Shown here: positions 1 through 64,000 of the stretch, piece by piece
Layout of the letters: every line of letters starts with the position of its first letter
How positions within the stretch are numbered: position 1 is the first letter of the stretch
Source: Escherichia coli
GTDB taxonomy: Bacteria > Pseudomonadota > Gammaproteobacteria > Enterobacterales > Enterobacteriaceae
DNA length: 64,000 nucleotides
Assembly (NCBI RefSeq): GCF_030384885.1
Contig: NZ_CP128613.1
Reading direction: 5' to 3' (one strand)
Notes under the pieces: model-generated
The model's input: only the letters and a program-made list of their open reading frames with translations
What the model was told of the DNA's origin: nothing
Databases searched by the model: none
Position numbers and translations under genes: made by a program

Positions 1-314
<314 letters not shown>

Positions 315-315
<1 letters not shown>

Positions 316-950
316 TGTATCAGCCTGATTTTCCTCATGTACCTTTTCGTTTAGGACTGTACCCGGTAGTGGATAGCGTACAGTGGATCGAACGTCTGTT
401 GGATGCAGGCGTGCGTACTCTCCAGCTGCGCATCAAAGATCGGCGCGATGAAGAGGTTGAAGCCGATGTCGTGGCAGCAATTGCGCTGGGCCGCCGCTAT
501 AACGCGCGACTGTTTATCAACGATTACTGGCGGCTGGCGATTAAGCATCAGGCGTATGGCGTCCATCTGGGGCAGGAAGATTTGCAAGCCACCGATCTCA
601 ATGCCATCCGTGCAGCGGGCCTGCGGCTGGGCGTTTCGACTCATGATGATATGGAGATCGACGTCGCGCTGGCAGCACGTCCTTCTTATATCGCGCTAGG
701 ACATGTGTTCCCGACGCAAACCAAACAGATGCCTTCTGCACCGCAGGGGCTGGAACAGCTGGCACGGCATGTTGAGCGCCTGGCTGATTATCCCACTGTA
801 GCGATTGGCGGTATCAGCCTGCCGCGCGCACCTGCGGTGATGGCGACAGGTGTTGGCAGTATCGCCGTCGTCAGTGCCATTACCCAGGCCGCAGACTGGC
901 GTTTAGCAACGGAACAGTTGCTGGAGATTGCAGGAGTTGGCGATGAATGA
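315..950 (+). CDS. thiE: Thiamine-phosphate synthase
   Basis: 211-aa product starting MYQPDFP, recognised as ThiE; ATG overlaps the thiC stop (GTGATG); AGGAGG Shine-Dalgarno at 303-308. Confidence 0.9.
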
Positions 951-1698
951 CCGTGATTTTATGCGTTATAGCCGTCAAATCCTGCTCGACGATATTGCTC
1001 TTGACGGGCAGCAAAAACTGCTCGACAGCCAGGTGCTGATTATCGGTCTGGGTGGGTTGGGTACACCTGCTGCACTATACCTGGCGGGAGCTGGTGTCGG
1101 GACGCTGGTACTGGCAGATGACGACGATGTGCATTTGAGCAATCTGCAACGACAAATCCTCTTTACGACTGAAGATATCGATCGCCCGAAATCGCAGGTC
1201 AGCCAACAGCGACTGACACAGTTGAATCCCGACATTCAACTGACAGCATTACAACAACGGTTAACGGGTAAGGCGTTAAAAGATGCGGTAGCACGGGCCG
1301 ATGTGGTGCTCGACTGTACCGACAACATGGCGACTCGCCAGGAGATTAATGCCGCCTGCGTAGCACTTAACACACCGCTTATCACCGCCAGCGCGGTCGG
1401 ATTTGGTGGTCAGTTGATGGTGCTGACACCGCCCTGGGAACAGGGGTGTTACCGCTGCCTGTGGCCGGATAACCAGGAGCCTGAACGCAACTGCCGCACG
1501 GCAGGCGTGGTTGGCCCGGTGGTCGGGGTCATGGGCACGTTACAGGCACTGGAAGCAATTAAGCTATTGAGTGGTATAGAGACCCCTGCGGGATATCTTC
1601 GACTGTTTGACGGTAAATTAAACCAATGGCGCAACCTGGCGTTGCGCCGCGCCAGCGGTTGCCCGGTATGCGGAGGAAGCAATGCAGATCCTGTTTAA
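943..1698 (+). CDS. thiF: ThiS adenylyltransferase (E1-like, MoeB/ThiF family)
   Basis: Product [15 protein letters not shown]... with GLGGLG nucleotide-binding motif and C-terminal CxxC; start overlaps the thiE stop (ATGAATGA). Confidence 0.9.
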
Positions 1699-1882
1699 CG
1701 ATCAACCGATGCAGTGCGTCGCCGGACTAACTGTTCACGAACTGCTGGAGCAACTCGATCAACAACAAGCAGGTGCGGCACTGGCGATTAATCAGCAAAT
1801 CGTCCCGCGGGAACAATGGGCGCAACATATCGTGCAGGATGGCGACCAGATCCTGCTTTTTCAGGTTATTGCAGGGGGTTGA
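1682..1882 (+). CDS. thiS: Sulfur-carrier protein ThiS
   Basis: 66-aa product ending in Gly-Gly (..VIAGG), the hallmark of ThiS; overlaps the thiF 3' end. Confidence 0.9.
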
Positions 1883-1883
1883 G

Positions 1884-2654
1884 ATGTTACATATTGCGGA
1901 CAAAACGTTTGATTCACATCTGTTTACTGGCACCGGAAAATTCGCCTCTTCACAACTGATGGTGGAGTCTATTCGCGCTTCCGGCAGCCAACTGGTGACG
2001 CTGGCGATGAAACGTGTCGACTTGCGCCAGCACAACGACGCTATCCTCGAACCGCTTATCGCGGCGGGTGTGACCCTGCTGCCGAATACTTCCGGGGCGA
2101 AAACCGCGGAAGAAGCCATTTTCGCCGCCCATCTGGCACGTGAAGCGTTAGGCACAAACTGGCTAAAATTAGAGATTCACCCTGACGCCCGCTGGCTGTT
2201 GCCCGATCCCATCGAAACCCTGAAAGCCGCCGAAACGTTGGTGCAACAGGGATTTGTCGTGCTGCCTTACTGCGGTGCCGATCCGGTGTTGTGCAAACGT
2301 CTGGAAGAAGTCGGCTGTGCAGCGGTGATGCCGCTCGGCGCGCCGATTGGCTCGAATCAGGGACTGGAAACCCGCGCCATGCTGGAGATTATTATCCAGC
2401 AAGCCACGGTTCCGGTGGTCGTTGATGCTGGCATTGGCGTTCCCAGCCATGCCGCGCAGGCGCTTGAAATGGGAGCCGATGCGGTGTTAGTGAATACGGC
2501 GATTGCCGTCGCGGACGATCCCGTCAACATGGCGAAGGCATTTCGTCTGGCGGTAGACGCCGGCCTGCTGGCACGTCAGTCCGGGCCGGGCAGTCGCAGT
2601 CATTTTGCTCATGCCACTAGCCCGCTGACCGGATTTCTGGAGGCATCGGCATGA
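1884..2654 (+). CDS. thiG: Thiazole synthase
   Basis: 256-aa product starting [20 protein letters not shown]; ATG one nt after the thiS stop. The ORF-track upstream extension from 1773 is rejected. Confidence 0.9.
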
Positions 2655-3784
2655 AAACCTTCAGTGATCGCTGGCGACAACTGGACTGGGACGACATCCG
2701 CCTGCGAATCAACAGCAAAACGGCAGCTGACGTAGAGCGGGCGCTCAATGTTTCGCAACTCACTCGCGACGATATGATGGCATTGCTATCACCTGCCGCC
2801 GGTGAATACCTGGAACCACTGGCTCAACGGGCGCAGCGTCTGACCCGTCAGCGATTTGGCAACGTCGTCAGCTTCTACGTCCCGCTTTATCTTTCCAATC
2901 TTTGCGCTAACGACTGCACGTACTGCGGATTTTCCATGAGCAATCGCATCAAGCGTAAAACGCTGGATGAAGCGGATATCGCCAGGGAAAGCGCCGCTAT
3001 CCGGGAGATGGGCTTTGAACATCTATTGCTGGTCACTGGTGAACATCAGGCGAAAGTGGGGATGGATTACTTTCGTCGTCATCTCCCTGTCCTGCGTGAA
3101 CAGTTCTCTTCACTACAGATGGAAGTACAGCCACTGGCGGAAGCGGAATACGCCGAGTTAAAGCAACTTGGTCTGGATGGGGTGATGGTTTATCAGGAGA
3201 CATATCACGAGGCGACATACGCCCACCATCATCTGAAAGGGAAAAAACAGGACTTCTTCTGGCGGCTGGAAACGCCGGATCGGCTGGGCCGTGCGGGGAT
3301 AGATAAGATAGGCCTCGGCGCGCTAATCGGCCTTTCCGACAGCTGGCGCGTTGACTGCTATATGGTTGCCGAACATTTGCTATGGCTGCAACAACATTAC
3401 TGGCAAAGCCGTTACTCTGTCTCCTTCCCGCGCCTGCGCCCGTGTACTGGCGGGATTGAGCCAGCGTCGATTATGGATGAACGCCAGTTAGTGCAAACTA
3501 TCTGCGCCTTCCGCCTACTTGCGCCGGAGATTGAACTGTCACTCTCCACGCGGGAATCACCGTGGTTTCGCGATCGCGTTATTCCGCTGGCGATCAATAA
3601 CGTCAGCGCCTTCTCGAAAACGCAACCTGGTGGCTATGCCGACAATCATCCGGAGCTGGAGCAATTCTCACCGCACGACGATCGCAGGCCGGAAGCCGTT
3701 GCTGCTGCATTAACTGCTCAGGGTTTGCAGCCGGTATGGAAAGACTGGGACAGCTATCTGGGACGTGCCTCGCAAAGGACATGA
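2651..3784 (+). CDS. thiH: 2-iminoacetate synthase (tyrosine lyase), radical SAM
   Basis: 377-aa product with the radical-SAM cysteine motif CANDCTYC; ATGA overlap with the thiG stop. Confidence 0.92.
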
Positions 3785-3829
3785 GACAGAATGTAAGAAC
3801 GTAAATTTATTCCGAGCAGCTACGGAAGA

Positions 3830-3868
3830 TGAAAAACGCAAGGTTGTTGAAAGCGTTGCGTTTTTTTA
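3830..3868 (+). terminator. Putative intrinsic terminator after thiH
   Basis: Inverted repeat aacgcaa / ttgcgtt followed by a run of 7 T, about 50 nt after the thiH stop. Confidence 0.45.
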
Positions 3869-3977
3869 TGTTAGTACCGTCAGCAGGAATGTTGTCCAGG
3901 GCGAAAAGCTTCTTCCTCGTTTCGCCCTGCCTTTCTTAATATTTCCCATGAAGAATTTGCCCTCTGAATAACACCCA

Positions 3978-4005
3978 TAAAAAAACCCGCCGAAGCGGGT
4001 TTTTA
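3978..4005 (-). terminator. rpoC intrinsic terminator (hairpin usable in both directions)
   Basis: Stem acccgc / gcgggt with cgaa loop, flanked by an A-run and a T-run, immediately after the rpoC stop. Confidence 0.75.
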
Positions 4006-4025
4006 CGTTATTTGCGGATTAACGA

Positions 4026-7000
4026 TTACTCGTTATCAGAACCGCCCAGACCTGCGTTCAGCAGTTCTGCCAGGCTGGCAGATGCGTCTTCTGCAGTCAC
4101 CTGCGGTGCAGCCGGAGCTTCACCCGCAGCACGGCGACGCATACGATCCTGGTGGTACGCGTAACCGGTACCTGCCGGGATCAGACGACCTACGATAACG
4201 TTCTCTTTCAGGCCGCGCAGTTCGTCGCGTTTGCCCGCAACGGCTGCTTCGGTCAGCACGCGAGTGGTCTCCTGGAACGATGCCGCGGAGATGAAGGACT
4301 CGGTTGCCAGAGACGCTTTGGTGATACCCAGCAGATCGCGGGAGTAAGTTGCACCCACTTTGCCGTTCGCTTCCAGTTCGCGGTTTGCGATCTTGACGCG
4401 AGAGTATTCAACCTGTTCACCTTCCAGGAAGTCGGAGCTGCCCGCGTTAACGATGGTAGCTTTACGCAGCATCTGACGAACGATAACTTCGATGTGTTTA
4501 TCGTTAATCTTAACGCCCTGCAGACGGTATACGTCCTGTACTTCGTTAACGATGTAACGAGTCACAGCATGAACACCACGCAGACGCAGAATGTCATGCG
4601 GCGCTTCCGGACCATCGGAAATTACGTCACCACGTTCTACACGTTCACCTTCGAACACGTTGAGCTGACGCCATTTCGGAATCATCTCTTCGTACGGCTC
4701 GCTACCGTCTACCGGGGTGATAACCAGACGACGTTTACCTTTGGTTTCTTTACCGAAGGAAACCACACCGCTGATTTCAGCCAGGATTGCCGGCTCTTTC
4801 GGACGACGTGCTTCGAACAGGTCCGCAACGCGTGGCAGACCACCGGTGATGTCCTTGGTACCGCCAGATTCTTGCGGAATACGCGCCAGGGTGTCACCAG
4901 AGCTGATCTGTACGCCATCTTCCAGCTGAACAATCGCTTTACCCGGCAGGAAGTACTGCGCAGGCATGTCGGTACCCGGGATCAGAACGTCGTTACCCTG
5001 AGCATCAACGATTTTCAGTGCCGGACGCAGATCTTTACCACCTGCGGTACGTTCTGCGGAATCCAGAACCACCAGCGAAGACAGACCGGTCAATTCGTCG
5101 GTCTGACGAGTAATGGTCTGGCCGTCGATCATGTCAGTAAAGCGTACAAAACCGCTTACTTCGGTGATAACCGGCATGGTGTGCGGGTCCCAGTTTGCAA
5201 CGGTCTCGCCGCCAGCAACCTGTTCGCCATCGCCTTTCGCCAGTACTGCACCGTAAGGCACTTTATAGCTTTCTTTGGTACGACCGAATTCGTCGATCAA
5301 TTTCAGTTCGGTGTTACGGGAAGTGATAACCAGTTTGCCGCTGGAGTTCACAACCGACTTCACGTTGCTGAGCTTGATGCTACCTTTGTTTTTCACCTGG
5401 ATGCTGGATTCAGCAGCCGCACGAGATGCCGCACCACCGATGTGGAACGTACGCATGGTCAGCTGTGTACCCGGTTCACCGATGGACTGTGCCGCGATAA
5501 CACCGATTGCTTCACCTTTGTTGATGATGTGGCCACGCGCCAGGTCACGACCGTAGCAGTGCGCACATACACCAAAGTCGGTGTCACAAGATACAACAGA
5601 ACGTACTTTTACCGCGTCGACAGAGTTCTCTTCCAGCAGGTCACACCACTGTTCGTGCAGCAGCGTGTTGCGCGGAACGAGGATATCAGCAGTACCCGGC
5701 TTCAGAACGTCTTCAGCAGTTACACGACCCAGTACGCGATCGCGCAGCGGCTCTTTAACATCACCACCTTCGATAACCGGAGTCATCATGATACCTTCAT
5801 GAGTACCACAATCGTCTTCGGTAACCACCAGGTCCTGCGCCACGTCAACCAGACGACGAGTCAGGTAACCGGAGTTCGCAGTTTTCAGTGCGGTATCCGC
5901 CAGACCTTTACGAGCACCGTGGGTTGAGATGAAGTACTGGAGTACGTTCAGACCTTCACGGAAGTTCGCGGTGATTGGCGTTTCGATGATGGAGCCATCC
6001 GGCTTCGCCATCAGACCACGCATACCCGCCAGCTGACGAATCTGTGCCGCAGAACCACGCGCACCGGAGTCGGCCATCATGTAGATGCTGTTGAAGGAAA
6101 CCTGCTTCTCTTCCTGACCGTCACGGTTAATAACGGTTTCAGTTTGCAGATTATCCATCATCGCTTTGGATACACGATCGTTCGCCGCAGCCCAGATATC
6201 GATAACTTTGTTGTAGCGTTCGCCCGCAGTTACCAGACCAGACTGGAACTGCTCCTGAATCTCAGCAACTTCAGCTTCTGCCTCGGAGATGATTTCGTGT
6301 TTCTTCTCCGGGATGACCATGTCATCGATACCAACAGATGCACCAGAACGCGCTGCATATGCAAAGCCGGTGTACATGATCTGGTCCGCAAAAATAACGG
6401 TCGGTTTCAGACCGAGAATGCGGTAGCAGGTGTTCAGCATTTTGGAGATTGCTTTCTTACCCAGCGCCTGGTTGACAATGGAGTAAGGCAGACCTTTCGG
6501 TACAATCATCCACAGAATGGCACGGCCAACGGTCGTATCTTTCAGGCTGGTTTTCGCTACTAATTCACCGTTAGCATCTTTTTCATACTCGGTGATACGC
6601 ACTTTAACGCGCGCATGCAGAGAGGCCAGACCAGAGCGATACAGACGTTCTGCTTCTTTCGGGCCAGTCAGCACCATGCCTTCGCCTTTGGCGTTAACAC
6701 AGTCACGGGTCATGTAGTACAGACCCAGTACAACGTCCTGAGACGGAACGATGATTGGTTCGCCGTTCGCCGGGGACAGGATGTTGTTGGTAGACATCAT
6801 CAGCGCACGCGCTTCCAGCTGGGCTTCCAGCGTCAGCGGTACGTGAACAGCCATCTGGTCACCATCGAAGTCGGCGTTATATGCCGCACAAACCAGCGGG
6901 TGCAGCTGGATAGCTTTACCTTCGATCAGTACCGGTTCAAATGCCTGGATACCCAGACGGTGCAGAGTCGGTGCACGGTTCAGCAGTACCGGGTGTTCGC

Positions 7001-8249
7001 GGATAACTTCGTCCAGGATATCCCAAACGACAGCTTCTTCGCGCTCAACCATTTTCTTCGCAGCTTTAATGGTGGTAGCAAGACCACGCAGTTCCAGCTT
7101 GCCGTAGATGAACGGTTTGAACAGTTCCAGTGCCATTTTCTTCGGCAGACCGCACTGATGCAGACGCAGGTATGGACCTACGGTGATTACAGAACGACCG
7201 GAGTAGTCAACACGCTTACCGAGCAGGTTCTGACGGAAACGACCCTGTTTACCTTTGATCATGTCGGCCAAAGATTTCAGAGGACGCTTGTTAGAACCAG
7301 TGATCGCACGACCGCGACGACCGTTATCCAGCAGGGCGTCTACCGCTTCCTGCAGCATACGTTTTTCGTTACGTACGATGATGTCCGGCGCAGCCAGATC
7401 CAGCAGACGTTTGAGACGGTTGTTACGGTTAATGACGCGACGATACAGATCGTTCAGGTCAGAAGTCGCGAAACGACCACCATCCAGCGGAACCAGCGGA
7501 CGCAGATCTGGCGGCAGTACCGGCAGAACGGTCAGGATCATCCACTCTGGTTTGTTACCAGACTGAACGAACGCTTCCAGCAGTTTGATACGCTTGGTCA
7601 GCTTTTTACGCTTGGTTTCGGAGTTGGTTTCGTTCAGCTCTTCACGCAGCTGTTCGCACTCTTGCTCCAGATCCATGCTCTTCAGCAGAGCCTGGATTGC
7701 TTCCGCACCCATCTTCGCGTCGAATTCGTCACCGAACTCTTCCAGCGCATCCAGATACTGCTCTTCAGTCAGGATCTGCTGACGTTCCAGGTTGGTCATA
7801 CCGCCTTCGATAACTACATAGGATTCGAAGTACAGTACGCGTTCGATATCGCGCAGCGGCATATCGAGCAGCAGGCCGATACGGGACGGCAGCGATTTCA
7901 GGAACCAGATGTGCGCAGTCGGGGAAGCCAGTTCGATGTGGCCCATACGCTCACGACGTACTTTGGTCTGGGTCACTTCAACGCCGCACTTCTCACAGAT
8001 GACGCCACGGTGTTTCAGGCGCTTGTACTTACCGCACAGGCACTCGTAATCTTTTACCGGCCCAAAGATACGGGCGCAGAAAAGGCCGTCACGTTCTGGT
8101 TTGAACGTACGGTAGTTGATGGTTTCCGGCTTTTTAACTTCACCGAAAGACCATGAACGGATCATGTCTGGCGAAGCCAGAGCAATTTTGATCGCATCAA
8201 ACTCTTCGGTTTTAGTCTGCGCTTTCAGAAACTTTAATAAATCTTTCAC
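4026..8249 (-). CDS. rpoC: RNA polymerase beta-prime subunit
   Basis: 1407-aa ORF; product [33 protein letters not shown]... with NADFDGD catalytic motif. Confidence 0.97.
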
Positions 8250-8325
8250 GGATTTGCTCCCGTCGGAGTTAGCACAATCCGCTGCCGGGTTTTACCCCGA
8301 CAGCAGTGACCTGTTTGAGCGAGAA

Positions 8326-11300
8326 TTACTCGTCTTCCAGTTCGATGTTGATACCCAGCGAACGAATCTCTTTCAACAATACGTTGAAGGATTCTGGCAT
8401 GCCCGGCTCCATCTGATGGTTGCCGTCCACGATGTTTTTATACATCTTGGTACGACCGTTCACGTCATCAGACTTAACGGTGAGCATTTCCTGCAGGGTG
8501 TATGCTGCGCCGTATGCTTCCAGCGCCCACACTTCCATCTCCCCGAAACGCTGACCACCGAACTGTGCCTTACCACCCAGCGGCTGCTGAGTAACCAGGC
8601 TGTAAGAACCGGTGGAACGCGCGTGCATCTTGTCGTCGACCAGGTGGTTCAGTTTCAGCATGTACATGTAACCCACGGTTACCGGACGTTCGAACTGTTC
8701 ACCAGTGCGACCGTCGTACAGGCGGATCTGACCAGAAGTCGGCAGGTCGCCAAGTTTCAGCAGTTCTTTAATTTCTGCTTCTTTCGCACCGTCGAAGACC
8801 GGCGTTGCGATTGGCATACCTTTGCGCAGGTTTTCAGCCAGACGCATAACTTCTTCATCGCTGAAGGTACTCAGGTCAACTTTCTGACGAACGTCAGCGC
8901 CCAGATCGTATGCACGCTGGATGAATTCGCGCAGTTTCGCGACTTCTTGCTGCTGTTTCAGCATGGCGTTGATCTTGTCGCCGATACCTTTCGCAGCCAT
9001 ACCCAGGTGGGTTTCGAGGATCTGACCGATGTTCATACGAGACGGTACGCCCAGCGGGTTCAGTACGATGTCTACCGGCGTACCGTTTTCATCGTAAGGC
9101 ATATCTTCGATCGGGTTGATCTTAGAAATTACACCCTTGTTACCGTGACGACCTGCCATCTTGTCACCAGGCTGGATACGGCGTTTAACCGCCAGATATA
9201 CCTTAACAATCTTCAGCACGCCCGGTGCCAGATCGTCGCCCTGGGTGATTTTGCGGCGTTTCGCTTCGAGTTTCTTCTCGAACTCGTGTTTCAGTTCGTC
9301 ATACTGCTCAGCCAGCTGTTCCAGCTGATTTTGTTTCTCTTCGTCGGTCAGGCCCAGCTCTAGCCAGCGATCGCGCGGCAGTTTGTCGAGCTTCTCAGCT
9401 TCAACGCCACCGGCTACCAGCACAGCACGGATACGGCTGAACAGACCCGCTTCGAGGATCTGCAGTTCTTCAGACAGGTCTTTCTTCGCCTGTTTGAGCT
9501 GCATTTCTTCGATTTCCAGCGCACGTTTGTCTTTTTCTACGCCATCGCGAGTAAAGACCTGAACGTCGATAACCGTACCGGATACACCGTTTGGTACACG
9601 CAGAGAAGAGTCTTTAACGTCAGACGCTTTCTCACCGAAGATCGCACGCAGCAGTTTCTCTTCTGGAGTCAGCTGGGTTTCACCTTTCGGCGTTACCTTA
9701 CCAACCAGAATGTCGCCACCGGTCACTTCCGCACCAATGTAAACGATACCGGATTCATCCAGTTTGGAGAGCGCAGCTTCACCTACGTTCGGGATGTCAG
9801 CAGTGATCTCTTCTGGCCCCAGCTTGGTGTCACGGGACACACATGCCAGTTCCTGAATGTGGATGGTGGTGAAACGGTCTTCCTGAACAACACGCTCGGA
9901 TACGAGGATGGAGTCTTCGAAGTTGTAACCATTCCACGGCATGAACGCTACGCGCATGTTCTGACCGAGCGCCAGTTCACCGAGATCGGTGGACGGACCG
10001 TCTGCCAGCACGTCGCCGCGCTCTACCGGTTCACCCAGAGACACACACGGCATCTGGTTGATACAGGTGTTCTGGTTAGAACGGGTGTATTTGGTCAGGT
10101 TGTAGATGTCGATACCCGCTTCGCCCGGATACATCTCGTCTTCGTTAACTTTGATAACGATACGGGAAGCATCCACGTACTGAACGACACCACCACGTTT
10201 AGCAACCGCAGTTACACCGGAGTCAACGGCAACAGCACGTTCCATACCCGTACCAACCAGCGGCTTATCAGCACGCAGAGTCGGAACGGCCTGACGTTGC
10301 ATGTTCGCACCCATCAATGCACGGTTGGCGTCATCGTGTTCAAGGAACGGGATCAGGGACGCACCGACGGATACCACCTGCTGGGTGGATACGTCCATGT
10401 AGTCAACCTGGTCGCGGCTGAACAAGCTGGATTCGCCTTTGCTACGGCAAGTTACCAGGTCTTCTACGAAGTGGCCTTCTTCATCCAGGTTGGAGTTCGC
10501 CTGGGCGATAACGTAGTTGCCTTCTTCGATAGCAGACAGGTAGTGAATTTCGTCGGTTACAACACCGTCGATCACTTTACGGTACGGCGTCTCAAGGAAG
10601 CCATATTCGTTAGTCTGTGCGTACACGGACAGGGAGTTGATCAGACCGATGTTCGGGCCTTCAGGAGTTTCGATTGGACATACGCGACCGTAGTGAGTCG
10701 GGTGTACGTCTCGAACTTCGAAGCCTGCACGTTCACGGGTCAGACCGCCTGGGCCGAGTGCGGAGATACGACGCTTGTGCGTAATCTCAGACAGCGGGTT
10801 GTTCTGGTCCATAAACTGAGACAGCTGGCTGGAACCAAAGAACTCTTTCACTGCTGCGGAAATCGGTTTGGCGTTGATCATATCCTGAGGCATCAGGGTA
10901 TCCAGATCGCCCAGAGACAAACGCTCTTTCACCGCACGCTCTACACGTACCAGGCCAACGCGGAACTGGTTTTCCGCCATTTCGCCAACGGAACGGATAC
11001 GACGGTTACCGAGGTGGTCGATATCATCGACTTCGCCTTTACCGTTACGGATATCGATGAGCTTTTTCATAACATCAATGATGTCGTCTTTGCTCAGGAT
11101 ACCGGAACCTTCGATTTCGTCGCGCAGCAGAGAGCGGTTGAACTTCATACGACCAACCGCAGACAAGTCATAGCGGTCTTCGGAGAAGAACAGGTTCTCG
11201 AACAGGCTTTCAGCGGCTTCACGAGTCGGCGGCTCGCCAGGGCGCATCATGCGGTAGATTTCTACCAGTGCGCTCAGACGGTCGTTAGTTGGGTCGACAC

Positions 11301-12354
11301 GTAAGGTTTCAGAGATATACGGGCCGTGATCCAGATCGTTGGTGAACAGCGTTTCGATACGCTTGTGACCAGACTGGCTCAGCTTAGCCAGCAGATCCAG
11401 GCTCAGCTCCATGTTCGCAGCACAGATAAGCTCACCAGTAGACTCATCAATGTAGTCTTTAGCAACCACTTTACCTGCGATGTACTCAACCGGGACTTCG
11501 ATCAGTTTGACGTCGTCTTTTTCCAGCTGGCGAATGTGGCGCGCAGTAATACGGCGGCCTTTTTCTACGTACACTTTACCGTTAGCTTCGATGTCAAAAG
11601 ATGCGGTTTCACCACGCAGGCGTTCCGGCACCAGTTCCATCTGCAGCTTGTTATCACGGATTTCAAAGATAACTTTTTCAAAGAACAGGTCGAGGATCTG
11701 CTCTGTGGTGTAGTTCAGGGCACGCAGAATGATGGTCGCAGGCAGTTTACGGCGACGGTCGATACGTACGAACAGGTTGTCCTTCGGATCGAATTCGAAG
11801 TCCAGCCAGGAACCACGGTAAGGGATGATGCGCGCGTTATACAGCACTTTACCCGAAGAGTGGGTTTTACCTTTGTCGGAGTCAAAGAAGACGCCCGGAC
11901 TACGGTGCAGCTGGGAAACGATAACACGCTCAGTACCGTTGATAACAAAGGTACCGTTGTCCGTCATGAGCGGAATTTCGCCCATGTAGACTTCTTGTTC
12001 TTTAATGTCTTTTACGGTGCCTTCCGGCGCTTCGCGCTCATAGATCACCAGACGCAGTTTAACGCGCAGCGGTGCGGAATAGGTCACGCCACGGATTTGA
12101 CATTCCTGGACGTCAAACACCGGTTCGCCAAGGCGGTAGCTGACGTATTGCAGCTCGGAATTACCGCTGTAGCTCTGAATCGGGAATACGGAACGGAAAG
12201 CAGCTTCCAGACCATACTGCCCTTCAGGATCTTGCTCGATAAATTTCTGAAACGAGTCAAGCTGGATAGAAAGGAGATAAGGTACATCCAGAACTTGTGG
12301 ACGTTTACCAAAATCCTTACGAATACGTTTTTTCTCGGTATAGGAGTAAACCAT
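8326..12354 (-). CDS. rpoB: RNA polymerase beta subunit
   Basis: 1342-aa product starting [18 protein letters not shown]; the 11-codon upstream extension in the ORF track is rejected. Confidence 0.97.
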
Positions 12355-12600
12355 AGGGTTCCTCAGCTCGCTGACAAGTCGACCCATCTGTCCATTGAGC
12401 GGACAGTTTGTGCAACACTATTTTGTTGACCGGAAAATGGAACACTTTCCGCAATGCCTGTTGCTATCACGCTTAAACCATTTCATTGCGATTTACACAG
12501 AACGGGCGTCCTGTCGCAGTATATTAAGTCGTCGATAGAAACAAGCATTGAAAGGCACAGCAGTAGTCAAACAGTGTGAAACGCTACTGGCGCCTTACAG

Positions 12601-12634
12601 CGCAAAAAGGCTGGTGACTAAAAAGTCACCAGCC
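12601..12634 (-). terminator. rplL-rpoB intercistronic attenuator (partial terminator)
   Basis: Perfect 10-bp inverted repeat ggctggtgac / gtcaccagcc with a 6-nt loop, followed on the minus strand by a U-run; lies between rplL and rpoB where the known attenuator sits. Confidence 0.6.
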
Positions 12635-12673
12635 ATCAGCCTGATTTCTCAGGCTGCAACCGGAAGGGTTGGC

Positions 12674-13039
<366 letters not shown>

Positions 13040-13105
13040 TTAAATTGTTCCTGAATATCAGAATAAGTTTATACGTAAGCGAATGCGTTAAAAAGATAAC
13101 TGCGA

Positions 13106-13603
13106 TTAAGCAGCTTCTTTCGCATCGCGTACAGCAGCCAGAGTACGAACCAGTTTGCCAGCCGAAGCTTCTTTCATGGTTGCCATCAGGCGTGCAATTG
13201 CTTCTTCGTAGGTCGGCAGAGTTGCCAGGCGGTCGATCTGAGACGCCGGGATCAGCTCACCTTCAAAGGCAGCGGCTTTGACCTCAAATTTTGCATTCGC
13301 TTTCGCGAACTCTTTGAACAGACGAGCAGCTGCGCCCGGGTGTTCCATAGAGTATGCAATCAGGGTCGGACCAACAAACGCGTCTTTCAGGCACTCGAAC
13401 GGAGTACCTTCAACAGCACGGCGCAGCAGGGTGTTACGAACAACACGCATGTATACGCCAGCTTCGCGACCTGCTTTACGCAGTTCAGTCATTTTATCTA
13501 CAGTTACGCCACGGGAATCCGCAACTACTGCAGACAGCGCGCCTTTGGCTACTTCGCTGACTTCAGCAACAATCGCTTGTTTGTCTTGAAGATTTAAAGC
13601 CAT
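13106..13603 (-). CDS. rplJ: 50S ribosomal protein L10
   Basis: 165-aa product [43 protein letters not shown]... Confidence 0.97.
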
Positions 13604-14015
13604 TAGCTTTGCTCCTGGATGTTTGCCAGAGAAAATCTCTGGAACTCACTTCACTCCTCCAAACGGAGAGAGCGTCTTAATTACGGTGAGCAGAAACAAG
13701 CCAGAATATAAAAGAATAATCTTAGCGTTCTGTCACCGTCTACGCAGGGGATTAAGTTTCTTGCGAAACTCCTGCGGTCTTCGACGGAGGCCTGGATAGG
13801 CCAGGCTCCAACGAACAAATCTTTTCTATCCGTCGCTATTCAGCTTGTAGCGGCGTTGGCTTCCTTCGTTCGCACCAGTCACATAGTTAGCTATGCTCCT
13901 GGCGACTCACTCAGTTGCCGCCTTGCTACAACCCAAATATCTCGGATATACGTCTGCATTAAGCATTATACGTGGGGGTAAGATTGTAGACAAAATCACC
14001 GCCCACGTAAAGGCA
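13604..14015 (-). promoter_or_regulatory. rplJ leader and promoter region (site of L10-L12 translational autoregulation)
   Basis: 412-bp non-coding spacer between rplA and rplJ; assignment follows the known organisation of the rplJL-rpoBC operon. Individual elements were not mapped. Confidence 0.5.
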
Positions 14016-15215
<1,200 letters not shown>

Positions 15216-15231
15216 TTACGGGCAAGGCCCA

Positions 15232-15275
15232 TAAAAACAAAAGGCGCGAAATTGTATTCCAATCTCGCGCCTTGT
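15232..15275 (-). terminator. Putative nusG terminator within the rplK leader region
   Basis: Inverted repeat aaggcgcga / tcgcgcctt followed on the minus strand by a U-rich tract, about 40 nt after the nusG stop. Confidence 0.5.
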
Positions 15276-15310
15276 GCAACGATTAAATCGCCGCTTTTTT
15301 GATCGCTGGG

Positions 15311-15856
15311 TTAGGCTTTTTCAACCTGGCTGAAGTCCAGCTCTACCGGGGTCGCACGACCGAAGATAGAAACAGACACTTTCAGACGAGATTTCTCGTA
15401 ATCAACTTCTTCAACAACGCCGTTGAAGTCAGCGAACGGACCATCATTAACACGAACCATTTCACCCGGTTCAAACAGCGTTTTCGGACGCGGCTTATCG
15501 CCAACCTGCTGCAGGCGATTCATAATCGCATCCACTTCTTTATCGCTGATTGGCGCAGGACGATCGGAAGTACCGCCGATGAAGCCCATCACACGCGGTA
15601 CGCTGCGCACCAGGTGCCAGCTCGCGTCGTTCATCACCATCTGAACGAGGACGTAGCCAGGGAAGAATTTGCGTTCGCTTTTGCGACGCTGTCCGCCACG
15701 GATTTCAACCACTTCTTCGGTTGGTACCATGACTTCACCAAACAAATCTTCCATGTTATGTAATTTGATATGCTCACGTAGCGACGTTGCTACGCGGCCT
15801 TCAAAACCGGAAAACGCCTGAACGACGTACCAGCGCTTTTTAGGAGCTTCAGACAT
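15311..15856 (-). CDS. nusG: Transcription termination/antitermination factor NusG
   Basis: 181-aa product [42 protein letters not shown]... Confidence 0.97.
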
Positions 15857-15857
15857 C

Positions 15858-16241
15858 TCAGAACCTCAGGCCAGTGATAAAGGATACCAGGCGAACCAGA
15901 ATACCATCCAGTCCCCACAGGATCAGTGACATTACTGCGGTAACCGCAGCCACAATCAGCGTGGTGTGCAATGTTTCCTGGCGAGTCGGCCAAATGACCT
16001 TACGGACTTCGGTACGCGCTTCACGGGCAAAAGCAACGGTTGCTTTTCCTTTTGTCGTTAACAGCGCGACACCACCCGCTGCAGCAATCAGAATTACTAC
16101 GGCCAGCGCACGCAGCGGCAGCATAATGTCGCGATAAAGGTAGTTGCCGACAATTGCTACCAGGAGCAATGCCACCACAACGACCCACTTCATCGCTTCC
16201 AGGCCGCGCCCGCTTCCTTGAGCTTCGGTATTCGCACTCAT
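15858..16241 (-). CDS. secE: Protein translocase subunit SecE
   Basis: 127-aa membrane protein [37 protein letters not shown]...; one-nt gap to nusG. Confidence 0.95.
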
Positions 16242-16413
16242 AAACCAACCTGTCAGAAGTATTCTACAAACATTTTCACCCCGCGATCGCGAGGCAAACC
16301 AAATCGAAACGCGTATTAGCTTTTCGGATTATACGCCCTCAACAGAGCCTGTCTCAGCAATGATTATGACAAAGAAAATCACTGATGAGCCAGGTTCTGG
16401 TACGAAAGCGTGC

Positions 16414-16440
16414 AAAAAGGGCATCAAATGATGCCCTTTT
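16414..16440 (-). terminator. tufB intrinsic terminator
   Basis: Stem gggcatc / gatgccc with aaat loop, flanked by A- and T-runs, about 30 nt after the tufB stop. Confidence 0.7.
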
Positions 16441-16470
16441 AGTGCGCATTGCGTCAAATGTTATCGGCAA

Positions 16471-17691
<1,221 letters not shown>

Positions 17692-17769
17692 TCACCACAT
17701 CAACCAGGCAACATGCCCGACTTGTTGAATGCAATAAACAGAAGGAAAAAACAGGGAGGAGAAAAGAAG

Positions 17770-17845
17770 TGGTGCTGATAGGCAGATTCGAACTGCCGAC
17801 CTCACCCTTACCAAGGGTGCGCTCTACCAACTGAGCTATATCAGC
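17770..17845 (-). tRNA. thrT: tRNA-Thr
   Basis: Reverse complement reads GCTGATATAGCTCAGTTGGTAGAGC...CCA; 76 nt. Confidence 0.9.
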
Positions 17846-17851
17846 ACATCT

Positions 17852-17926
<75 letters not shown>

Positions 17927-18042
17927 ATCCTGGAACTCGGCTACCTGATTTTCATTCTGCACTGAATATCGAGAGAAGCTCTCTTTATTCGAGCCGGTAA
18001 GCGAACTTATCGTCTCGGGCTACGCCATCGCGTGGCCGAAAT

Positions 18043-18127
<85 letters not shown>

Positions 18128-18135
18128 GGACTTGA

Positions 18136-18211
<76 letters not shown>

Positions 18212-18572
18212 ATCAAGTAGCGCGCATTCTATGGAGACATGCGAGTTCATGCAACTAAAAAATTGCATAATTTGTTTTATTGGTCACATTTTATGCGACG
18301 CGATGAAGAAACAGTCGAACAGAGGGCAAATTAGCACACTTTTTCAACATCATTGTTCTCAACAATGCGCTCCTTCTAAAGCGCAATTCTTTTTATCAGA
18401 TGGAATATCTGTCACATTGCTTTTCAACGATAGCTTCCTGGGAGAGATTTTTTCTTATTATTCCTCCCCATCTGGTGTTACCCTCCTGCCCATTAACCCA
18501 TTCAACAGAACTGTGACGCGCCATGGCAAATATCGTTTTGCCGATAGAGCTATGACCGCCAGAAACATGCTT

Positions 18573-19523
18573 ATGAGTATAAAAGAGCAAACGTTAATGA
18601 CGCCTTACCTACAGTTTGACCGCAACCAGTGGGCAGCTCTGCGTGATTCCGTACCTATGACGTTATCGGAAGATGAGATCGCCCGTCTCAAAGGTATTAA
18701 TGAAGATCTCTCGTTAGAAGAAGTTGCCGAGATCTATTTACCTCTGTCACGTTTGCTGAACTTCTATATAAGCTCGAATCTGCGCCGTCAGGCAGTTCTG
18801 GAACAGTTTCTTGGTACCAACGGGCAACGCATTCCTTACATTATCAGTATCGCAGGTAGCGTCGCGGTGGGGAAAAGTACAACCGCCCGTGTATTGCAGG
18901 CACTATTAAGCCGTTGGCCGGAGCATCGTCGTGTTGAGCTGATCACTACAGATGGCTTCCTTCACCCTAATCAGGTGCTGAAAGAACGTGGTCTGATGAA
19001 GAAGAAAGGCTTTCCGGAATCGTATGATATGCATCGCCTGGTGAAGTTTGTTTCCGATCTCAAATCCGGCGTGCCAAACGTTACGGCACCTGTTTACTCG
19101 CATCTTATTTATGATGTGATCCCGGATGGAGATAAAACTGTTGTTCAGCCTGATATTTTAATTCTTGAAGGGTTAAATGTCTTACAGAGCGGGATGGATT
19201 ATCCACACGATCCACATCATGTTTTTGTTTCTGATTTTGTCGATTTTTCGATATATGTTGATGCACCGGAAGACTTACTTCAGATGTGGTATATCAACCG
19301 TTTCCTGAAATTCCGCGAAGGGGCTTTTACAGACCCGGATTCCTATTTTCATAACTACGCGAAATTAACTAAAGAAGAAGCGATTAACACTGCCATGACA
19401 TTGTGGAAAGAGATCAACTGGCTGAACTTAAAGCAAAATATTCTACCTACTCGCGAGCGCGCCAGTTTAATCCTGACAAAGAGTGCTAATCACGCGGTAG
19501 AAGAGGTCAGACTACGCAAATAA
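18573..19523 (+). CDS. coaA: Pantothenate kinase (type I)
   Basis: 316-aa product starting [20 protein letters not shown] with P-loop GSVAVGKST; the long upstream extension in the ORF track (from 18231) is rejected. Confidence 0.9.
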
Positions 19524-19526
19524 TTT

Positions 19527-19550
19527 AAAGGGGAGCTAATGCTCCCCTTT
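19527..19550. terminator. Bidirectional hairpin between convergent coaA and birA
   Basis: Inverted repeat aaggggagc / gctcccctt with taat loop, lying between the two stop codons. Confidence 0.55.
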
Positions 19551-19551
19551 C

Positions 19552-20517
19552 TTATTTTTCTGCACTACGCAGGGATATTTCACCGCCCATCCAGGGTTTT
19601 ATTATTCCATCCTGCTCAAGCAATAAAGCGCCTTGTTTGTCTATTCCGCGTGAAATGCCAAATATTTCTTTATCACCAATGATAAGTTTCACTGGGCGAT
19701 TAATAAAATTATCCAGTTTTTCCCAGCGCGACAGATAAGGTGCCAATCCTTCTTGCTCGAAGAGTTCCAGCGCCGCACGTAATTCACGTATTAGCATGGC
19801 CGCCAACGCATTACGATCGAGATTGATCCCAGCTTCCTGCAGCGTGATCCACCCCTGATTAACGACACTCTCTTCAACACGACGCATTGCCATGTTGATC
19901 CCGGCACCAACGACTATTTGCGCCGCATCGCCGGTTTTGCCAGTCAGCTCCACAAGAATACCTGCCAGCTTGCGATCCTGCAGATAGAGGTCATTCGGCC
20001 ATTTAACACGAACTTTATGAGCGCCCAACTTGCGTAATACTTCCGCCATCACGATACCGATAACCAGACTTAAACCAATCGCCGCAGCCGGGCCTTGTTC
20101 CAGACGCCAGAACATCGACAAATATAAGTTTGCGCCAAAAGGTGAAAACCATTTCCGACCTCGGCGACCACGTCCTGCCTGCTGGTATTCAGCAACGCAG
20201 GCATCACCCGATTTAAGCTCTCCGATACGATCAAGAAGATACTGATTCGTGGAGTCAATAACTGGCAGCACGGCTACACTACCGCTATCCAGCTGACTCA
20301 ATATCTGTTCAGCATTAAGTAACTGGATGGGCTCAGGCAGGCTGTATCCTTTACCCGGAACGGTAAAGACATCAACGCCCCAGTCACGCAGTGTTTGAAT
20401 ATGTTTATTAATGGCCGCCCGGCTCATTCCTAACGTTTCACCCAGCTGCTCACCAGAGTGAAATTCGCCATTCGCTAATAGCGTGATTAATTTTAGCGGA
20501 ACGGTATTATCCTTCAT
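19552..20517 (-). CDS. birA: Biotin-protein ligase / biotin operon repressor
   Basis: 321-aa product [43 protein letters not shown]... (N-terminal HTH plus ligase domain). Confidence 0.95.
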
Positions 20518-21542
20518 GAAATCGTCTCCACTGCGCTAACTTCACCTGATGTACCAATAAAGCGAACTTCTGGCTCAAGCCAGACATTAAATTTTTCACC
20601 CACTTTCTGTCTTACATGATGTGCCAGCTGCACAATATCTTCGCTTTTTGCATTGCCTTCATTAATGAGAACTAACGCCTGTTGACGGTGTACCGCAGCC
20701 CCACCAATTTGTGTTCCTTTTAGCTGGCACTGATCGATAAGCCAACCAGCGGCCAGTTTTACTGAACCATCCGTCTGGGGATAATTTGGTGCTGTTGGAA
20801 ATTGTGCCAGTAATGCTTTAGCCGTTTCGGCAGATACAACAGGGTTTTTGAAGAAACTACCGGCATTGCCATTCACTTTTGGATCAGGGAGTTTGGTGGT
20901 GCGCATATGACACACCGCATCAAATACTTGCTGTGGCGTTACGGTTGTAGGATCCAGACGAGTTAAGTCACCATACGTTAGTACAGGTTGCCACTCTTTT
21001 GGCAGGCGCAGACCTACGGCTACAATGGCGAAGCGGTCCTGGTATTCATGTTTAAAAATACTGTCGCGATAGCCAAAACGGCACTCTTTGGCAGTTAAGC
21101 GCACTTGCTTGCCTGTCGCCAGTTCAACACAGTCAACATAAGCGCAAACTCGCTGTAATTCTACGCCATAAGCACCAATATTCTGGATAGGTGATGAGCC
21201 GACACAACCAGGAATTAACGCCAGATTTTCCAGACCTGGCATACCTTCCTGCAAAGTGTATTTTACCAGGCGATGCCAGTTTTCTCCGGCTCCTACATGT
21301 AAATACCACGCATCAGGTTCATCATGAATTTCGATACCTTTGATCCGGTTGATGATCACCGTGCCGCGATAGTCTTCCAGAAAAAGTACATTACTTCCTT
21401 CACCCAGAATAAGAACGGGTTGCCCTTCTGCGGTTGCATGCTGCCAGGCATTGAGTAGTTGTTGTTCGTCTTCGGCACATACAATGTGCTGAGCATTATG
21501 ATCAATGCCAAATGTGTTCCAGGGTTTTAAGGAGTGGTTCAT
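20514..21542 (-). CDS. murB: UDP-N-acetylenolpyruvoylglucosamine reductase
   Basis: 342-aa product [34 protein letters not shown]...; 4-nt overlap with birA. Confidence 0.95.
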
Positions 21543-21633
21543 AGCTGCTTTCCTGATGCAAAAACGAGGCTAGTTTACCGTATCTGTGGGGGGATGGCTT
21601 GTAGTTATGACGACAGGAAGAGTTTGTAGAAAC

Positions 21634-21664
21634 GCAAAAAGGCCCAGTCTTCCGACTGGGCCTT
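21634..21664 (-). terminator. rRNA operon intrinsic terminator (single T1/T2-like hairpin)
   Basis: Stem ggcccagtc / gactgggcc followed by a U-run on the minus strand, 13 nt after the 3' end of 5S rRNA. Confidence 0.65.
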
Positions 21665-21676
21665 CTGCTTAATTTG

Positions 21677-21796
21677 ATGCCTGGCAGTTCCCTACTCTCG
21701 CATGGGGAGACCCCACACTACCATCGGCGCTACGGCGTTTCACTTCTGAGTTCGGCATGGGGTCAGGTGGGACCACCGCGCTAAGGCCGCCAGGCA
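21677..21796 (-). rRNA. rrfB: 5S ribosomal RNA
   Basis: 120 nt; reverse complement reads TGCCTGGCGGCCTTAGCGCGGTGGTCCCACCTGACCCCATGCCGAACTCAGAAGTGAAACGCC...GGGAACTGCCAGGCAT. Confidence 0.95.
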
Positions 21797-21894
21797 AATT
21801 CTGTTTATCAACACGTCATGTTCTGACCTGTCGATGTCATCTGTATCAAGCTTACTTGTCGATGTCTCTTCCGCCAAAACATCTTCGGCGTTGT

Positions 21895-24799
<2,905 letters not shown>

Positions 24800-24983
24800 T
24801 CACAACCCGAAGATGTTTCTTGCGATTCATCATCGTGTTGCGAAAATTTGAGAGACTCACGAACAACTTTCGTTGTTCAGTGTTTCAATTTTCAGCTTGA
24901 TCCAGATTTTTAAAGAGCAAATATCTTAAACATGACTCGTAAGTCATCTTTAACGATATCAAGGTCGGCGACTTTCACTCACA

Positions 24984-25059
24984 AACCAGCAAGTGGCGTC
25001 CCCTAGGGGATTCGAACCCCTGTTACCGCCGTGAAAGGGCGGTGTCCTGGGCCTCTAGA
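24984..25059 (-). tRNA. gltT: tRNA-Glu (16S-23S spacer tRNA)
   Basis: Reverse complement reads GTCCCCTTCGTCTAGAGGCCCAGGACACCGCCCTTTCACGGCGGTAACAGGGGTTCGAATCCCCTAGGGGACGCCA. Confidence 0.92.
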
Positions 25060-25154
25060 CGAAGGGGACGTATCAGTCTGCTTCGCAAGACGCCTTGCTT
25101 TTCACTTTTCATCAGACAATCTGTGTGAGCACTGCAAAGTACAGTTCTTTAAGG

Positions 25155-26696
<1,542 letters not shown>

Positions 26697-26864
26697 AAAA
26701 GTTTGATGCTCAAAGAATTAAACTTCGTAATGAATTACGTGTTCACTCTTGAGACTTGGTATTCATTTTTCGTCTTGCGACGTTAAGAATCCGTATCTTC
26801 GAGTGCCCACACAGATTGTCTGATAAATTGTTAAAGAGCAGTGCCGCTTCGCTTTTTCTCAGCT

Positions 26865-26910
26865 GCGCGGGGTGTGCATAATACGCTTTCCCGCTTCAGA
26901 GTCAAGCATT
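26865..26910 (-). promoter_or_regulatory. rRNA operon promoter P2
   Basis: Minus strand reads TTGACT ... TATTAT (aaaaatgcTTGACTctgaagcgggaaagcgTATTATgcacacc), matching the known rrnB P2. Confidence 0.65.
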
Positions 26911-26984
26911 TTTTTGCTTTTCTCTGTCGAGATTCTCAGGAGAACCCCGCTGACCCGGCGGCGTGTTTGCCGTTGTTCCGTGTC

Positions 26985-27050
26985 AGTGGTGGCGCATTAT
27001 AGGGAGTTATTCCGGCCTGACAAGAGGAAATTTAAAATAATTTTCCGACC
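26985..27050 (-). promoter_or_regulatory. rRNA operon promoter P1 with A/T-rich UP element
   Basis: Minus strand reads cctcTTGTCAggccggaataactcccTATAATgcgccacc, preceded by agaaaattattttaaatttcct; matches rrnB P1. Fis sites would lie further upstream inside the murI 3' end and were not mapped. Confidence 0.7.
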
Positions 27051-27068
27051 GCGCAACATTCAACCAAA

Positions 27069-27926
27069 TCAGTCTAAAACTGCCAGTTTTTCGAGCGTTT
27101 CGAAGCCGTAGCGCTGTAAAACGGGCAATAATTGTTCAGCTTCTGGCGTCATTGCCATACAAAAGGCAATATTCACATCGGCGGATTTTGCATCCGGGGC
27201 TTCATGCTCTAGCAACCATGCCGTTCGGCGAGCAATCGCTGCGCCAGAATCCACCAGCCGGGTTCCCTCTGGCAGCACCTGTAGCAGTTCTTCTTGTAGT
27301 AGAGGGAAATGGGTACACCCCAGTACAACGGTATCTGGCGGCTCTTTCATTCTTAACCACGGACGCAAGATACGTTTTAGCGCATCCAGAGAAACATCTT
27401 CGCCATGCAGCTTCGCTTCAGCCAACTCAACCATCTCTGCCGAGCCCAGCATTTCTATCTGGCATTCATTAGCGAAACGCGCGATCAGCTCATGAGTATA
27501 AGAACGTTTAACTGTTCCGCGGGTTGCCAGTAATCCGACAATGCCATTTGCCGTCAGACGTGCAGCAGGTTTAATCGCCGGCACGACTCCAACAACCGGG
27601 AAGTCGAACTTTTCGCGTAAGGCAGGAAGTGAAACGGTACTGGCAGTGTTGCAAGCGACCACAGCCAACGCAAGGGGATAACGCTCTTGTACCGCAGTGA
27701 CAATTTCCACCACTCGCTCAACAATAAACTCTTCGCTTTTTTCGCCATAAGGGAAAGCGACGTTATCGAAAGCATAAATGTAATGGAGATCCGGTAAGAG
27801 ATGCCGGATCTCGTCATAGACCGACAACCCACCGACGCCGGAGTCAAACACCAGCACGGTGGGACGTGGTTCAGAAGGTGTAGCTGCCAGACAAGGTGTA
27901 TTCCCGTCCTGCAGTTTGGTAGCCAT
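27069..27926 (-). CDS. murI: Glutamate racemase
   Basis: 285-aa product starting [37 protein letters not shown]; its start lies inside the btuB 3' end. Confidence 0.92.
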
Positions 27927-29715
27927 AGACTGTCTCATAATCTTTGTCGAACAGGTTGGCTATTTTACCACGAACTGTCAGGTGAGAGGTGACCGGATAC
28001 GCAACCGCAAGATCCCACAAGCTCACACCGCCCATTTTCACGGTTTGATACGGCCAGGAGGAGTAATCCTTATCATAGCGAGTGCCTAAATACTGATAAG
28101 TAATACCCCAGTCGAAGTCATACAACTGCCAGTCGAGCTGGTATTTCACCTGCTGTTTAGCACGGCGTAACAACGGCGTGTCGGTAATTGCATTGCGCGC
28201 ATCGACATAATCATAACTCACAGTATGCGTCAGTGGTCCGGTATCAAAATTGGCGGTCGCCTCGACGCCCTTAATTCGCGCTTTCCCTTCGTTATAGTAT
28301 TTCAGGGTGTGATCATCGTAATCGATCAAGTCACTGACATCGTTACGATATCCGGAAATACGCCAGTTCACCCCAGCGGTTAAGCCTTCAAACGCGCCTT
28401 CCCACTGTTTGCTTTTCTCAGGTTCCAGATTTGGATTTCCGTAGAAGCCATACAGTTGTCCAAGATTTGGTGCCTTATAAGATGTCCCGTAGGAAGCAAT
28501 GAAGCGATAGCCTTCGATGAATTCCCAACCAGCGCTGGTTTGCCAGGTTCCATGACGACCAAACTGTGAGTTATCGTCGCTGCGTGCTGCGCCTTCAAAG
28601 GTAAAATCGCCGACTTGTTGCAGCCCGGTCAGATAGATGCCGGTATTACGTTGATCATATCCATCCTCAACATAACCTGTACCCGGCGTCGTAGTCTGTT
28701 TCTGCCAGTCGACACCCGCACCAATACTACCGTGACCAACGATGACATTGTTTGCCCACTGGACGGTGTATTGCTTCATCTCATCAAGCGTCGCCGACGA
28801 ATCATAACGACCATAATGGGGATCGTAGTTGTAATCTTTGCTATGGCTATAGCTGGTAATGAGTTGTGATTTAATCAGTTCGCCGTTATAGCGCAGCCCG
28901 GCGTCCCAACTTTGGCTATAGAGTTTACGGGTATCGAGCAACGGTGAGCCGGGAGAATAATATGCGTCATAATTGGTACGGTTATCATAGCCATAGCCGC
29001 GCACAAAACCGCTCCAGACATCAGTAAAGTTATGCTCCAGCGCGCCATAAAGCGTTTTACTTAAAAAACCATCGTTATCTGGCTGAGCTTGCGTTCCGGT
29101 ATTACCATAGGCAACAACATCATAACCATGAGTATGGGCATAATCGCCCAACAGCGTTACCCGTGTCTTATCTCCCAGTTGTTGCTGTGTAGAAACATCA
29201 TAGTTCTGATAGTTATTGCTTCCCCACCCTGCTGAAATTTCCGTTCCGGGTTGATCGCGCGTCGTGATGATATTCACGACCCCACCTATTGCATCGGAAC
29301 CATAGACGGCGGAGCGCGGCCCACGGATATATTCAACACGCTGGACAAGCGCAATAGGGAACTGGCTAAGGTCGGCAGAACCACTCACCCCCGCCAGATT
29401 CAGGCGTACGCCATCAATTAACACCAACACATGACTGGCATTTGTACCGCGAATAAAAATAGAAGAGAGTTGACCTGAACCGCCGTTTTGGGTGATATCG
29501 ACACCCGGAAGACGGCGCAGCACATCATTGACCGAGGTCGACTGCCAGCGGTCGATATCCTGACGCGTCACAACGGTGGTTGGTGCAAGCACAGTGCTGC
29601 GCGGCTGTTCAAAACGGTTAGCAGTAACGACGAGAGTATCCGGGCTGGTATCCTGTGCCCAAGCGGAAAATGCCGTGACGGAACACGCCGTCAGCAGCGA
29701 AGCTTTTTTAATCAT
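27871..29715 (-). CDS. btuB: TonB-dependent vitamin B12 outer-membrane transporter
   Basis: 614-aa product starting [35 protein letters not shown] (TonB box DTLVVTA) and ending in an aromatic residue (..SGSYTF). Confidence 0.95.
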
Positions 29716-29955
29716 TGTAAAGCATCCACAATAGAAGAAGGATGCCGCAGGCTTCATCAATATTACGCGATGATGAGAACCAGATGCGACGTTAGCCGGC
29801 AGGTCTTCGGGCTTGGAGGGGTATATAAAATACTAAGAGATGATGACTTCCCACCGGATGGCAGTGTCCGCATAACGCAATCATCGCACCTTTCCTTACC
29901 GCTGCGCGTCAGCTCCAGATTTGCACTGGATTCCCTATTAACTCACAGGACCGGC
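29716..29955 (-). ncRNA. Cobalamin (adenosylcobalamin) riboswitch in the btuB 5' leader
   Basis: About 240-nt leader; minus strand begins GCCGGTCCTGTGAGTTAATAGGGAATCCAGTGCAAATCTGGAGCTGACGCGCAGCGGTAAGGAAAGGTGCG..., matching the known btuB leader. Confidence 0.8.
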
Positions 29956-30083
29956 GAGTGGATGCTACAGGTTGTAACAAGTTGCTGTCCAGACGTAGCT
30001 CACAAATAGGAATACATCAAGATCTGGACATCTGATGAGCAATCCCTACAATCGCCGCGTACATTTCATTTTCAGGATACATC

Positions 30084-31184
30084 ATGACCCCCGAACACCT
30101 TCCAACAGAACAGTATGAAGCGCAGTTAGCCGAAAAAGTGGTACGTTTGCAAAGTATGATGGCGCCGTTTTCTGACCTGGTTCCGGAAGTGTTTCGCTCG
30201 CCGGTCAGTCATTACCGGATGCGTGCGGAGTTCCGCATCTGGCACGATGGCGATGACCTGTACCACATCATTTTCGATCAACAAACCAAAAGCCGTATCC
30301 GCGTGGATAGCTTCCCCGCCGCCAGTGAACTTATCAACCAGTTGATGACGGCGATGATTGCGGGTGTGCGTAATAATCCCGTTCTGCGCCACAAGCTATT
30401 CCAGATTGATTACCTCACTACGCTGAGTAATCAGGCGGTGGTTTCCCTGCTGTACCATAAAAAGCTGGATGACGAATGGCGTCAACAGGCGGAAGCTCTG
30501 CGCGATGCGTTGCGCGCACAAAATTTAAATGTGCATCTGATTGGTCGGGCAACGAAAACCAAAATCGCGCTGGATCAAGATTACATCGACGAACGTCTGC
30601 CGGTCGCAGGGAAAGAGATGATCTACCGTCAGGTAGAAAACAGTTTTACCCAGCCGAACGCGGCGATGAATATTCAGATGCTGGAATGGGCGCTGGACGT
30701 CACCAAAGGCTCAAAAGGCGATTTACTGGAGCTGTACTGCGGCAACGGTAACTTCTCATTAGCCCTGGCGCGCAATTTTGATCGGGTATTAGCCACCGAA
30801 ATCGCCAAGCCTTCGGTCGCTGCCGCGCAATACAACATTGCCGCTAACCATATTGATAACGTCCAAATTATTCGTATGGCGGCAGAAGAATTTACTCAGG
30901 CGATGAATGGTGTGCGCGAATTTAATCGCCTGCAAGGGATCGACTTAAAGAGTTATCAGTGCGAAACCATTTTTGTCGACCCACCGCGCAGCGGTCTGGA
31001 CAGTGAAACCGAGAAAATGGTGCAGGCGTATCCACGTATTCTGTATATCTCCTGCAATCCGGAAACGTTATGCAAGAATCTGGAAACATTAAGCCAGACG
31101 CACAAGGTTGAACGTCTGGCTCTGTTTGATCAGTTCCCCTACACGCACCATATGGAGTGCGGCGTACTACTGACCGCGAAGTAA
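30084..31184 (+). CDS. trmA: tRNA (uracil54-C5)-methyltransferase
   Basis: 366-aa product [33 protein letters not shown]... Confidence 0.95.
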
Positions 31185-31187
31185 AAT

Positions 31188-31219
31188 CTATGCCGGATGC
31201 GCCAGCATCCGGCATGATA
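31188..31219. terminator. Bidirectional hairpin (REP-like) between convergent trmA and yijD
   Basis: Inverted repeat atgccggatgc / gcatccggcat with gcca loop, directly after the trmA stop. Confidence 0.5.
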
Positions 31220-31223
31220 CCGA

Positions 31224-31583
31224 TTACTCAGCAACTTCCTGCTTACGGTTACGCATCTTCGCGCCAATCCAGAACACCATAATGACGGACAGTACTGCCG
31301 GGAAGAAGTTAGAGCCGATATCCGGATATTCCGCACGAACTACCGTGCTGTACAGCAGAACGCCGAGAATAAAACAGGCAGCTGCCAGACCCGGCAAGCC
31401 TACCGGCATAGTGCGATTAAGATAACGTTGATGCAGGCAGTAAACTGTCAGCACCAGGGAAATAATGGGGAATACAGAAAATGGCACAATGGAGCTAAAC
31501 AGCGCTGCGAAAGTACCATTAATCGATAAGCCAGCCACCAGCGCCAGCAGCAGCGTACCTCTATCTTGATTTGCTTGTTTCAT
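31224..31583 (-). CDS. yijD: Inner-membrane protein YijD (DUF1422)
   Basis: 119-aa hydrophobic product [29 protein letters not shown]...; start overlaps the fabR stop by 1 nt. Confidence 0.88.
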
Positions 31584-32230
31584 TACTCGTCCTTCACATT
31601 TCCCGGAATAATTGCGGTTTTCTCTTGTTCACGGCGATACCAGTAATAAGCCCCTTTCGAAATCATTCGCAGTTGCAGTACCAGTCGCTCTTCTAATTGC
31701 CGACGTTGTTCGACGCCGACGTCCAACGCCTCGGCACCCGCACTGAAGACAATCGTCACCATGGCTTCGGCTTGCGCTTCAGTAAACGCACGCGGCATAT
31801 GGTTTTCGAGTTCCAGATAGTCCGCAAGTTCCGCAATGAAGTGCTGAATTTCACGCGCAACGGCGGCACGAAACGCAGCGGAGGTGCCGGAGCGTTCCCG
31901 CAATAATAACCGGAAGGCGTTAGGATTATTACCGATGAACTCCATAAATGTGGAGACCGAGGTGCGGATCACACTCCCGCCTTTGGCGATACGCTGACGC
32001 GCCTGGCGCATGAGTTGGCGTAGCATTAAACCGCTCTCATCAACCATGGTCAGACCCAGTTCGTCTACGTCGCGGAAATGCCGATAAAAAGAGGTGGGAG
32101 CAATGCCCGCTTCACGCGCCACTTCACGCAAACTCAGGCTGGCGAAGCTGCGTTCAGCACTTAATTGGCTAAATGCGGCTTCCACCAACGAACGGCGGGT
32201 TTTTTCTTTTTGTTGCGCTCTTACGCCCAT
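31583..32230 (-). CDS. fabR: TetR-family repressor of unsaturated fatty-acid synthesis
   Basis: 215-aa product from [20 protein letters not shown]... with N-terminal TetR HTH. The longer ORF to 32326 is an alternative start that cannot be excluded. Confidence 0.85.
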
Positions 32231-32564
32231 CACGATGTCTGAATCCTTGCCAAAAGTACTGCTGGCACTATACCAGAGAATGAACATACTGGATTGCTCC
32301 AGTGTTGTGAATGAACCGTAACGCAATAAAACATATTTACTGCAATTCTTTGGCTGGTTCTTTTACGAACATCGGAAACCTGCCGCTTAAACGGTGAGTA
32401 TTGGCGATAAAAATCCAATAAAACGTTCAAGGCAAAAGTAAGAAACAGACAAAGCAAAGGCCGCTCACGATATAGCCAGATAAATGACGGGGATCAATTG
32501 GCTTACCCGCGATAAAATGTTACCATTCTGTTGCTTTTATGTATAAGAACAGGTAAGCCCTACC

Positions 32565-33965
32565 ATGCCACATTCCTACGATTACGATGCCATAGTAATA
32601 GGTTCCGGCCCCGGCGGCGAAGGCGCTGCAATGGGCCTGGTTAAGCAAGGTGCGCGCGTCGCAGTTATCGAGCGTTATCAAAATGTTGGCGGCGGTTGCA
32701 CCCACTGGGGCACCATCCCGTCGAAAGCTCTCCGTCACGCCGTCAGCCGCATTATAGAATTTAATCAAAACCCACTTTACAGCGACCATTCCCGACTGCT
32801 CCGCTCTTCTTTTGCCGATATCCTTAACCATGCCGATAACGTGATTAATCAACAAACACGTATGCGTCAGGGATTTTACGAACGTAATCACTGTGAAATA
32901 TTGCAGGGGAACGCTCGCTTTGTTGACGAGCATACGTTGGCGCTGGATTGCCCGGACGGCAGCGTCGAAACACTAACCGCTGAAAAATTTGTTATTGCCT
33001 GTGGTTCTCGCCCTTATCATCCAACAGATGTTGATTTCACCCATCCACGCATTTACGACAGCGACTCAATTCTTAGCATGCACCACGAACCGCGCCATGT
33101 ACTTATCTATGGTGCTGGAGTGATCGGCTGTGAATATGCGTCGATCTTCCGCGGTATGGATGTAAAAGTAGATCTGATCAATACCCGCGATCGCCTGCTG
33201 GCATTTCTCGATCAAGAGATGTCAGATTCTCTCTCCTATCACTTCTGGAACAGTGGTGTAGTGATTCGTCACAACGAAGAGTACGAGAAAATCGAAGGCT
33301 GTGACGACGGTGTGATCATGCATCTGAAGTCGGGTAAAAAACTGAAAGCTGACTGTCTGCTCTATGCCAACGGTCGCACCGGTAATACCGATTCGCTAGC
33401 GTTACAGAACATTGGGCTGGAAACTGACAGCCGCGGACAACTTAAAGTCAACAGCATGTACCAGACCGCACAGCCGCACGTTTACGCGGTGGGCGACGTG
33501 ATTGGTTATCCGAGCCTGGCGTCGGCGGCCTATGACCAGGGGCGCATTGCCGCGCAGGCGCTGGTGAAAGGCGAAGCCACCGCACATCTGATTGAAGATA
33601 TCCCTACCGGTATTTACACCATCCCGGAAATCAGCTCTGTGGGCAAAACCGAACAGCAGCTGACCGCGATGAAAGTGCCATATGAAGTGGGCCGCGCCCA
33701 GTTCAAACATCTGGCACGCGCACAAATCGTCGGCATGAACGTGGGCACGCTGAAAATTTTGTTCCATCGGGAAACAAAAGAGATTCTGGGCATTCACTGC
33801 TTTGGCGAGCGCGCTGCCGAAATTATTCATATCGGTCAGGCGATTATGGAACAGAAAGGTGGCGGCAACACTATTGAGTACTTCGTCAACACCACCTTTA
33901 ACTACCCGACGATGGCGGAAGCCTATCGGGTAGCCGCGTTAAACGGTTTAAACCGCCTGTTTTAA
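32565..33965 (+). CDS. sthA: Soluble pyridine nucleotide transhydrogenase
   Basis: 466-aa flavoprotein [36 protein letters not shown]... with GxGxxG motif. Confidence 0.95.
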
Positions 33966-34865
33966 CACTTTATCGAAATGGCCATCCATTCTTGCGCGGA
34001 TGGCCTCTGCCAGCTGCTCATAGCGGCTGCGCAGCGGTGAGCCCGGACGATAAACCAGGCCAATAGTGCGGCGTGGTTCCGGCTTAATACACGGCAAATA
34101 AACAACCCCATCGCGTTTGCGCTCCGGCGGCACAGCCAGTGCAGGCAGTAAAGTGATCCCGCTACCTGCCGCCACCATGTTGCGCAGAGTTTCCAGGCTG
34201 GTCGCGCGGAAGTGTGTATCTTCATCCGCCCCGGCTTCAAAGCAGAAACCCATTGCCTGATCGCGCAAACAGTGACCATCTTCCAGCATCAGCAGTTTTT
34301 CCCCTGCCAGATCGGCCATTGGTACGCATTCGCGGTTCGCCCACGGGTGATCTTCATAGATAGCCAGCAACATTGGCTCATCAAACAACGGCACTTCAAT
34401 GAATGCTTCGCTCTCTTTCACCAACGCGAGGATCACGCAATCGAGTTTGCCACTGTCCAGTTGCGCCAGTAACTGGTGGGTCTGTGCTTCATGCAGATAC
34501 ATTTCCAGCTTTGGAAAGGTCTGGTGCAGCATCGGGATAATATGTGGTAGCAGGTACGGTCCGACCGTGGGAATCAAACCAATATGCAGCGGCCCGGACA
34601 TTGTCTCGCCCTGCTGGCTTGCCATCTCTTTAAGGACTTTCACCTCACGCAGCACGGTACGCGCCTGATCCACCAGCAGCATTCCCGCCTGGGTGAATAA
34701 CACTTTACGGCTGGTCCGCTCCAGCAACATCACGCCCAGCTCATCTTCCAGCTTACGAATTTGCCCGCTAAGCGTCGGCTGGCTAACGTGGCAGGAATCT
34801 GCCGCACGCCGAAAATGACGGTGTTCAGCCAATGCCACCAGGTACTCAAGATCACGAATATTCAT
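33948..34865 (-). CDS. oxyR: LysR-family peroxide-sensing transcriptional regulator
   Basis: 305-aa product starting [40 protein letters not shown]; 3' end overlaps the sthA 3' end by 18 nt (convergent). Confidence 0.95.
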
Positions 34866-34960
34866 TATCCATCCTCCATCGCCACGATAGTTCATGGCGA
34901 TAGGTAGAATAGCAATGAACGATTATCCCTATCAAGCATTCTGACTGATAATTGCTCACA

Positions 34961-35073
34961 GAAACGGAGCGGCACCTCTTTTAACCCTTGAAGTCACTGC
35001 CCGTTTCGAGAGTTTCTCAACTCGAATAACTAAAGCCAACGTGAACTTTTGCGGATCTCCAGGATCCGCTTTT
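34961..35073 (+). ncRNA. oxyS: OxyS small regulatory RNA
   Basis: Reads GAAACGGAGCGGCACCTCTTTTAACCCTTGAAGTCACTGCCCGTTTCGAGAGTTTCTCAACTCG...GCGGATCTCCAGGATCCGCTTTTTTTT, matching OxyS including its terminal hairpin and U-run; divergent from oxyR. The 3' end is approximate. Confidence 0.88.
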
Positions 35074-35116
35074 TTTTATTCTACAGGCCCACAGCAAGAG
35101 AGCCTGATAGTAACAG

Positions 35117-36400
35117 TTACTCAATCCGATCTTTGACAATAAAGAAGTAACACAGCGCCCCGGTGAACGTCACACAGGCCGCGATAACCAGCGCCAGATT
35201 AAACGAGTGCGTGGTATCCACTACCCAACCGGTTACGATCGGAGCAAAGGAAGCAAAAACAAAACTGCCAAAGTTTTGAATCCCGGCGATGGAAGCCACT
35301 TTTGTTTCTGACACCATCACCTGCACCAGTCCCCATGCAGATGTTCCCGCGAAATGCACGCAGAACAGCGCCATTGAGATAAACGCTACAGCCTGGGCTG
35401 GCGAGGAGGATTGCACTACCAGCAACGTGCCTAATGCCGACATCATCAAACCGCAGACAATAGCCGTTTTACGCGTCTTCGCCAGGTCGTAGCCTTTTTT
35501 CGCCAGCCGATCGACAACAATACCGTTAACCCACATCCCGACCGCCGCCGCGAGGAAAGGAATCGCCGCCACCCAACCGGTTTTCGCCAGACTGAAGCCT
35601 TGCTCGGCTTGTAAATAACCGGGTAACCACGCGATGTAGAGCCAACCGGTATAATTGACGCCAGAGAAACCTAAAATCATCCCCCAGGTTGTCCGATGCT
35701 TAAACAGCGCCAGCCACTCGCTAAATTGTAATTGTGGACGCGGTTTAACCGGCGCGGAGAGATAGGTCCGTTCTTCGTCGGTCAGGACAAACTGCGCCCG
35801 GTTGCGATACCACGCGTACCAACAGATCCCAACCAGAATCCCCGCCACGCCGATGATGACGAACATTGCCCGCCAGCCCCATGCCAGCTGCATCAATACA
35901 AGAGCAGGAGGCGCAATAGCCTGACCGATAACGGTAGATGAGTTAAAAATCCCCAGCGCCGTGCCGCGTTCTTTTTGCGCATACCAGTCGGTGATCGACT
36001 TTACTCCCGCAGGCATAAATGGCGCTTCGCCAATACCCAGACCGATACGCATTAAAATAAAGTGGCTAAAAGAATTAACCATTCCTGTTAATGCCTGCAT
36101 TAATGACCAGAATATTAAGCCTGCGCCTAAAACTATTCGTGGGCCAAAGCGGTCTAGCAAAATACCGGAAGGGAGTTGTGAAAAACCATAAGACAGAGAA
36201 AATGCAGAAAGCAAAACGCCAAATTCTGTCGCCGATAATCCTAACTCGCCACGAATCGCTTCGCCTGCCACGCTCAATGACGAACGGTCGAGGAAATTAA
36301 CGATCCCCGCCATAAATAATAAAACCAGCGTTACTGTCTGAATACGACGAATCCGTTGCGGTTTATTACCCGCAACACTGGTTGACACATCAACGTCCAT
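35117..36400 (-). CDS. MFS transporter, anion:cation symporter (ACS) family, sugar-acid (hexuronate/aldonate) type
   Basis: 427-aa polytopic membrane protein with N-terminal ...LLFMAGIVNFLDRSSLSVAG... typical of DgoT/ExuT/GudP-like transporters; 66 nt downstream of the dehydratase gene on the same strand. Not present at this position in K-12 as I recall it. Confidence 0.8.
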   Translation of the reverse strand: MDVDVSTSVAGNKPQRIRRIQTVTLVLLFMAGIVNFLDRSSLSVAGEAIRGELGLSATEFGVLLSAFSLSYGFSQLPSGILLDRFGPRIVLGAGLIFWSLMQALTGMVNSFSHFILMRIGLGIGEAPFMPAGVKSITDWYAQKERGTALGIFNSSTVIGQAIAPPALVLMQLAWGWRAMFVIIGVAGILVGICWYAWYRNRAQFVLTDEERTYLSAPVKPRPQLQFSEWLALFKHRTTWGMILGFSGVNYTGWLYIAWLPGYLQAEQGFSLAKTGWVAAIPFLAAAVGMWVNGIVVDRLAKKGYDLAKTRKTAIVCGLMMSALGTLLVVQSSSPAQAVAFISMALFCVHFAGTSAWGLVQVMVSETKVASIAGIQNFGSFVFASFAPIVTGWVVDTTHSFNLALVIAACVTFTGALCYFFIVKDRIE

Positions 36401-36466
36401 TTTTAGCTCCTTGAGCGGAATTAATCGATTTGCTGACTATTCAGAAAATAATTAAGCGAACCGTTA

Positions 36467-37681
36467 TTACCAGTTCCACAATGTGCCATCTTCCAGTCGT
36501 GCGACGGGGAGATACGCCGGGTCATACGGATATTTCGCCGCCAGTTTCTCATCGAAAGAAATACCCAGCCCCGGTTCATCGCCTGGGTGCATATAACCTT
36601 CATCGAAGCGCCAGCTGTGCGGGAAGACTTCAAGCATTTGTTCGGAATAGCCCATGTACTCCTGAACACCAAAGTTTGGCACCCAGAGGTCAAAATGCAG
36701 CGCCGCCGCATGACAAACAGGCGATAAATCTGAAGGGCCATGCGAACCGGTACGTACCTGATAAAGCGATGCAAAATCGGCAATCCGTCGCATCCCGGTA
36801 ATGCCGCCTGCATGGGTAATCGTCGTGCGAATATAGTCAATCAGCTGCTCTTCGATTAACTGCTTGCAGTCCCAGATACTGTTAAACACTTCACCGACCG
36901 CAATCGGCGTCACAGTATGCTGGCGAATCAGACGAAAACATTCCTGGTTCTCGGCAGGCGTCGGATCTTCCATCCAGAACAGGCGGTAATCCTCTATGCT
37001 CTTCCCAAAGCGTGCCGCTTCGATAGGAGTCAGGCGATGGTGCATGTCATGCAACAGATGTTCGTTAAAACCGAACTTATTACGCACCGCTTCAAATAAC
37101 TTCGGTGTAAAATCGAGATACTTTTCTGAAGACCACAAATGCTCTTCCGGCCACAGGCCTTTGGTTGCCGGTTCATACGCCAGTCCTTTGCCCTTCGCCA
37201 GGCCATAAGTGGTTTGCATACCCGGTACACCGCACTGCACACGAATCGCCTTAAAGCCCATCTGCTGGTGCTTTGCATAGTCTTCAAGGACTTCATCAAT
37301 CGTGCGCCCGGTGGTGTGGCAATAAACCATCACGCCTTCACGAGAAGCCCCACCAAGCAGTTGATACAATGGCATATTTGCCGCTTTGGCTTTGATATCC
37401 CACAACGCCATATCAATGGCAGAAATGGCCGACATCGTGACGGGGCCACGTCGCCAGTAAGCACCTTTATAAAAGAATTGCCAGATATCTTCAATACGGC
37501 TGGCATCGCGGCCAATTAATTGTGGACAAAGATGATCTTTCAGATAAGAAGCGACCGACAATTCGCGACCATTTAATGTGGCATCTCCCAATCCACAAAG
37601 TCCGCTTGCAGTGGTTATTTTAAGCGTAACGAAATTACGTCCTGGGCAAGTAACAAAAACATCTGCAGCAATAATTTTCAT
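36467..37681 (-). CDS. Enolase-superfamily dehydratase, RspA / D-mannonate dehydratase (ManD)-like
   Basis: 404-aa product from [43 protein letters not shown]..., recognised as a close relative of starvation-sensing protein RspA; AGGAG Shine-Dalgarno 8 nt before the ATG at 37681. The ORF-track extension to 37741 is rejected. Confidence 0.82.
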
Positions 37682-38165
37682 TATTGCAATCTCCTGTGTT
37701 GTAAATAGACGCTTCAAACTTAATTTTACGCCTACTACCATACAAGAGAGAAAGAGCGATTATTCAACCGTGATCACATTAAAAATAAAAATTTCCGCCG
37801 AGGAGCCCCCCCCCCTCAAAAACCACCTGAATAATTAACCATCATCGTTAAAACAACACGTTAAATAATCACATAACAAACTCCATTAATCATTAAAAAT
37901 GAGCGCAGCAATAGAAATGAATTATATTCAATTAATTAAAATATGTATTGATTGATGTATTGAAAATATGATTTTCATGGGGAGAGTGAAGGTAAAGAAG
38001 ACGCAAGAATAAAAAGGAATATGACAAATAATAGTTCTGGTTGGGCGTTAAATTTAAGGTCACCAGAATGCTGACAAATTTCTGCCTGAGGCAGTCCGCC
38101 TACGTAGTGTCGCTACTTTATAGGCGTGGTAAGCTCCCCATTTTCAGGGGAGCAATATAAACCAA

Positions 38166-39539
38166 TTACCCCAACCGCGCCTGCGCAAAAGCAATCGCCT
38201 GCGCCACCTGCTGCGGTGAGACGCCGCCTTTTGCCGCACGCTTGTCGAGGCACGATTGCAGCGACAGAATCGGATAGACATCTTCGCCAATCACCTGACT
38301 GAATTTCTGCAACTCACTGAGCGGCAGTTCTTCCAGCGGTTTGCCCTGACGAATGGCTTCCACCACCGCTTCACCCACAATATGATGCGCCTCGCGGAAA
38401 GGTACGCCTTTCGCCACCAGGTAATCCGCCAGTTCAGTGGCGTTGGCGTAACCCTGCTGAGCCGCTTCCTGGCAACGCGGACGTTTCACCTGAATCCCGT
38501 CCAGCACCAGCGCCGCCATATGCAGGCAGTCCAGCCAGGTATCGAGCGCGTCGAACAGACCTTCTTTATCTTCCTGCATATCTTTGTTATAGGCCAGCGG
38601 CAGACCTTTCAGCGTCATCATCATGCCGGTCAACGCGCCCTGAACACGACCGCATTTACCCCGAATCAGCTCCAGCGCATCCGGGTTTTTCTTCTGCGGC
38701 ATTAATGATGAACCGGAAGTAACACGATCAGAAAGCTCCACAAAACCCGCTTCGCCGGTGTTAAAGAAAATCAGATCTTCGGCAAAACGCGACAAATGCA
38801 CCATACCGATAGCGGCGGCAGAAAGCAGTTCCAGCACGTGGTCGCGGTCAGAAACGCTGTCGAGACTGTTACGGGTCGCCGAGGCAAAGCCCAGCCAGCC
38901 TGCTAACTGTTCACGGTCGATTTCATAGGCCGTTCCCGCCAGTGCGCCACAGCCTAACGGGCTGACATCCAGACGCTTAAGCGCATCCTGCAAACGGCTT
39001 TCATCACGCGCCAGCATCTCAACATAGGCCAGGCACCAGTGCGCAAACGTCACCGGCTGGGCGCGTTGCAGGTGAGTGTAACCAGGCATTACCGCGTCCT
39101 GATTATTCTGCGCGGTCTCGACCAGAGCGGATTGTAACTGTCGGTTAGCCGTCAGCAACTCGCTAACGGTATCCTTGCACCACAGTTTCAGGTCAGTCGC
39201 TACCTGATCATTACGGCTACGCCCGGTATGCAATTTTTTGCCTAACTGGCCCACTTTGTCGATCAGTTTGCCTTCCACCCAGCTATGGATATCTTCGGCG
39301 TCGCTTTCAAGAATTTGTTGTGGCCTGGCGCGAACATCTTCCAGCAGCACATTGAGCGCCTCTTCCAGTTGCACCTGTTCTTCTGCGGTTAACACGCCTA
39401 CCGTTACCAGCGCTTTGGACCAGGCCACAGAGCCAACAATATCCTGCTCCGCCAGACGGTAATCAAAGCGCAGTGAGTCGTTGAATTGTTTAAACCGTTG
39501 ATCTGCTGCCTGGGTAAAACGCCCGCCCCAAAGTGCCAT
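38166..39539 (-). CDS. argH: Argininosuccinate lyase
   Basis: 457-aa product [42 protein letters not shown]... Confidence 0.96.
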
Positions 39540-39599
39540 AACTCTGTTTCCTTATTTTGAAATTCAATGCCAGAAAGCTACGTCTCCGGCCAACAAAAC

Positions 39600-40376
39600 T
39601 TAAGCTAAAATCCGCGTACCCATCGGCATACCGTTAAACAGTGCCGGAAGCTGTTCCGCATGACGCCAGGAGGCAATATCTACCGGGCGACCCAGCGTGC
39701 GCGCAGCGTCCAGCGCCGCGTTCACTTTCACTATCATGCCGTCAGTAATAATGCCCTGCTCAATCAGTTGTTCTGCTTTCGCTGCGGTCATTTCGGCAAT
39801 ACGTTGCCCTTTGCCGTCGAGAATACCGCTGACATCAGAGAGCAAAATCAGATCCGCGCCCAGCGTTGCCGCCAGCGCCGTCGCCGCCTGGTCAGCATTG
39901 ACGTTCATCAGTTGCCCTTCGTCCGTTACGCCAATGGAGCTGACCACTGGTAGATAACCGTTTTCCAGCAACGTGTTGATAAGCTTAGGCGAACCTGGCT
40001 GCGCCAGTCCAACATGGCCTAACTCTTCATCGAGCTGGGTCACTTTTACGCTGTCGCCGTCACCGAGAAACAAACCTACGGCTGCAATCTGATGTTTCTT
40101 CGCCCATGCCAGCAGGGTTTTATTTGCCGTTCCCGCCAGCGCTCCGGTGATAATGTCTATCTGATCCGCAGGCGTCACCCGCAGGCCGTTTTTCTTTTTC
40201 ACCGGCAGATTCAGTCCTTTCATCAGCTCATCCACCACGCAGCCGCCGCCGTGGACAATCACCAGCGGACGCTGATGTGACTCGCGATAATTCACCAGGG
40301 CGCTAAACAGACGTTCCAGCGCCTCTTCACTATCCAGCAGTACGCCGCCCAGTTTGATAATTAATGGATTCATCAT
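39600..40376 (-). CDS. argB: Acetylglutamate kinase
   Basis: 258-aa product from [24 protein letters not shown]...; the 11-codon upstream extension is rejected. Confidence 0.92.
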
Positions 40377-40383
40377 TGCACCC

Positions 40384-41388
40384 CTAAATAAGAGACTGCG
40401 TTTCCGCATAGCCGAAACGAATATTGGCGCACTGTACCGCTTGTGCTGCCGCGCCTTTCAATAAGTTGTCTTCGGTCGCCACAATAATCAGATGTTCCCC
40501 CTGAACGGCAAAACCGATATCGCAGAACGGCAGCCCGACGACATTTTTCAGCGCCGGAACGCCTTTGTCATACAACCGTACCAGCGGTTTATGGGCATAC
40601 GCCTGCTGTAACGCTTGCGCGACTTGCGCCTGGTTCACGCCAGGCTTCAGGCGGCAGGTAATGGTTTCGAGAATGCCGCGCGGGAAATTGCCCAGATGCG
40701 GGGTAAAAATAACGTCAGCACCGAGATGCGTGGCGATCTCCGGCTGGTGGCGATGGGTAAAGACACCATACGGTTGCAGGCTAACTTCACAAAAACTATT
40801 TGAAATCGCTGCCTTACGTCCTGCTCCGCTCACACCACTGGTGGCGTTGATAACCGGCCACTGATTGAGGTCAAGAAGATCGGCATCAATCAACGGTTTC
40901 AGCGCCAATTGCGCCGCCGTCGGATAACAGCCAGGCACCGCAATTAAGTTCGCTTCTTTTAATTTATGACCGCACCACTCCGCCAGACCGTAAGCTGCCT
41001 GTTCCAACAGTTCCGGGTATTGATGGCTAAAGCCGTAATATTTTTCATAGAAGGTGGCGTCGTTAACACGAAACGCGCCGGAAAGGTCGAACACCACACA
41101 GCCCGCTTCAAGAAATTGTGGCGCTAAATCGTGACTAACTTCATGGGCAGTAGCAAGAAACACCACGTCCACCCCTGGGCTAAACTCACTGATATCCGAC
41201 ATCGGCTGCAACGGCAGATCAACGATGCCTTTTAGCTGCGGATGCAAATCGGAGATTAACTTTCCCGCATCATTGCTTTGCGCTGAAACAGTCAAAGCGG
41301 TTATGTTCATATGCGGATGGCGATTTACATAGGTCACTAGCTCTGCGCCAGCGTAACCGCTGGCACCCACAATCAGCGTATTCAACAT
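40384..41388 (-). CDS. argC: N-acetyl-gamma-glutamyl-phosphate reductase
   Basis: 334-aa product [43 protein letters not shown]... Confidence 0.95.
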
Positions 41389-41541
41389 CGGGGCTATTCA
41401 CCTTCTTATGTCTGGTTGCCTGGTTAAACGTAAAACATTCACCTTACGGCTGGTGGGTTTTATTACGCTCAACGTTAGTGTATTTTTATTCACAAATACT
41501 GCATGAATATTGATACTATCATGACCAGAGGTGTGTCAACA
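41389..41541. promoter_or_regulatory. Divergent argE / argCBH control region with ArgR operator (ARG boxes)
   Basis: A/T-rich spacer between divergent argC and argE containing ...tttttattcacaaatactgcatgaatattgatactatcatga..., with TGAAT/ATTCA-type ARG-box repeats; assignment follows the known argECBH bipolar operon. Confidence 0.6.
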
Positions 41542-42693
41542 ATGAAAAACAAATTACCGCCATTTATCGAGATTTACCGTGCTCTGATTGCCACACCTTC
41601 AATAAGCGCCACGGAAGAGGCACTCGATCAAAGCAATGCAGATTTAATCACTCTGCTGGCGGACTGGTTTAAAGATTTGGGCTTCAATGTGGAAGTGCAG
41701 CCCGTGCCGGGAACTCGCAACAAATTTAATATGCTGGCAAGTACCGGACAGGGAGCTGGCGGTTTGCTGCTGGCGGGGCATACCGATACGGTGCCATTTG
41801 ATGACGGCCGCTGGACGCGCGATCCGTTTACGCTGACGGAGCATGACGGCAAGCTTTACGGCTTAGGCACCGCCGACATGAAAGGCTTTTTTGCGTTTAT
41901 CCTCGATGCACTACGCGATGTCGACGTCACGAAACTGAAAAAACCGCTCTACATTCTGGCGACTGCCGATGAAGAGACCAGTATGGCAGGAGCGCGTTAT
42001 TTTGCCGAAACTACCGCCCTGCGCCCGGATTGCGCCATCATTGGCGAACCGACGTCGCTGCAACCGGTACGCGCGCATAAAGGCCATATCTCGAACGCCA
42101 TCCGTATTCAGGGCCAGTCGGGGCACTCCAGCGATCCAGCACGCGGAGTTAACGCGATCGAATTGATGCACGACGCCATCGGGCATATTTTGCAATTGCG
42201 CGATAATCTGAAAGAACGTTATCACTACGAAGCATTTACCGTGCCATACCCTACGCTCAACCTCGGGCATATTCACGGTGGCGATGCATCTAACCGTATT
42301 TGCGCTTGCTGTGAGTTGCATATGGATATTCGTCCGTTGCCAGGCATGACACTCAATGAACTTAATGGTTTGCTCAACGATGCATTGGCTCCGGTGAGCG
42401 AACGCTGGCCGGGTCGTCTGACGGTCGACGAGCTGCATCCACCGATCCCTGGCTATGAATGCCCACCGAATCATCAACTGGTTGAAGTGGTTGAGAAATT
42501 GCTCGGAGCAAAGACCGAAGTAGTGAACTACTGTACCGAAGCGCCGTTTATTCAGACGTTATGCCCGACGCTGGTGCTGGGACCTGGCTCAATTAATCAG
42601 GCTCATCAGCCTGATGAATACCTGGAGACACGGTTTATCAAGCCCACCCGCGAACTGATCACCCAGGTGATTCACCATTTCTGCTGGCATTAA
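41542..42693 (+). CDS. argE: Acetylornithine deacetylase
   Basis: 383-aa product from [43 protein letters not shown]...; the upstream ATG at 41503 is rejected. Confidence 0.92.
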
Positions 42694-42696
42694 AAC

Positions 42697-42800
42697 GTAG
42701 TCCGGATAAGGCGCTCGCGCCGCATCCGGCACTGTTGCCAAACTCCAGCACCGCAATAATGTCGGATGCGATGCTTGCGCATCTTATCCGACCTACACCT
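42697..42800. repeat. REP/BIME repetitive extragenic palindromes between argE and ppc
   Basis: Two canonical REP units (gtagtccggataaggcgctcgcgccgcatccggcact and tgtcggatgcgatgcttgcgcatcttatccgacctac). Confidence 0.65.
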
Positions 42801-43044
42801 TTGGTGTTACTCAAGGCGATTTTTTAACATTTCCATAAGTTACGCTTATTTAAAGCGTCGTGAATTTAATGGCGTAAATTCCTGCTATTTATTCGTTTGC
42901 TGAAGCGATTTCGCAGCATTTGACGTCATCGCTTTTACGTGGCTTTATAAAAGACGACGAAAAGCAAAGCCCGAGCATATTCGCGCCAATGCGACGTGAA
43001 GGATACAGGGCTATCAAACGATAAGATGGGGTGTCTGGGGTAAT

Positions 43045-45696
43045 ATGAACGAACAATATTCCGCATTGCGTAGTAATGTCAGTATGCTCGGCAAAGTGCT
43101 GGGGGAAACCATCAAGGATGCGTTGGGAGAACACATTCTTGAACGCGTAGAAACTATCCGTAAGTTGTCCAAATCTTCACGCGCTGGCAATGATGCTAAC
43201 CGCCAGGAGTTGCTCACCACTTTACAAAATTTGTCGAACGACGAGCTGCTGCCCGTTGCGCGTGCGTTTAGTCAGTTCCTGAACCTGGCCAACACCGCTG
43301 AGCAATACCACAGCATTTCGCCGAAAGGCGAAGCTGCCAGCAACCCGGAAGTGATCGCCCGCACCCTGCGTAAACTGAAAAACCAGCCGGAACTGAGCGA
43401 AGACACCATCAAAAAAGCAGTTGAATCGCTGTCGCTGGAACTGGTCCTCACGGCTCACCCAACCGAAATTACCCGTCGTACGCTGATCCACAAAATGGTG
43501 GAAGTGAACGCCTGCTTAAAACAGCTCGACAACAAAGATATCGCCGACTACGAACATAACCAGCTGATGCGCCGCCTGCGCCAGTTGATCGCCCAGTCAT
43601 GGCATACCGATGAAATCCGTAAGCTGCGCCCAAGCCCGGTAGATGAGGCCAAATGGGGCTTTGCCGTAGTAGAAAACAGCCTGTGGCAAGGCGTACCGAA
43701 TTACCTGCGCGAACTGAACGAACAACTGGAAGAGAACCTCGGCTACAAACTACCCGTCGAATTTGTTCCGGTGCGTTTTACCTCGTGGATGGGCGGCGAC
43801 CGCGACGGAAACCCGAACGTCACTGCCGATATCACCCGCCACGTCCTGCTGCTCAGCCGCTGGAAAGCCACCGATCTGTTCCTGAAAGATATTCAAGTTC
43901 TGGTTTCTGAACTGTCGATGGTTGAAGCAACTCCGGAACTGCTGGCGCTGGTCGGCGAAGAAGGTGCCGCAGAACCGTATCGCTATCTGATGAAAAACCT
44001 GCGTTCCCGCTTGATGGCGACACAGGCATGGCTGGAAGCGCGCCTGAAAGGTGAAGAAGTACCAAAACCAGAGGGTCTGCTGACGCAGAACGAAGAACTG
44101 TGGGAGCCGCTCTACGCTTGCTACCAGTCCCTTCAGGCGTGTGGCATGGGTATTATTGCCAACGGCGATCTGCTCGACACCCTGCGCCGCGTGAAATGTT
44201 TCGGTGTACCGCTGGTCCGTATTGATATCCGTCAGGAGAGCACCCGTCATACCGAAGCGCTGGGCGAACTGACCCGCTACCTCGGCATCGGCGACTACGA
44301 AAGCTGGTCAGAGGCCGACAAACAGGCGTTCCTGATCCGCGAACTGAACTCCAAACGCCCTCTTCTGCCGCGTAACTGGCAACCGAGCGCCGAAACGCGC
44401 GAAGTACTTGATACCTGTCAGGTAATTGCTGAAGCACCGCAAGGTTCCATTGCCGCCTACGTGATCTCGATGGCAAAAACGCCGTCCGACGTCCTGGCTG
44501 TACACCTGCTGCTGAAAGAAGCGGGTATTGGATTTGCGATGCCGGTTGCACCGCTGTTTGAAACCCTTGATGACCTGAACAACGCCAACGATGTCATGAC
44601 CCAGTTGCTCAATATCGACTGGTATCGCGGCCTGATTCAGGGCAAACAGATGGTGATGATTGGCTATTCCGACTCAGCAAAAGATGCGGGGGTGATGGCG
44701 GCTTCCTGGGCGCAATATCAGGCACAGGATGCATTAATCAAAACCTGCGAAAAAGCGGGTATTGAACTGACGCTGTTCCACGGCCGCGGCGGTTCCATTG
44801 GTCGCGGCGGCGCACCTGCCCATGCGGCGCTGCTGTCACAACCGCCAGGAAGCCTGAAAGGCGGCCTTCGCGTGACCGAACAGGGCGAGATGATCCGCTT
44901 TAAATATGGTCTGCCAGAAATCACTGTTAGCAGCCTGTCGCTGTACACCGGGGCAATTCTGGAAGCCAACCTGCTGCCACCGCCGGAGCCGAAAGAGAGC
45001 TGGCGTCGCATTATGGATGAACTGTCAGTCATCTCCTGCGATCTCTACCGTGGCTACGTACGTGAAAACAAAGATTTTGTGCCGTACTTCCGCTCCGCTA
45101 CGCCGGAACAAGAGCTGGGCAAACTGCCGTTGGGTTCACGTCCGGCGAAACGTCGCCCGACCGGCGGCGTCGAGTCACTGCGCGCCATTCCGTGGATTTT
45201 TGCCTGGACACAAAACCGCCTGATGCTCCCCGCCTGGCTGGGTGCAGGTACGGCGCTGCAAAAAGTGGTCGAAGATGGCAAGCAGAGCGAACTGGAAGCC
45301 ATGTGCCGCGACTGGCCATTCTTCTCGACGCGTCTCGGCATGCTGGAGATGGTCTTCGCCAAAGCAGACCTGTGGCTGGCGGAATACTATGATCAACGTC
45401 TGGTAGACAAAGCATTGTGGCCGTTAGGTAAAGAGTTACGTAATCTGCAAGAAGAAGACATCAAAGTGGTGCTGGCGATTGCCAACGATTCTCACCTGAT
45501 GGCCGATCTGCCGTGGATTGCGGAGTCTATTCAGCTGCGAAATATTTACACCGACCCACTGAACGTATTGCAGGCCGAGTTGCTGCACCGCTCCCGCCAG
45601 GCAGAAAAAGAAGGCCAGGAACCGGATCCTCGCGTCGAGCAAGCGTTAATGGTTACTATTGCCGGGATTGCGGCAGGTATGCGTAATACCGGCTAA
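43045..45696 (+). CDS. ppc: Phosphoenolpyruvate carboxylase
   Basis: 883-aa product [40 protein letters not shown]... ending ...GMRNTG. Confidence 0.97.
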
Positions 45697-45712
45697 TCTT
45701 CCCCTCCTGCAA

Positions 45713-45742
45713 ACCCTCGTGCTTTTGCGCGAGGGTTTTCTG
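45713..45742 (+). terminator. ppc intrinsic terminator
   Basis: Stem accctcg / cgagggt followed by a T-run, about 20 nt after the ppc stop. Confidence 0.55.
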
Positions 45743-45877
45743 AAATACTTCTGTTCTAACACCCTCGTTTTCAATATATTTCTGTCTGCATTTTATTCAA
45801 ATTCTGGATATCCCTTCAGATATCCTTAAGGAATTGTCGTTACATTCGGCGATATTTTTTCAAGACAGGTTCTTACT

Positions 45878-47611
45878 ATGCATTCCACAGAAGTCCAGGC
45901 TAAACCTCTTTTTAGCTGGAAAGCCCTGGGTTGGGCACTGCTCTACTTTTGGTTTTTCTCTACTCTGCTACAGGCCATTATTTACATCAGTGGTTATAGT
46001 GGCACTAACGGCATTCGCGACTCGCTGTTATTCAGTTCGCTGTGGTTGATCCCGGTATTCCTCTTTCCGAAGCGGATTAAAATTATTGCCGCAGTAATCG
46101 GCGTGGTGCTATGGGCGGCCTCTCTGGCGGCGCTGTGCTACTACGTCATCTACGGTCAGGAGTTCTCGCAGAGCGTTCTGTTTGTGATGTTCGAAACCAA
46201 CACCAACGAAGCCAGCGAGTATTTAAGCCAGTATTTCAGCCTGAAAATTGTGCTTATCGCGCTGGCCTATACGGCAGTGGCAGTTCTGCTGTGGACACGC
46301 CTGCGCCCGGTCTATATTCCAAAGCCGTGGCGTTATGTTGTCTCTTTTGCCCTGCTTTATGGCTTGATTCTGCATCCGATCGCCATGAATACGTTTATCA
46401 AAAACAAGCCGTTTGAGAAAACGTTGGATAACCTGGCATCGCGTATGGAGCCTGCCGCACCGTGGCAATTCCTGACCGGCTATTATCAGTATCGTCAGCA
46501 ACTAAACTCGCTAACAAAGCTACTGAATGAAAATAATGCCTTGCCGCCGCTGGCTAATTTCAAAGATGAATCGGGTAACGAACCGCGCACCTTAGTGCTG
46601 GTGATTGGCGAGTCGACCCAGCGTGGACGCATGAGTCTGTACGGTTATCCGCGTGAAACCACGCCGGAGCTGGATGCGCTGCATAAAACCGATCCGAATC
46701 TGACCGTGTTTAATAACGTGGTGACGTCTCGTCCGTACACCATTGAAATCCTGCAACAGGCGCTGACTTTTGCCAATGAAAAGAACCCGGATCTGTATCT
46801 GACGCAGCCGTCGCTGATGAACATGATGAAACAGGCGGGTTATAAAACCTTCTGGATCACCAACCAGCAGACGATGACCGCCCGCAATACCATGCTGACG
46901 GTATTTTCGCGCCAGACCGACAAGCAGTACTACATGAACCAGCAACGTACGCAGAGTGCGCGTGAATACGACACCAACGTGCTGAAGCCGTTCCAGGAAG
47001 TACTGAATGACCCTGCGCCGAAGAAACTGATCATCGTTCATCTGCTGGGTACGCATATCAAATACAAATACCGCTACCCGGAAAATCAGGGCAAGTTTGA
47101 TGGCAATACCGATCATGTTCCGCCGGGACTAAGCGCAGAAGAGCTGGAGTCATATAACGATTATGATAACGCTAACCTGTATAACGATCATGTGGTTGCC
47201 AGCCTGATTAAAGACTTTAAAGCAGCAGACCCGAACGGTTTCCTGGTTTACTTCTCTGACCACGGTGAAGAGGTTTACGACACGCCGCCGCACAAAACTC
47301 AGGGGCGTAATGAGGACAACCCGACGCGTCATATGTACACCATTCCGTTCCTGCTGTGGACGTCAGAAAAATGGCAAGCGACTCATCCGCGTGATTTCTC
47401 GCAGGATGTTGATCGTAAATACAGCCTGGCGGAACTGATCCACACTTGGTCAGATTTGGCGGGCTTATCTTACGACGGTTACGATCCAACCCGTTCAGTG
47501 GTGAATCCGCAGTTCAAAGAAACTACCCGCTGGATTGGTAACCCGTACAAGAAAAACGCGCTGATCGATTACGACACTCTGCCGTATGGCGATCAGGTGG
47601 GTAATCAGTAA
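45878..47611 (+). CDS. eptC: Phosphoethanolamine transferase (LPS core modification)
   Basis: 577-aa product MHSTEVQAKPLFSWKALGWALLYFWFFSTLLQ... with N-terminal transmembrane segments and a sulfatase-like domain. Confidence 0.92.
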   Translation: MHSTEVQAKPLFSWKALGWALLYFWFFSTLLQAIIYISGYSGTNGIRDSLLFSSLWLIPVFLFPKRIKIIAAVIGVVLWAASLAALCYYVIYGQEFSQSVLFVMFETNTNEASEYLSQYFSLKIVLIALAYTAVAVLLWTRLRPVYIPKPWRYVVSFALLYGLILHPIAMNTFIKNKPFEKTLDNLASRMEPAAPWQFLTGYYQYRQQLNSLTKLLNENNALPPLANFKDESGNEPRTLVLVIGESTQRGRMSLYGYPRETTPELDALHKTDPNLTVFNNVVTSRPYTIEILQQALTFANEKNPDLYLTQPSLMNMMKQAGYKTFWITNQQTMTARNTMLTVFSRQTDKQYYMNQQRTQSAREYDTNVLKPFQEVLNDPAPKKLIIVHLLGTHIKYKYRYPENQGKFDGNTDHVPPGLSAEELESYNDYDNANLYNDHVVASLIKDFKAADPNGFLVYFSDHGEEVYDTPPHKTQGRNEDNPTRHMYTIPFLLWTSEKWQATHPRDFSQDVDRKYSLAELIHTWSDLAGLSYDGYDPTRSVVNPQFKETTRWIGNPYKKNALIDYDTLPYGDQVGNQ

Positions 47612-47694
47612 ATGACCGTTGTATCGCGTCTGGCGCTATTTGCCGGATGCGATACTGGCACAATGTTTACATCGCACTCCCATCAGGCCACACT

Positions 47695-47712
47695 TTTCAG
47701 GTGGCCTTTTTT
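47695..47712 (+). terminator. Putative eptC terminator
   Basis: Stem ggccac / gtggcc followed by a run of 6 T. Confidence 0.4.
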
Positions 47713-47759
47713 AATAATGCCAGTTACTGTTTTCCCGACTACCTACCTAAGGGAATAAC

Positions 47760-48611
47760 ATGTATCACGACGTCAGCTATCTGCTCTCCCGCCTGATAAA
47801 CGGCCCACTGTCGCTGCGCCAGATTTACTTTGCCAGCAGCAACGGCCCGGTGCCCGATCTTGCGTATCAGGTCGATTTTCCACGGCTGGAAATTGTGCTG
47901 GAAGGTGAGTTTGTTGATACCGGCGCTGGAGCAACGTTAGTTCCCGGCGATGTGCTGTACGTTCCCGCTGGTGGCTGGAATTTTCCACAATGGCAAGCCC
48001 CCGCCACTACCTTTAGCGTGCTGTTTGGCAAACAGCAACTCGGCTTCAGCGTCGTGCAATGGGATGGCAAACAATATCAAAATCTGGCGAAGCAACACGT
48101 CGCCCGACGCGGCCCGCGCATTGGTTCTTTTCTGCTACAAACGCTCAATGAAATGCAAATGCAGTCGCAAGAGCAGCAAACGGCAAGGCTTATCGTCGCC
48201 AGCCTGCTTAGCCACTGCCGCGATTTGCTTGGCAGCCAAATCCAGACCGCCTCACGCAGCCAGGCACTGTTCGAAGCTATTCGTGATTATATCGACGAAC
48301 GCTATGCCTCCGCGCTTACCCGCGAATCTGTCGCACAGGCATTCTATATTTCGCCAAATTACCTCTCGCACCTGTTTCAAAAAACGGGGGCCATTGGTTT
48401 TAACGAATACCTGAATCACACGCGACTGGAGCACGCTAAGACGTTATTGAAAGGCTATGACCTGAAGGTAAAAGAAGTGGCGCACGCCTGCGGCTTTGTC
48501 GACAGCAACTACTTCTGCCGTCTGTTTCGTAAAAACACCGAACGCTCGCCGTCGGAATATCGCCGGCAGTACCACAGCCAACTGACAGAAAAACCGACTA
48601 CTCCAGAATAA
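47760..48611 (+). CDS. yijO: AraC-family transcriptional regulator
   Basis: 283-aa product with a C-terminal AraC-type HTH (...YISPNYLSHLFQK...FVDSNYFCRLFRK...). Confidence 0.9.
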   Translation: MYHDVSYLLSRLINGPLSLRQIYFASSNGPVPDLAYQVDFPRLEIVLEGEFVDTGAGATLVPGDVLYVPAGGWNFPQWQAPATTFSVLFGKQQLGFSVVQWDGKQYQNLAKQHVARRGPRIGSFLLQTLNEMQMQSQEQQTARLIVASLLSHCRDLLGSQIQTASRSQALFEAIRDYIDERYASALTRESVAQAFYISPNYLSHLFQKTGAIGFNEYLNHTRLEHAKTLLKGYDLKVKEVAHACGFVDSNYFCRLFRKNTERSPSEYRRQYHSQLTEKPTTPE

Positions 48612-48939
48612 GATGGGTTTGCTGCGGCGCAGAAAGCACTTTGCGCACCGCGCTCATTACCCGCTGCGGCTCACGCAGGAATGCGTAGATGCTGCATTGC
48701 ACATAGCGGCAATGTTCAAATCGCTCGGCACCGGCAAGCTCGATATCCGTAATCAACAGCGCAACATCCGCCCGACGGATATCCTCGTCCGCTAAACGAT
48801 TCTCCGTCCCCAGCGCGCCCTGAGTTTCAATGCTGACGCCCCACTTCTCTAACTGGCACAACTTTTCCAGCCGTTCCGCCGCCATATAAGTATGCGCCAC
48901 GCCACTGACGCAGGCGGTTACTGCCACCAGGTATGCCAT
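48598..48939 (-). CDS. frwD: Fructose-like PTS EIIB component 2
   Basis: 113-aa product from MAYLVAVTACVSGVAHTYMAAERLEKL...; 3' end overlaps the yijO 3' end by 14 nt (convergent). Confidence 0.88.
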   Translation of the reverse strand: MAYLVAVTACVSGVAHTYMAAERLEKLCQLEKWGVSIETQGALGTENRLADEDIRRADVALLITDIELAGAERFEHCRYVQCSIYAFLREPQRVMSAVRKVLSAPQQTHLILE

Positions 48940-48940
48940 T

Positions 48941-49819
48941 TTAACCTCCCACGGTAACCTGAAATCCGGCCCGTTCTGCCATTTCGCGCATCGTTGCCAC
49001 ATCGGCTGACGACGGCGCTGGCACCTCTTTCATCGACCATGTTTTCCCCAGCAGACGGTATTTTGGTTCGCCGTACTGATGAAACGGTAACAGATGGATC
49101 TGCCTGATATTCAGCGGGATCAGCACGTCCAGCGCCTGCTGCATATTCTCCCGGCTGAGTGTGAAACCAGGGATCAGCGGTAAACGCGGGGTCACGTTGA
49201 CACCCTCACTCACCAGCAAACGCAAGTTCTCCAGCACGCGTGGCAAGTTCATCTTCACCACATCCCGCGCCTGAGTCACGTCCATAATTTTTAAATCGAA
49301 CAACACTTCATCGCACAATTTCGCCAGCGGTAACAACTTGCTGGTCGGCGCGTCTCCGGCAGTTTCGATAGCGCATGACACGCCCCACAGACGAAGTCGC
49401 TGTAAAAAACGGGTAGCAAACTCCGCCTGCATTAACACTTCGCCGCCAGAAAGCGTGACGCCGCCGCCGGACGCGCGAAAGAAAATGTCATCTTTCATCA
49501 CTTCCCGCTCCAGCGCGTCAAGGCTGATATCGCGACCAATCCGTTCAAACGCACCGGAAGGGCATTCATCCGCATCACGCAAACATTTCGCGCAGTGCAG
49601 GCATTTCGCCTCTCTGCGTACCGTCTGGATTTTGCCGGAGATCGACTCCGGATTAGCACACCACGGGCAAAGATGCGGGCAGCCTTTAAAAAAGACCACC
49701 GTACGAATGCCCTCGCCGTCATTCAGTGAATAACGCTGAATGTTGAAAATGCGCGCCACATCATTGCGGCGCGTTTCCACAACGTTACAGCTGATGCGCT
49801 GTCCGGCGGATGATGTCAT
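48941..49819 (-). CDS. pflC: Glycyl-radical enzyme activating protein (radical SAM)
   Basis: 292-aa product from MTSSAGQRISCNVVETRRNDVARIF... with CPHLCPWC radical-SAM motif; start overlaps the pflD 3' end by 35 nt. Confidence 0.9.
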   Translation of the reverse strand: MTSSAGQRISCNVVETRRNDVARIFNIQRYSLNDGEGIRTVVFFKGCPHLCPWCANPESISGKIQTVRREAKCLHCAKCLRDADECPSGAFERIGRDISLDALEREVMKDDIFFRASGGGVTLSGGEVLMQAEFATRFLQRLRLWGVSCAIETAGDAPTSKLLPLAKLCDEVLFDLKIMDVTQARDVVKMNLPRVLENLRLLVSEGVNVTPRLPLIPGFTLSRENMQQALDVLIPLNIRQIHLLPFHQYGEPKYRLLGKTWSMKEVPAPSSADVATMREMAERAGFQVTVGG

Positions 49820-52082
49820 CCTGGATCTCCTTCGACAATTCAACAAAGAAGGCGCTGTATCCGGCTACGCGCACCACCAGCCCGGCATAGTCCTGTGGGC
49901 GCTGTTGGGCTTCCCGCAACGTGTCAGCGTTCACCACGTTAAACTGAATATGCTGCAACTTAAGCTGGGTAAATGCCCGTAAGAAGTCGGCTAGTTTGCG
50001 TAATCCCGCTTCACCTTCCAGGGTCGCCGGAGTGAATTTCACGTTCAGCAACGTACCGTTAGAAAGCAGCGTGTTATCGAGCTTGCTGACTGATTTCAGT
50101 ACCGCCGTTGGTCCTTGTGCATCCTGGCCCAGCATGGGAGACAAACCACCGTCTGCCAGTTGTTCCCCGGCAAAACGGCCGTCTGGCGTCGCACCAACCA
50201 CCGATCCCAACGGGACGTGAGCAGAAACGGTATACGATCCCGGCGTGAAGTAGCCGCCGCGCGGGTTCTGGTATTTTTCCACTTCTTTGCAGTAATGACG
50301 CAGGAGTTCGGCGCTAATGTTATCCACCTCGTCGATATCGTTACCGTATTTCTCAAAGCGGTTAATTAAGCGAGCGCGGACTTTTTCGCCTTCTGGCGTT
50401 GCGAAGTTGGCTTTTAATACCGACAGCAATTCGTCAAAACTTAAACGCTGTTGCTCAAAAACCATCCCTTTCAACGCATGGAGAGAATCGCTCAGGTTGG
50501 CGATACCGATCCCCTGTACGCCGGAGAAGTTATAACGCGCGCCGCCATCGGTAATATCGCGGCCTTTTTCCAGACAATCGCTGATAAACGACGAGAGCAG
50601 CGGTACAGGGGCCCAGTCACGGTGACCGATATCACAAATATTGCTGCCTTCAACCATCAGGGTGATGTAGTGGCTGATCTTGGCGCGGATCTGTTCCAGC
50701 AAACCTTCATAACTCAGCGTGGCATTACCTTCATTTTCATGCAGGCAGATTTCCATCACTTTCAGCAGGTTAAACATCGCGATGTCATGCAGACCATAGG
50801 TTCTGCCAGGAATAGATAACTCCACGCAACCCACTACGGAATAATCGCGCGCATCTTCCAGCGAAACGCCACGATTGAGGAACGCTGGCACCACCACTTC
50901 ATCGTTGAAGATTTGCGGAATACCCGTGCCGAGGCGAATGGTTTCTGCGGTTATCATCAGGAACGGCGTGTCGATCAAGGCGTTAGTGCGCACACCCAGG
51001 TTCGGTTGTGGTAATTGCACGCTTTGATAGGCATCGAGGCAAAGGAACGAAAGCACGTTCACCGCGCTACGTCCGTTTTCGGTTAACCCACCGAGCAGGG
51101 CGGTATAGCCGGTCGGGAAACCTGCGAAATAGCGCGCGCTGCTGGTGGAGCGCAACAGCACGATGTCGTTGCATTTCACCCATAAAGATTCGAGCAGTTC
51201 TTTCAGGAACGCCGGATCTTCGCCCTGGGTTAATGATGCCTGATAGAATGGCAACATATACTGGTCGAAGCGCCCTAAAGACAGCGAGCTGGCGTTGGAT
51301 TCGTATTGCAGAATGATGTTCATGTACCAGAACAACTGGCACGCTTGCCAGAACGTCTGCGGCTTATGTTCGGCGTTATGGCGGGAGATCTCCGCGATAG
51401 TCAGCAGTTCTTCGCGACGCTGGGCATCGGTGCAGTTTGCCGCCATCGTTTCCGCCAGTTCGGCGTAACGCAAAATGTGTTTCTGCGAGGCTTCGAGCAA
51501 TAACAGCGCAGCCTGATAAAAGTGATTCTCCGGCTGTTGCTGGCAATGTTGCTGCATCTGCGCCACCAGCTCACCCAGCCCGTGATTCAGCAGGCGCGGG
51601 TAATCAATAATGATGTGCCCCTGGCCTTTATCTGTCTGGTTGATACTGAAAATCTGCGTGCTGGTCGCGGCTTTTACTTCATCCGTCATCTGCCCGTTAA
51701 TGAAATCTTTCATCGAGCGTTTTTCCCAGTATGGGAACAGCTCTTCGCGGTAGATACGTTTATCTTCTTCACTAATGGCGAAGCGGTCCTGCGGTCGCGT
51801 CGGAAATTGATCCAGCTCTTTCAGCAGCCAGTAAGGGTCCATTTCCGGCGACATAATCCCGGCGCGCGGTTTTACGGTACGGTTACCAGCAATCAGTTCT
51901 TCATCACGAATCGAAATTTCAACATGTTCAAGGATATACGCTGTTGCTTTCGCCCGGCGCAATATCACTGGTTCGCCTTCGGTTTGCCGATGGCTGGCGG
52001 TATAAAGCAGCGCCCGCTCCAGCGAGATTTCACGGGTATTAGCAAACAGTGCAGTTTTAAGGCGAGAGATACGATTCGTCAT
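49785..52082 (-). CDS. pflD: Glycyl-radical enzyme (formate acetyltransferase 2 / PFL-like)
   Basis: 765-aa product ending with the glycyl-radical motif region ...VVRVAGYSAFFVELSKEIQDDIIRRTAHQL. Confidence 0.95.
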   Translation of the reverse strand: MTNRISRLKTALFANTREISLERALLYTASHRQTEGEPVILRRAKATAYILEHVEISIRDEELIAGNRTVKPRAGIMSPEMDPYWLLKELDQFPTRPQDRFAISEEDKRIYREELFPYWEKRSMKDFINGQMTDEVKAATSTQIFSINQTDKGQGHIIIDYPRLLNHGLGELVAQMQQHCQQQPENHFYQAALLLLEASQKHILRYAELAETMAANCTDAQRREELLTIAEISRHNAEHKPQTFWQACQLFWYMNIILQYESNASSLSLGRFDQYMLPFYQASLTQGEDPAFLKELLESLWVKCNDIVLLRSTSSARYFAGFPTGYTALLGGLTENGRSAVNVLSFLCLDAYQSVQLPQPNLGVRTNALIDTPFLMITAETIRLGTGIPQIFNDEVVVPAFLNRGVSLEDARDYSVVGCVELSIPGRTYGLHDIAMFNLLKVMEICLHENEGNATLSYEGLLEQIRAKISHYITLMVEGSNICDIGHRDWAPVPLLSSFISDCLEKGRDITDGGARYNFSGVQGIGIANLSDSLHALKGMVFEQQRLSFDELLSVLKANFATPEGEKVRARLINRFEKYGNDIDEVDNISAELLRHYCKEVEKYQNPRGGYFTPGSYTVSAHVPLGSVVGATPDGRFAGEQLADGGLSPMLGQDAQGPTAVLKSVSKLDNTLLSNGTLLNVKFTPATLEGEAGLRKLADFLRAFTQLKLQHIQFNVVNADTLREAQQRPQDYAGLVVRVAGYSAFFVELSKEIQDDIIRRTAHQL

Positions 52083-52132
52083 GAGGAACTCCTGTGGGGA
52101 AGCGAACCCGCCCTTGCGAGCGGGATAAGGAC

Positions 52133-52453
52133 TTAAGCGGTTTGTGCCAGGTGAGCTTCAATTTTGCTCATAATGGCGTCAGCGCGTTTTACCGCGTCGC
52201 TGATGTTGACGCGCACAATGGTCTTGCCAGCAAAACGCTCTTCAAACTTGATGCCGATATCTTTGGTCAGAATCACCATATCGGCGCTCGCCACGTCTTC
52301 CGCAGTCAGTTCATTTTCCAGACCAATCGAGCCCTGAGTTTCTACTTTCACTTCCCAACCTTTCGCTTTCGCAGCGCTTTCAAGCGCCTCTGCCGCCATA
52401 TAAGTATGGGCAACACCAGATGGACATGCGGTTACTGCAATAATTTTCGTCAT
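52133..52453 (-). CDS. frwB: Fructose-like PTS EIIB component 1
   Basis: 106-aa product MTKIIAVTACPSGVAHTYMAAEALESAAKAKGWEVKVETQG... Confidence 0.92.
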   Translation of the reverse strand: MTKIIAVTACPSGVAHTYMAAEALESAAKAKGWEVKVETQGSIGLENELTAEDVASADMVILTKDIGIKFEERFAGKTIVRVNISDAVKRADAIMSKIEAHLAQTA

Positions 52454-52467
52454 GGCTCGTTCCTCAA

Positions 52468-53547
52468 TTAATTAATTTCAAAATCCAGATCCAGGTCGTC
52501 TTCCTTCTCATCAGTCGAAGGCCCATTTTTACGCGCCAGACTTTTCAGCACGTTCACACAAACTGCTGTCACTACTGCCCCGACAGCCACTGCGGCGATA
52601 TAACCCAGCTTGCCTTCAACCACAGGCAGCACAATCAGACCACCCCAGCCTGCATAGCACTGCGCACCGACCAGCGCCGCAGTCACTGCACCACAAACTG
52701 AACCGACCATGATGGAAGGAATGACACGCAGCGGATCGGCAGCGGCGAAAGGAATCGCCCCTTCAGTAACCCCAACACACCCCATCACCAACGCCGCTTT
52801 GCCGGTTTCGCGCTCTTCTGCAGAGAAATTTTTACGACCAATCAGCGTCGCCAGCCCCATGCCCAACGGTGGAACACAAATCCCCACGGCAGCAATGGCC
52901 ACCACGGTATAAACGCCCTGAGCCACACAGATCAGCATGAAGGCATAGGCCACTTTGTTAACCGGGCCGCCCATATCAAAGGCCAGCATCAATCCCATGA
53001 TCACCGCCAGCATCACTACGCTGCCTTGTTGCATGCCCTGAAGCCACTGGGTCAGGCTGTTGGTCAACGCCCCCACCGGCTCGCCCAGTCCCCACATCAT
53101 GACACCAGCGGTAATCAGTGTGCCGACGATCGGAATGATGAAGATTGGCATCACCGAGCGCAGAACTTTATGCACCGGAATTTTCTTCAGGTAATGCACC
53201 ACGATGCCGCCGATAATCCCGGCGATCAGCGCGCCAAAGAAGCCCGCACCAAAGCTGTTACCAACCCAGGCACCGATAGCGCACGGAGCCAGCGCAGAAC
53301 GTTCTGCAATGGAATAACCGATGTACGCTGCGAGGAAAGGCACCATCAGCGTCAACCCCGCAACGCCGATATCAAACAGTTTTTTTAGATTCGGATCGGC
53401 TACGGCATCCGGCACTGCGCCTTTGCCATACAACATGACGGAAACCGCCAGCAAAATACCGCCCGATACCACGAAGGGAATCATATGTGAAACGCCCGTC
53501 ATTAAATGCTGACGGGTATTTTTCAGGATCTGCACCAACTCATTCAT
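52468..53547 (-). CDS. frwC: Fructose-like PTS EIIC permease
   Basis: 359-aa polytopic product from MNELVQILKNTRQHLMTGVSHMIPFVVSGGILLAV...; the 7-codon upstream extension is rejected. Confidence 0.9.
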   Translation of the reverse strand: MNELVQILKNTRQHLMTGVSHMIPFVVSGGILLAVSVMLYGKGAVPDAVADPNLKKLFDIGVAGLTLMVPFLAAYIGYSIAERSALAPCAIGAWVGNSFGAGFFGALIAGIIGGIVVHYLKKIPVHKVLRSVMPIFIIPIVGTLITAGVMMWGLGEPVGALTNSLTQWLQGMQQGSVVMLAVIMGLMLAFDMGGPVNKVAYAFMLICVAQGVYTVVAIAAVGICVPPLGMGLATLIGRKNFSAEERETGKAALVMGCVGVTEGAIPFAAADPLRVIPSIMVGSVCGAVTAALVGAQCYAGWGGLIVLPVVEGKLGYIAAVAVGAVVTAVCVNVLKSLARKNGPSTDEKEDDLDLDFEIN

Positions 53548-53855
53548 AAGCTGCTCCCGGGCTTGCAAAAGCCCATGTCCATATTTTTGATGGAGGAAAC
53601 AATAGGCAATCGCAGGCGGAGCAAACAGTGGATAAAAAGGCCATTTACTGGACTTTTGTAATATCAGTACAAAAATGCGATCCGCCTCATAACTTGCGAT
53701 AACCCGGAAGCATGCCGCAGAACGGCGTCTTGTGAGACGCGTCGCAAATTGACGGTTACATTACATTTGTCCAGCTTTTGGCAGATTTGTCACATGGCAG
53801 GCCGTTGCCGTGCGCTCTTATCCTGTAAACAGAAAACCGTACCGGGAGAGAGGCA

Positions 53856-56357
53856 ATGGCCCTGATTGTGGAATTTATTTGTGAGCTACCTAACGGCGTA
53901 CATGCGCGTCCGGCAAGCCACGTTGAAACGCTGTGTAATACTTTTTCATCACAAATTGAGTGGCATAACCTGCGCACTGACCGCAAGGGCAACGCCAAAA
54001 GCGCCCTTGCGCTGATTGGCACCGATACGCTGGTGGGCGATAACTGCCAGTTACTGATTTCCGGGGCCGACGAGCAGGAAGCGCACCAGCGTTTAAGCCA
54101 ATGGCTGCGCGATGAATTCCCCCACTGCGACGCACCGCTGGCAGAAGTAAAATCTGACGAACTGGAGCCGCTGCCGGTTTCACTGACCAACCTGAATCCG
54201 CGAATTATCCGCGCCCGCACCGTGTGCAGCAGTAGCGCAGGCGGCATTCTGACGCCGATCTCTTCTTTAGATCTCAATGCGCTGGGTAATCTTCCCGCTG
54301 CCAAAGGCGTTGACGCCGAGCAATCCGCGCTGGAAAACGGCCTGACGCTGGTACTGAAAAACATTGAGTTTCGTCTGCTGGATAGCGACGGTGCTACCAG
54401 CGCGATTCTGGAAGCGCACCGATCCCTGGCTGGCGATACTTCCCTGCGCGAACATTTACTGGCAGGCGTCTGCGCCGGATTAAGCTGCGCCGAAGCAATT
54501 GTTACCAGTGCGAATCACTTTTGCGAAGAGTTTTCCCGTTCCAGCAGCAGCTACCTGCAAGAACGCGCGCTGGATGTGCGCGATGTCTGCTTCCAGTTAC
54601 TCCAGCAAATCTACGGCGAGAAACGCTTTCCGGCACCGGGCAAGCTGACGCAGCCCGCCATTTGTATGGCTGATGAACTGACCCCTAGCCAGTTCCTCGA
54701 ACTGGATAAAAATCACCTCAAAGGATTGTTGCTCAAAAGTGGCGGCACTACCTCACACACGGTGATCCTTGCCCGTTCGTTCAACATTCCGACGCTGGTT
54801 GGTGTGGATATTGATGCCCTTACTCCGTGGCAGCATCAAACGATTTATATCGACGGCAACGCTGGGGCGATTGTGGTTGATCCTGGAGAAGCCGTAGCCC
54901 GTTATTATCAGCAAGAAGCCCGCGTACAGAACGCCCTTCGTGAGCAACAGCGTGTCTGGCTGACCCAACAAGCCCGTACCGCTGACGGTATCCGCATTGA
55001 AATTGCCGCTAACATCGCTCACTCCGTCGAAGCGCAGGCCGCATTCGGCAATGGTGCGGAAGGCGTTGGTTTGTTCCGCACTGAAATGCTCTATATGGAT
55101 CGCACCAGTGCACCGGGCGAAAGCGAGCTGTACAACATTTTTTGTCAGGCGCTGGAGTCCGCCAACGGACGCAGCATTATTGTGCGCACTATGGATATTG
55201 GCGGTGACAAACCCGTTGATTATCTGAATATTCCCGCAGAGGCAAACCCGTTCCTCGGTTATCGCGCCGTGCGTATTTATGAAGAGTACGCGTCGTTATT
55301 TACCACGCAGCTACGATCGATCCTGCGCGCCTCCGCTCATGGTAGCCTGAAAATCATGATCCCGATGATCTCTTCAATGGAAGAGATCTTATGGGTGAAA
55401 GAAAAACTGGCAGAAGCTAAACAGCAGCTGCGTAACGAACACATTCCGTTTGATGAGAAGATCCAGCTCGGTATCATGCTTGAAGTGCCGTCAGTAATGT
55501 TCATCATCGATCAATGCTGTGAGGAGATTGATTTCTTTAGTATTGGTAGTAATGACCTGACGCAATATCTGCTGGCAGTGGATCGCGATAACGCTAAGGT
55601 AACTCGTCACTACAACAGCCTGAATCCGGCATTCTTACGAGCGCTTGATTACGCCGTGCAGGCAGTGCATCGCCAGGGCAAATGGATTGGTCTGTGCGGT
55701 GAACTGGGGGCGAAAGGTTCCGTGCTGCCGTTGCTGGTCGGTTTAGGGCTGGATGAGTTGAGCATGAGTGCACCGTCAATTCCGGCGGCGAAAGCGCGAA
55801 TGGCGCAACTTGATAGCCGCGAATGCCGCCAGTTACTCAACCAGGCAATGGCCTGCCGTACTTCGCTGGAAGTGGAACACCTGCTGGCACAATTCCGCAT
55901 GACGCAACAGGATGCACCACTGGTCACCGCCGAGTGCATCACGCTGGAAAGCGACTGGCGCAGCAAAGAAGAAGTGCTCAAAGGCATGACCGATAACCTG
56001 CTGCTGGCGGGCCGCTGCCGCTATCCGCGTAAACTGGAAGCCGACTTGTGGGCGCGCGAGGCCGTTTTCTCTACCGGTCTGGGCTTTAGTTTTGCCATTC
56101 CACACAGCAAATCAGAACACATTGAGCAGTCCACCATCAGCGTGGCGCGTCTGCAAGCGCCAGTGCGCTGGGGCGATGATGAAGCACAATTCATCATTAT
56201 GTTAACCCTTAACAAACACGCTGCCGGCGATCAGCATATGCGCATTTTCTCGCGCCTCGCTCGCCGCATCATGCACGAAGAATTCCGTAACGCGCTGGTT
56301 AACGCCGCCTCTGCCGACGCTATCGCCAGCCTGCTGCAACATGAACTGGAACTGTAA
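53856..56357 (+). CDS. ptsA: Multidomain PTS protein (HPr-like, Enzyme I-like, EIIA-Fru-like)
   Basis: 833-aa product [28 protein letters not shown]... (HPr-like His), central PEP-utilising Enzyme I domain, C-terminal EIIA-like domain. Confidence 0.93.
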
Positions 56358-56368
56358 AAGGAAACATC

Positions 56369-57031
56369 ATGGAACTGTATCTGGACACCGCTAACGTCGC
56401 AGAAGTCGAACGTCTGGCACGCATATTCCCGATTGCCGGGGTAACAACTAACCCGAGCATTATCGCGGCCAGCAAGGAGTCCATCTGGGAAGTACTGCCG
56501 CGTTTGCAAAAAGCGATTGGTGATGAGGGTATTTTGTTTGCTCAGACCATGAGTCGTGACGCACAGGGGATGGTGGAAGAAGCGAAGCGCCTGCGCGACG
56601 CCATTCCGGGCATCGTGGTGAAAATCCCGGTGACTTCCGAAGGTCTGGCCGCCATTAAGATGCTGAAAAAAGAGGGTATTACTACACTTGGCACCGCTGT
56701 ATATAGCGCCGCACAAGGATTATTAGCCGCGCTGGCAGGGGCAAAATATGTTGCTCCGTATGTTAACCGCGTCGACGCCCAGGGCGGTGACGGCATTCGT
56801 ACGGTTCAGGAGCTGCAAGCGCTGTTGGAAATGCACGCGCCAGAAAGCATGGTGCTGGCTGCCAGTTTTAAAACACCGCGTCAGGCGCTGGATTGTTTGC
56901 TGGCAGGATGTGAGTCCATCACCCTACCCTTAGATGTAGCGCAACAAATGCTCAACACTCCTGCGGTAGAGTCGGCTATAGAGAAGTTTGAGCACGACTG
57001 GAATGCCGCATTTGGCACTACTCATCTCTAA
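56369..57031 (+). CDS. fsaB: Fructose-6-phosphate aldolase 2 (transaldolase-like)
   Basis: 220-aa product [37 protein letters not shown]... Confidence 0.93.
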
Positions 57032-57041
57032 AGGAGCAATT

Positions 57042-58145
57042 ATGGACCGCATTATTCAATCACCGGGTAAATACATCCAGGGCGCAGATGTCATTAATCG
57101 TCTGGGCGAGTACCTGAAGCCGCTGGCAGAACGCTGGTTAGTGGTGGGTGACAAATTTGTTTTAGGTTTTGCTCAATCCACTGTCGAGAAAAGCTTTAAA
57201 GATGCTGGACTGGTAGTAGAAATTGCGCCGTTTGGCGGTGAATGTTCGCAAAATGAGATCGACCGTCTGCGTGGCATCGCGGAGACTGCGCAGTGTGGCG
57301 CAATTCTCGGTATCGGCGGCGGTAAAACCCTCGATACAGCCAAAGCACTGGCACATTTCATGGGTGTTCCGGTCGCCATTGCCCCGACCATTGCTTCAAC
57401 CGACGCGCCTTGTAGCGCTCTTTCCGTTATCTACACTGACGAAGGTGAATTTGACCGCTATCTGCTGTTGCCAAATAACCCGAATATGGTCATTGTCGAC
57501 ACCAAAATCGTCGCGGGCGCACCTGCACGTCTGTTAGCGGCGGGTATCGGCGATGCGCTGGCGACCTGGTTTGAAGCGCGTGCTTGCTCTCGTAGCGGTG
57601 CGACCACAATGGCGGGCGGTAAGTGTACTCAGGCAGCGCTGGCGCTGGCTGAACTGTGCTACAACACGCTGCTGGAAGAAGGCGAAAAAGCGATGCTTGC
57701 CGCCGAACAGCATGTAGTAACTCCAGCACTGGAACGCGTGATTGAAGCGAACACCTATTTGAGCGGCGTTGGCTTTGAAAGCGGTGGGCTGGCTGCGGCG
57801 CACGCGGTGCATAACGGCCTGACTGCAATACCTGATGCCCATCACTATTATCATGGTGAAAAAGTGGCATTCGGTACGCTGACGCAGCTGGTTCTGGAAA
57901 ATGCGCCGGTGGAAGAAATCGAAACCGTAGCTGCACTTAGCCATGCGGTAGGTTTGCCAATAACCCTCGCTCAACTGGATATTAAAGAAGATGTCCCGGC
58001 GAAAATGCGGATTGTGGCAGAAGCGGCATGTGCAGAAGGTGAAACCATCCACAACATGCCTGGCGGCGCGACGCCAGATCAGGTTTACGCCGCACTGCTG
58101 GTAGCCGACCAGTACGGTCAGCGTTTCCTGCAAGAGTGGGAATAA
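57042..58145 (+). CDS. gldA: Glycerol dehydrogenase
   Basis: 367-aa product from [39 protein letters not shown]...; the upstream ATG at 56988 is rejected. Confidence 0.93.
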
Positions 58146-58152
58146 TCTATGC

Positions 58153-58330
58153 CAAACTCCCGGCTTGTCCGGGAGTTTGAACGCAAAATTGCCTGATGCG
58201 CTACGCTTATCAGGCCTACGAAATATCTGCAACGCATTGAATTTACGTGTTTTTTATGTCTGACAAGGCGTTCACGCCGCATCCGGCACTCTGTGCCATT
58301 AATCTGATACTCCCACGTTGTTCGGGAGTT
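58153..58330. repeat. Terminator hairpins plus REP elements between gldA and yijF
   Basis: Hairpin aaactcccgg / ccgggagttt right after the gldA stop; two REP units (gcctgatgcgctacgcttatcaggcctac and aggcgttcacgccgcatccggcact); a second hairpin (ctccc / gggag) followed by a T-run. Confidence 0.55.
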
Positions 58331-58416
58331 TTTATCCGCTTCTGGACATTTTCTCCACAGAACAATCGTTAGCCCGGAAGGTCGAATCTGTGAATATTTT
58401 TTCACGGACGAAACAG

Positions 58417-59034
58417 ATGAAAGCTTCACTGGCGTTGTTCAGTCTTCTGACGGTATTTACCAGTTACTCCTTAAAATCTCCCGCTGTTCCACCAACCGTG
58501 GTACAAATCCAGGCCAACACCAATCTTGCCATCGCAGACGGTGCCAGACAGCAAATTGGCAGCACGCTATTTTACGATCCGGCGTATGTGCAGCTTACTT
58601 ATCCTGGCGGTGATGTCCCGCAAGAACGCGGCGTATGTTCCGATGTGGTAATCCGTGCATTGCGCAGCCAGAAGGTCGATTTGCAGAAACTGGTGCACGA
58701 AGATATGGCGAAGAATTTTGCTGCGTACCCGCAAAAATGGCAGTTAAAGCGCCCGGACAGCAACATCGATCACCGTCGGGTGCCTAATCTGGAAACCTGG
58801 TTTACCCGCCACGATAAAACACGCCCCACCAGCAAAAACGCCAGTGACTACCAAGCGGGCGATATTGTCTCCTGGCGATTAGATAATGGGCTGGCACATA
58901 TTGGGGTGGTTTCAGATGGCTTCGCCCGCGACGGTACGCCGCTGGTGATACATAACATTGGCGCAGGCGCGCAGGAAGAAGACGTGCTGTTTAGCTGGCG
59001 GATGGTGGGGCATTATCGGTATTTTGCTAAATGA
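58417..59034 (+). CDS. yijF: Secreted DUF1287-family protein YijF
   Basis: 205-aa product from MKASLALFSLLTVFTSYSLKSPAVPP... (signal-peptide-like N-terminus); the upstream extension from 58318 is rejected. Confidence 0.85.
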   Translation: MKASLALFSLLTVFTSYSLKSPAVPPTVVQIQANTNLAIADGARQQIGSTLFYDPAYVQLTYPGGDVPQERGVCSDVVIRALRSQKVDLQKLVHEDMAKNFAAYPQKWQLKRPDSNIDHRRVPNLETWFTRHDKTRPTSKNASDYQAGDIVSWRLDNGLAHIGVVSDGFARDGTPLVIHNIGAGAQEEDVLFSWRMVGHYRYFAK

Positions 59035-59058
59035 GCGCTCGCCCCACCTGTAAAAAAT

Positions 59059-59964
59059 TCAGATCCTTTTTACGCTGACGGCTTCTTTTTTCTTACGGCT
59101 CACCAGCGCCAGTGCCAGCACAATCAGCACAATGCCGCTACCTTCAACGGTCCCCGGATTTTCACCGAGCAGCCACCAGGAAAAGAGTACGCCGCAAACA
59201 GGAACTGCTAACGTGCTTAGGCTGGCGATACTGGCGGGTAAGTTTTTCAATACAAACAGCCATAAGCTCCAGGCCAGCGCTGTCGCCAGAATCGCACTGT
59301 AGGCCAGCGCCCAGAACACGGTGGGCTGCCAGTCAATTTCACGTTGCGGCACCAGCCAAGCGACCACGCTCATCACCAGCGCCGCATAAAGCATCTGCCA
59401 GGATGTTAACGACAATAAATCCACGCGTGGATGGCGGGCGTATAGGCGTTTCGCGACAATCGCGCTCGCCCCCCAACTAACACCGGAGAGGATCGCCAGC
59501 ATGGCGCTTTTCATCGAAGAGAAATCGAGTTGCCACGGCTGCAACACCAAAAATAAGCCGAAAGCGGCAATCAGAATCGCCAAATATTGCCCGCGTCGCA
59601 GGCGTTCACCGAGAAACAACGCGGCGAAAATCACCACCCAGAATGGCATGGTATAGCTCAGGATTGCCACCTTCCCTGCTCCGCCGCTCACCAGCGCCCA
59701 CTGCGCCAGGCCAACCATCCCGCAGGTTTGTAACAGGGCAATGGCTAAGGTGTATTTAAACGGCGTCGGGCGCATTCCGCGACCACGTAATAAAAGGACG
59801 ATGAATAAAACGAGAGCGCCGAAAATGCAGCGTAAAGCGGTAAAGTCGAAGGCACCGATGTAGCTGGTGACTTGCTTCATGAAAATCCAGCTATAACTCC
59901 AGATAAGTGTGAGCACAACCAGGCCACTGATTGCCAGTGGGTTGCTCTTTCCTGCGGCAGACAT
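59059..59964 (-). CDS. yijE: EamA/DMT-family inner-membrane exporter (cystine/cysteine exporter-like)
   Basis: 301-aa polytopic membrane protein from [32 protein letters not shown].... Start choice is uncertain: a GTG at 59997 would add 11 codons. Confidence 0.82.
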
Positions 59965-60057
59965 GAGAGATCCAGTGTGTAGTTTTCCTGTGGACACTAT
60001 ACGCTGGTAAAGAAACTTCAGCGACTGCCAGACAGACAGTCGCTGAAGAAGGTTAGA

Positions 60058-62292
<2,235 letters not shown>

Positions 62293-62565
62293 TTATAATT
62301 GAATTAATCCACGGATGCGATAGTTGAGATCTTACATATTGTTGGTTAAAGAGATGTAGATCAAATTGATCGTAATTAAGACTTTTTGATTATGTCCGAT
62401 TTCGGACAAATGCTTTATAAAAAAGGTTTTAGCTTCGTAAGCTTCAAGAAATGAGGGAGAAAACAAGGCTGACTACCTTATTTTCTCACTCGCATTTCGA
62501 GGCAGCATTTTGTGCTCTGTTTAAAATTTGTGATCACAGTGTGATTTTCACAAAAGGCGCACTAT

Positions 62566-63459
<894 letters not shown>

Positions 63460-63499
63460 TTACCTCATCAATCGCTTGTAGTTATATGTTGTGTTGTGC

Positions 63500-63545
63500 A
63501 CATCTATCCGTTTAGACGTCCAGATGTAAAGATGAAGGAAAAGCT
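63500..63545 (-). promoter_or_regulatory. Putative MetJ operator (tandem met-box-like octamers) in the metF promoter
   Basis: Minus strand reads acatctgg-acgtctaa-acggatag-atgtgcac, degenerate repeats of the AGACGTCT met box, 45-90 nt upstream of the metF ATG. Confidence 0.5.
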
Positions 63546-63808
63546 GAAGGGCGTCAACCGAAAAATGACCAATGATGGTGAGGAAAAATCAGGGAAGATG
63601 AAAAAAATTCAGGATAAAGGCCAAAGTTCCTCGTACCTGAACATGTGGAATATACCTCATTTAAGATGATATTTATTTGTTTAATTATTTTTTCTATTAA
63701 CCGGTGCAACGAGTGTTAAAGCGTGTAATTTTAGGATTATATCAATAGTCACGGTTATACAAACAGTGATAATTTATGAAATAATTTTATTTACCAGAGG
63801 AATAGCGC

Positions 63809-64000
63809 ATGTATCTTAATACTCAAGTTCAATATAATAAGTTAAATAAAGATGAAAAAAAGATCCTGTTGTTACAAAAGCTAGCCCATTTAACTGATTT
63901 TACTTTTGACAGAATAGAGACATTTTCAGCATTTGGACAATCTACTGAAACAGGTGTTTTTAAATATAAAGATGGCAATGAATTTGTTGTTGTCCCCGGG
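63809..64000 (+). CDS. Hypothetical protein, N-terminal fragment (runs off the window); AT-rich, probably accessory
   Basis: ATG at 63809 with AGAGGA Shine-Dalgarno 8 nt upstream; open for 64 codons to the window end (MYLNTQVQYNKLNKDEKKILLLQKLAHLTDFTFDRIETFSAFGQSTETGVFKYKDGNEFVVVPG); base composition and codon usage are markedly AT-rich relative to the rest of the window. No family recognised. Confidence 0.4.
   Translation, partial: MYLNTQVQYNKLNKDEKKILLLQKLAHLTDFTFDRIETFSAFGQSTETGVFKYKDGNEFVVVPG

Follow-up and report, generated by a model that had tools for sequence, protein, structure and literature searches.

What the frw–pflDC and ptsA–fsaB–gldA genes of Escherichia coli are for is a question that their public names leave in an odd state: in the K-12 RefSeq annotation the genes of the locus still carry the label ‘putative’, and a first-pass annotation of the DNA analysed here, a window of 64,000 nucleotides, described them as complete but functionally unassigned and as a candidate anaerobic sugar or sugar-alcohol pathway. 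The locus is the ordinary, intact and already known one of E. coli, and we hold with high confidence (a probability of roughly 85%) that what it encodes is the ‘radical-mediated glycolysis’ of Ma et al. (2024), an anaerobic route, complete in itself, for 1,5-anhydromannitol (AM). We set out below the integrity and linkage of its genes, the chemistry that they would support, the other readings that have been or could be placed on them, and the control region from which both halves appear to be driven.

Gene content and conservation of the locus

Gene calls were those of the RefSeq annotation together with our own ORF check, and they agree with the gene order, strands and intactness read earlier from the sequence, just as the coordinates (Table 1) agree with the divergence of ptsA–fsaB–gldA on the plus strand from the frw–pflDC genes on the minus strand. 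All nine genes start with ATG, have Shine-Dalgarno-like GGAG/AGGA motifs upstream and contain zero internal stops, and the lengths of their products, from yijO to gldA in map order, are equal to those in K-12 MG1655. The overlap between pflD and pflC, previously given as 35 nt, is exactly that (49785–49819), and 73 of the 74 related loci compared in other species keep it; the remaining spacers are short, at 1, 14 and 50 nt for the minus-strand junctions and 11 and 10 nt for those of the plus strand, and yijO is convergent with frwD, their coding ends overlapping by 14 nt (48598–48611).

Table 1. Genes and regulatory features of the locus, in map order (positions within the window).
Feature	Position	Strand	Description
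yijO	47760..48611	+	AraC/XylS-family regulator, 283 aa; Pfam HTH_18 and HTH_AraC
frwD	48598..48939	-	second PTS EIIB, 113 aa; VTAC phospho-cysteine motif, Cys10
pflC	48941..49819	-	radical-SAM activase of PflD, 292 aa; CxxxCxxC at residue 47
pflD	49785..52082	-	glycyl-radical enzyme, 765 aa; Gly741 in RVAGY, Cys419-Val-Glu421
frwB	52133..52453	-	PTS EIIB, 106 aa; VTAC motif, Cys11
frwC	52468..53547	-	PTS EIIC permease, fructose family, 359 aa
divergent control region	53548..53855		two mirror-image promoter modules
candidate frwC -10 hexamer TATTGT	53599..53604	-	inferred; in conserved block CCTATTGT
operator A	53628..53661	-	TTACAAAAGTCCAGTAAATGGCCTTTTTATCCAC; candidate YijO site, frwC promoter
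CRP site 1	53676..53691		TGCGATCCGCCTCATA; position conserved
CRP-like site 2	53731..53746		TGTGAGACGCGTCGCA; one mismatch to TGTGA-N6-TCACA
operator B	53761..53794	+	TTACATTTGTCCAGCTTTTGGCAGATTTGTCACA; candidate YijO site, ptsA promoter; mirror of operator A
candidate ptsA -10 hexamer TATCCT	53819..53824	+	inferred; in conserved block TTATCCTGT
ptsA	53856..56357	+	fused HPr–EI–EIIA(Fru) phosphoryl-transfer protein, 833 aa
fsaB	56369..57031	+	fructose-6-phosphate aldolase 2, 220 aa
gldA	57042..58145	+	L-1,2-propanediol/glycerol dehydrogenase, 367 aa

Positions 48598–58145 match E. coli 2013C-4282 (NZ_CP027579.1, 3282674–3292221) at 100% identity, and, of the 5426 complete E. coli genomes, 5393 carry the locus at a coverage of at least 80%. 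With the K-12 locus (frwCB-pflDC-frwD / ptsA-fsaB-gldA, b3945–b3954) it shares all genes, their order, strands, lengths and overlaps, with no structural difference, and the nucleotide divergence of 2–6% per gene (yijO 1.9%, fsaB 5.7%) is nearly all synonymous. Relative to K-12, dN/dS is 0.00–0.065 across all nine genes at a dS of 0.08–0.29 (dN/dS is 0.019 for yijO), FrwB has no amino-acid differences at 5.6% nucleotide divergence, GldA is identical, and PflD, at the equal genomic position, differs by 8 residues.

Linkage was followed over 65 full-length pflD loci from species ranging from Escherichia to Vibrio and including Gilliamella and Necropsobacter. In 60 of them pflD is accompanied by frwB, frwC, frwD, ptsA and yijO, and among those 60 the plus-strand genes are found at differing frequencies (ptsA in 60, fsaB in 56, gldA in 36), the conservation of the locus spanning four bacterial families; the cluster is real and conserved, not a product of chance. 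Because gldA is linked in just 36 of the 60, it looks, from its distribution, like a later addition in Enterobacteriaceae. The aldolase gene of Gilliamella and Vibrio is found immediately 3' of pflC, within one operon. Five loci, from Kluyvera and Edwardsiella piscicida, keep pflDC with the frw, ptsA and fsaB genes all absent, and the PTS is therefore not obligatory for the enzyme, a point that weighs against our main reading.

PflD and the proposed 1,5-anhydromannitol pathway

PflD has the radical motif R738-V-A-G741-Y (Pfam Gly_radical, 108 bits) and its catalytic Cys419 on a Cys loop of sequence VVGCVELS. It scores 1345 bits with the NCBIfam PFL2-3 subfamily, 500–575 bits with dehydratase/lyase glycyl-radical enzymes (GREs) and 121.5 bits, below the cutoff of 994.2, with the pyruvate formate-lyase (PFL) equivalog TIGR01255, and a CC dipeptide, sought across the entire protein, was not found, the Cys loop reading G-C-V-E. 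The PDB contains crystal structures of both PflD (8YJO) and its paralogue YbiW (8YJN, 8ID7) from E. coli; the former, entitled ‘Probable dehydratase PflD’, is matched over its full length at 1723 bits with about 1% difference, versus 482 bits for the YbiW structures. According to a 2025 review (PMC12441222) covering Ma et al. (J Am Chem Soc 2024;146:26187, pmid 39283600), PflD converts 1,5-anhydromannitol-6-phosphate (AM6P) to 1-deoxyfructose-6-phosphate, its substrate being made by PTS-dependent phosphorylation, and YbiW likewise cleaves 1,5-anhydroglucitol-6-phosphate to the same product. The review gives the transporter just as ‘a PTS’ and does not name FrwCBD/PtsA as the one for AM, a silence that sits less easily with our main reading. 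Judged by sequence, PflD here is an ortholog of the K-12 AM6P ring-opening GRE. The description ‘functionally unassigned’ is outdated because a PflD substrate was published in 2024, as the review and PDB 8YJO attest, and it fails by the very standard, published biochemistry, that the first-pass annotation set for its refutation; the guess of an anaerobic sugar or sugar-alcohol pathway pointed in the right direction.

Two comparisons place the enzyme and its locus. With B12-independent glycerol dehydratase (1R8W), the choline TMA-lyase CutC and the hydroxyproline dehydratase HypD, PflD shares its fold, Gly radical motif, TIGR02494-type activase and a lone catalytic Cys followed, two positions on, by Glu, but its substrate, as the review has it (PMC12441222), is a phosphorylated cyclic anhydro-sugar whose ether ring it opens, whereas enzymes of the 1R8W/CutC/HypD type eliminate water or an amine. 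In K-12 the paralogous ybiW–ybiY genes lie beside fsaA, in divergent arrangement, so that there too a radical enzyme and its activase are linked to an FSA aldolase, but that locus lacks a dedicated PTS, gldA, a yijO-like gene and the TTACA-N4-TCCAG operator described below.

PflC has the cluster motif C47-PHL-C-PW-C and scores 261 bits (cutoff 174) with TIGR02494, the family of glycyl-radical enzyme activating proteins. FrwC scores 718 bits with NF007787 and 302 bits (cutoff 158) with TIGR01427; FrwB scores 210 bits (cutoff 135) with NF007783, and FrwD, which matches Pfam PTS_IIB, 225 bits (cutoff 153) with NF007747, the two giving 138 and 88 bits, respectively, with TIGR00829. In PtsA, Pfam delimits PTS-HPr at residues 7–84, PEP-utilisers_N/mobile/C at 146–653 and PTS_EIIA_2 at 690–829, with active-site histidines in GVH16ARPA (HPr), GGTTSH301 (EI) and FAIPH (EIIA_2, His ~750), and the relay of EI, HPr, EIIA and EIIB is complete, every required domain and His/Cys having been found. 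That there are two EIIB proteins, for which the main reading does not account, is another point on its debit side. FsaB scores 351.5 bits (cutoff 246) with TIGR00875 and matches the FSA structures 1L6W (E = 1e-97) and 9LKP, and it has the Schiff-base lysine, Lys85, within VVKIPVT, the catalytic role of this residue being established for FsaA; GldA scores 752.6 bits (cutoff 700) with the equivalog NF047954.

In the pathway proposed, PEP would phosphorylate PtsA, the phosphoryl group would pass to the EIIBs FrwB and/or FrwD, and FrwC would import AM as AM6P; we infer the role of Frw/PtsA as AM transporter from a context that points to AM, in preference to fructose, as the transported sugar. PflC would place a radical on Gly741 of PflD, which would use Cys419 to open the ring of AM6P at its C1–O5 ether, yielding 1-deoxyfructose-6-phosphate, the published step. 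FsaB would then probably cleave this product to glyceraldehyde-3-phosphate, which would enter glycolysis, and hydroxyacetone, and GldA with NADH would probably reduce hydroxyacetone to 1,2-propanediol, both steps being suggested by known enzymology. The abstract of the 2024 report is said to agree with this cleavage and reduction. Hydroxyacetone can serve FSA as donor substrate (PMC7767278), and fsaB and gldA have been described as anaerobically induced (PMC6643234). Expression would be driven by two divergent promoters of one design, each with a CRP site, an operator of ~34 bp and a -10 element.

Alternative readings of the locus

The names in public use imply a different function, since RefSeq, NCBIfam NF007437 and nearly all other sources call PflD a ‘formate C-acetyltransferase’ and Frw ‘fructose-like’, and the Frw/PtsA components do belong by sequence to the fructose family; PflD would then be another pyruvate formate-lyase (formate C-acetyltransferase), activated by PflC, and Frw a cryptic fructose PTS. 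We regard this as highly improbable. A pyruvate formate-lyase role is contradicted by the Cys loop, which has Cys-x-Glu instead of a Cys-Cys pair, by the TIGR01255 score (121 bits, where the cutoff is 994) and by the AM6P substrate published according to the review (PMC12441222), and the name chosen by the PDB depositors, ‘Probable dehydratase’, also speaks against it. We give still less credence to a locus that is complete but cryptic, its substrate not established and the genes possibly silent or decaying, to which the low level at which fsaB is expressed in the laboratory (PMC7767278) and the persisting ‘putative’ labels in K-12 might lend colour: published biochemistry (PMC12441222 and PDB 8YJO) and purifying selection, with dN/dS no higher than 0.065 despite a dS of up to 0.29, refute it, and so near-universal a presence in E. 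coli genomes and conservation over four bacterial families are equally hard to square with decay.

A more serious possibility, though in our view an unlikely one, is that the two halves are separate, ptsA–fsaB–gldA being a dihydroxyacetone (DHA)/glycerol operon that merely neighbours frw–pflDC, with FsaB condensing DHA and glyceraldehyde-3-phosphate and GldA interconverting DHA and glycerol. The two genes do contribute to DHA use, an observation that counts to some degree against our main reading: strains deleted for fsaB or gldA grow more slowly on DHA, and joint overexpression of the two genes doubles this growth (PMC6643234), and the linkage of gldA to pflD is, as noted, partial. Yet fsaB and gldA are not induced on DHA (PMC6643234), ptsA and fsaB stay linked to pflD out to Vibrio and Gilliamella, where the aldolase gene even follows pflC directly in the same operon, and one conserved operator is common to both divergent promoters. 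We thus retain the AM pathway as the preferred reading, with which the DHA role of fsaB and gldA is compatible, probably as a side activity.

The divergent control region and YijO

An alignment of 18 species, from E. coli to Vibrio, resolves the frwC–ptsA control region into invariant blocks amid diverged sequence, which form two mirror-image promoter modules; an earlier description of these modules was not found in the literature searched. The operators follow the pattern TTACA-N4-TCCAG-N4-TGGC-N5-T.TC over ~34 bp, near-invariant across the 18 species. Their core, TTACA-N4-TCCAG, occurs twice in the 64-kb window versus 0.06 occurrences expected by chance, the paired operators lie ~113 bp apart in most of 80 loci, and operator B begins 95 nt before the start codon (ATG) of ptsA. 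For ptsA/frwC of the enterotoxigenic strain ETEC H10407, ChIP-seq of CRP has given a site whose sequence is identical to CRP site 1 (PMC4287617), and CRP-like site 2 has conserved half-sites around a variable spacer, with perfect consensus in Gilliamella, Necropsobacter and Zophobihabitans. An FNR consensus site was sought in the frwC–ptsA control region and none was found, which also weighs against our main reading. The layout, with its candidate -10 elements, resembles that of araBAD-type promoters, which CRP and an AraC-family regulator activate jointly: an upstream CRP site is followed by a putative AraC-type operator, here of ~34 bp, that reaches the -35 position, and an AraC-family gene lies nearby; it differs in that yijO is convergent with the 3' end of the operon and not divergent from its promoter.

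That gene product, YijO, is still listed in the literature searched among transcription factors with no assigned function. Its C-terminal double HTH (Pfam HTH_18, 77 bits) gives Foldseek TM-scores of 0.8–0.9 to the DNA-binding domains of AraC, MarA and SoxS, and in its AlphaFold model (pLDDT 85) a beta-barrel at the N-terminus, with eight strands at residues 22–115, precedes the two-HTH domain. For the N-terminal domain a Pfam search returned no match; Foldseek matches over the full length, to Rns, ToxT and CsvR, have a low overall TM (0.3), and those to cupins are weak. The first-pass annotation had yijO as adjacent but convergent: the convergence stands, but its dismissal as a mere neighbour does not, since yijO co-occurs with frwC in all 60 of the 60 full-length loci, and because of this co-occurrence across species it belongs to the module. 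It lies no more than 400 bp from frwD in 56 of the 60, and frwD adjoins it even where loci are rearranged. On this linkage and the conserved pairing of the operators, YijO is probably a regulator dedicated to this locus, the ~34-bp operators are probably bound by it, and the locus is probably regulated by YijO and CRP.

How far this regulation can be specified is a matter of even odds, at which we put a joint reading of YijO as an AM/AM6P-sensing activator acting with CRP on both operons, FrwD as its partner and the gene overlap as feedback. YijO may sense AM or its 6-phosphate and, with CRP, drive both divergent operons; frwD always travels with yijO, and FrwD may therefore be a phospho-sensing partner of YijO, not a transport component; and transcriptional interference where the convergent frwD and yijO genes overlap may provide additional feedback. 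To a locus that is already known in E. coli, this regulatory prediction is a modest and testable addition.

Gene content and published function

The locus at 48598-58145 and the adjoining yijO comprise nine genes, whose coordinates were taken from the RefSeq record of E. coli 2013C-4282, isolated from human stool, whose chromosome is 100% identical over the locus, and were checked by our own ORF and translation analysis. All nine have an ATG start with a Shine-Dalgarno-like sequence ahead of it, no internal stop, and the same length as in K-12 MG1655. The first-pass annotation, which described intact genes in this order and orientation, a pflD/pflC overlap of 35 nt, and an adjacent, convergent yijO, is borne out on all these points. 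The overlap recurs in 73 of 74 related loci of other species, which supports the annotated pflC start, and the coding ends of yijO and frwD share 14 nt (48598-48611), leaving no room there for terminators. RNA-seq work on E. coli lists this convergent pair among its "excludons" (PMC12288877), which leaves room for feedback through transcriptional interference. An Rfam scan of 47.5-58.7 kb returned no known RNA family. The locus is present in 5393 of 5426 complete E. coli genomes (coverage at least 80%).

Genes and control elements of the frw–pfl–ptsA locus
Feature	Coordinates	Strand	Assignment	Basis
yijO	47760-48611	+	AraC-family protein	
frwD	48598-48939	-	EIIB	
pflC	48941-49819	-	glycyl-radical activase	
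pflD	49785-52082	-	glycyl-radical enzyme	
frwB	52133-52453	-	EIIB	
frwC	52468-53547	-	fructose-family EIIC	
-10, frwC promoter	53599-53604	-	candidate	inferred
Operator A, frwC promoter	53628-53661	-	candidate	alignment
CRP site, frwC promoter	53676-53691			
CRP-like site, ptsA promoter	53731-53746			
Operator B, ptsA promoter	53761-53794	+	candidate	alignment
-10, ptsA promoter	53819-53824	+	candidate	inferred
ptsA	53856-56357	+	HPr–Enzyme I–EIIA fusion	
fsaB	56369-57031	+	fructose-6-phosphate aldolase	
gldA	57042-58145	+	1,2-propanediol/glycerol dehydrogenase equivalog	

PflD combines PFL-like and Gly_radical domains; its radical glycine lies in RVAG741Y and its catalytic cysteine, a single one, in G-C419-V-E421. 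PflC is an activase of the TIGR02494 type with a CxxxCxxC cluster. PtsA carries His16 (HPr), His301 (Enzyme I) and a fructose-type EIIA motif (FAIPH), FsaB has Lys85, and the EIIB phospho-cysteine motif is retained in FrwB and FrwD alike, so that a single EIIC is accompanied by two separate EIIBs.

According to a 2025 review, E. coli PflD and its paralogue YbiW cleave the 6-phosphates of 1,5-anhydromannitol and 1,5-anhydroglucitol, respectively, to 1-deoxyfructose-6-phosphate, a reaction that requires the glycyl radical and that follows PTS phosphorylation of the sugar to its 6-phosphate as the first step of both pathways (PMC12441222). The first-pass annotation had held the locus to be functionally unassigned until biochemistry for the PflD substrate should be published; such work exists, having appeared in 2024, and a structure is in the PDB (8YJO, "Probable dehydratase PflD", which PflD of the window matches with a score of 1723 bits; "Probable dehydratase YbiW" is the title of 8YJN and 8ID7). 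That interpretation, reasonable while the function lacked assignment, is now outdated: this is an already known, core E. coli cluster, of which the window carries an ordinary allele. In the work of Ma et al. from 2024, 1-deoxyfructose-6-phosphate is reportedly split by FsaA or FsaB into glyceraldehyde-3-phosphate and hydroxyacetone, the latter is said to be converted to 1,2-propanediol by GldA, and E. coli reportedly grows anaerobically on both anhydro-sugars. Fructose-6-phosphate aldolase (FSA) can take hydroxyacetone as its aldol donor, and the enzyme is used for 1-deoxysugar synthesis (PMC7767278), which, together with the GldA model match, is consistent with these downstream steps.

Conservation and allele history

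One genome was scanned for each species, which yielded 80 loci with PflD orthologues (73-99% identity) in Enterobacteriaceae, Yersiniaceae, Hafniaceae, Orbaceae (Gilliamella, Zophobihabitans), Pasteurellaceae (Necropsobacter) and Vibrio, in which linkage was scored by tblastn with the E. coli proteins as queries; the best 120 matches of a protein homologue search were from Enterobacterales only, at 89% identity or more, and are silent on distant context. Among the 65 loci for which 20 kb or more of sequence was available, frwC, frwB, frwD, ptsA and yijO accompany pflD in 60, and these include fsaB in 56 cases and gldA in 36. An aldolase gene lies directly 3' of pflC in Gilliamella, a 40%-identical gene of the aldolase/transaldolase family sits between pflC and frwD in Vibrio, and in K-12 ybiW and its activase gene adjoin fsaA, the other FSA gene. 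These counts and gene positions define a core module made up of the regulator, the PTS, the radical enzyme with its activase, and the aldolase, to which gldA looks like a later addition inside Enterobacteriaceae. Orthologous pflD–pflC pairs (80-86% identity) with none of the frw, ptsA or fsaB genes occur in Kluyvera species and relatives (loci L039, L040, L046 and L056) and in Edwardsiella piscicida (L084); the Kluyvera pair adjoins hydrogenase-maturation and fhlA-like genes, its neighbours in Kluyvera ascorbata being hypD/hypE-like genes, the fhlA-like gene and an AraC-like gene.

The closest non-orthologous representatives, proteins P0122, P0124 and P0126 (43-47% identity), were left out of the comparison; they are encoded on short metagenome contigs, none of the three with a nearby PTS or identifiable aldolase gene, and probably serve other functions as radical enzymes. 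Another metagenomic locus (L006, contig ERZ16299706 NODE_2954, 6198-15895) has the look of an uncharacterised sugar locus built on radical enzymes: it encodes a tandem pair of PFL-like glycyl-radical enzymes along with two activases, a 623-aa protein without Pfam match, an ABC sugar transporter and an AraC regulator.

Among the 5426 genomes, only the source strain itself carries the frw region at 99% identity or more. Foreign origin, considered on account of this low identity to other E. coli, was rejected, because divergence from K-12 amounts to 2.4-4.3% across the whole window and the E. coli alleles form a mosaic recombination pattern. Strains such as MFDS1022581 and N96 are 99.5-99.7% identical to the window over 39.5-47.5 kb and only 97.7-98.1% over the frw locus, with a steep climb in SNP density around 47.5 kb, and synonymous divergence from K-12 reaches 0.29; the mosaic divergence across 39500-63000 suggests recombination among old E. 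coli alleles. Elsewhere in the window, oxyR and argH are separated by a two-gene insertion (35078-38165) that encodes an MFS transporter and the D-mannonate dehydratase ManD. K-12 lacks it and has only about 55 bp between the homologous segments on either side. What looks like a variable junction follows metF (63500-64000 and beyond), with genes for a hypothetical protein and then a PLP-dependent aminotransferase-family protein, differing from K-12 (metL/metB side) and from MFDS1022581 (5'-nucleotidase genes).

A paired-operator control region and YijO

An 18-species alignment, from E. coli to Vibrio, of the 308-bp frwC–ptsA spacer reveals two almost invariant blocks amid diverged sequence, each the reverse complement of the other. 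Read in the direction of transcription, both promoters present a CRP-like site, about 13 nt, an operator of about 34 bp (consensus TTACA-N4-TCCAG-N4-TGGC-N5-T.TC), about 22 nt, and a conserved -10-like element. This resembles the araBAD promoter, where a CRP site lies upstream of an AraC-type operator extending to the -35 region. The 64-kb window contains exactly two copies of the core TTACA-N4-TCCAG, against 0.06 expected by chance, and the pair, spaced by about 113 bp, is found in most of the 80 loci and is absent from the pflDC loci lacking frw genes; the motif was sought and not found in the ybiW–fsaA locus, so that nothing points to YijO control of the paralogous pathway. A CRP ChIP-seq peak has been reported between ptsA and frwC in ETEC H10407, at TGCGATCCGCCTCATA (PMC4287617), and the identical sequence forms the CRP site of the frwC promoter, where CRP binding is thus experimentally supported. 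Matches to the FNR consensus TTGAT-N4-ATCAA (up to two mismatches) are lacking in the intergenic region of E. coli and are nowhere positionally conserved in the others. Consensus scanning of 47.5-58.6 kb for sigma-70 promoters and terminators gave fewer sites than shuffled sequence and none in the control region, a blank that is compatible with activator-dependent promoters and otherwise uninformative. A description of this paired-operator arrangement was not found in the searchable literature.

The obvious candidate for binding the operators is YijO, listed as uncharacterised in surveys of 2016 and 2022 (PMC4797297, PMC9308461). Its candidacy stems from its co-occurrence with the frw genes (60 of 60 full-length frw-bearing loci, at most 400 bp from frwD in 56), its persistence beside frwD where the two have separated from the rest of the locus (Gilliamella, Necropsobacter, Zophobihabitans), and its confident model (pLDDT 85), AraC-type with an N-terminal beta domain and a double-HTH domain, and with full-length structural matches, of low overall score, to Rns, ToxT and CsvR. 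The gene for FrwD always neighbours yijO, including in loci L071, L073 and L075-L080, where the two are split off together from the remaining genes. We put at roughly even odds (about 0.5) the proposal that the paired operators mediate control by YijO and CRP, with FrwD perhaps a signalling partner.

Rival readings and significance

Databases still present PflD as a second pyruvate formate-lyase and Frw as a fructose PTS, a reading that fails for PflD on both active site and model score: inspection of the sequence finds no Cys-Cys pair, and the true pyruvate formate-lyase model gives only 121 bits against a cutoff of 994, so the name "formate C-acetyltransferase" fails its own defining tests, whereas the PFL2-3 subfamily model gives 1345 bits and dehydratase/lyase radical-enzyme models 500-575 bits. 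That ptsA–fsaB–gldA might be an independent dihydroxyacetone/glycerol operon has real support in published growth effects on dihydroxyacetone (PMC6643234), yet it leaves the shared operator, the conserved pflD linkage and the absence of induction on dihydroxyacetone without explanation, and is better seen as a side activity. The view that the locus is cryptic and unassigned is contradicted by its published function and by selection: relative to K-12, each of the nine genes shows 1.9-5.7% nucleotide divergence and 0-10 amino-acid differences, with dN/dS of 0.00-0.065. Strong purifying selection acts on the locus, and it is not cryptic if decay is what the word implies.

Annotation trails both the 2024 functional assignment and the PDB titles. 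As of June 2026, PflD remains "formate C-acetyltransferase" in RefSeq, NCBIfam release 20 (NF007437) and almost all public names, RefSeq and NCBIfam call the Frw proteins "fructose-like" or "fructose" PTS components, and K-12 YbiW is a "putative pyruvate formate lyase", so genome scans will go on flagging the locus as unassigned or misassigning it. The locus finding itself adds little, the long-missing function having been published. 1,5-Anhydro-sugars are diet- and host-derived, and since 1,5-anhydroglucitol serves in the clinic as a marker of glycaemia and, in G6PC3/GSD-Ib neutropenia, is the toxic precursor, the regulation of its relatives in gut Enterobacteria is of some medical interest. 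With the CRP sites and operators conserved and yijO strictly co-inherited, there is a concrete and cheap route to assigning YijO, one of the last AraC-family regulators in E. coli still to be characterised.

What the first reader, a model, noticed from the sequence alone, without database searches (positions are those of the whole stretch)
62500..62565. Palindrome-rich AT stretch immediately downstream of metF, far upstream of katG
Directly after the metF stop lies ttgtgatcacagtgtgattttcacaaaa, containing overlapping TGTGA/TCACA palindromes (tgtgatcaca and tgtgattttcaca). It lacks the GC stem expected of an intrinsic terminator and resembles half-sites of a CRP/FNR-type or other dimeric regulator; it could act on katG or on metF 3' end formation. 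The remainder of the katG upstream region (62239-62500) also holds short inverted repeats, such as gtccga-ttt-cggac near 62393-62406.
Basis: seen in the sequence. Interest (0 to 1): 0.2.

Follow-up and report, generated by a model that had tools for sequence, protein, structure and literature searches.

The report
Decaying palindrome cluster after metF
The palindromes right after the E. coli metF gene are real and non-random, but they are not a CRP, FNR or OxyR site or a working terminator; they open an Escherichia-only, fast-evolving spacer that replaced the normal metF terminator, and the finding is essentially ordinary.

Summary
TGTGATCACA (62529-62538) and TGTGA-TTT-TCACA (62540-62552) lie 14-37 nt after the metF stop. 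Four such pentamers within 24 nt is unique in the window and absent from shuffles. The regulator reading is not supported. No half-site pair has CRP spacing (best 7 of 10, the background level). The FNR site backed by ChIP-seq is TTAATTACGATCAA at 62366-62379, and the OxyR match is at 62298-62334. The perfect 10-bp palindrome is a minority allele (480 of 5426 E. coli genomes). K-12, O157, B2-type and E. albertii alleles each break an arm without compensation. The RNA hairpin is weak (-8 kcal/mol) and falls to -2.8 and -1.7 in O157 and E. albertii. The motif opens a single-copy, AT-rich segment of about 190 bp (62375-62565) found only in Escherichia. Where katG is adjacent, most related genera carry a canonical GC-stem/T-run terminator directly after metF. 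No Escherichia hairpin scores as a terminator. Most likely this is weakly constrained metF 3'UTR/spacer sequence, at most a leaky pause hairpin. One point is unexplained: the two TCACA repeats and the next 17 nt (TTTAAACAGAGCACAAA) never vary. Interest is low.

The parts
62566..63456 (-). metF coding sequence (methylenetetrahydrofolate reductase); stop codon at 62566-62568
   Evidence: ORF list. RefSeq annotation of the 100%-identical strain 2013C-4282 and of K-12.
62527..62556 (.). The flagged palindrome cluster. In the metF sense it reads TTTTGTGA-AAA-TCACA-C-TGTGA-TCACA-AAT. On the + strand, TGTGATCACA is 62529-62538 and TGTGATTTTCACA is 62540-62552.
   Evidence: The cluster is unique in the window and absent from shuffles. 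The RNA hairpin is -8.0 kcal/mol, and -2.8 and -1.7 in O157 and E. albertii.
62501..62526 (.). The best-conserved block of the Escherichia-specific segment (sense TTTAAACAGAGCACAAAATGCTGCC). No function is assigned.
   Evidence: 1 of 26 columns varies among 11 E. coli alleles, with mean pairwise difference 0.007. The first 17 nt are identical in E. albertii.
62446..62500 (-). Strong imperfect hairpin in the metF 3'UTR, with a 13-bp core at 62457-62487 and no U-tract after it
   Evidence: Terminator-like hit. Energy is -20 to -25.5 kcal/mol in all 11 E. coli alleles and -9.6 in the aligned E. albertii stretch. There is no real covariation. The d-score is -42 to -56.
62375..62565 (.). Escherichia-specific, AT-rich (36% GC), single-copy spacer segment. 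It occupies the place of the canonical metF terminator seen in other genera.
   Evidence: Downstream sequences of 80 metF loci; alignment A2; present once in 5425 of 5426 E. coli genomes; no phage hit, and the only plasmid-collection hits are E. coli records of 1.0-4.9 Mb; GC content.
62390..62425 (.). Second block that is similar in E. albertii: a T-run followed by the inverted repeat TGTCCGAAATCGGACA (62393-62408)
   Evidence: E. albertii differs from K-12 at 4 of 36 positions, but 11 of 36 columns vary within E. coli. The arms are altered in B2-type alleles. The d-score is negative on both strands.
62366..62379 (-). FNR site TTAATTACGATCAA (9 of 10 to TTGAT-N4-ATCAA). It is the orthologue of the K-12 site under the FNR ChIP-seq peak assigned to katG.
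   Evidence: Consensus scans. Myers 2013, PMC3688515: peak summit 4131675 and PWM site TTAATTAAGATCAA at 4131717, mapped onto the window.
62298..62334 (-). Best OxyR-consensus match in the spacer (11 of 16), in the invariant katG promoter region
   Evidence: 0 of 60 columns vary among E. coli in 62280-62339. That this is the footprinted katG OxyR site is from my own knowledge (Toledano 1994).
60058..62238 (-). katG coding sequence (catalase-peroxidase HPI), ATG at 62236-62238
   Evidence: ORF list and translation; RefSeq annotation.

Best explanation
The palindrome cluster is the first ~30 nt of an Escherichia-specific, AT-rich segment of about 190 bp in the metF 3'UTR/spacer. In the Escherichia lineage this segment took the place of the canonical intrinsic terminator that most related genera with the same metF-katG arrangement keep directly after the metF stop. 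The cluster is not the site of a dimeric CRP/FNR/OxyR-type regulator. On the metF transcript it can form only a weak AU-rich stem-loop followed by four U. That could act at most as a leaky pause or partial terminator, and only in the alleles that still pair. The arms are decaying by uncompensated substitutions. Shown here: the lineage restriction, the loss of the canonical terminator, the weak and unconserved pairing, the absence of CRP/FNR/OxyR geometry, and the location of the real FNR and OxyR sites elsewhere in the spacer. Inferred: metF transcripts in Escherichia either end diffusely (Rho or exonuclease trimming, possibly back to the strong hairpin at 62446-62500) or read through towards katG, and the cluster itself has little or no function.
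For: Relatives carry GC-stem plus T-run terminators within 60 nt of the metF stop (33 of 50 katG-adjacent loci by a strict criterion). Both Escherichia loci and the window have none anywhere in the spacer. Homology to Citrobacter and Salmonella resumes only at GATCAATTTGATCTACATC, about 62373. d-scores are -12 to -70 for every Escherichia hairpin and -6 to +44 for the relatives. The palindrome hairpin is -8.0 kcal/mol with z = -1.3, and drops to -2.8 in O157 and -1.7 in E. albertii. The perfect TGTGATCACA is present in only 480 of 5426 genomes, AGTGATCACA in about 4057 and GTGTTCACA in 759. CRP-spaced matches are at background level. The FNR and OxyR sites map 150-200 nt away. There is no Rfam family, no conserved ORF, no phage or true plasmid relative, and no standout sigma70 promoter. 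No Term-seq 3' end is listed in the spacer in the Adams 2021 supplements.
Against: The cluster is far from random. The palindrome block and the 26 nt after it are better conserved than the rest of the Escherichia-specific segment (pairwise difference 0.035 and 0.007, against 0.09-0.15; E. albertii differs at 3 of 30 positions). All five substitutions seen fall in the TGTGA arms. The two TCACA pentamers, 11 bp apart, never change. That hints at some constraint this explanation does not account for. The negative Term-seq result is weak, because katG also has no listed 3' end.
Confidence: 0.55

Rival explanations
1. The conserved TCACA-N6-TCACA direct repeat, rather than the palindrome, is a DNA site for a protein that binds tandem repeats one helical turn apart. 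An OmpR/PhoB-family response regulator would fit; the CreB 'cre tag' TTCAC-N6-TTCAC is the closest consensus I know.
For: The two TCACA pentamers are invariant in 12 Escherichia alleles, while every TGTGA arm is hit. Exact TCACA-N6-TCACA is expected 0.15 times per 64 kb. The cre-tag match is 8 of 10. By eye on alignment A3, the B2-type allele GTGTTCACA gives a perfect second TTCAC, so 9 of 10.
Against: An 8 of 10 match to a 10-base consensus is common by chance; the same-sized CRP pattern gives 20-27 hits per window at two or fewer mismatches. No paper links CreBC to katG or metF beyond co-mention. No promoter is known next to the site. The asymmetry test is post hoc (p about 0.013 before any correction).
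Confidence: 0.1
2. It is an RNA element of the metF 3'UTR: a single-stranded A/U- and CA-rich stretch that serves as an RNase E entry site, an Hfq or ProQ contact, or part of a Rho loading region, and so sets metF mRNA decay or termination.
For: The constraint is strand-asymmetric. The position is immediately after the stop codon, and a stable hairpin lies 30 nt downstream. No intrinsic terminator is present, so some factor-dependent process must end or trim the transcript. Rho-dependent regions are recorded within metF on both strands (Adams 2021).
Against: The C/G ratio is about 1.0-1.1 across the block, so there is no rut-like C-over-G bias. No Term-seq 3' end is listed in the spacer. There is no Rfam hit. 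No RIL-seq or CLIP dataset was examined here.
Confidence: 0.15
3. The conserved block is an antisense promoter on the window's + strand, with -10 TAAAAT at 62522-62527 and a weak -35 GAGGCA at 62499-62504. The palindrome would be its start region, producing an antisense RNA across the metF 3' end.
For: TAAAAT and its 17-nt spacer are identical in all 11 E. coli alleles and read TAAATT in E. albertii. Adams 2021 lists a Rho-terminated antisense transcript inside metF at 4132920(-), which must start downstream of that point.
Against: The promoter score (5.2 bits) is no better than several other positions in the spacer, and the consensus scan found no promoter. No TSS could be retrieved for the spacer from the datasets held. 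The -35 matches 3 of 6 and is worse in E. albertii.
Confidence: 0.08
4. It is a CRP- or FNR-type dimer site that regulates katG.
For: TGTGA/TCACA are the CRP half-site pentamers, and four occur together. FNR does occupy this spacer in vivo in K-12.
Against: The half-site spacings are 0, 1, 3 and 14 bp, never 6. The best CRP-spaced match is 7 of 10, equal to unrelated positions. The FNR site is elsewhere. The arms are not conserved. The site is 195 nt upstream of the OxyR site and 291 nt from the ATG. No CRP ChIP or SELEX report was found for this spacer.
Confidence: 0.03

Closest known systems
Rho-independent (intrinsic) terminator, as found after metF in Citrobacter, Salmonella, Enterobacter, Leclercia and Pseudocitrobacter
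   Same: It has the same position directly after the metF stop, and a stem-loop followed by a short U run (UUUU).
   Different: The stem is AU-rich (-7 to -8 kcal/mol over 26 nt, against -10 to -13 over 16-22 nt in the relatives). There are only four U. The d-score is -33, against -6 to +44. Pairing is lost in O157 and E. albertii. No 3' end is mapped there.
CRP binding site (TGTGA-N6-TCACA)
   Same: It contains perfect TGTGA and TCACA pentamers in inverted orientation.
   Different: The spacing is wrong (0, 1, 3 or 14 bp). It is not positioned relative to any promoter. The arms vary within the species.
FNR site of the katG upstream region (Myers 2013)
   Same: It lies in the same spacer, and FNR is a CRP-family dimer that recognises an inverted repeat.
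   Different: The occupied site is TTAAT-N4-ATCAA at 62366-62379, not the flagged palindrome. The palindrome has no TTGAT/ATCAA half-sites.
CreB 'cre tag' and other OmpR/PhoB-type direct-repeat sites
   Same: It is a direct repeat of a pentamer with 11-bp periodicity, ATCAC-N6-ATCAC against TTCAC-N6-TTCAC.
   Different: The match is only 8 of 10. There is no adjacent promoter and no experimental link. The resemblance rests on a consensus recalled from memory.

Membership tests
CRP binding site | Inverted TGTGA / TCACA half-sites separated by 6 bp | tested here: not met
   The best N6-spaced match in the flagged stretch is 7 of 10, with one perfect half only. Nothing in the spacer matches at two or fewer mismatches. 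The window-wide count of 20 compares with 26.6 expected.
CRP binding site | Centred at a class I/II distance from a promoter it controls | tested here: not met
   The site is 14-37 nt after the metF stop, 195 nt upstream of the OxyR site (62298-62334) and 291 nt from the katG ATG. No promoter-like site lies next to it.
CRP binding site | Half-sites conserved in orthologous regions | tested here: not met
   The perfect palindrome is in 480 of 5426 genomes. Arms are broken in the K-12, O157, B2-type and E. albertii alleles. The segment is absent outside Escherichia.
CRP binding site | In vivo or in vitro occupancy by CRP | not testable with these tools
   Literature searches returned no CRP ChIP or SELEX hit for the metF-katG spacer. 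This is absence of a report, not a measurement.
FNR binding site | TTGAT-N4-ATCAA inverted repeat | tested here: not met
   No FNR-like match lies in 62500-62565. The spacer's best match (9 of 10) is at 62366-62379.
FNR binding site | FNR ChIP-seq occupancy | tested here: not met
   Myers 2013 places the peak summit at 4131675 and assigns the PWM site TTAATTAAGATCAA at 4131717. These map 110-170 nt from the K-12 palindrome.
Intrinsic terminator | Stable GC-rich stem-loop | tested here: not met
   -7.3 to -8.9 kcal/mol, z = -1.3, 33% GC. Relatives fold at -10 to -13 kcal/mol over shorter stems.
Intrinsic terminator | U-tract immediately 3' of the stem | tested here: inconclusive
   UUUU follows the stem and is then followed by AAAC. 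The T-tail score is 3.1, against 2.7-5.3 in the relatives. The overall d-score is -33.5. The formula is recalled from d'Aubenton-Carafa 1990, so it is used only for relative comparison.
Intrinsic terminator | Base pairing maintained in evolution | tested here: not met
   Substitutions in O157 and E. albertii break the stem without compensation, giving -2.8 and -1.7 kcal/mol.
Intrinsic terminator | Mapped RNA 3' end at the U-tract | tested here: inconclusive
   No 3' end at K-12 coordinates 41334xx-41338xx appears in the Adams 2021 Term-seq tables. katG also has none listed, so sensitivity is limited.
OxyR binding site | Four ATAG/CTAT elements at 10-bp spacing | tested here: not met
   The best match (11 of 16) is at 62298-62334. 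Nothing in the flagged stretch ranks among the top matches.
OmpR/PhoB-type direct-repeat site (CreB cre tag) | TTCAC-N6-TTCAC direct repeat upstream of a regulated promoter | tested here: inconclusive
   8 of 10 at 62530-62545, and 9 of 10 in the B2-type allele as read from alignment A3. The repeat core is invariant. No adjacent promoter and no literature link exist.

The most novel reading that the evidence does not exclude
When the Escherichia lineage lost the canonical metF terminator, it gained a lineage-specific element consisting of the invariant TCACA-N6-TCACA repeat plus TTTAAACAGAGCACAAA. This element would be bound by a tandem-repeat DNA-binding regulator or by an RNA-binding factor. 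It would control read-through from the MetJ-regulated metF into katG, or the decay of metF mRNA, and so couple methionine/one-carbon status to peroxide defence.
Probability: 0.08. Interest if true: 0.45.

Novelty: not a real feature. Interest (0 to 1): 0.12.

Why it matters
It matters little as a regulatory discovery. The palindromes can be removed from the list of candidate CRP/FNR/OxyR sites for katG. The experimentally supported FNR and OxyR sites lie elsewhere in the same spacer. The one modest point of interest is evolutionary. Escherichia, unlike most related genera with the same metF-katG arrangement, has no recognisable intrinsic terminator between metF and katG, and carries instead a fast-evolving, lineage-specific insert of about 190 bp. 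That raises a testable question: do metF transcripts read through into katG in E. coli? It also shows how a statistically striking palindrome can be a decaying relic rather than an operator.

Tried and rejected
- **Rfam:** an E-value scan of 62150-62750 gave only sub-threshold eukaryotic snoRNA and miRNA noise.
- **Coding:** the 58-aa antisense ORF (62451-62627) loses its start or frame in three E. coli alleles and in E. albertii. The sense ORFs, including a 19-aa GTG-start ORF inside the palindrome, are not conserved.
- **Mobile-element origin:** there was no phage hit. The plasmid-collection hits are E. coli records of 1.0-4.9 Mb. No viral contig carries the pentamer architecture. The segment is single-copy in E. 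coli.
- **Promoters:** the consensus scan found none, and my own sigma70 scoring gave nothing above about 6 bits on either strand.
- **Rho loading site:** the C/G ratio is about 1 over the block.
- **Sigma54:** the gSELEX RpoN peak (Shimada 2021) is centred near the metF stop, but the only good motif is inside metF, 137 nt upstream (Bonocora 2015). By eye I found no GG-N10-GC arrangement in the palindrome.
- **Other consensus sites:** Fur, LexA, MetJ and IHF consensus scans found nothing notable in the flagged stretch.
- **Big hairpin covariation:** only one of 20 pairs changes on both sides, and the covariation term is not supportive.
- **Experimental 3'-end and TSS tables:** Adams 2021 was searched by gene name and by coordinate, with no entry in the spacer. 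Dar & Sorek 2018 and Conway 2014 have no supplements held as text. SMRT-Cappable-seq, Cappable-seq and Kim 2012 gave no hits. Thomason 2015 is not held.
- **CreBC literature link:** the search returned co-mentions only.

Full report
**Where the finding sits.** The window is E. coli. The region 62200-62620 is 100% identical to strain 2013C-4282, and 5419 of the 5425 matching complete genomes are 90-99% identical to it. Both genes are on the minus strand: metF is 62566-63456 and katG is 60058-62238. The spacer is 62239-62565. In the gene orientation, the flagged stretch is the first sequence transcribed after the metF stop.

**Observation.** TGTGATCACA is at 62529-62538 (one match, 0.09 expected). 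TGTGA-TTT-TCACA is at 62540-62552. Read in the metF sense, the architecture is TGTGA-AAA-TCACA-C-TGTGA-TCACA. Four such pentamers in 24 nt occur once in the 64-kb window, and never in 300 whole-window or 5000 spacer dinucleotide shuffles. The pattern is real and non-random. The stretch is 33% GC, against 52% for the window.

**Regulator hypotheses.**
- **CRP:** this needs TGTGA-N6-TCACA. The spacings here are 0, 1, 3 and 14 bp. The best N6-spaced alignment scores 7 of 10, equal to unrelated positions in the spacer. Across the window, matches with two or fewer mismatches number 20 against 26.6 expected, and none lies in the spacer.
- **FNR:** Myers et al. 2013 (PMC3688515) report an FNR ChIP-seq peak assigned to katG, with its summit at 4131675 in old K-12 coordinates. 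Their supplement gives the PWM site as TTAATTAAGATCAA at 4131717. Mapped onto the window, this is TTAATTACGATCAA at 62366-62379, a 9 of 10 match about 150 nt from the palindrome.
- **OxyR:** the best consensus match (11 of 16) is at 62298-62334, in the promoter region that is invariant among E. coli.
- **Other consensus sites:** Fur, LexA, MetJ and IHF show nothing notable in the flagged stretch.
- **Sigma54:** RpoN holoenzyme gSELEX (Shimada 2021) gives a peak centred near the metF stop. The only good sigma54 motif is TTGGCGCGAATATTGCC inside metF, 137 nt upstream, which is the ChIP site of Bonocora 2015.

**Conservation within Escherichia.** K-12 reads CAGTGATCACA, so the 10-bp palindrome is already broken there. 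I counted alleles with 33-mer queries that need an exact 28-mer spanning the variable base.
- The window allele is in 480 of 5426 genomes.
- The K-12 allele is in 4057 genomes. Of these, 325 carry one end mismatch, which fits the O157-type TATGA allele.
- The B2-type allele GTGTTCACA, which also destroys the GATC, is in 759 genomes.

A 12-allele alignment shows five independent substitutions, all in the TGTGA arms and none compensated. They are TATGA in O157, TGTAA and TGCGA in E. albertii, AGTGA in K-12, and TGTGT in the B2-type alleles. The predicted hairpin is -8.0 kcal/mol in most alleles (z = -1.3 against shuffles) and collapses to -2.8 in O157 and -1.7 in E. albertii. Neither a palindromic operator nor an RNA stem is being maintained.

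**What the surroundings show.** I fetched 80 metF loci from other species. In 50 of them katG follows metF within 600 nt. Citrobacter, Salmonella, Enterobacter, Leclercia, Pseudocitrobacter and others have a GC-stem plus T-run terminator directly after the metF stop, for example GCCCTCTTCGGAGGGCTTTTTTTT. Their spacer to katG is about 170 bp shorter. By a strict criterion (hairpin of -9 kcal/mol or stronger, with a T-rich tail, starting within 60 nt), 33 of the 50 have such a terminator. E. coli, E. albertii and the window have none anywhere in the spacer. Homology between Escherichia and the other genera resumes only at GATCAATTTGATCTACATC, about 62373.

The segment 62375-62565 is therefore Escherichia-specific. 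It is single-copy, present in 5425 of 5426 E. coli genomes, and unusually variable: most genomes are 90-95% identical to this allele and 658 are 80-90% identical. It has no relatives among phages, true plasmids or viral contigs.

A classical terminator discriminant gives -12 to -70 for every Escherichia hairpin and -6 to +44 for the relatives' terminators. I recalled the formula from memory, so I use it only for relative comparison. The strongest structure in the segment is an imperfect hairpin at 62446-62500, at -20 to -25.5 kcal/mol in all E. coli alleles. It has no U-tract, shows no real covariation, and is replaced by different hairpins in E. albertii.

**Other readings tested.** There is no Rfam family. 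No ORF is conserved on either strand. No sigma70 promoter stands out. The C/G ratio is about 1, so nothing suggests a Rho loading site. The Adams 2021 Term-seq tables list no 3' end in the spacer, by gene name or by coordinate. They do list Rho-dependent regions inside metF on both strands. This negative result is weak, because katG has no listed 3' end either.

**Best explanation.** The palindromes are the opening part of a lineage-specific, weakly constrained metF 3'UTR/spacer that replaced a canonical terminator. On the RNA they form at most a leaky AU-rich hairpin followed by four U. There is no evidence that they are a regulator site (confidence 0.55). The loss of the terminator, the decay of the arms and the location of the real FNR and OxyR sites are shown. 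How metF transcripts actually end is inferred; the options are diffuse or Rho-dependent termination, trimming to the 62446-62500 hairpin, or read-through into katG.

**Residual puzzle.** The palindrome block and the 26 nt after it are better conserved than the rest of the Escherichia-specific segment. Pairwise differences are 0.035 and 0.007, against 0.09-0.15 elsewhere. E. albertii differs at 3 of 30 positions in the block, against about 45% in the hairpin region. The two TCACA pentamers are a direct repeat one helical turn apart. Exact TCACA-N6-TCACA is expected 0.15 times per window, and these pentamers never change. The chance that all five substitutions fall in the 10 TGTGA positions out of 24 is 0.013, a post hoc figure.

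This leaves room for three rivals:
- a tandem-repeat DNA-binding protein; the CreB cre tag matches 8 of 10, and 9 of 10 in the B2-type allele;
- a 3'UTR RNA element;
- an antisense promoter using the invariant TAAAAT at 62522-62527.

None has direct support, and the literature gave no link.

**Verdict.** The CRP/FNR-type interpretation is not supported. The remark about the missing GC stem is correct and is explained by lineage-specific loss of the terminator. Interest is low.

Noticed in passing
window 62366-62379 (minus strand): TTAATTACGATCAA is the orthologue of the K-12 FNR site under the katG ChIP-seq peak (Myers 2013). Its left half (TTAAT) lies in the Escherichia-specific segment and its right half (ATCAA) in the part conserved with other genera. 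The site therefore seems to have been created by the lineage-specific sequence. E. albertii has TTATT-CACG-ATCAA, with two mismatches.
   Followed up: partly
window 62686-62702 (minus strand, inside metF): The K-12 intragenic sigma54 ChIP site TTGGCGCGAATATTGCC (Bonocora 2015, IS48) reads TGGGCGCAAATATCGCG in this strain. Synonymous changes turn the -12 element TTGC into TCGC. The same changes create a Chi octamer GCTGGTGG at 62700-62707 on the minus strand, which K-12 lacks.
   Followed up: partly
window 62779-62806 (minus strand, inside metF): This is the orthologue of the intragenic FliA (sigma28) ChIP site of K-12 (TAAACAGGCGAAGAAATTTGCCGATATG; Fitzgerald 2014). Here the -10 element reads GCCGACAT instead of GCCGATAT.
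   Followed up: no
window 62446-62500 (minus strand): A strong hairpin (-20 to -25.5 kcal/mol) is kept in all sampled E. coli alleles. It has no U-tract and no covariation. E. albertii has different hairpins and a 12-nt insertion at this place. It may be a 3' exonuclease barrier for metF mRNA.
   Followed up: partly
window 62390-62425: A T-run followed by the palindrome TGTCCGAAATCGGACA. In K-12 this reads TGTCCGAATTCGGACA, a perfect 16-mer containing an EcoRI site. It is similar in E. albertii but rearranged in B2-type alleles (TCTGCCGAAATCAGACA). It was flagged as terminator-like on the + strand, where no gene would need it.
   Followed up: partly
window 63600-64000, and L002 1-1812: Upstream of metF this strain carries AT-rich DNA with an ORF start at about 63810 (+ strand). 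In the identical strain 2013C-4282, a hypothetical protein and a PLP-dependent aminotransferase-family gene are annotated there. From memory, K-12 has metL directly upstream of metF, so this looks like a strain-specific insertion.
   Followed up: no
hit H30 (NZ_CP122620.1, ETEC4090): In this genome the 421-nt query matches in two separate places, with only 56% covered by the best one. This suggests that the metF-katG spacer is interrupted, perhaps by an insertion sequence.
   Followed up: no
K-12 coordinates 4132762(+) and 4132920(-), Adams 2021 supplement 2: Rho-dependent termination regions are recorded inside metF on both the sense and antisense strands. The antisense transcript must begin downstream of that point, inside metF or in the spacer. 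Its start site is unknown.
   Followed up: partly

What the first reader, a model, noticed from the sequence alone, without database searches (positions are those of the whole stretch)
63660..64000. Abrupt AT-rich junction and partial unknown ORF upstream of metF, where K-12 has metL
About 200 bp upstream of the metF ATG the composition changes sharply (from roughly 63660) to very AT-rich DNA. A plus-strand ORF with a good Shine-Dalgarno starts at 63809 and runs off the window; its codon usage is atypical for E. coli and its N-terminus matches no family I recognise. In K-12 the 3' end of metL should lie about 350 bp upstream of metF on the same strand as metF, but no GC-normal minus-strand coding frame enters from the window edge. 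This looks like the edge of horizontally acquired DNA inserted in the metL-metF spacer; its cargo (possibly a defence or restriction locus) lies beyond the window.
Basis: partly seen in the sequence, partly recalled or inferred. Interest (0 to 1): 0.55.

Follow-up and report, generated by a model that had tools for sequence, protein, structure and literature searches.

The report
Clade-specific gene block beside metF
The window ends at the edge of a 12.7-kb block of extra genes that one unusual Escherichia lineage carries between metF and metL; it is an annotated, lineage-typical region, and its first gene encodes an uncharacterised protein that may be a stray toxin-immunity gene.

Summary
Sequence shared with all E. 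coli ends at window 63615/63616, 160 bp upstream of metF. AT-rich DNA (30% GC) follows. The ORF at 63809 is the start of an annotated 324-aa gene (WP_000281214.1).

The window comes from strain 2013C-4282, a member of Escherichia cryptic clade I. There, a 12,661-bp segment replaces the 192-bp K-12-type spacer, and metL lies beyond it. The segment has three parts:
- the 324-aa gene;
- a 60%-GC block with a MocR/PdxR-type regulator, alanine racemase and a broken SHMT gene;
- the already described "GR31" set of three 5'-nucleotidases and a Tsx-like porin.

It has no integrase, tRNA, IS element or end repeats, and no protein matches a defence-system model. So it is accessory DNA, but neither a fresh insertion nor a defence or restriction locus. 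The same gene sits at this site in E. albertii, some E. fergusonii and Superficieibacter.

The 324-aa protein has a divergent formylglycine-generating-enzyme (FGE) fold and is under strong purifying selection. Its Clostridial relatives lie in arrays of toxin-immunity genes or are fused to such domains. My best guess, by inference only, is an orphan immunity or toxin-neutralising protein. Interest is low to moderate.

The parts
62566..63456 (-). metF (methylenetetrahydrofolate reductase), the conserved core gene on the left of the junction
   Evidence: ORF list. Annotated as metF, WP_000007523.1.
63457..63615 (-). Conserved metF 5' region, kept in all E. coli. It includes a degenerate tandem met-box-like array at about 63498-63537 (AGACGTCC at 63514).
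   Evidence: 5425 genomes match up to query base 216, which is window 63615. Alignments to K-12-type and GR31-type alleles. Met-box scan. Reading it as the MetJ operator rests on my own knowledge.
63615..63616 (.). Homology breakpoint. This is the left boundary of the 12,661-bp clade-I segment (L001 20217..32877). Three different alleles diverge here.
   Evidence: BLAST of the K-12-type spacer (L002) and the GR31-type spacer (L003) against L001.
63616..63808 (+). AT-rich (31% GC) leader of the 324-aa gene. It carries sigma-70-like hexamers at 63746-63785 and a Shine-Dalgarno sequence, AGAGGAA, at 63796-63802.
   Evidence: The promoter scan found no more matches than chance, so the promoter is only a candidate. 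The leader is homologous to the E. albertii leader.
63809..64000 (+). First 64 codons of a 324-aa gene (WP_000281214.1; full gene at L001 20410..21384). It encodes a divergent FGE-fold (C-type-lectin-like) protein.

Best explanation
**Shown.**

The window ends 385 bp into a 12,661-bp accessory segment. In Escherichia cryptic clade I this segment fills the metF-metL interval in place of the 192-bp REP-containing K-12 spacer. It is a mosaic of three blocks:
- a single low-GC gene (36.5% GC) for a 324-aa cytoplasmic protein;
- a 59-60% GC block with a MocR/PdxR-type regulator, alanine racemase and serine hydroxymethyltransferase (SHMT, a pseudogene in this strain);
- the common 'GR31' block (5'-nucleotidase, 375-aa unknown protein, two more 5'-nucleotidases, Tsx-like porin). 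About a third of E. coli genomes carry this block in part or whole.

The interval is a multi-allelic hot spot. Its contents appear to be exchanged between Escherichia lineages by homologous recombination in the conserved flanks, not by a mobile-element mechanism.

The ORF that runs off the window encodes a full-length, selectively constrained member of a widespread ~325-aa family. The family has a divergent formylglycine-generating-enzyme / C-type-lectin fold.

**Inferred.**

This protein is most likely a toxin-neutralising (immunity-type) protein kept as an orphan. It would protect the cell against a toxin delivered by competitors. It could do so by binding the toxin, as shown for the FGE-like T6SS immunity protein Tsi3. 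Given its many invariant polar residues, it might instead enzymatically undo the toxin's effect. Being AT-rich, it is probably transcribed from its own weak promoter, and possibly silenced.
For: **Structure of the locus.**
- The window matches NZ_CP027579.1.
- Segment boundaries and three allelic forms.
- Gene content.
- The right-hand 7.4 kb occurs in whole or in part in 1844 of 5426 genomes. The left-hand 5.2 kb occurs in 2.
- GR31 (metL..metF) is described in PMC12928451.
- There are no tRNAs, end repeats or Rfam hits.

**Lineage.**
- Core genes are 96.7% identical to nearly all E. coli, and at least 99% identical to only 3 genomes.
- The strain is listed as clade I in PMC10100065.
- The exact protein is on record in 549 blocks. 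The contigs listed in full all show the same gene order.

**Synteny elsewhere and exchange.**
- E. albertii has metF-gene-metL.
- An E. fergusonii record has the same order as clade I.
- Superficieibacter has a frameshifted copy at the same site.
- The E. fergusonii record switches from 93.7% to 97.3% identity to clade I at the gldA/yijF boundary.

**The protein.**
- dN/dS is 0.07.
- The AlphaFold model has pLDDT 92.
- A family profile hits FGE and ToxD chains at E about 7e-6.

**Link to immunity.**
- In an Oscillospiraceae genome the homologue sits in a same-strand array. The array holds SUKH-3, DUF1963, NADAR, Imm51, DUF4259, Imm32 and a 2065-aa fusion of Imm68, Imm33, SMI1, SUKH_6, DUF4261 and SUFU.
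- 48 of 80 species-level loci have at least one such neighbour.
- Fusions exist to TPR+DUF4261 and to DUF4241.
- DUF1963, HEAT, ankyrin or LRR neighbours occur in Fusobacterium-like, Clostridium and Cytophagales loci.
- Precedent: FGE-like Tsi3 is a T6SS immunity protein (10.1101/2021.05.21.445229).
Against: **Limits of the immunity inference.**
- It rests on guilt by association in Clostridial homologues that are only 35-39% identical to the E. coli protein.
- Those 48 loci are phylogenetically related, so they are not independent.
- The closest relatives (E. albertii, Listeria, Paenibacillus, Cohnella, Chitinophaga, Breznakiella) are solitary genes in unrelated contexts with no toxin next door.
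- No toxin gene flanks the Escherichia copy.

**Features that look more like an enzyme.**
- The family is unusually conserved for a binder-type immunity protein. It is about 40% identical across phyla, with 29 invariant residues that include R109, E119, E204, E206, C209, N246, E260, K270, D273 and R319.
- The E. coli protein has a KGG-x3-C-x2-C motif at roughly the position of the FGE catalytic cysteines (my own reading of the sequence).

**Other gaps.**
- No expression data exist.
- The promoter-like matches are no more frequent than chance.
Confidence: 0.5

Rival explanations
1. The 324-aa protein is a genuine metal-dependent enzyme of the SUMF1/EgtB/PvdO superfamily. It would act on a small molecule or protein in ordinary physiology, unrelated to inter-bacterial conflict. 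Its place beside metF would be incidental.
For: - Many invariant charged or polar residues and an invariant Cys209. Cys279 is conserved in 32 of 34 sequences.
- Strong purifying selection.
- About 40% identity from Escherichia to Firmicutes, Bacteroidota and Spirochaetes.
- Solitary, housekeeping-like contexts in many genomes.
- NCBI names relatives 'SUMF1/EgtB/PvdO family nonheme iron enzyme'.
Against: - The first Cys of the C-x2-C pair is present in only 22 of 34 members.
- No DinB-type N-domain was found, as EgtB has one.
- No sulfatase or biosynthetic partner recurs in the neighbourhoods.
- The distribution is patchy within Escherichia: it is absent from 5424 of 5426 complete E. coli genomes.
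- Homologues are repeatedly embedded in, or fused to, immunity-type modules.
Confidence: 0.3
2. One reading: this is the edge of a recently acquired island whose cargo is an anti-phage defence or restriction-modification locus.
For: - There is an abrupt GC drop and atypical codon usage.
- The sequence beyond 63616 is present in only 2 of 5426 complete E. coli genomes.
Against: - The full segment is read and annotated. It holds no restriction, methylase or defence genes.
- No protein matches PADLOC.
- It has no mobility genes, tRNA or end repeats.
- The rarity reflects how rare clade I is among complete genomes.
- The same arrangement occurs in E. fergusonii, and the gene occurs in E. albertii.
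Confidence: 0.04
3. The 324-aa gene works together with the downstream MocR/PdxR-type regulator, alanine racemase and SHMT as one PLP-linked amino-acid module. It could, for example, be co-transcribed with the regulator.
For: - It is on the same strand as the regulator, 81 bp upstream, with no terminator-like hairpin between them.
- The four genes travel together in clade I and E. fergusonii.
Against: - E. albertii carries the gene alone, followed by a stem-loop that I read in the sequence and then metL.
- GC jumps from 36% to 59% at the gene boundary.
- No such neighbours occur in 80 other species.
- SHMT is a pseudogene here while the 324-aa gene stays intact.
Confidence: 0.08
4. The ORF is a decaying relic or a spurious open frame in AT-rich spacer DNA.
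For: - It is a pseudogene (frameshifted) in Superficieibacter electus.
- Pfam gives only a weak hit.
Against: - Full-length copies are conserved in three Escherichia lineages with dN/dS of 0.07-0.16.
- There are 360 homologues at E<=1e-3 in the word-indexed search, and 5966 representatives in the exhaustive search.
- The structure model is confident.
Confidence: 0.02

Closest known systems
GR31 (metL..metF genomic region) of ExPEC/APEC E. coli, described for strain BEN2908 (PMC12928451)
   Same: It occupies the same chromosomal interval and has the same right junction at the metL stop codon. The right-hand 7.4 kb (three UshA-like 5'-nucleotidases, a 375-aa unknown protein, a Tsx-like porin) is 94.6-98.9% identical.
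   Different: The clade I version has an extra 5.2 kb on the metF side: the 324-aa FGE-fold gene, a MocR/PdxR-type regulator, alr and glyA. This extra part is present in only 2 of 5426 complete E. coli genomes. It replaces the ~212-bp metF-proximal spacer of GR31-bearing strains.
[quoted passage not shown]
   Same: It has an FGE / C-type-lectin fold used outside classical FGE chemistry. The top structural relatives are the same (PvdO, FGE, EgtB). It is associated with toxin-immunity gene neighbourhoods, though in this family only for the Clostridial homologues.
   Different: - Tsi3 homologues are proteobacterial, clearly recognised as FGE domains, usually in arrays of 2-4 copies, and lie next to vgrG-tse3.
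- This gene is single-copy with no T6SS or toxin neighbour.
- It gives only a 43-residue Pfam match (E 6e-4).
- Its relatives are mostly Firmicutes, Fusobacteria and Bacteroidota.
Polyimmunity loci of polymorphic toxin systems (Zhang et al. 2012, PMC3482391)
   Same: Clostridial members of the family lie in long same-strand arrays of SUKH, SMI1, Imm51, Imm32, DUF1963 and NADAR genes. Some are fused to DUF4261 or DUF4241 modules.
   Different: FGE-type domains are not mentioned in that paper's main text, of which the first 300,000 characters are held. The Escherichia copy is an isolated gene between two core genes, not part of an array.
Formylglycine-generating enzyme (SUMF1) and pFGE (SUMF2)
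   Different: - Only about 170-187 of 324 residues superpose, with TM-scores of 0.36-0.46.
- There are about 140 extra residues.
- The Cys pair has different spacing (C-x2-C) and its first Cys is not conserved.
- I see no secretion signal in the N-terminal sequence printed; no predictor was run.
- There is no sulfatase partner.

Membership tests
FGE-sulfatase / C-type-lectin-fold superfamily (Pfam PF03781 and relatives) | The FGE-type fold | tested here: met
FGE-sulfatase / C-type-lectin-fold superfamily (Pfam PF03781 and relatives) | A significant full-domain match to the Pfam profile | tested here: inconclusive
   Only residues 184-226 match, with i-Evalue 6e-4 and 20 bits. The family profile hits PDB FGE chains at E about 7e-6 over the same 40 residues.
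Bona fide formylglycine-generating enzymes | Two conserved catalytic, copper-binding cysteines | tested here: not met
   The E. coli protein has C276-x2-C279, but position 276 is Cys in only 22 of 34 family members (S, G, Y or K otherwise). The spacing differs from the C-x4-C of FGE. The FGE spacing is from my own knowledge.
Bona fide formylglycine-generating enzymes | Association with sulfatase genes, or a secretory or periplasmic location | tested here: not met
   No sulfatase lies in the locus or recurs in 80 other loci. I see no signal-peptide-like hydrophobic stretch in the N-terminal sequence printed; no predictor was run.
EgtB/OvoA-type sulfoxide synthases | An N-terminal DinB_2 domain that supplies part of the active site | tested here: not met
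Tsi3 family (FGE-like T6SS immunity) | Encoded next to vgrG/tse3 or other T6SS genes, usually as arrays of paralogues | tested here: not met
   It is a single copy between metF and a MocR-type regulator, or between metF and metL in E. albertii. There are no T6SS genes within 20 kb.
Tsi3 family (FGE-like T6SS immunity) | Sequence homology to Tsi3 (the paper used RPS-BLAST at E < 1e-50) | not testable with these tools
   The Tsi3 sequence (WP_032046197.1) could not be retrieved. The paper reports that domain servers readily identify an FGE domain in Tsi3 homologues, whereas this protein is barely detected. That suggests a different clade.
Immunity proteins of polymorphic-toxin / polyimmunity loci | Lies in same-strand arrays with known immunity families, or is fused to them | tested here: inconclusive
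   This holds for Clostridial homologues (48 of 80 loci; fusions). It does not hold for the Escherichia gene or its closest relatives, which are solitary.
Immunity proteins of polymorphic-toxin / polyimmunity loci | A cognate toxin encoded immediately upstream, and demonstrated neutralisation | not tested
   No toxin gene was identified next to any member examined. Neutralisation needs an experiment.
Classical mobile genomic island | An integrase or transposase, a tRNA or att target, and flanking direct repeats | tested here: not met
   No such genes are annotated in the segment. There is no tRNA. No repeat pairs the two ends.
Known anti-phage defence systems (PADLOC-DB v2) | At least one protein matching a defence-system model | tested here: not met
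   There are no hits for the eight intact island proteins or for the intact SHMT copy taken from RMDEC465.
GR31 (metL..metF region of ExPEC) | Three UshA-like nucleotidases plus a Tsx-like porin between metL and metF | tested here: met
   L001 25452..32877 is 94.6-98.9% identical to GR31-bearing strains. The gene content matches the description in PMC12928451.

The most novel reading that the evidence does not exclude
The ~325-aa FGE-fold family (5966 representatives at E<=1e-3) would be an unrecognised, cross-phylum class of toxin-immunity proteins. It may be an enzymatic 'antidote' rather than a simple binder, given its invariant polar residues. An orphan copy would be held at the metF-metL hot spot in E. 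albertii, clade I and some E. fergusonii because it protects against a toxin made by other gut bacteria.
Probability: 0.35. Interest if true: 0.5.

Novelty: new member of a known kind. Interest (0 to 1): 0.25.

Why it matters
For the genome scan, this closes the question. The 'missing metL' is explained by a lineage-typical 12.7-kb accessory segment. There is no hidden defence island.

Three points are modestly useful:
- The metF-metL interval is a multi-allelic hot spot. It has at least four forms in Escherichia, and its contents seem to move by flank homology rather than by mobile elements.
[quoted passage not shown] Its Clostridial members sit in polyimmunity loci. If confirmed, this would extend the Tsi3 precedent (FGE fold used as an immunity scaffold) to Gram-positive toxin systems and give a testable function to thousands of 'hypothetical' proteins.

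Tried and rejected
**Searches that found nothing.**
- Pfam, NCBIfam, PADLOC and PHROGs on the 324-aa protein gave only a weak 43-residue FGE motif, plus a PHROG labelled 'kinase' hitting the same motif.
- Rfam on the whole segment found nothing.
- A tRNA scan found nothing.
- The repeat search found no repeats pairing the island ends.
- The terminator scan found none between the 324-aa gene and the regulator. Promoter-like sites were no more frequent than chance.
- A strict double met-box search with up to 3 mismatches found nothing. A looser scan found a degenerate array.

**Origin of the 60%-GC block.** A plasmid search gave only distant (66-68%) glyA matches in alpha- and beta-proteobacterial replicons. 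That does not identify a source.

**Gene neighbourhoods.** Paenibacillus, Chitinophaga and Breznakiella homologues, and a metagenomic homologue 54% identical to the E. coli protein, showed no conserved partner.

**Multi-domain family hits.** NCBIfam on the large hits gave only TPR, or generic PvdO/GldK-type FGE repeats. P0281 is therefore an ordinary multi-FGE protein, not informative.

**Readings rejected.** A restriction or defence locus, a mobile island, a spurious ORF, and a bona fide FGE or EgtB enzyme. The reasons are in the membership table.

Full report
**1. The observation**

- metF lies at 62566..63456 on the minus strand and katG at 60058..62277.
- GC is 0.52 for the window, 0.40 in 63457-63615 and 0.30-0.31 from 63616 to the end.
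- A megablast of 63400-64000 against 5,426 complete E. coli genomes matched 5,425 of them, but only up to query base 216 (window 63615). Two genomes continue: 2013C-4282 (NZ_CP027579.1) and RMDEC465.
- The window is 2013C-4282 or a near-identical strain. Window 43400-64000 differs from that record by one base.
- The ATG at 63809 has AGAGGAA seven bases upstream. It opens an annotated 324-codon CDS, WP_000281214.1 'hypothetical protein'.

The only correction is that the junction is at 63615|63616, not about 63660.

**2. What lies beyond the window**

In 2013C-4282, 12,661 bp (L001 20217..32877) separate the conserved metF upstream region from the metL stop codon. This segment replaces the 192-bp REP-containing distal spacer of K-12-type genomes.

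Gene order:
- the 324-aa gene (+);
- a MocR-type regulator scoring above the NCBIfam PdxR cut-off (+);
- alanine racemase (-);
- serine hydroxymethyltransferase (-), with an internal stop here but intact in RMDEC465;
- a 5'-nucleotidase (-);
- a 375-aa 'cytoplasmic protein' (+);
- two more 5'-nucleotidases (+);
- a Tsx-family porin (+);
- then metL (-).

The composition is mosaic: 36.5% GC for the first gene, 59-60% for the MocR-alr-glyA block and 40-50% for the rest.

The right-hand 7.4 kb is common. Of 5,426 genomes, 1,844 carry part or all of it, at 87-99% identity. It corresponds to 'GR 31 metL..metF', described for APEC strain BEN2908 as a putative nucleoside-processing module (PMC12928451).

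The left-hand 5.2 kb is found in only the two genomes above, even with sensitive blastn.

Three alleles (K-12-type, GR31-type, clade-I-type) diverge within a few bases of the same point upstream of metF. GR31-type and clade-I-type share the same right junction at the metL stop codon.

There is no integrase, transposase, tRNA, end repeat or Rfam element. No protein of the segment matches PADLOC.

**3. Why it looks rare**

- Core genes in window 30000-42000 are about 96.7% identical to 5,422 genomes and at least 99% identical to only three.
- 2013C-4282 is listed among the completely sequenced strains of Escherichia cryptic clade I, and it is stx1-positive (PMC10100065).
- The exact 324-aa sequence is on record in 549 blocks of the assembly collection. 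All eight places listed in full, out of the 24 contigs read, show the same locus and gene order.
- TW10509 carries three consecutive protein entries for the alr, MocR-type and 324-aa proteins. That it is a clade I reference strain is my own knowledge.

The arrangement is therefore typical of the lineage, not a strain-specific insertion.

**4. The same gene at the same site in other taxa**

- E. albertii has metF, the gene and metL, with nothing else. The alignment runs continuously through metF, the leader and the gene.
- An E. fergusonii chromosome (CP095843) has the order metF, gene, MocR, alr, SHMT, CMD, nucleotidase, 376-aa protein, metL.
- Superficieibacter electus has a frameshifted copy, an extra 221-aa ORF, a 63-bp duplicate of the metL 3' end, then the nucleotidase, the 375-aa homologue and metL.

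No copy from any other Escherichia species appeared among the 80 loci kept from the scan of GTDB species representatives. A near-identical copy would have ranked near the top.

The E. fergusonii record is 93.7% identical to clade I over ptsP-gldA. It is 97.3% identical from yijF through glyA, and 98.0% in metL. This step change is what recombination through the conserved flanks would produce.

Selection on the gene:
- Between clade I and E. albertii, dN/dS is 0.069. dS is 1.28, against 0.50 for metF.
- Between clade I and E. fergusonii, dN/dS is 0.16.

The gene is functional and constrained. Its alleles are older, or faster-evolving at silent sites, than the flanking core genes.

**5. What the 324-aa protein is**

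Sequence searches give little:
- Pfam gives only a 43-residue FGE-sulfatase match (E 6e-4).
- NCBIfam gives nothing.

The family is nevertheless large:
- 360 homologues at E<=1e-3 in the word-indexed search;
- 5,966 cluster representatives at E<=1e-3, and 275 at E<=1e-30, in the exhaustive search.

Members are about 325 aa. They occur mostly in Clostridia (Oscillospiraceae, Lachnospiraceae), Paenibacillus and Cohnella, Fusobacterium and Chitinophaga. The only Enterobacterales among the 80 loci kept are E. albertii and Superficieibacter.

An alignment of 34 members has 29 invariant columns. These include the FGE-like motifs EFVFVPG, PMLVE, EWEYLCGG..R....WG, PN.FG and KGGDGG, and a C-terminal R.

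Structure:
- The AlphaFold model is confident (pLDDT 91.9, pTM 0.89).
- Foldseek ranks FGE structures first, but with TM-scores of only 0.36-0.46.
- AFDB neighbours are all uncharacterised.

It is therefore a divergent FGE / C-type-lectin-fold protein with about 140 extra residues. It lacks the features of FGE proper and of EgtB:
- the first Cys of its C-x2-C pair is present in only 22 of 34 members;
- no DinB domain was found;
- no sulfatase is nearby.

**6. Functional inference**

Near relatives are solitary genes with no conserved partner. The Clostridial branch is different.

- In Oscillospiraceae bacterium CE91-St43 the homologue sits in a same-strand array. The array holds SUKH-3, DUF1963, DKNYY, NADAR, Imm51, DUF4259, Imm32 and SMI1_KNR4 genes, plus a 2,065-aa fusion of Imm68, Imm33, SMI1_KNR4, SUKH_6, DUF4261 and SUFU. 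This is the pattern of a polyimmunity locus (Zhang et al. 2012, PMC3482391).
- 48 of the 80 species-level loci have at least one neighbour homologous to these labelled proteins. 43 have the giant fusion and 23 have the NADAR protein. An RNA 2'-phosphotransferase is also present.
- Family members are fused to TPR+DUF4261 and to DUF4241.
- Independent lineages show DUF1963 (a Fusobacterium-like contig), HEAT, WGR and an 880-aa ankyrin protein (Clostridium), and an LRR protein (Cytophagales) next door.
- An FGE-like immunity family already exists. Tsi3 of Acinetobacter neutralises the T6SS effector Tse3 by binding (10.1101/2021.05.21.445229). The fold is also a known binding scaffold in diversity-generating retroelement variable proteins (PMC7159879).

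My best-supported reading is that the Escherichia gene is an orphan immunity-type protein.

The caveats are serious:
- The association comes from homologues 35-39% identical to the E. coli protein, in related genomes.
- No toxin partner was identified.
- The many invariant polar residues fit an enzyme as well as, or better than, a rapidly co-evolving binder.

I put the immunity or neutraliser reading at roughly 0.4-0.5, and an unrelated enzymatic role at about 0.3.

**7. Verdict**

This is accessory DNA in the metL-metF interval, but it is not a fresh insertion and not a defence or restriction locus.
- The region is annotated in RefSeq, and its larger part is described in the literature.
- What remains open is the function of the FGE-fold family.
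- Interest is low to moderate.

Noticed in passing
L001 27152..28279 (outside the window; about 7 kb beyond its end): A 375-aa 'cytoplasmic protein' with no family assignment except a weak IS1-transposase-like N-terminal match (E 4e-4). With the first 5'-nucleotidase it is the part of the metF-metL island that most carrier genomes retain. A 60%-identical copy lies at the same site in Superficieibacter.
   Followed up: partly
L001 23995..25254 (outside the window): The island's serine hydroxymethyltransferase has an internal stop in 2013C-4282 and is split the same way in several clade I drafts. It is intact in RMDEC465 and in E. fergusonii. Its partner alanine racemase shows a relatively high dN/dS of 0.31.
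   Followed up: partly
L092 (E. fergusonii CP095843), locus 1..20975, compared with L001: Identity to clade I steps from 93.7% (ptsP-gldA) to 97.3% (yijF through glyA) and 98.0% (metL). The nucleotidase and 376-aa pair is only 88% identical. This looks like inter-species recombination tracts around the hot spot.
   Followed up: partly
L029 (Superficieibacter electus) 6001..8121: The FGE-fold gene is frameshifted. It is followed by two unassigned ORFs (221 and 109 aa) and a 63-bp exact duplicate, at protein level, of the metL 3' end. This is a possible scar of how blocks were added at this site.
   Followed up: no
window 30000..42000: Only 1,719 of 5,425 genomes cover at least 80% of this stretch. 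The part carrying manD and an MFS transporter is missing from K-12-type genomes, and some strains have other genes there (citrate-proton symporter, M20 aminoacylase). It is another variable region in the window.
   Followed up: no
L001 37827..40493 (outside the window, beyond metJ and yiiX): An ISAs1-family transposase and a group II intron reverse transcriptase/maturase (ltrA) lie where a K-12-type genome has rpmE and priA next.
   Followed up: no
L001 26178..26956 versus 28673..29082 and 30175..31013: The three 5'-nucleotidase genes are paralogues, 70-76% identical at DNA level. The first is inverted relative to the other two.
   Followed up: no
L001 22892..22947: The convergent MocR-type regulator and alanine racemase genes overlap by 56 bp at their 3' ends as annotated.
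   Followed up: no
L056 2552..3421 and 7535..8104; L102 6300..7430: The Clostridial immunity-type arrays that hold the FGE-fold homologue also carry NADAR-domain proteins and an RNA 2'-phosphotransferase (KptA/Tpt1). This hints that these loci counter ADP-ribosylating or RNA-modifying toxins.
   Followed up: no
window 62278..62565: The katG-metF intergenic region is also AT-rich (GC 0.35-0.39). The AT-rich stretch by itself is therefore not a marker of foreign DNA here.
   Followed up: no
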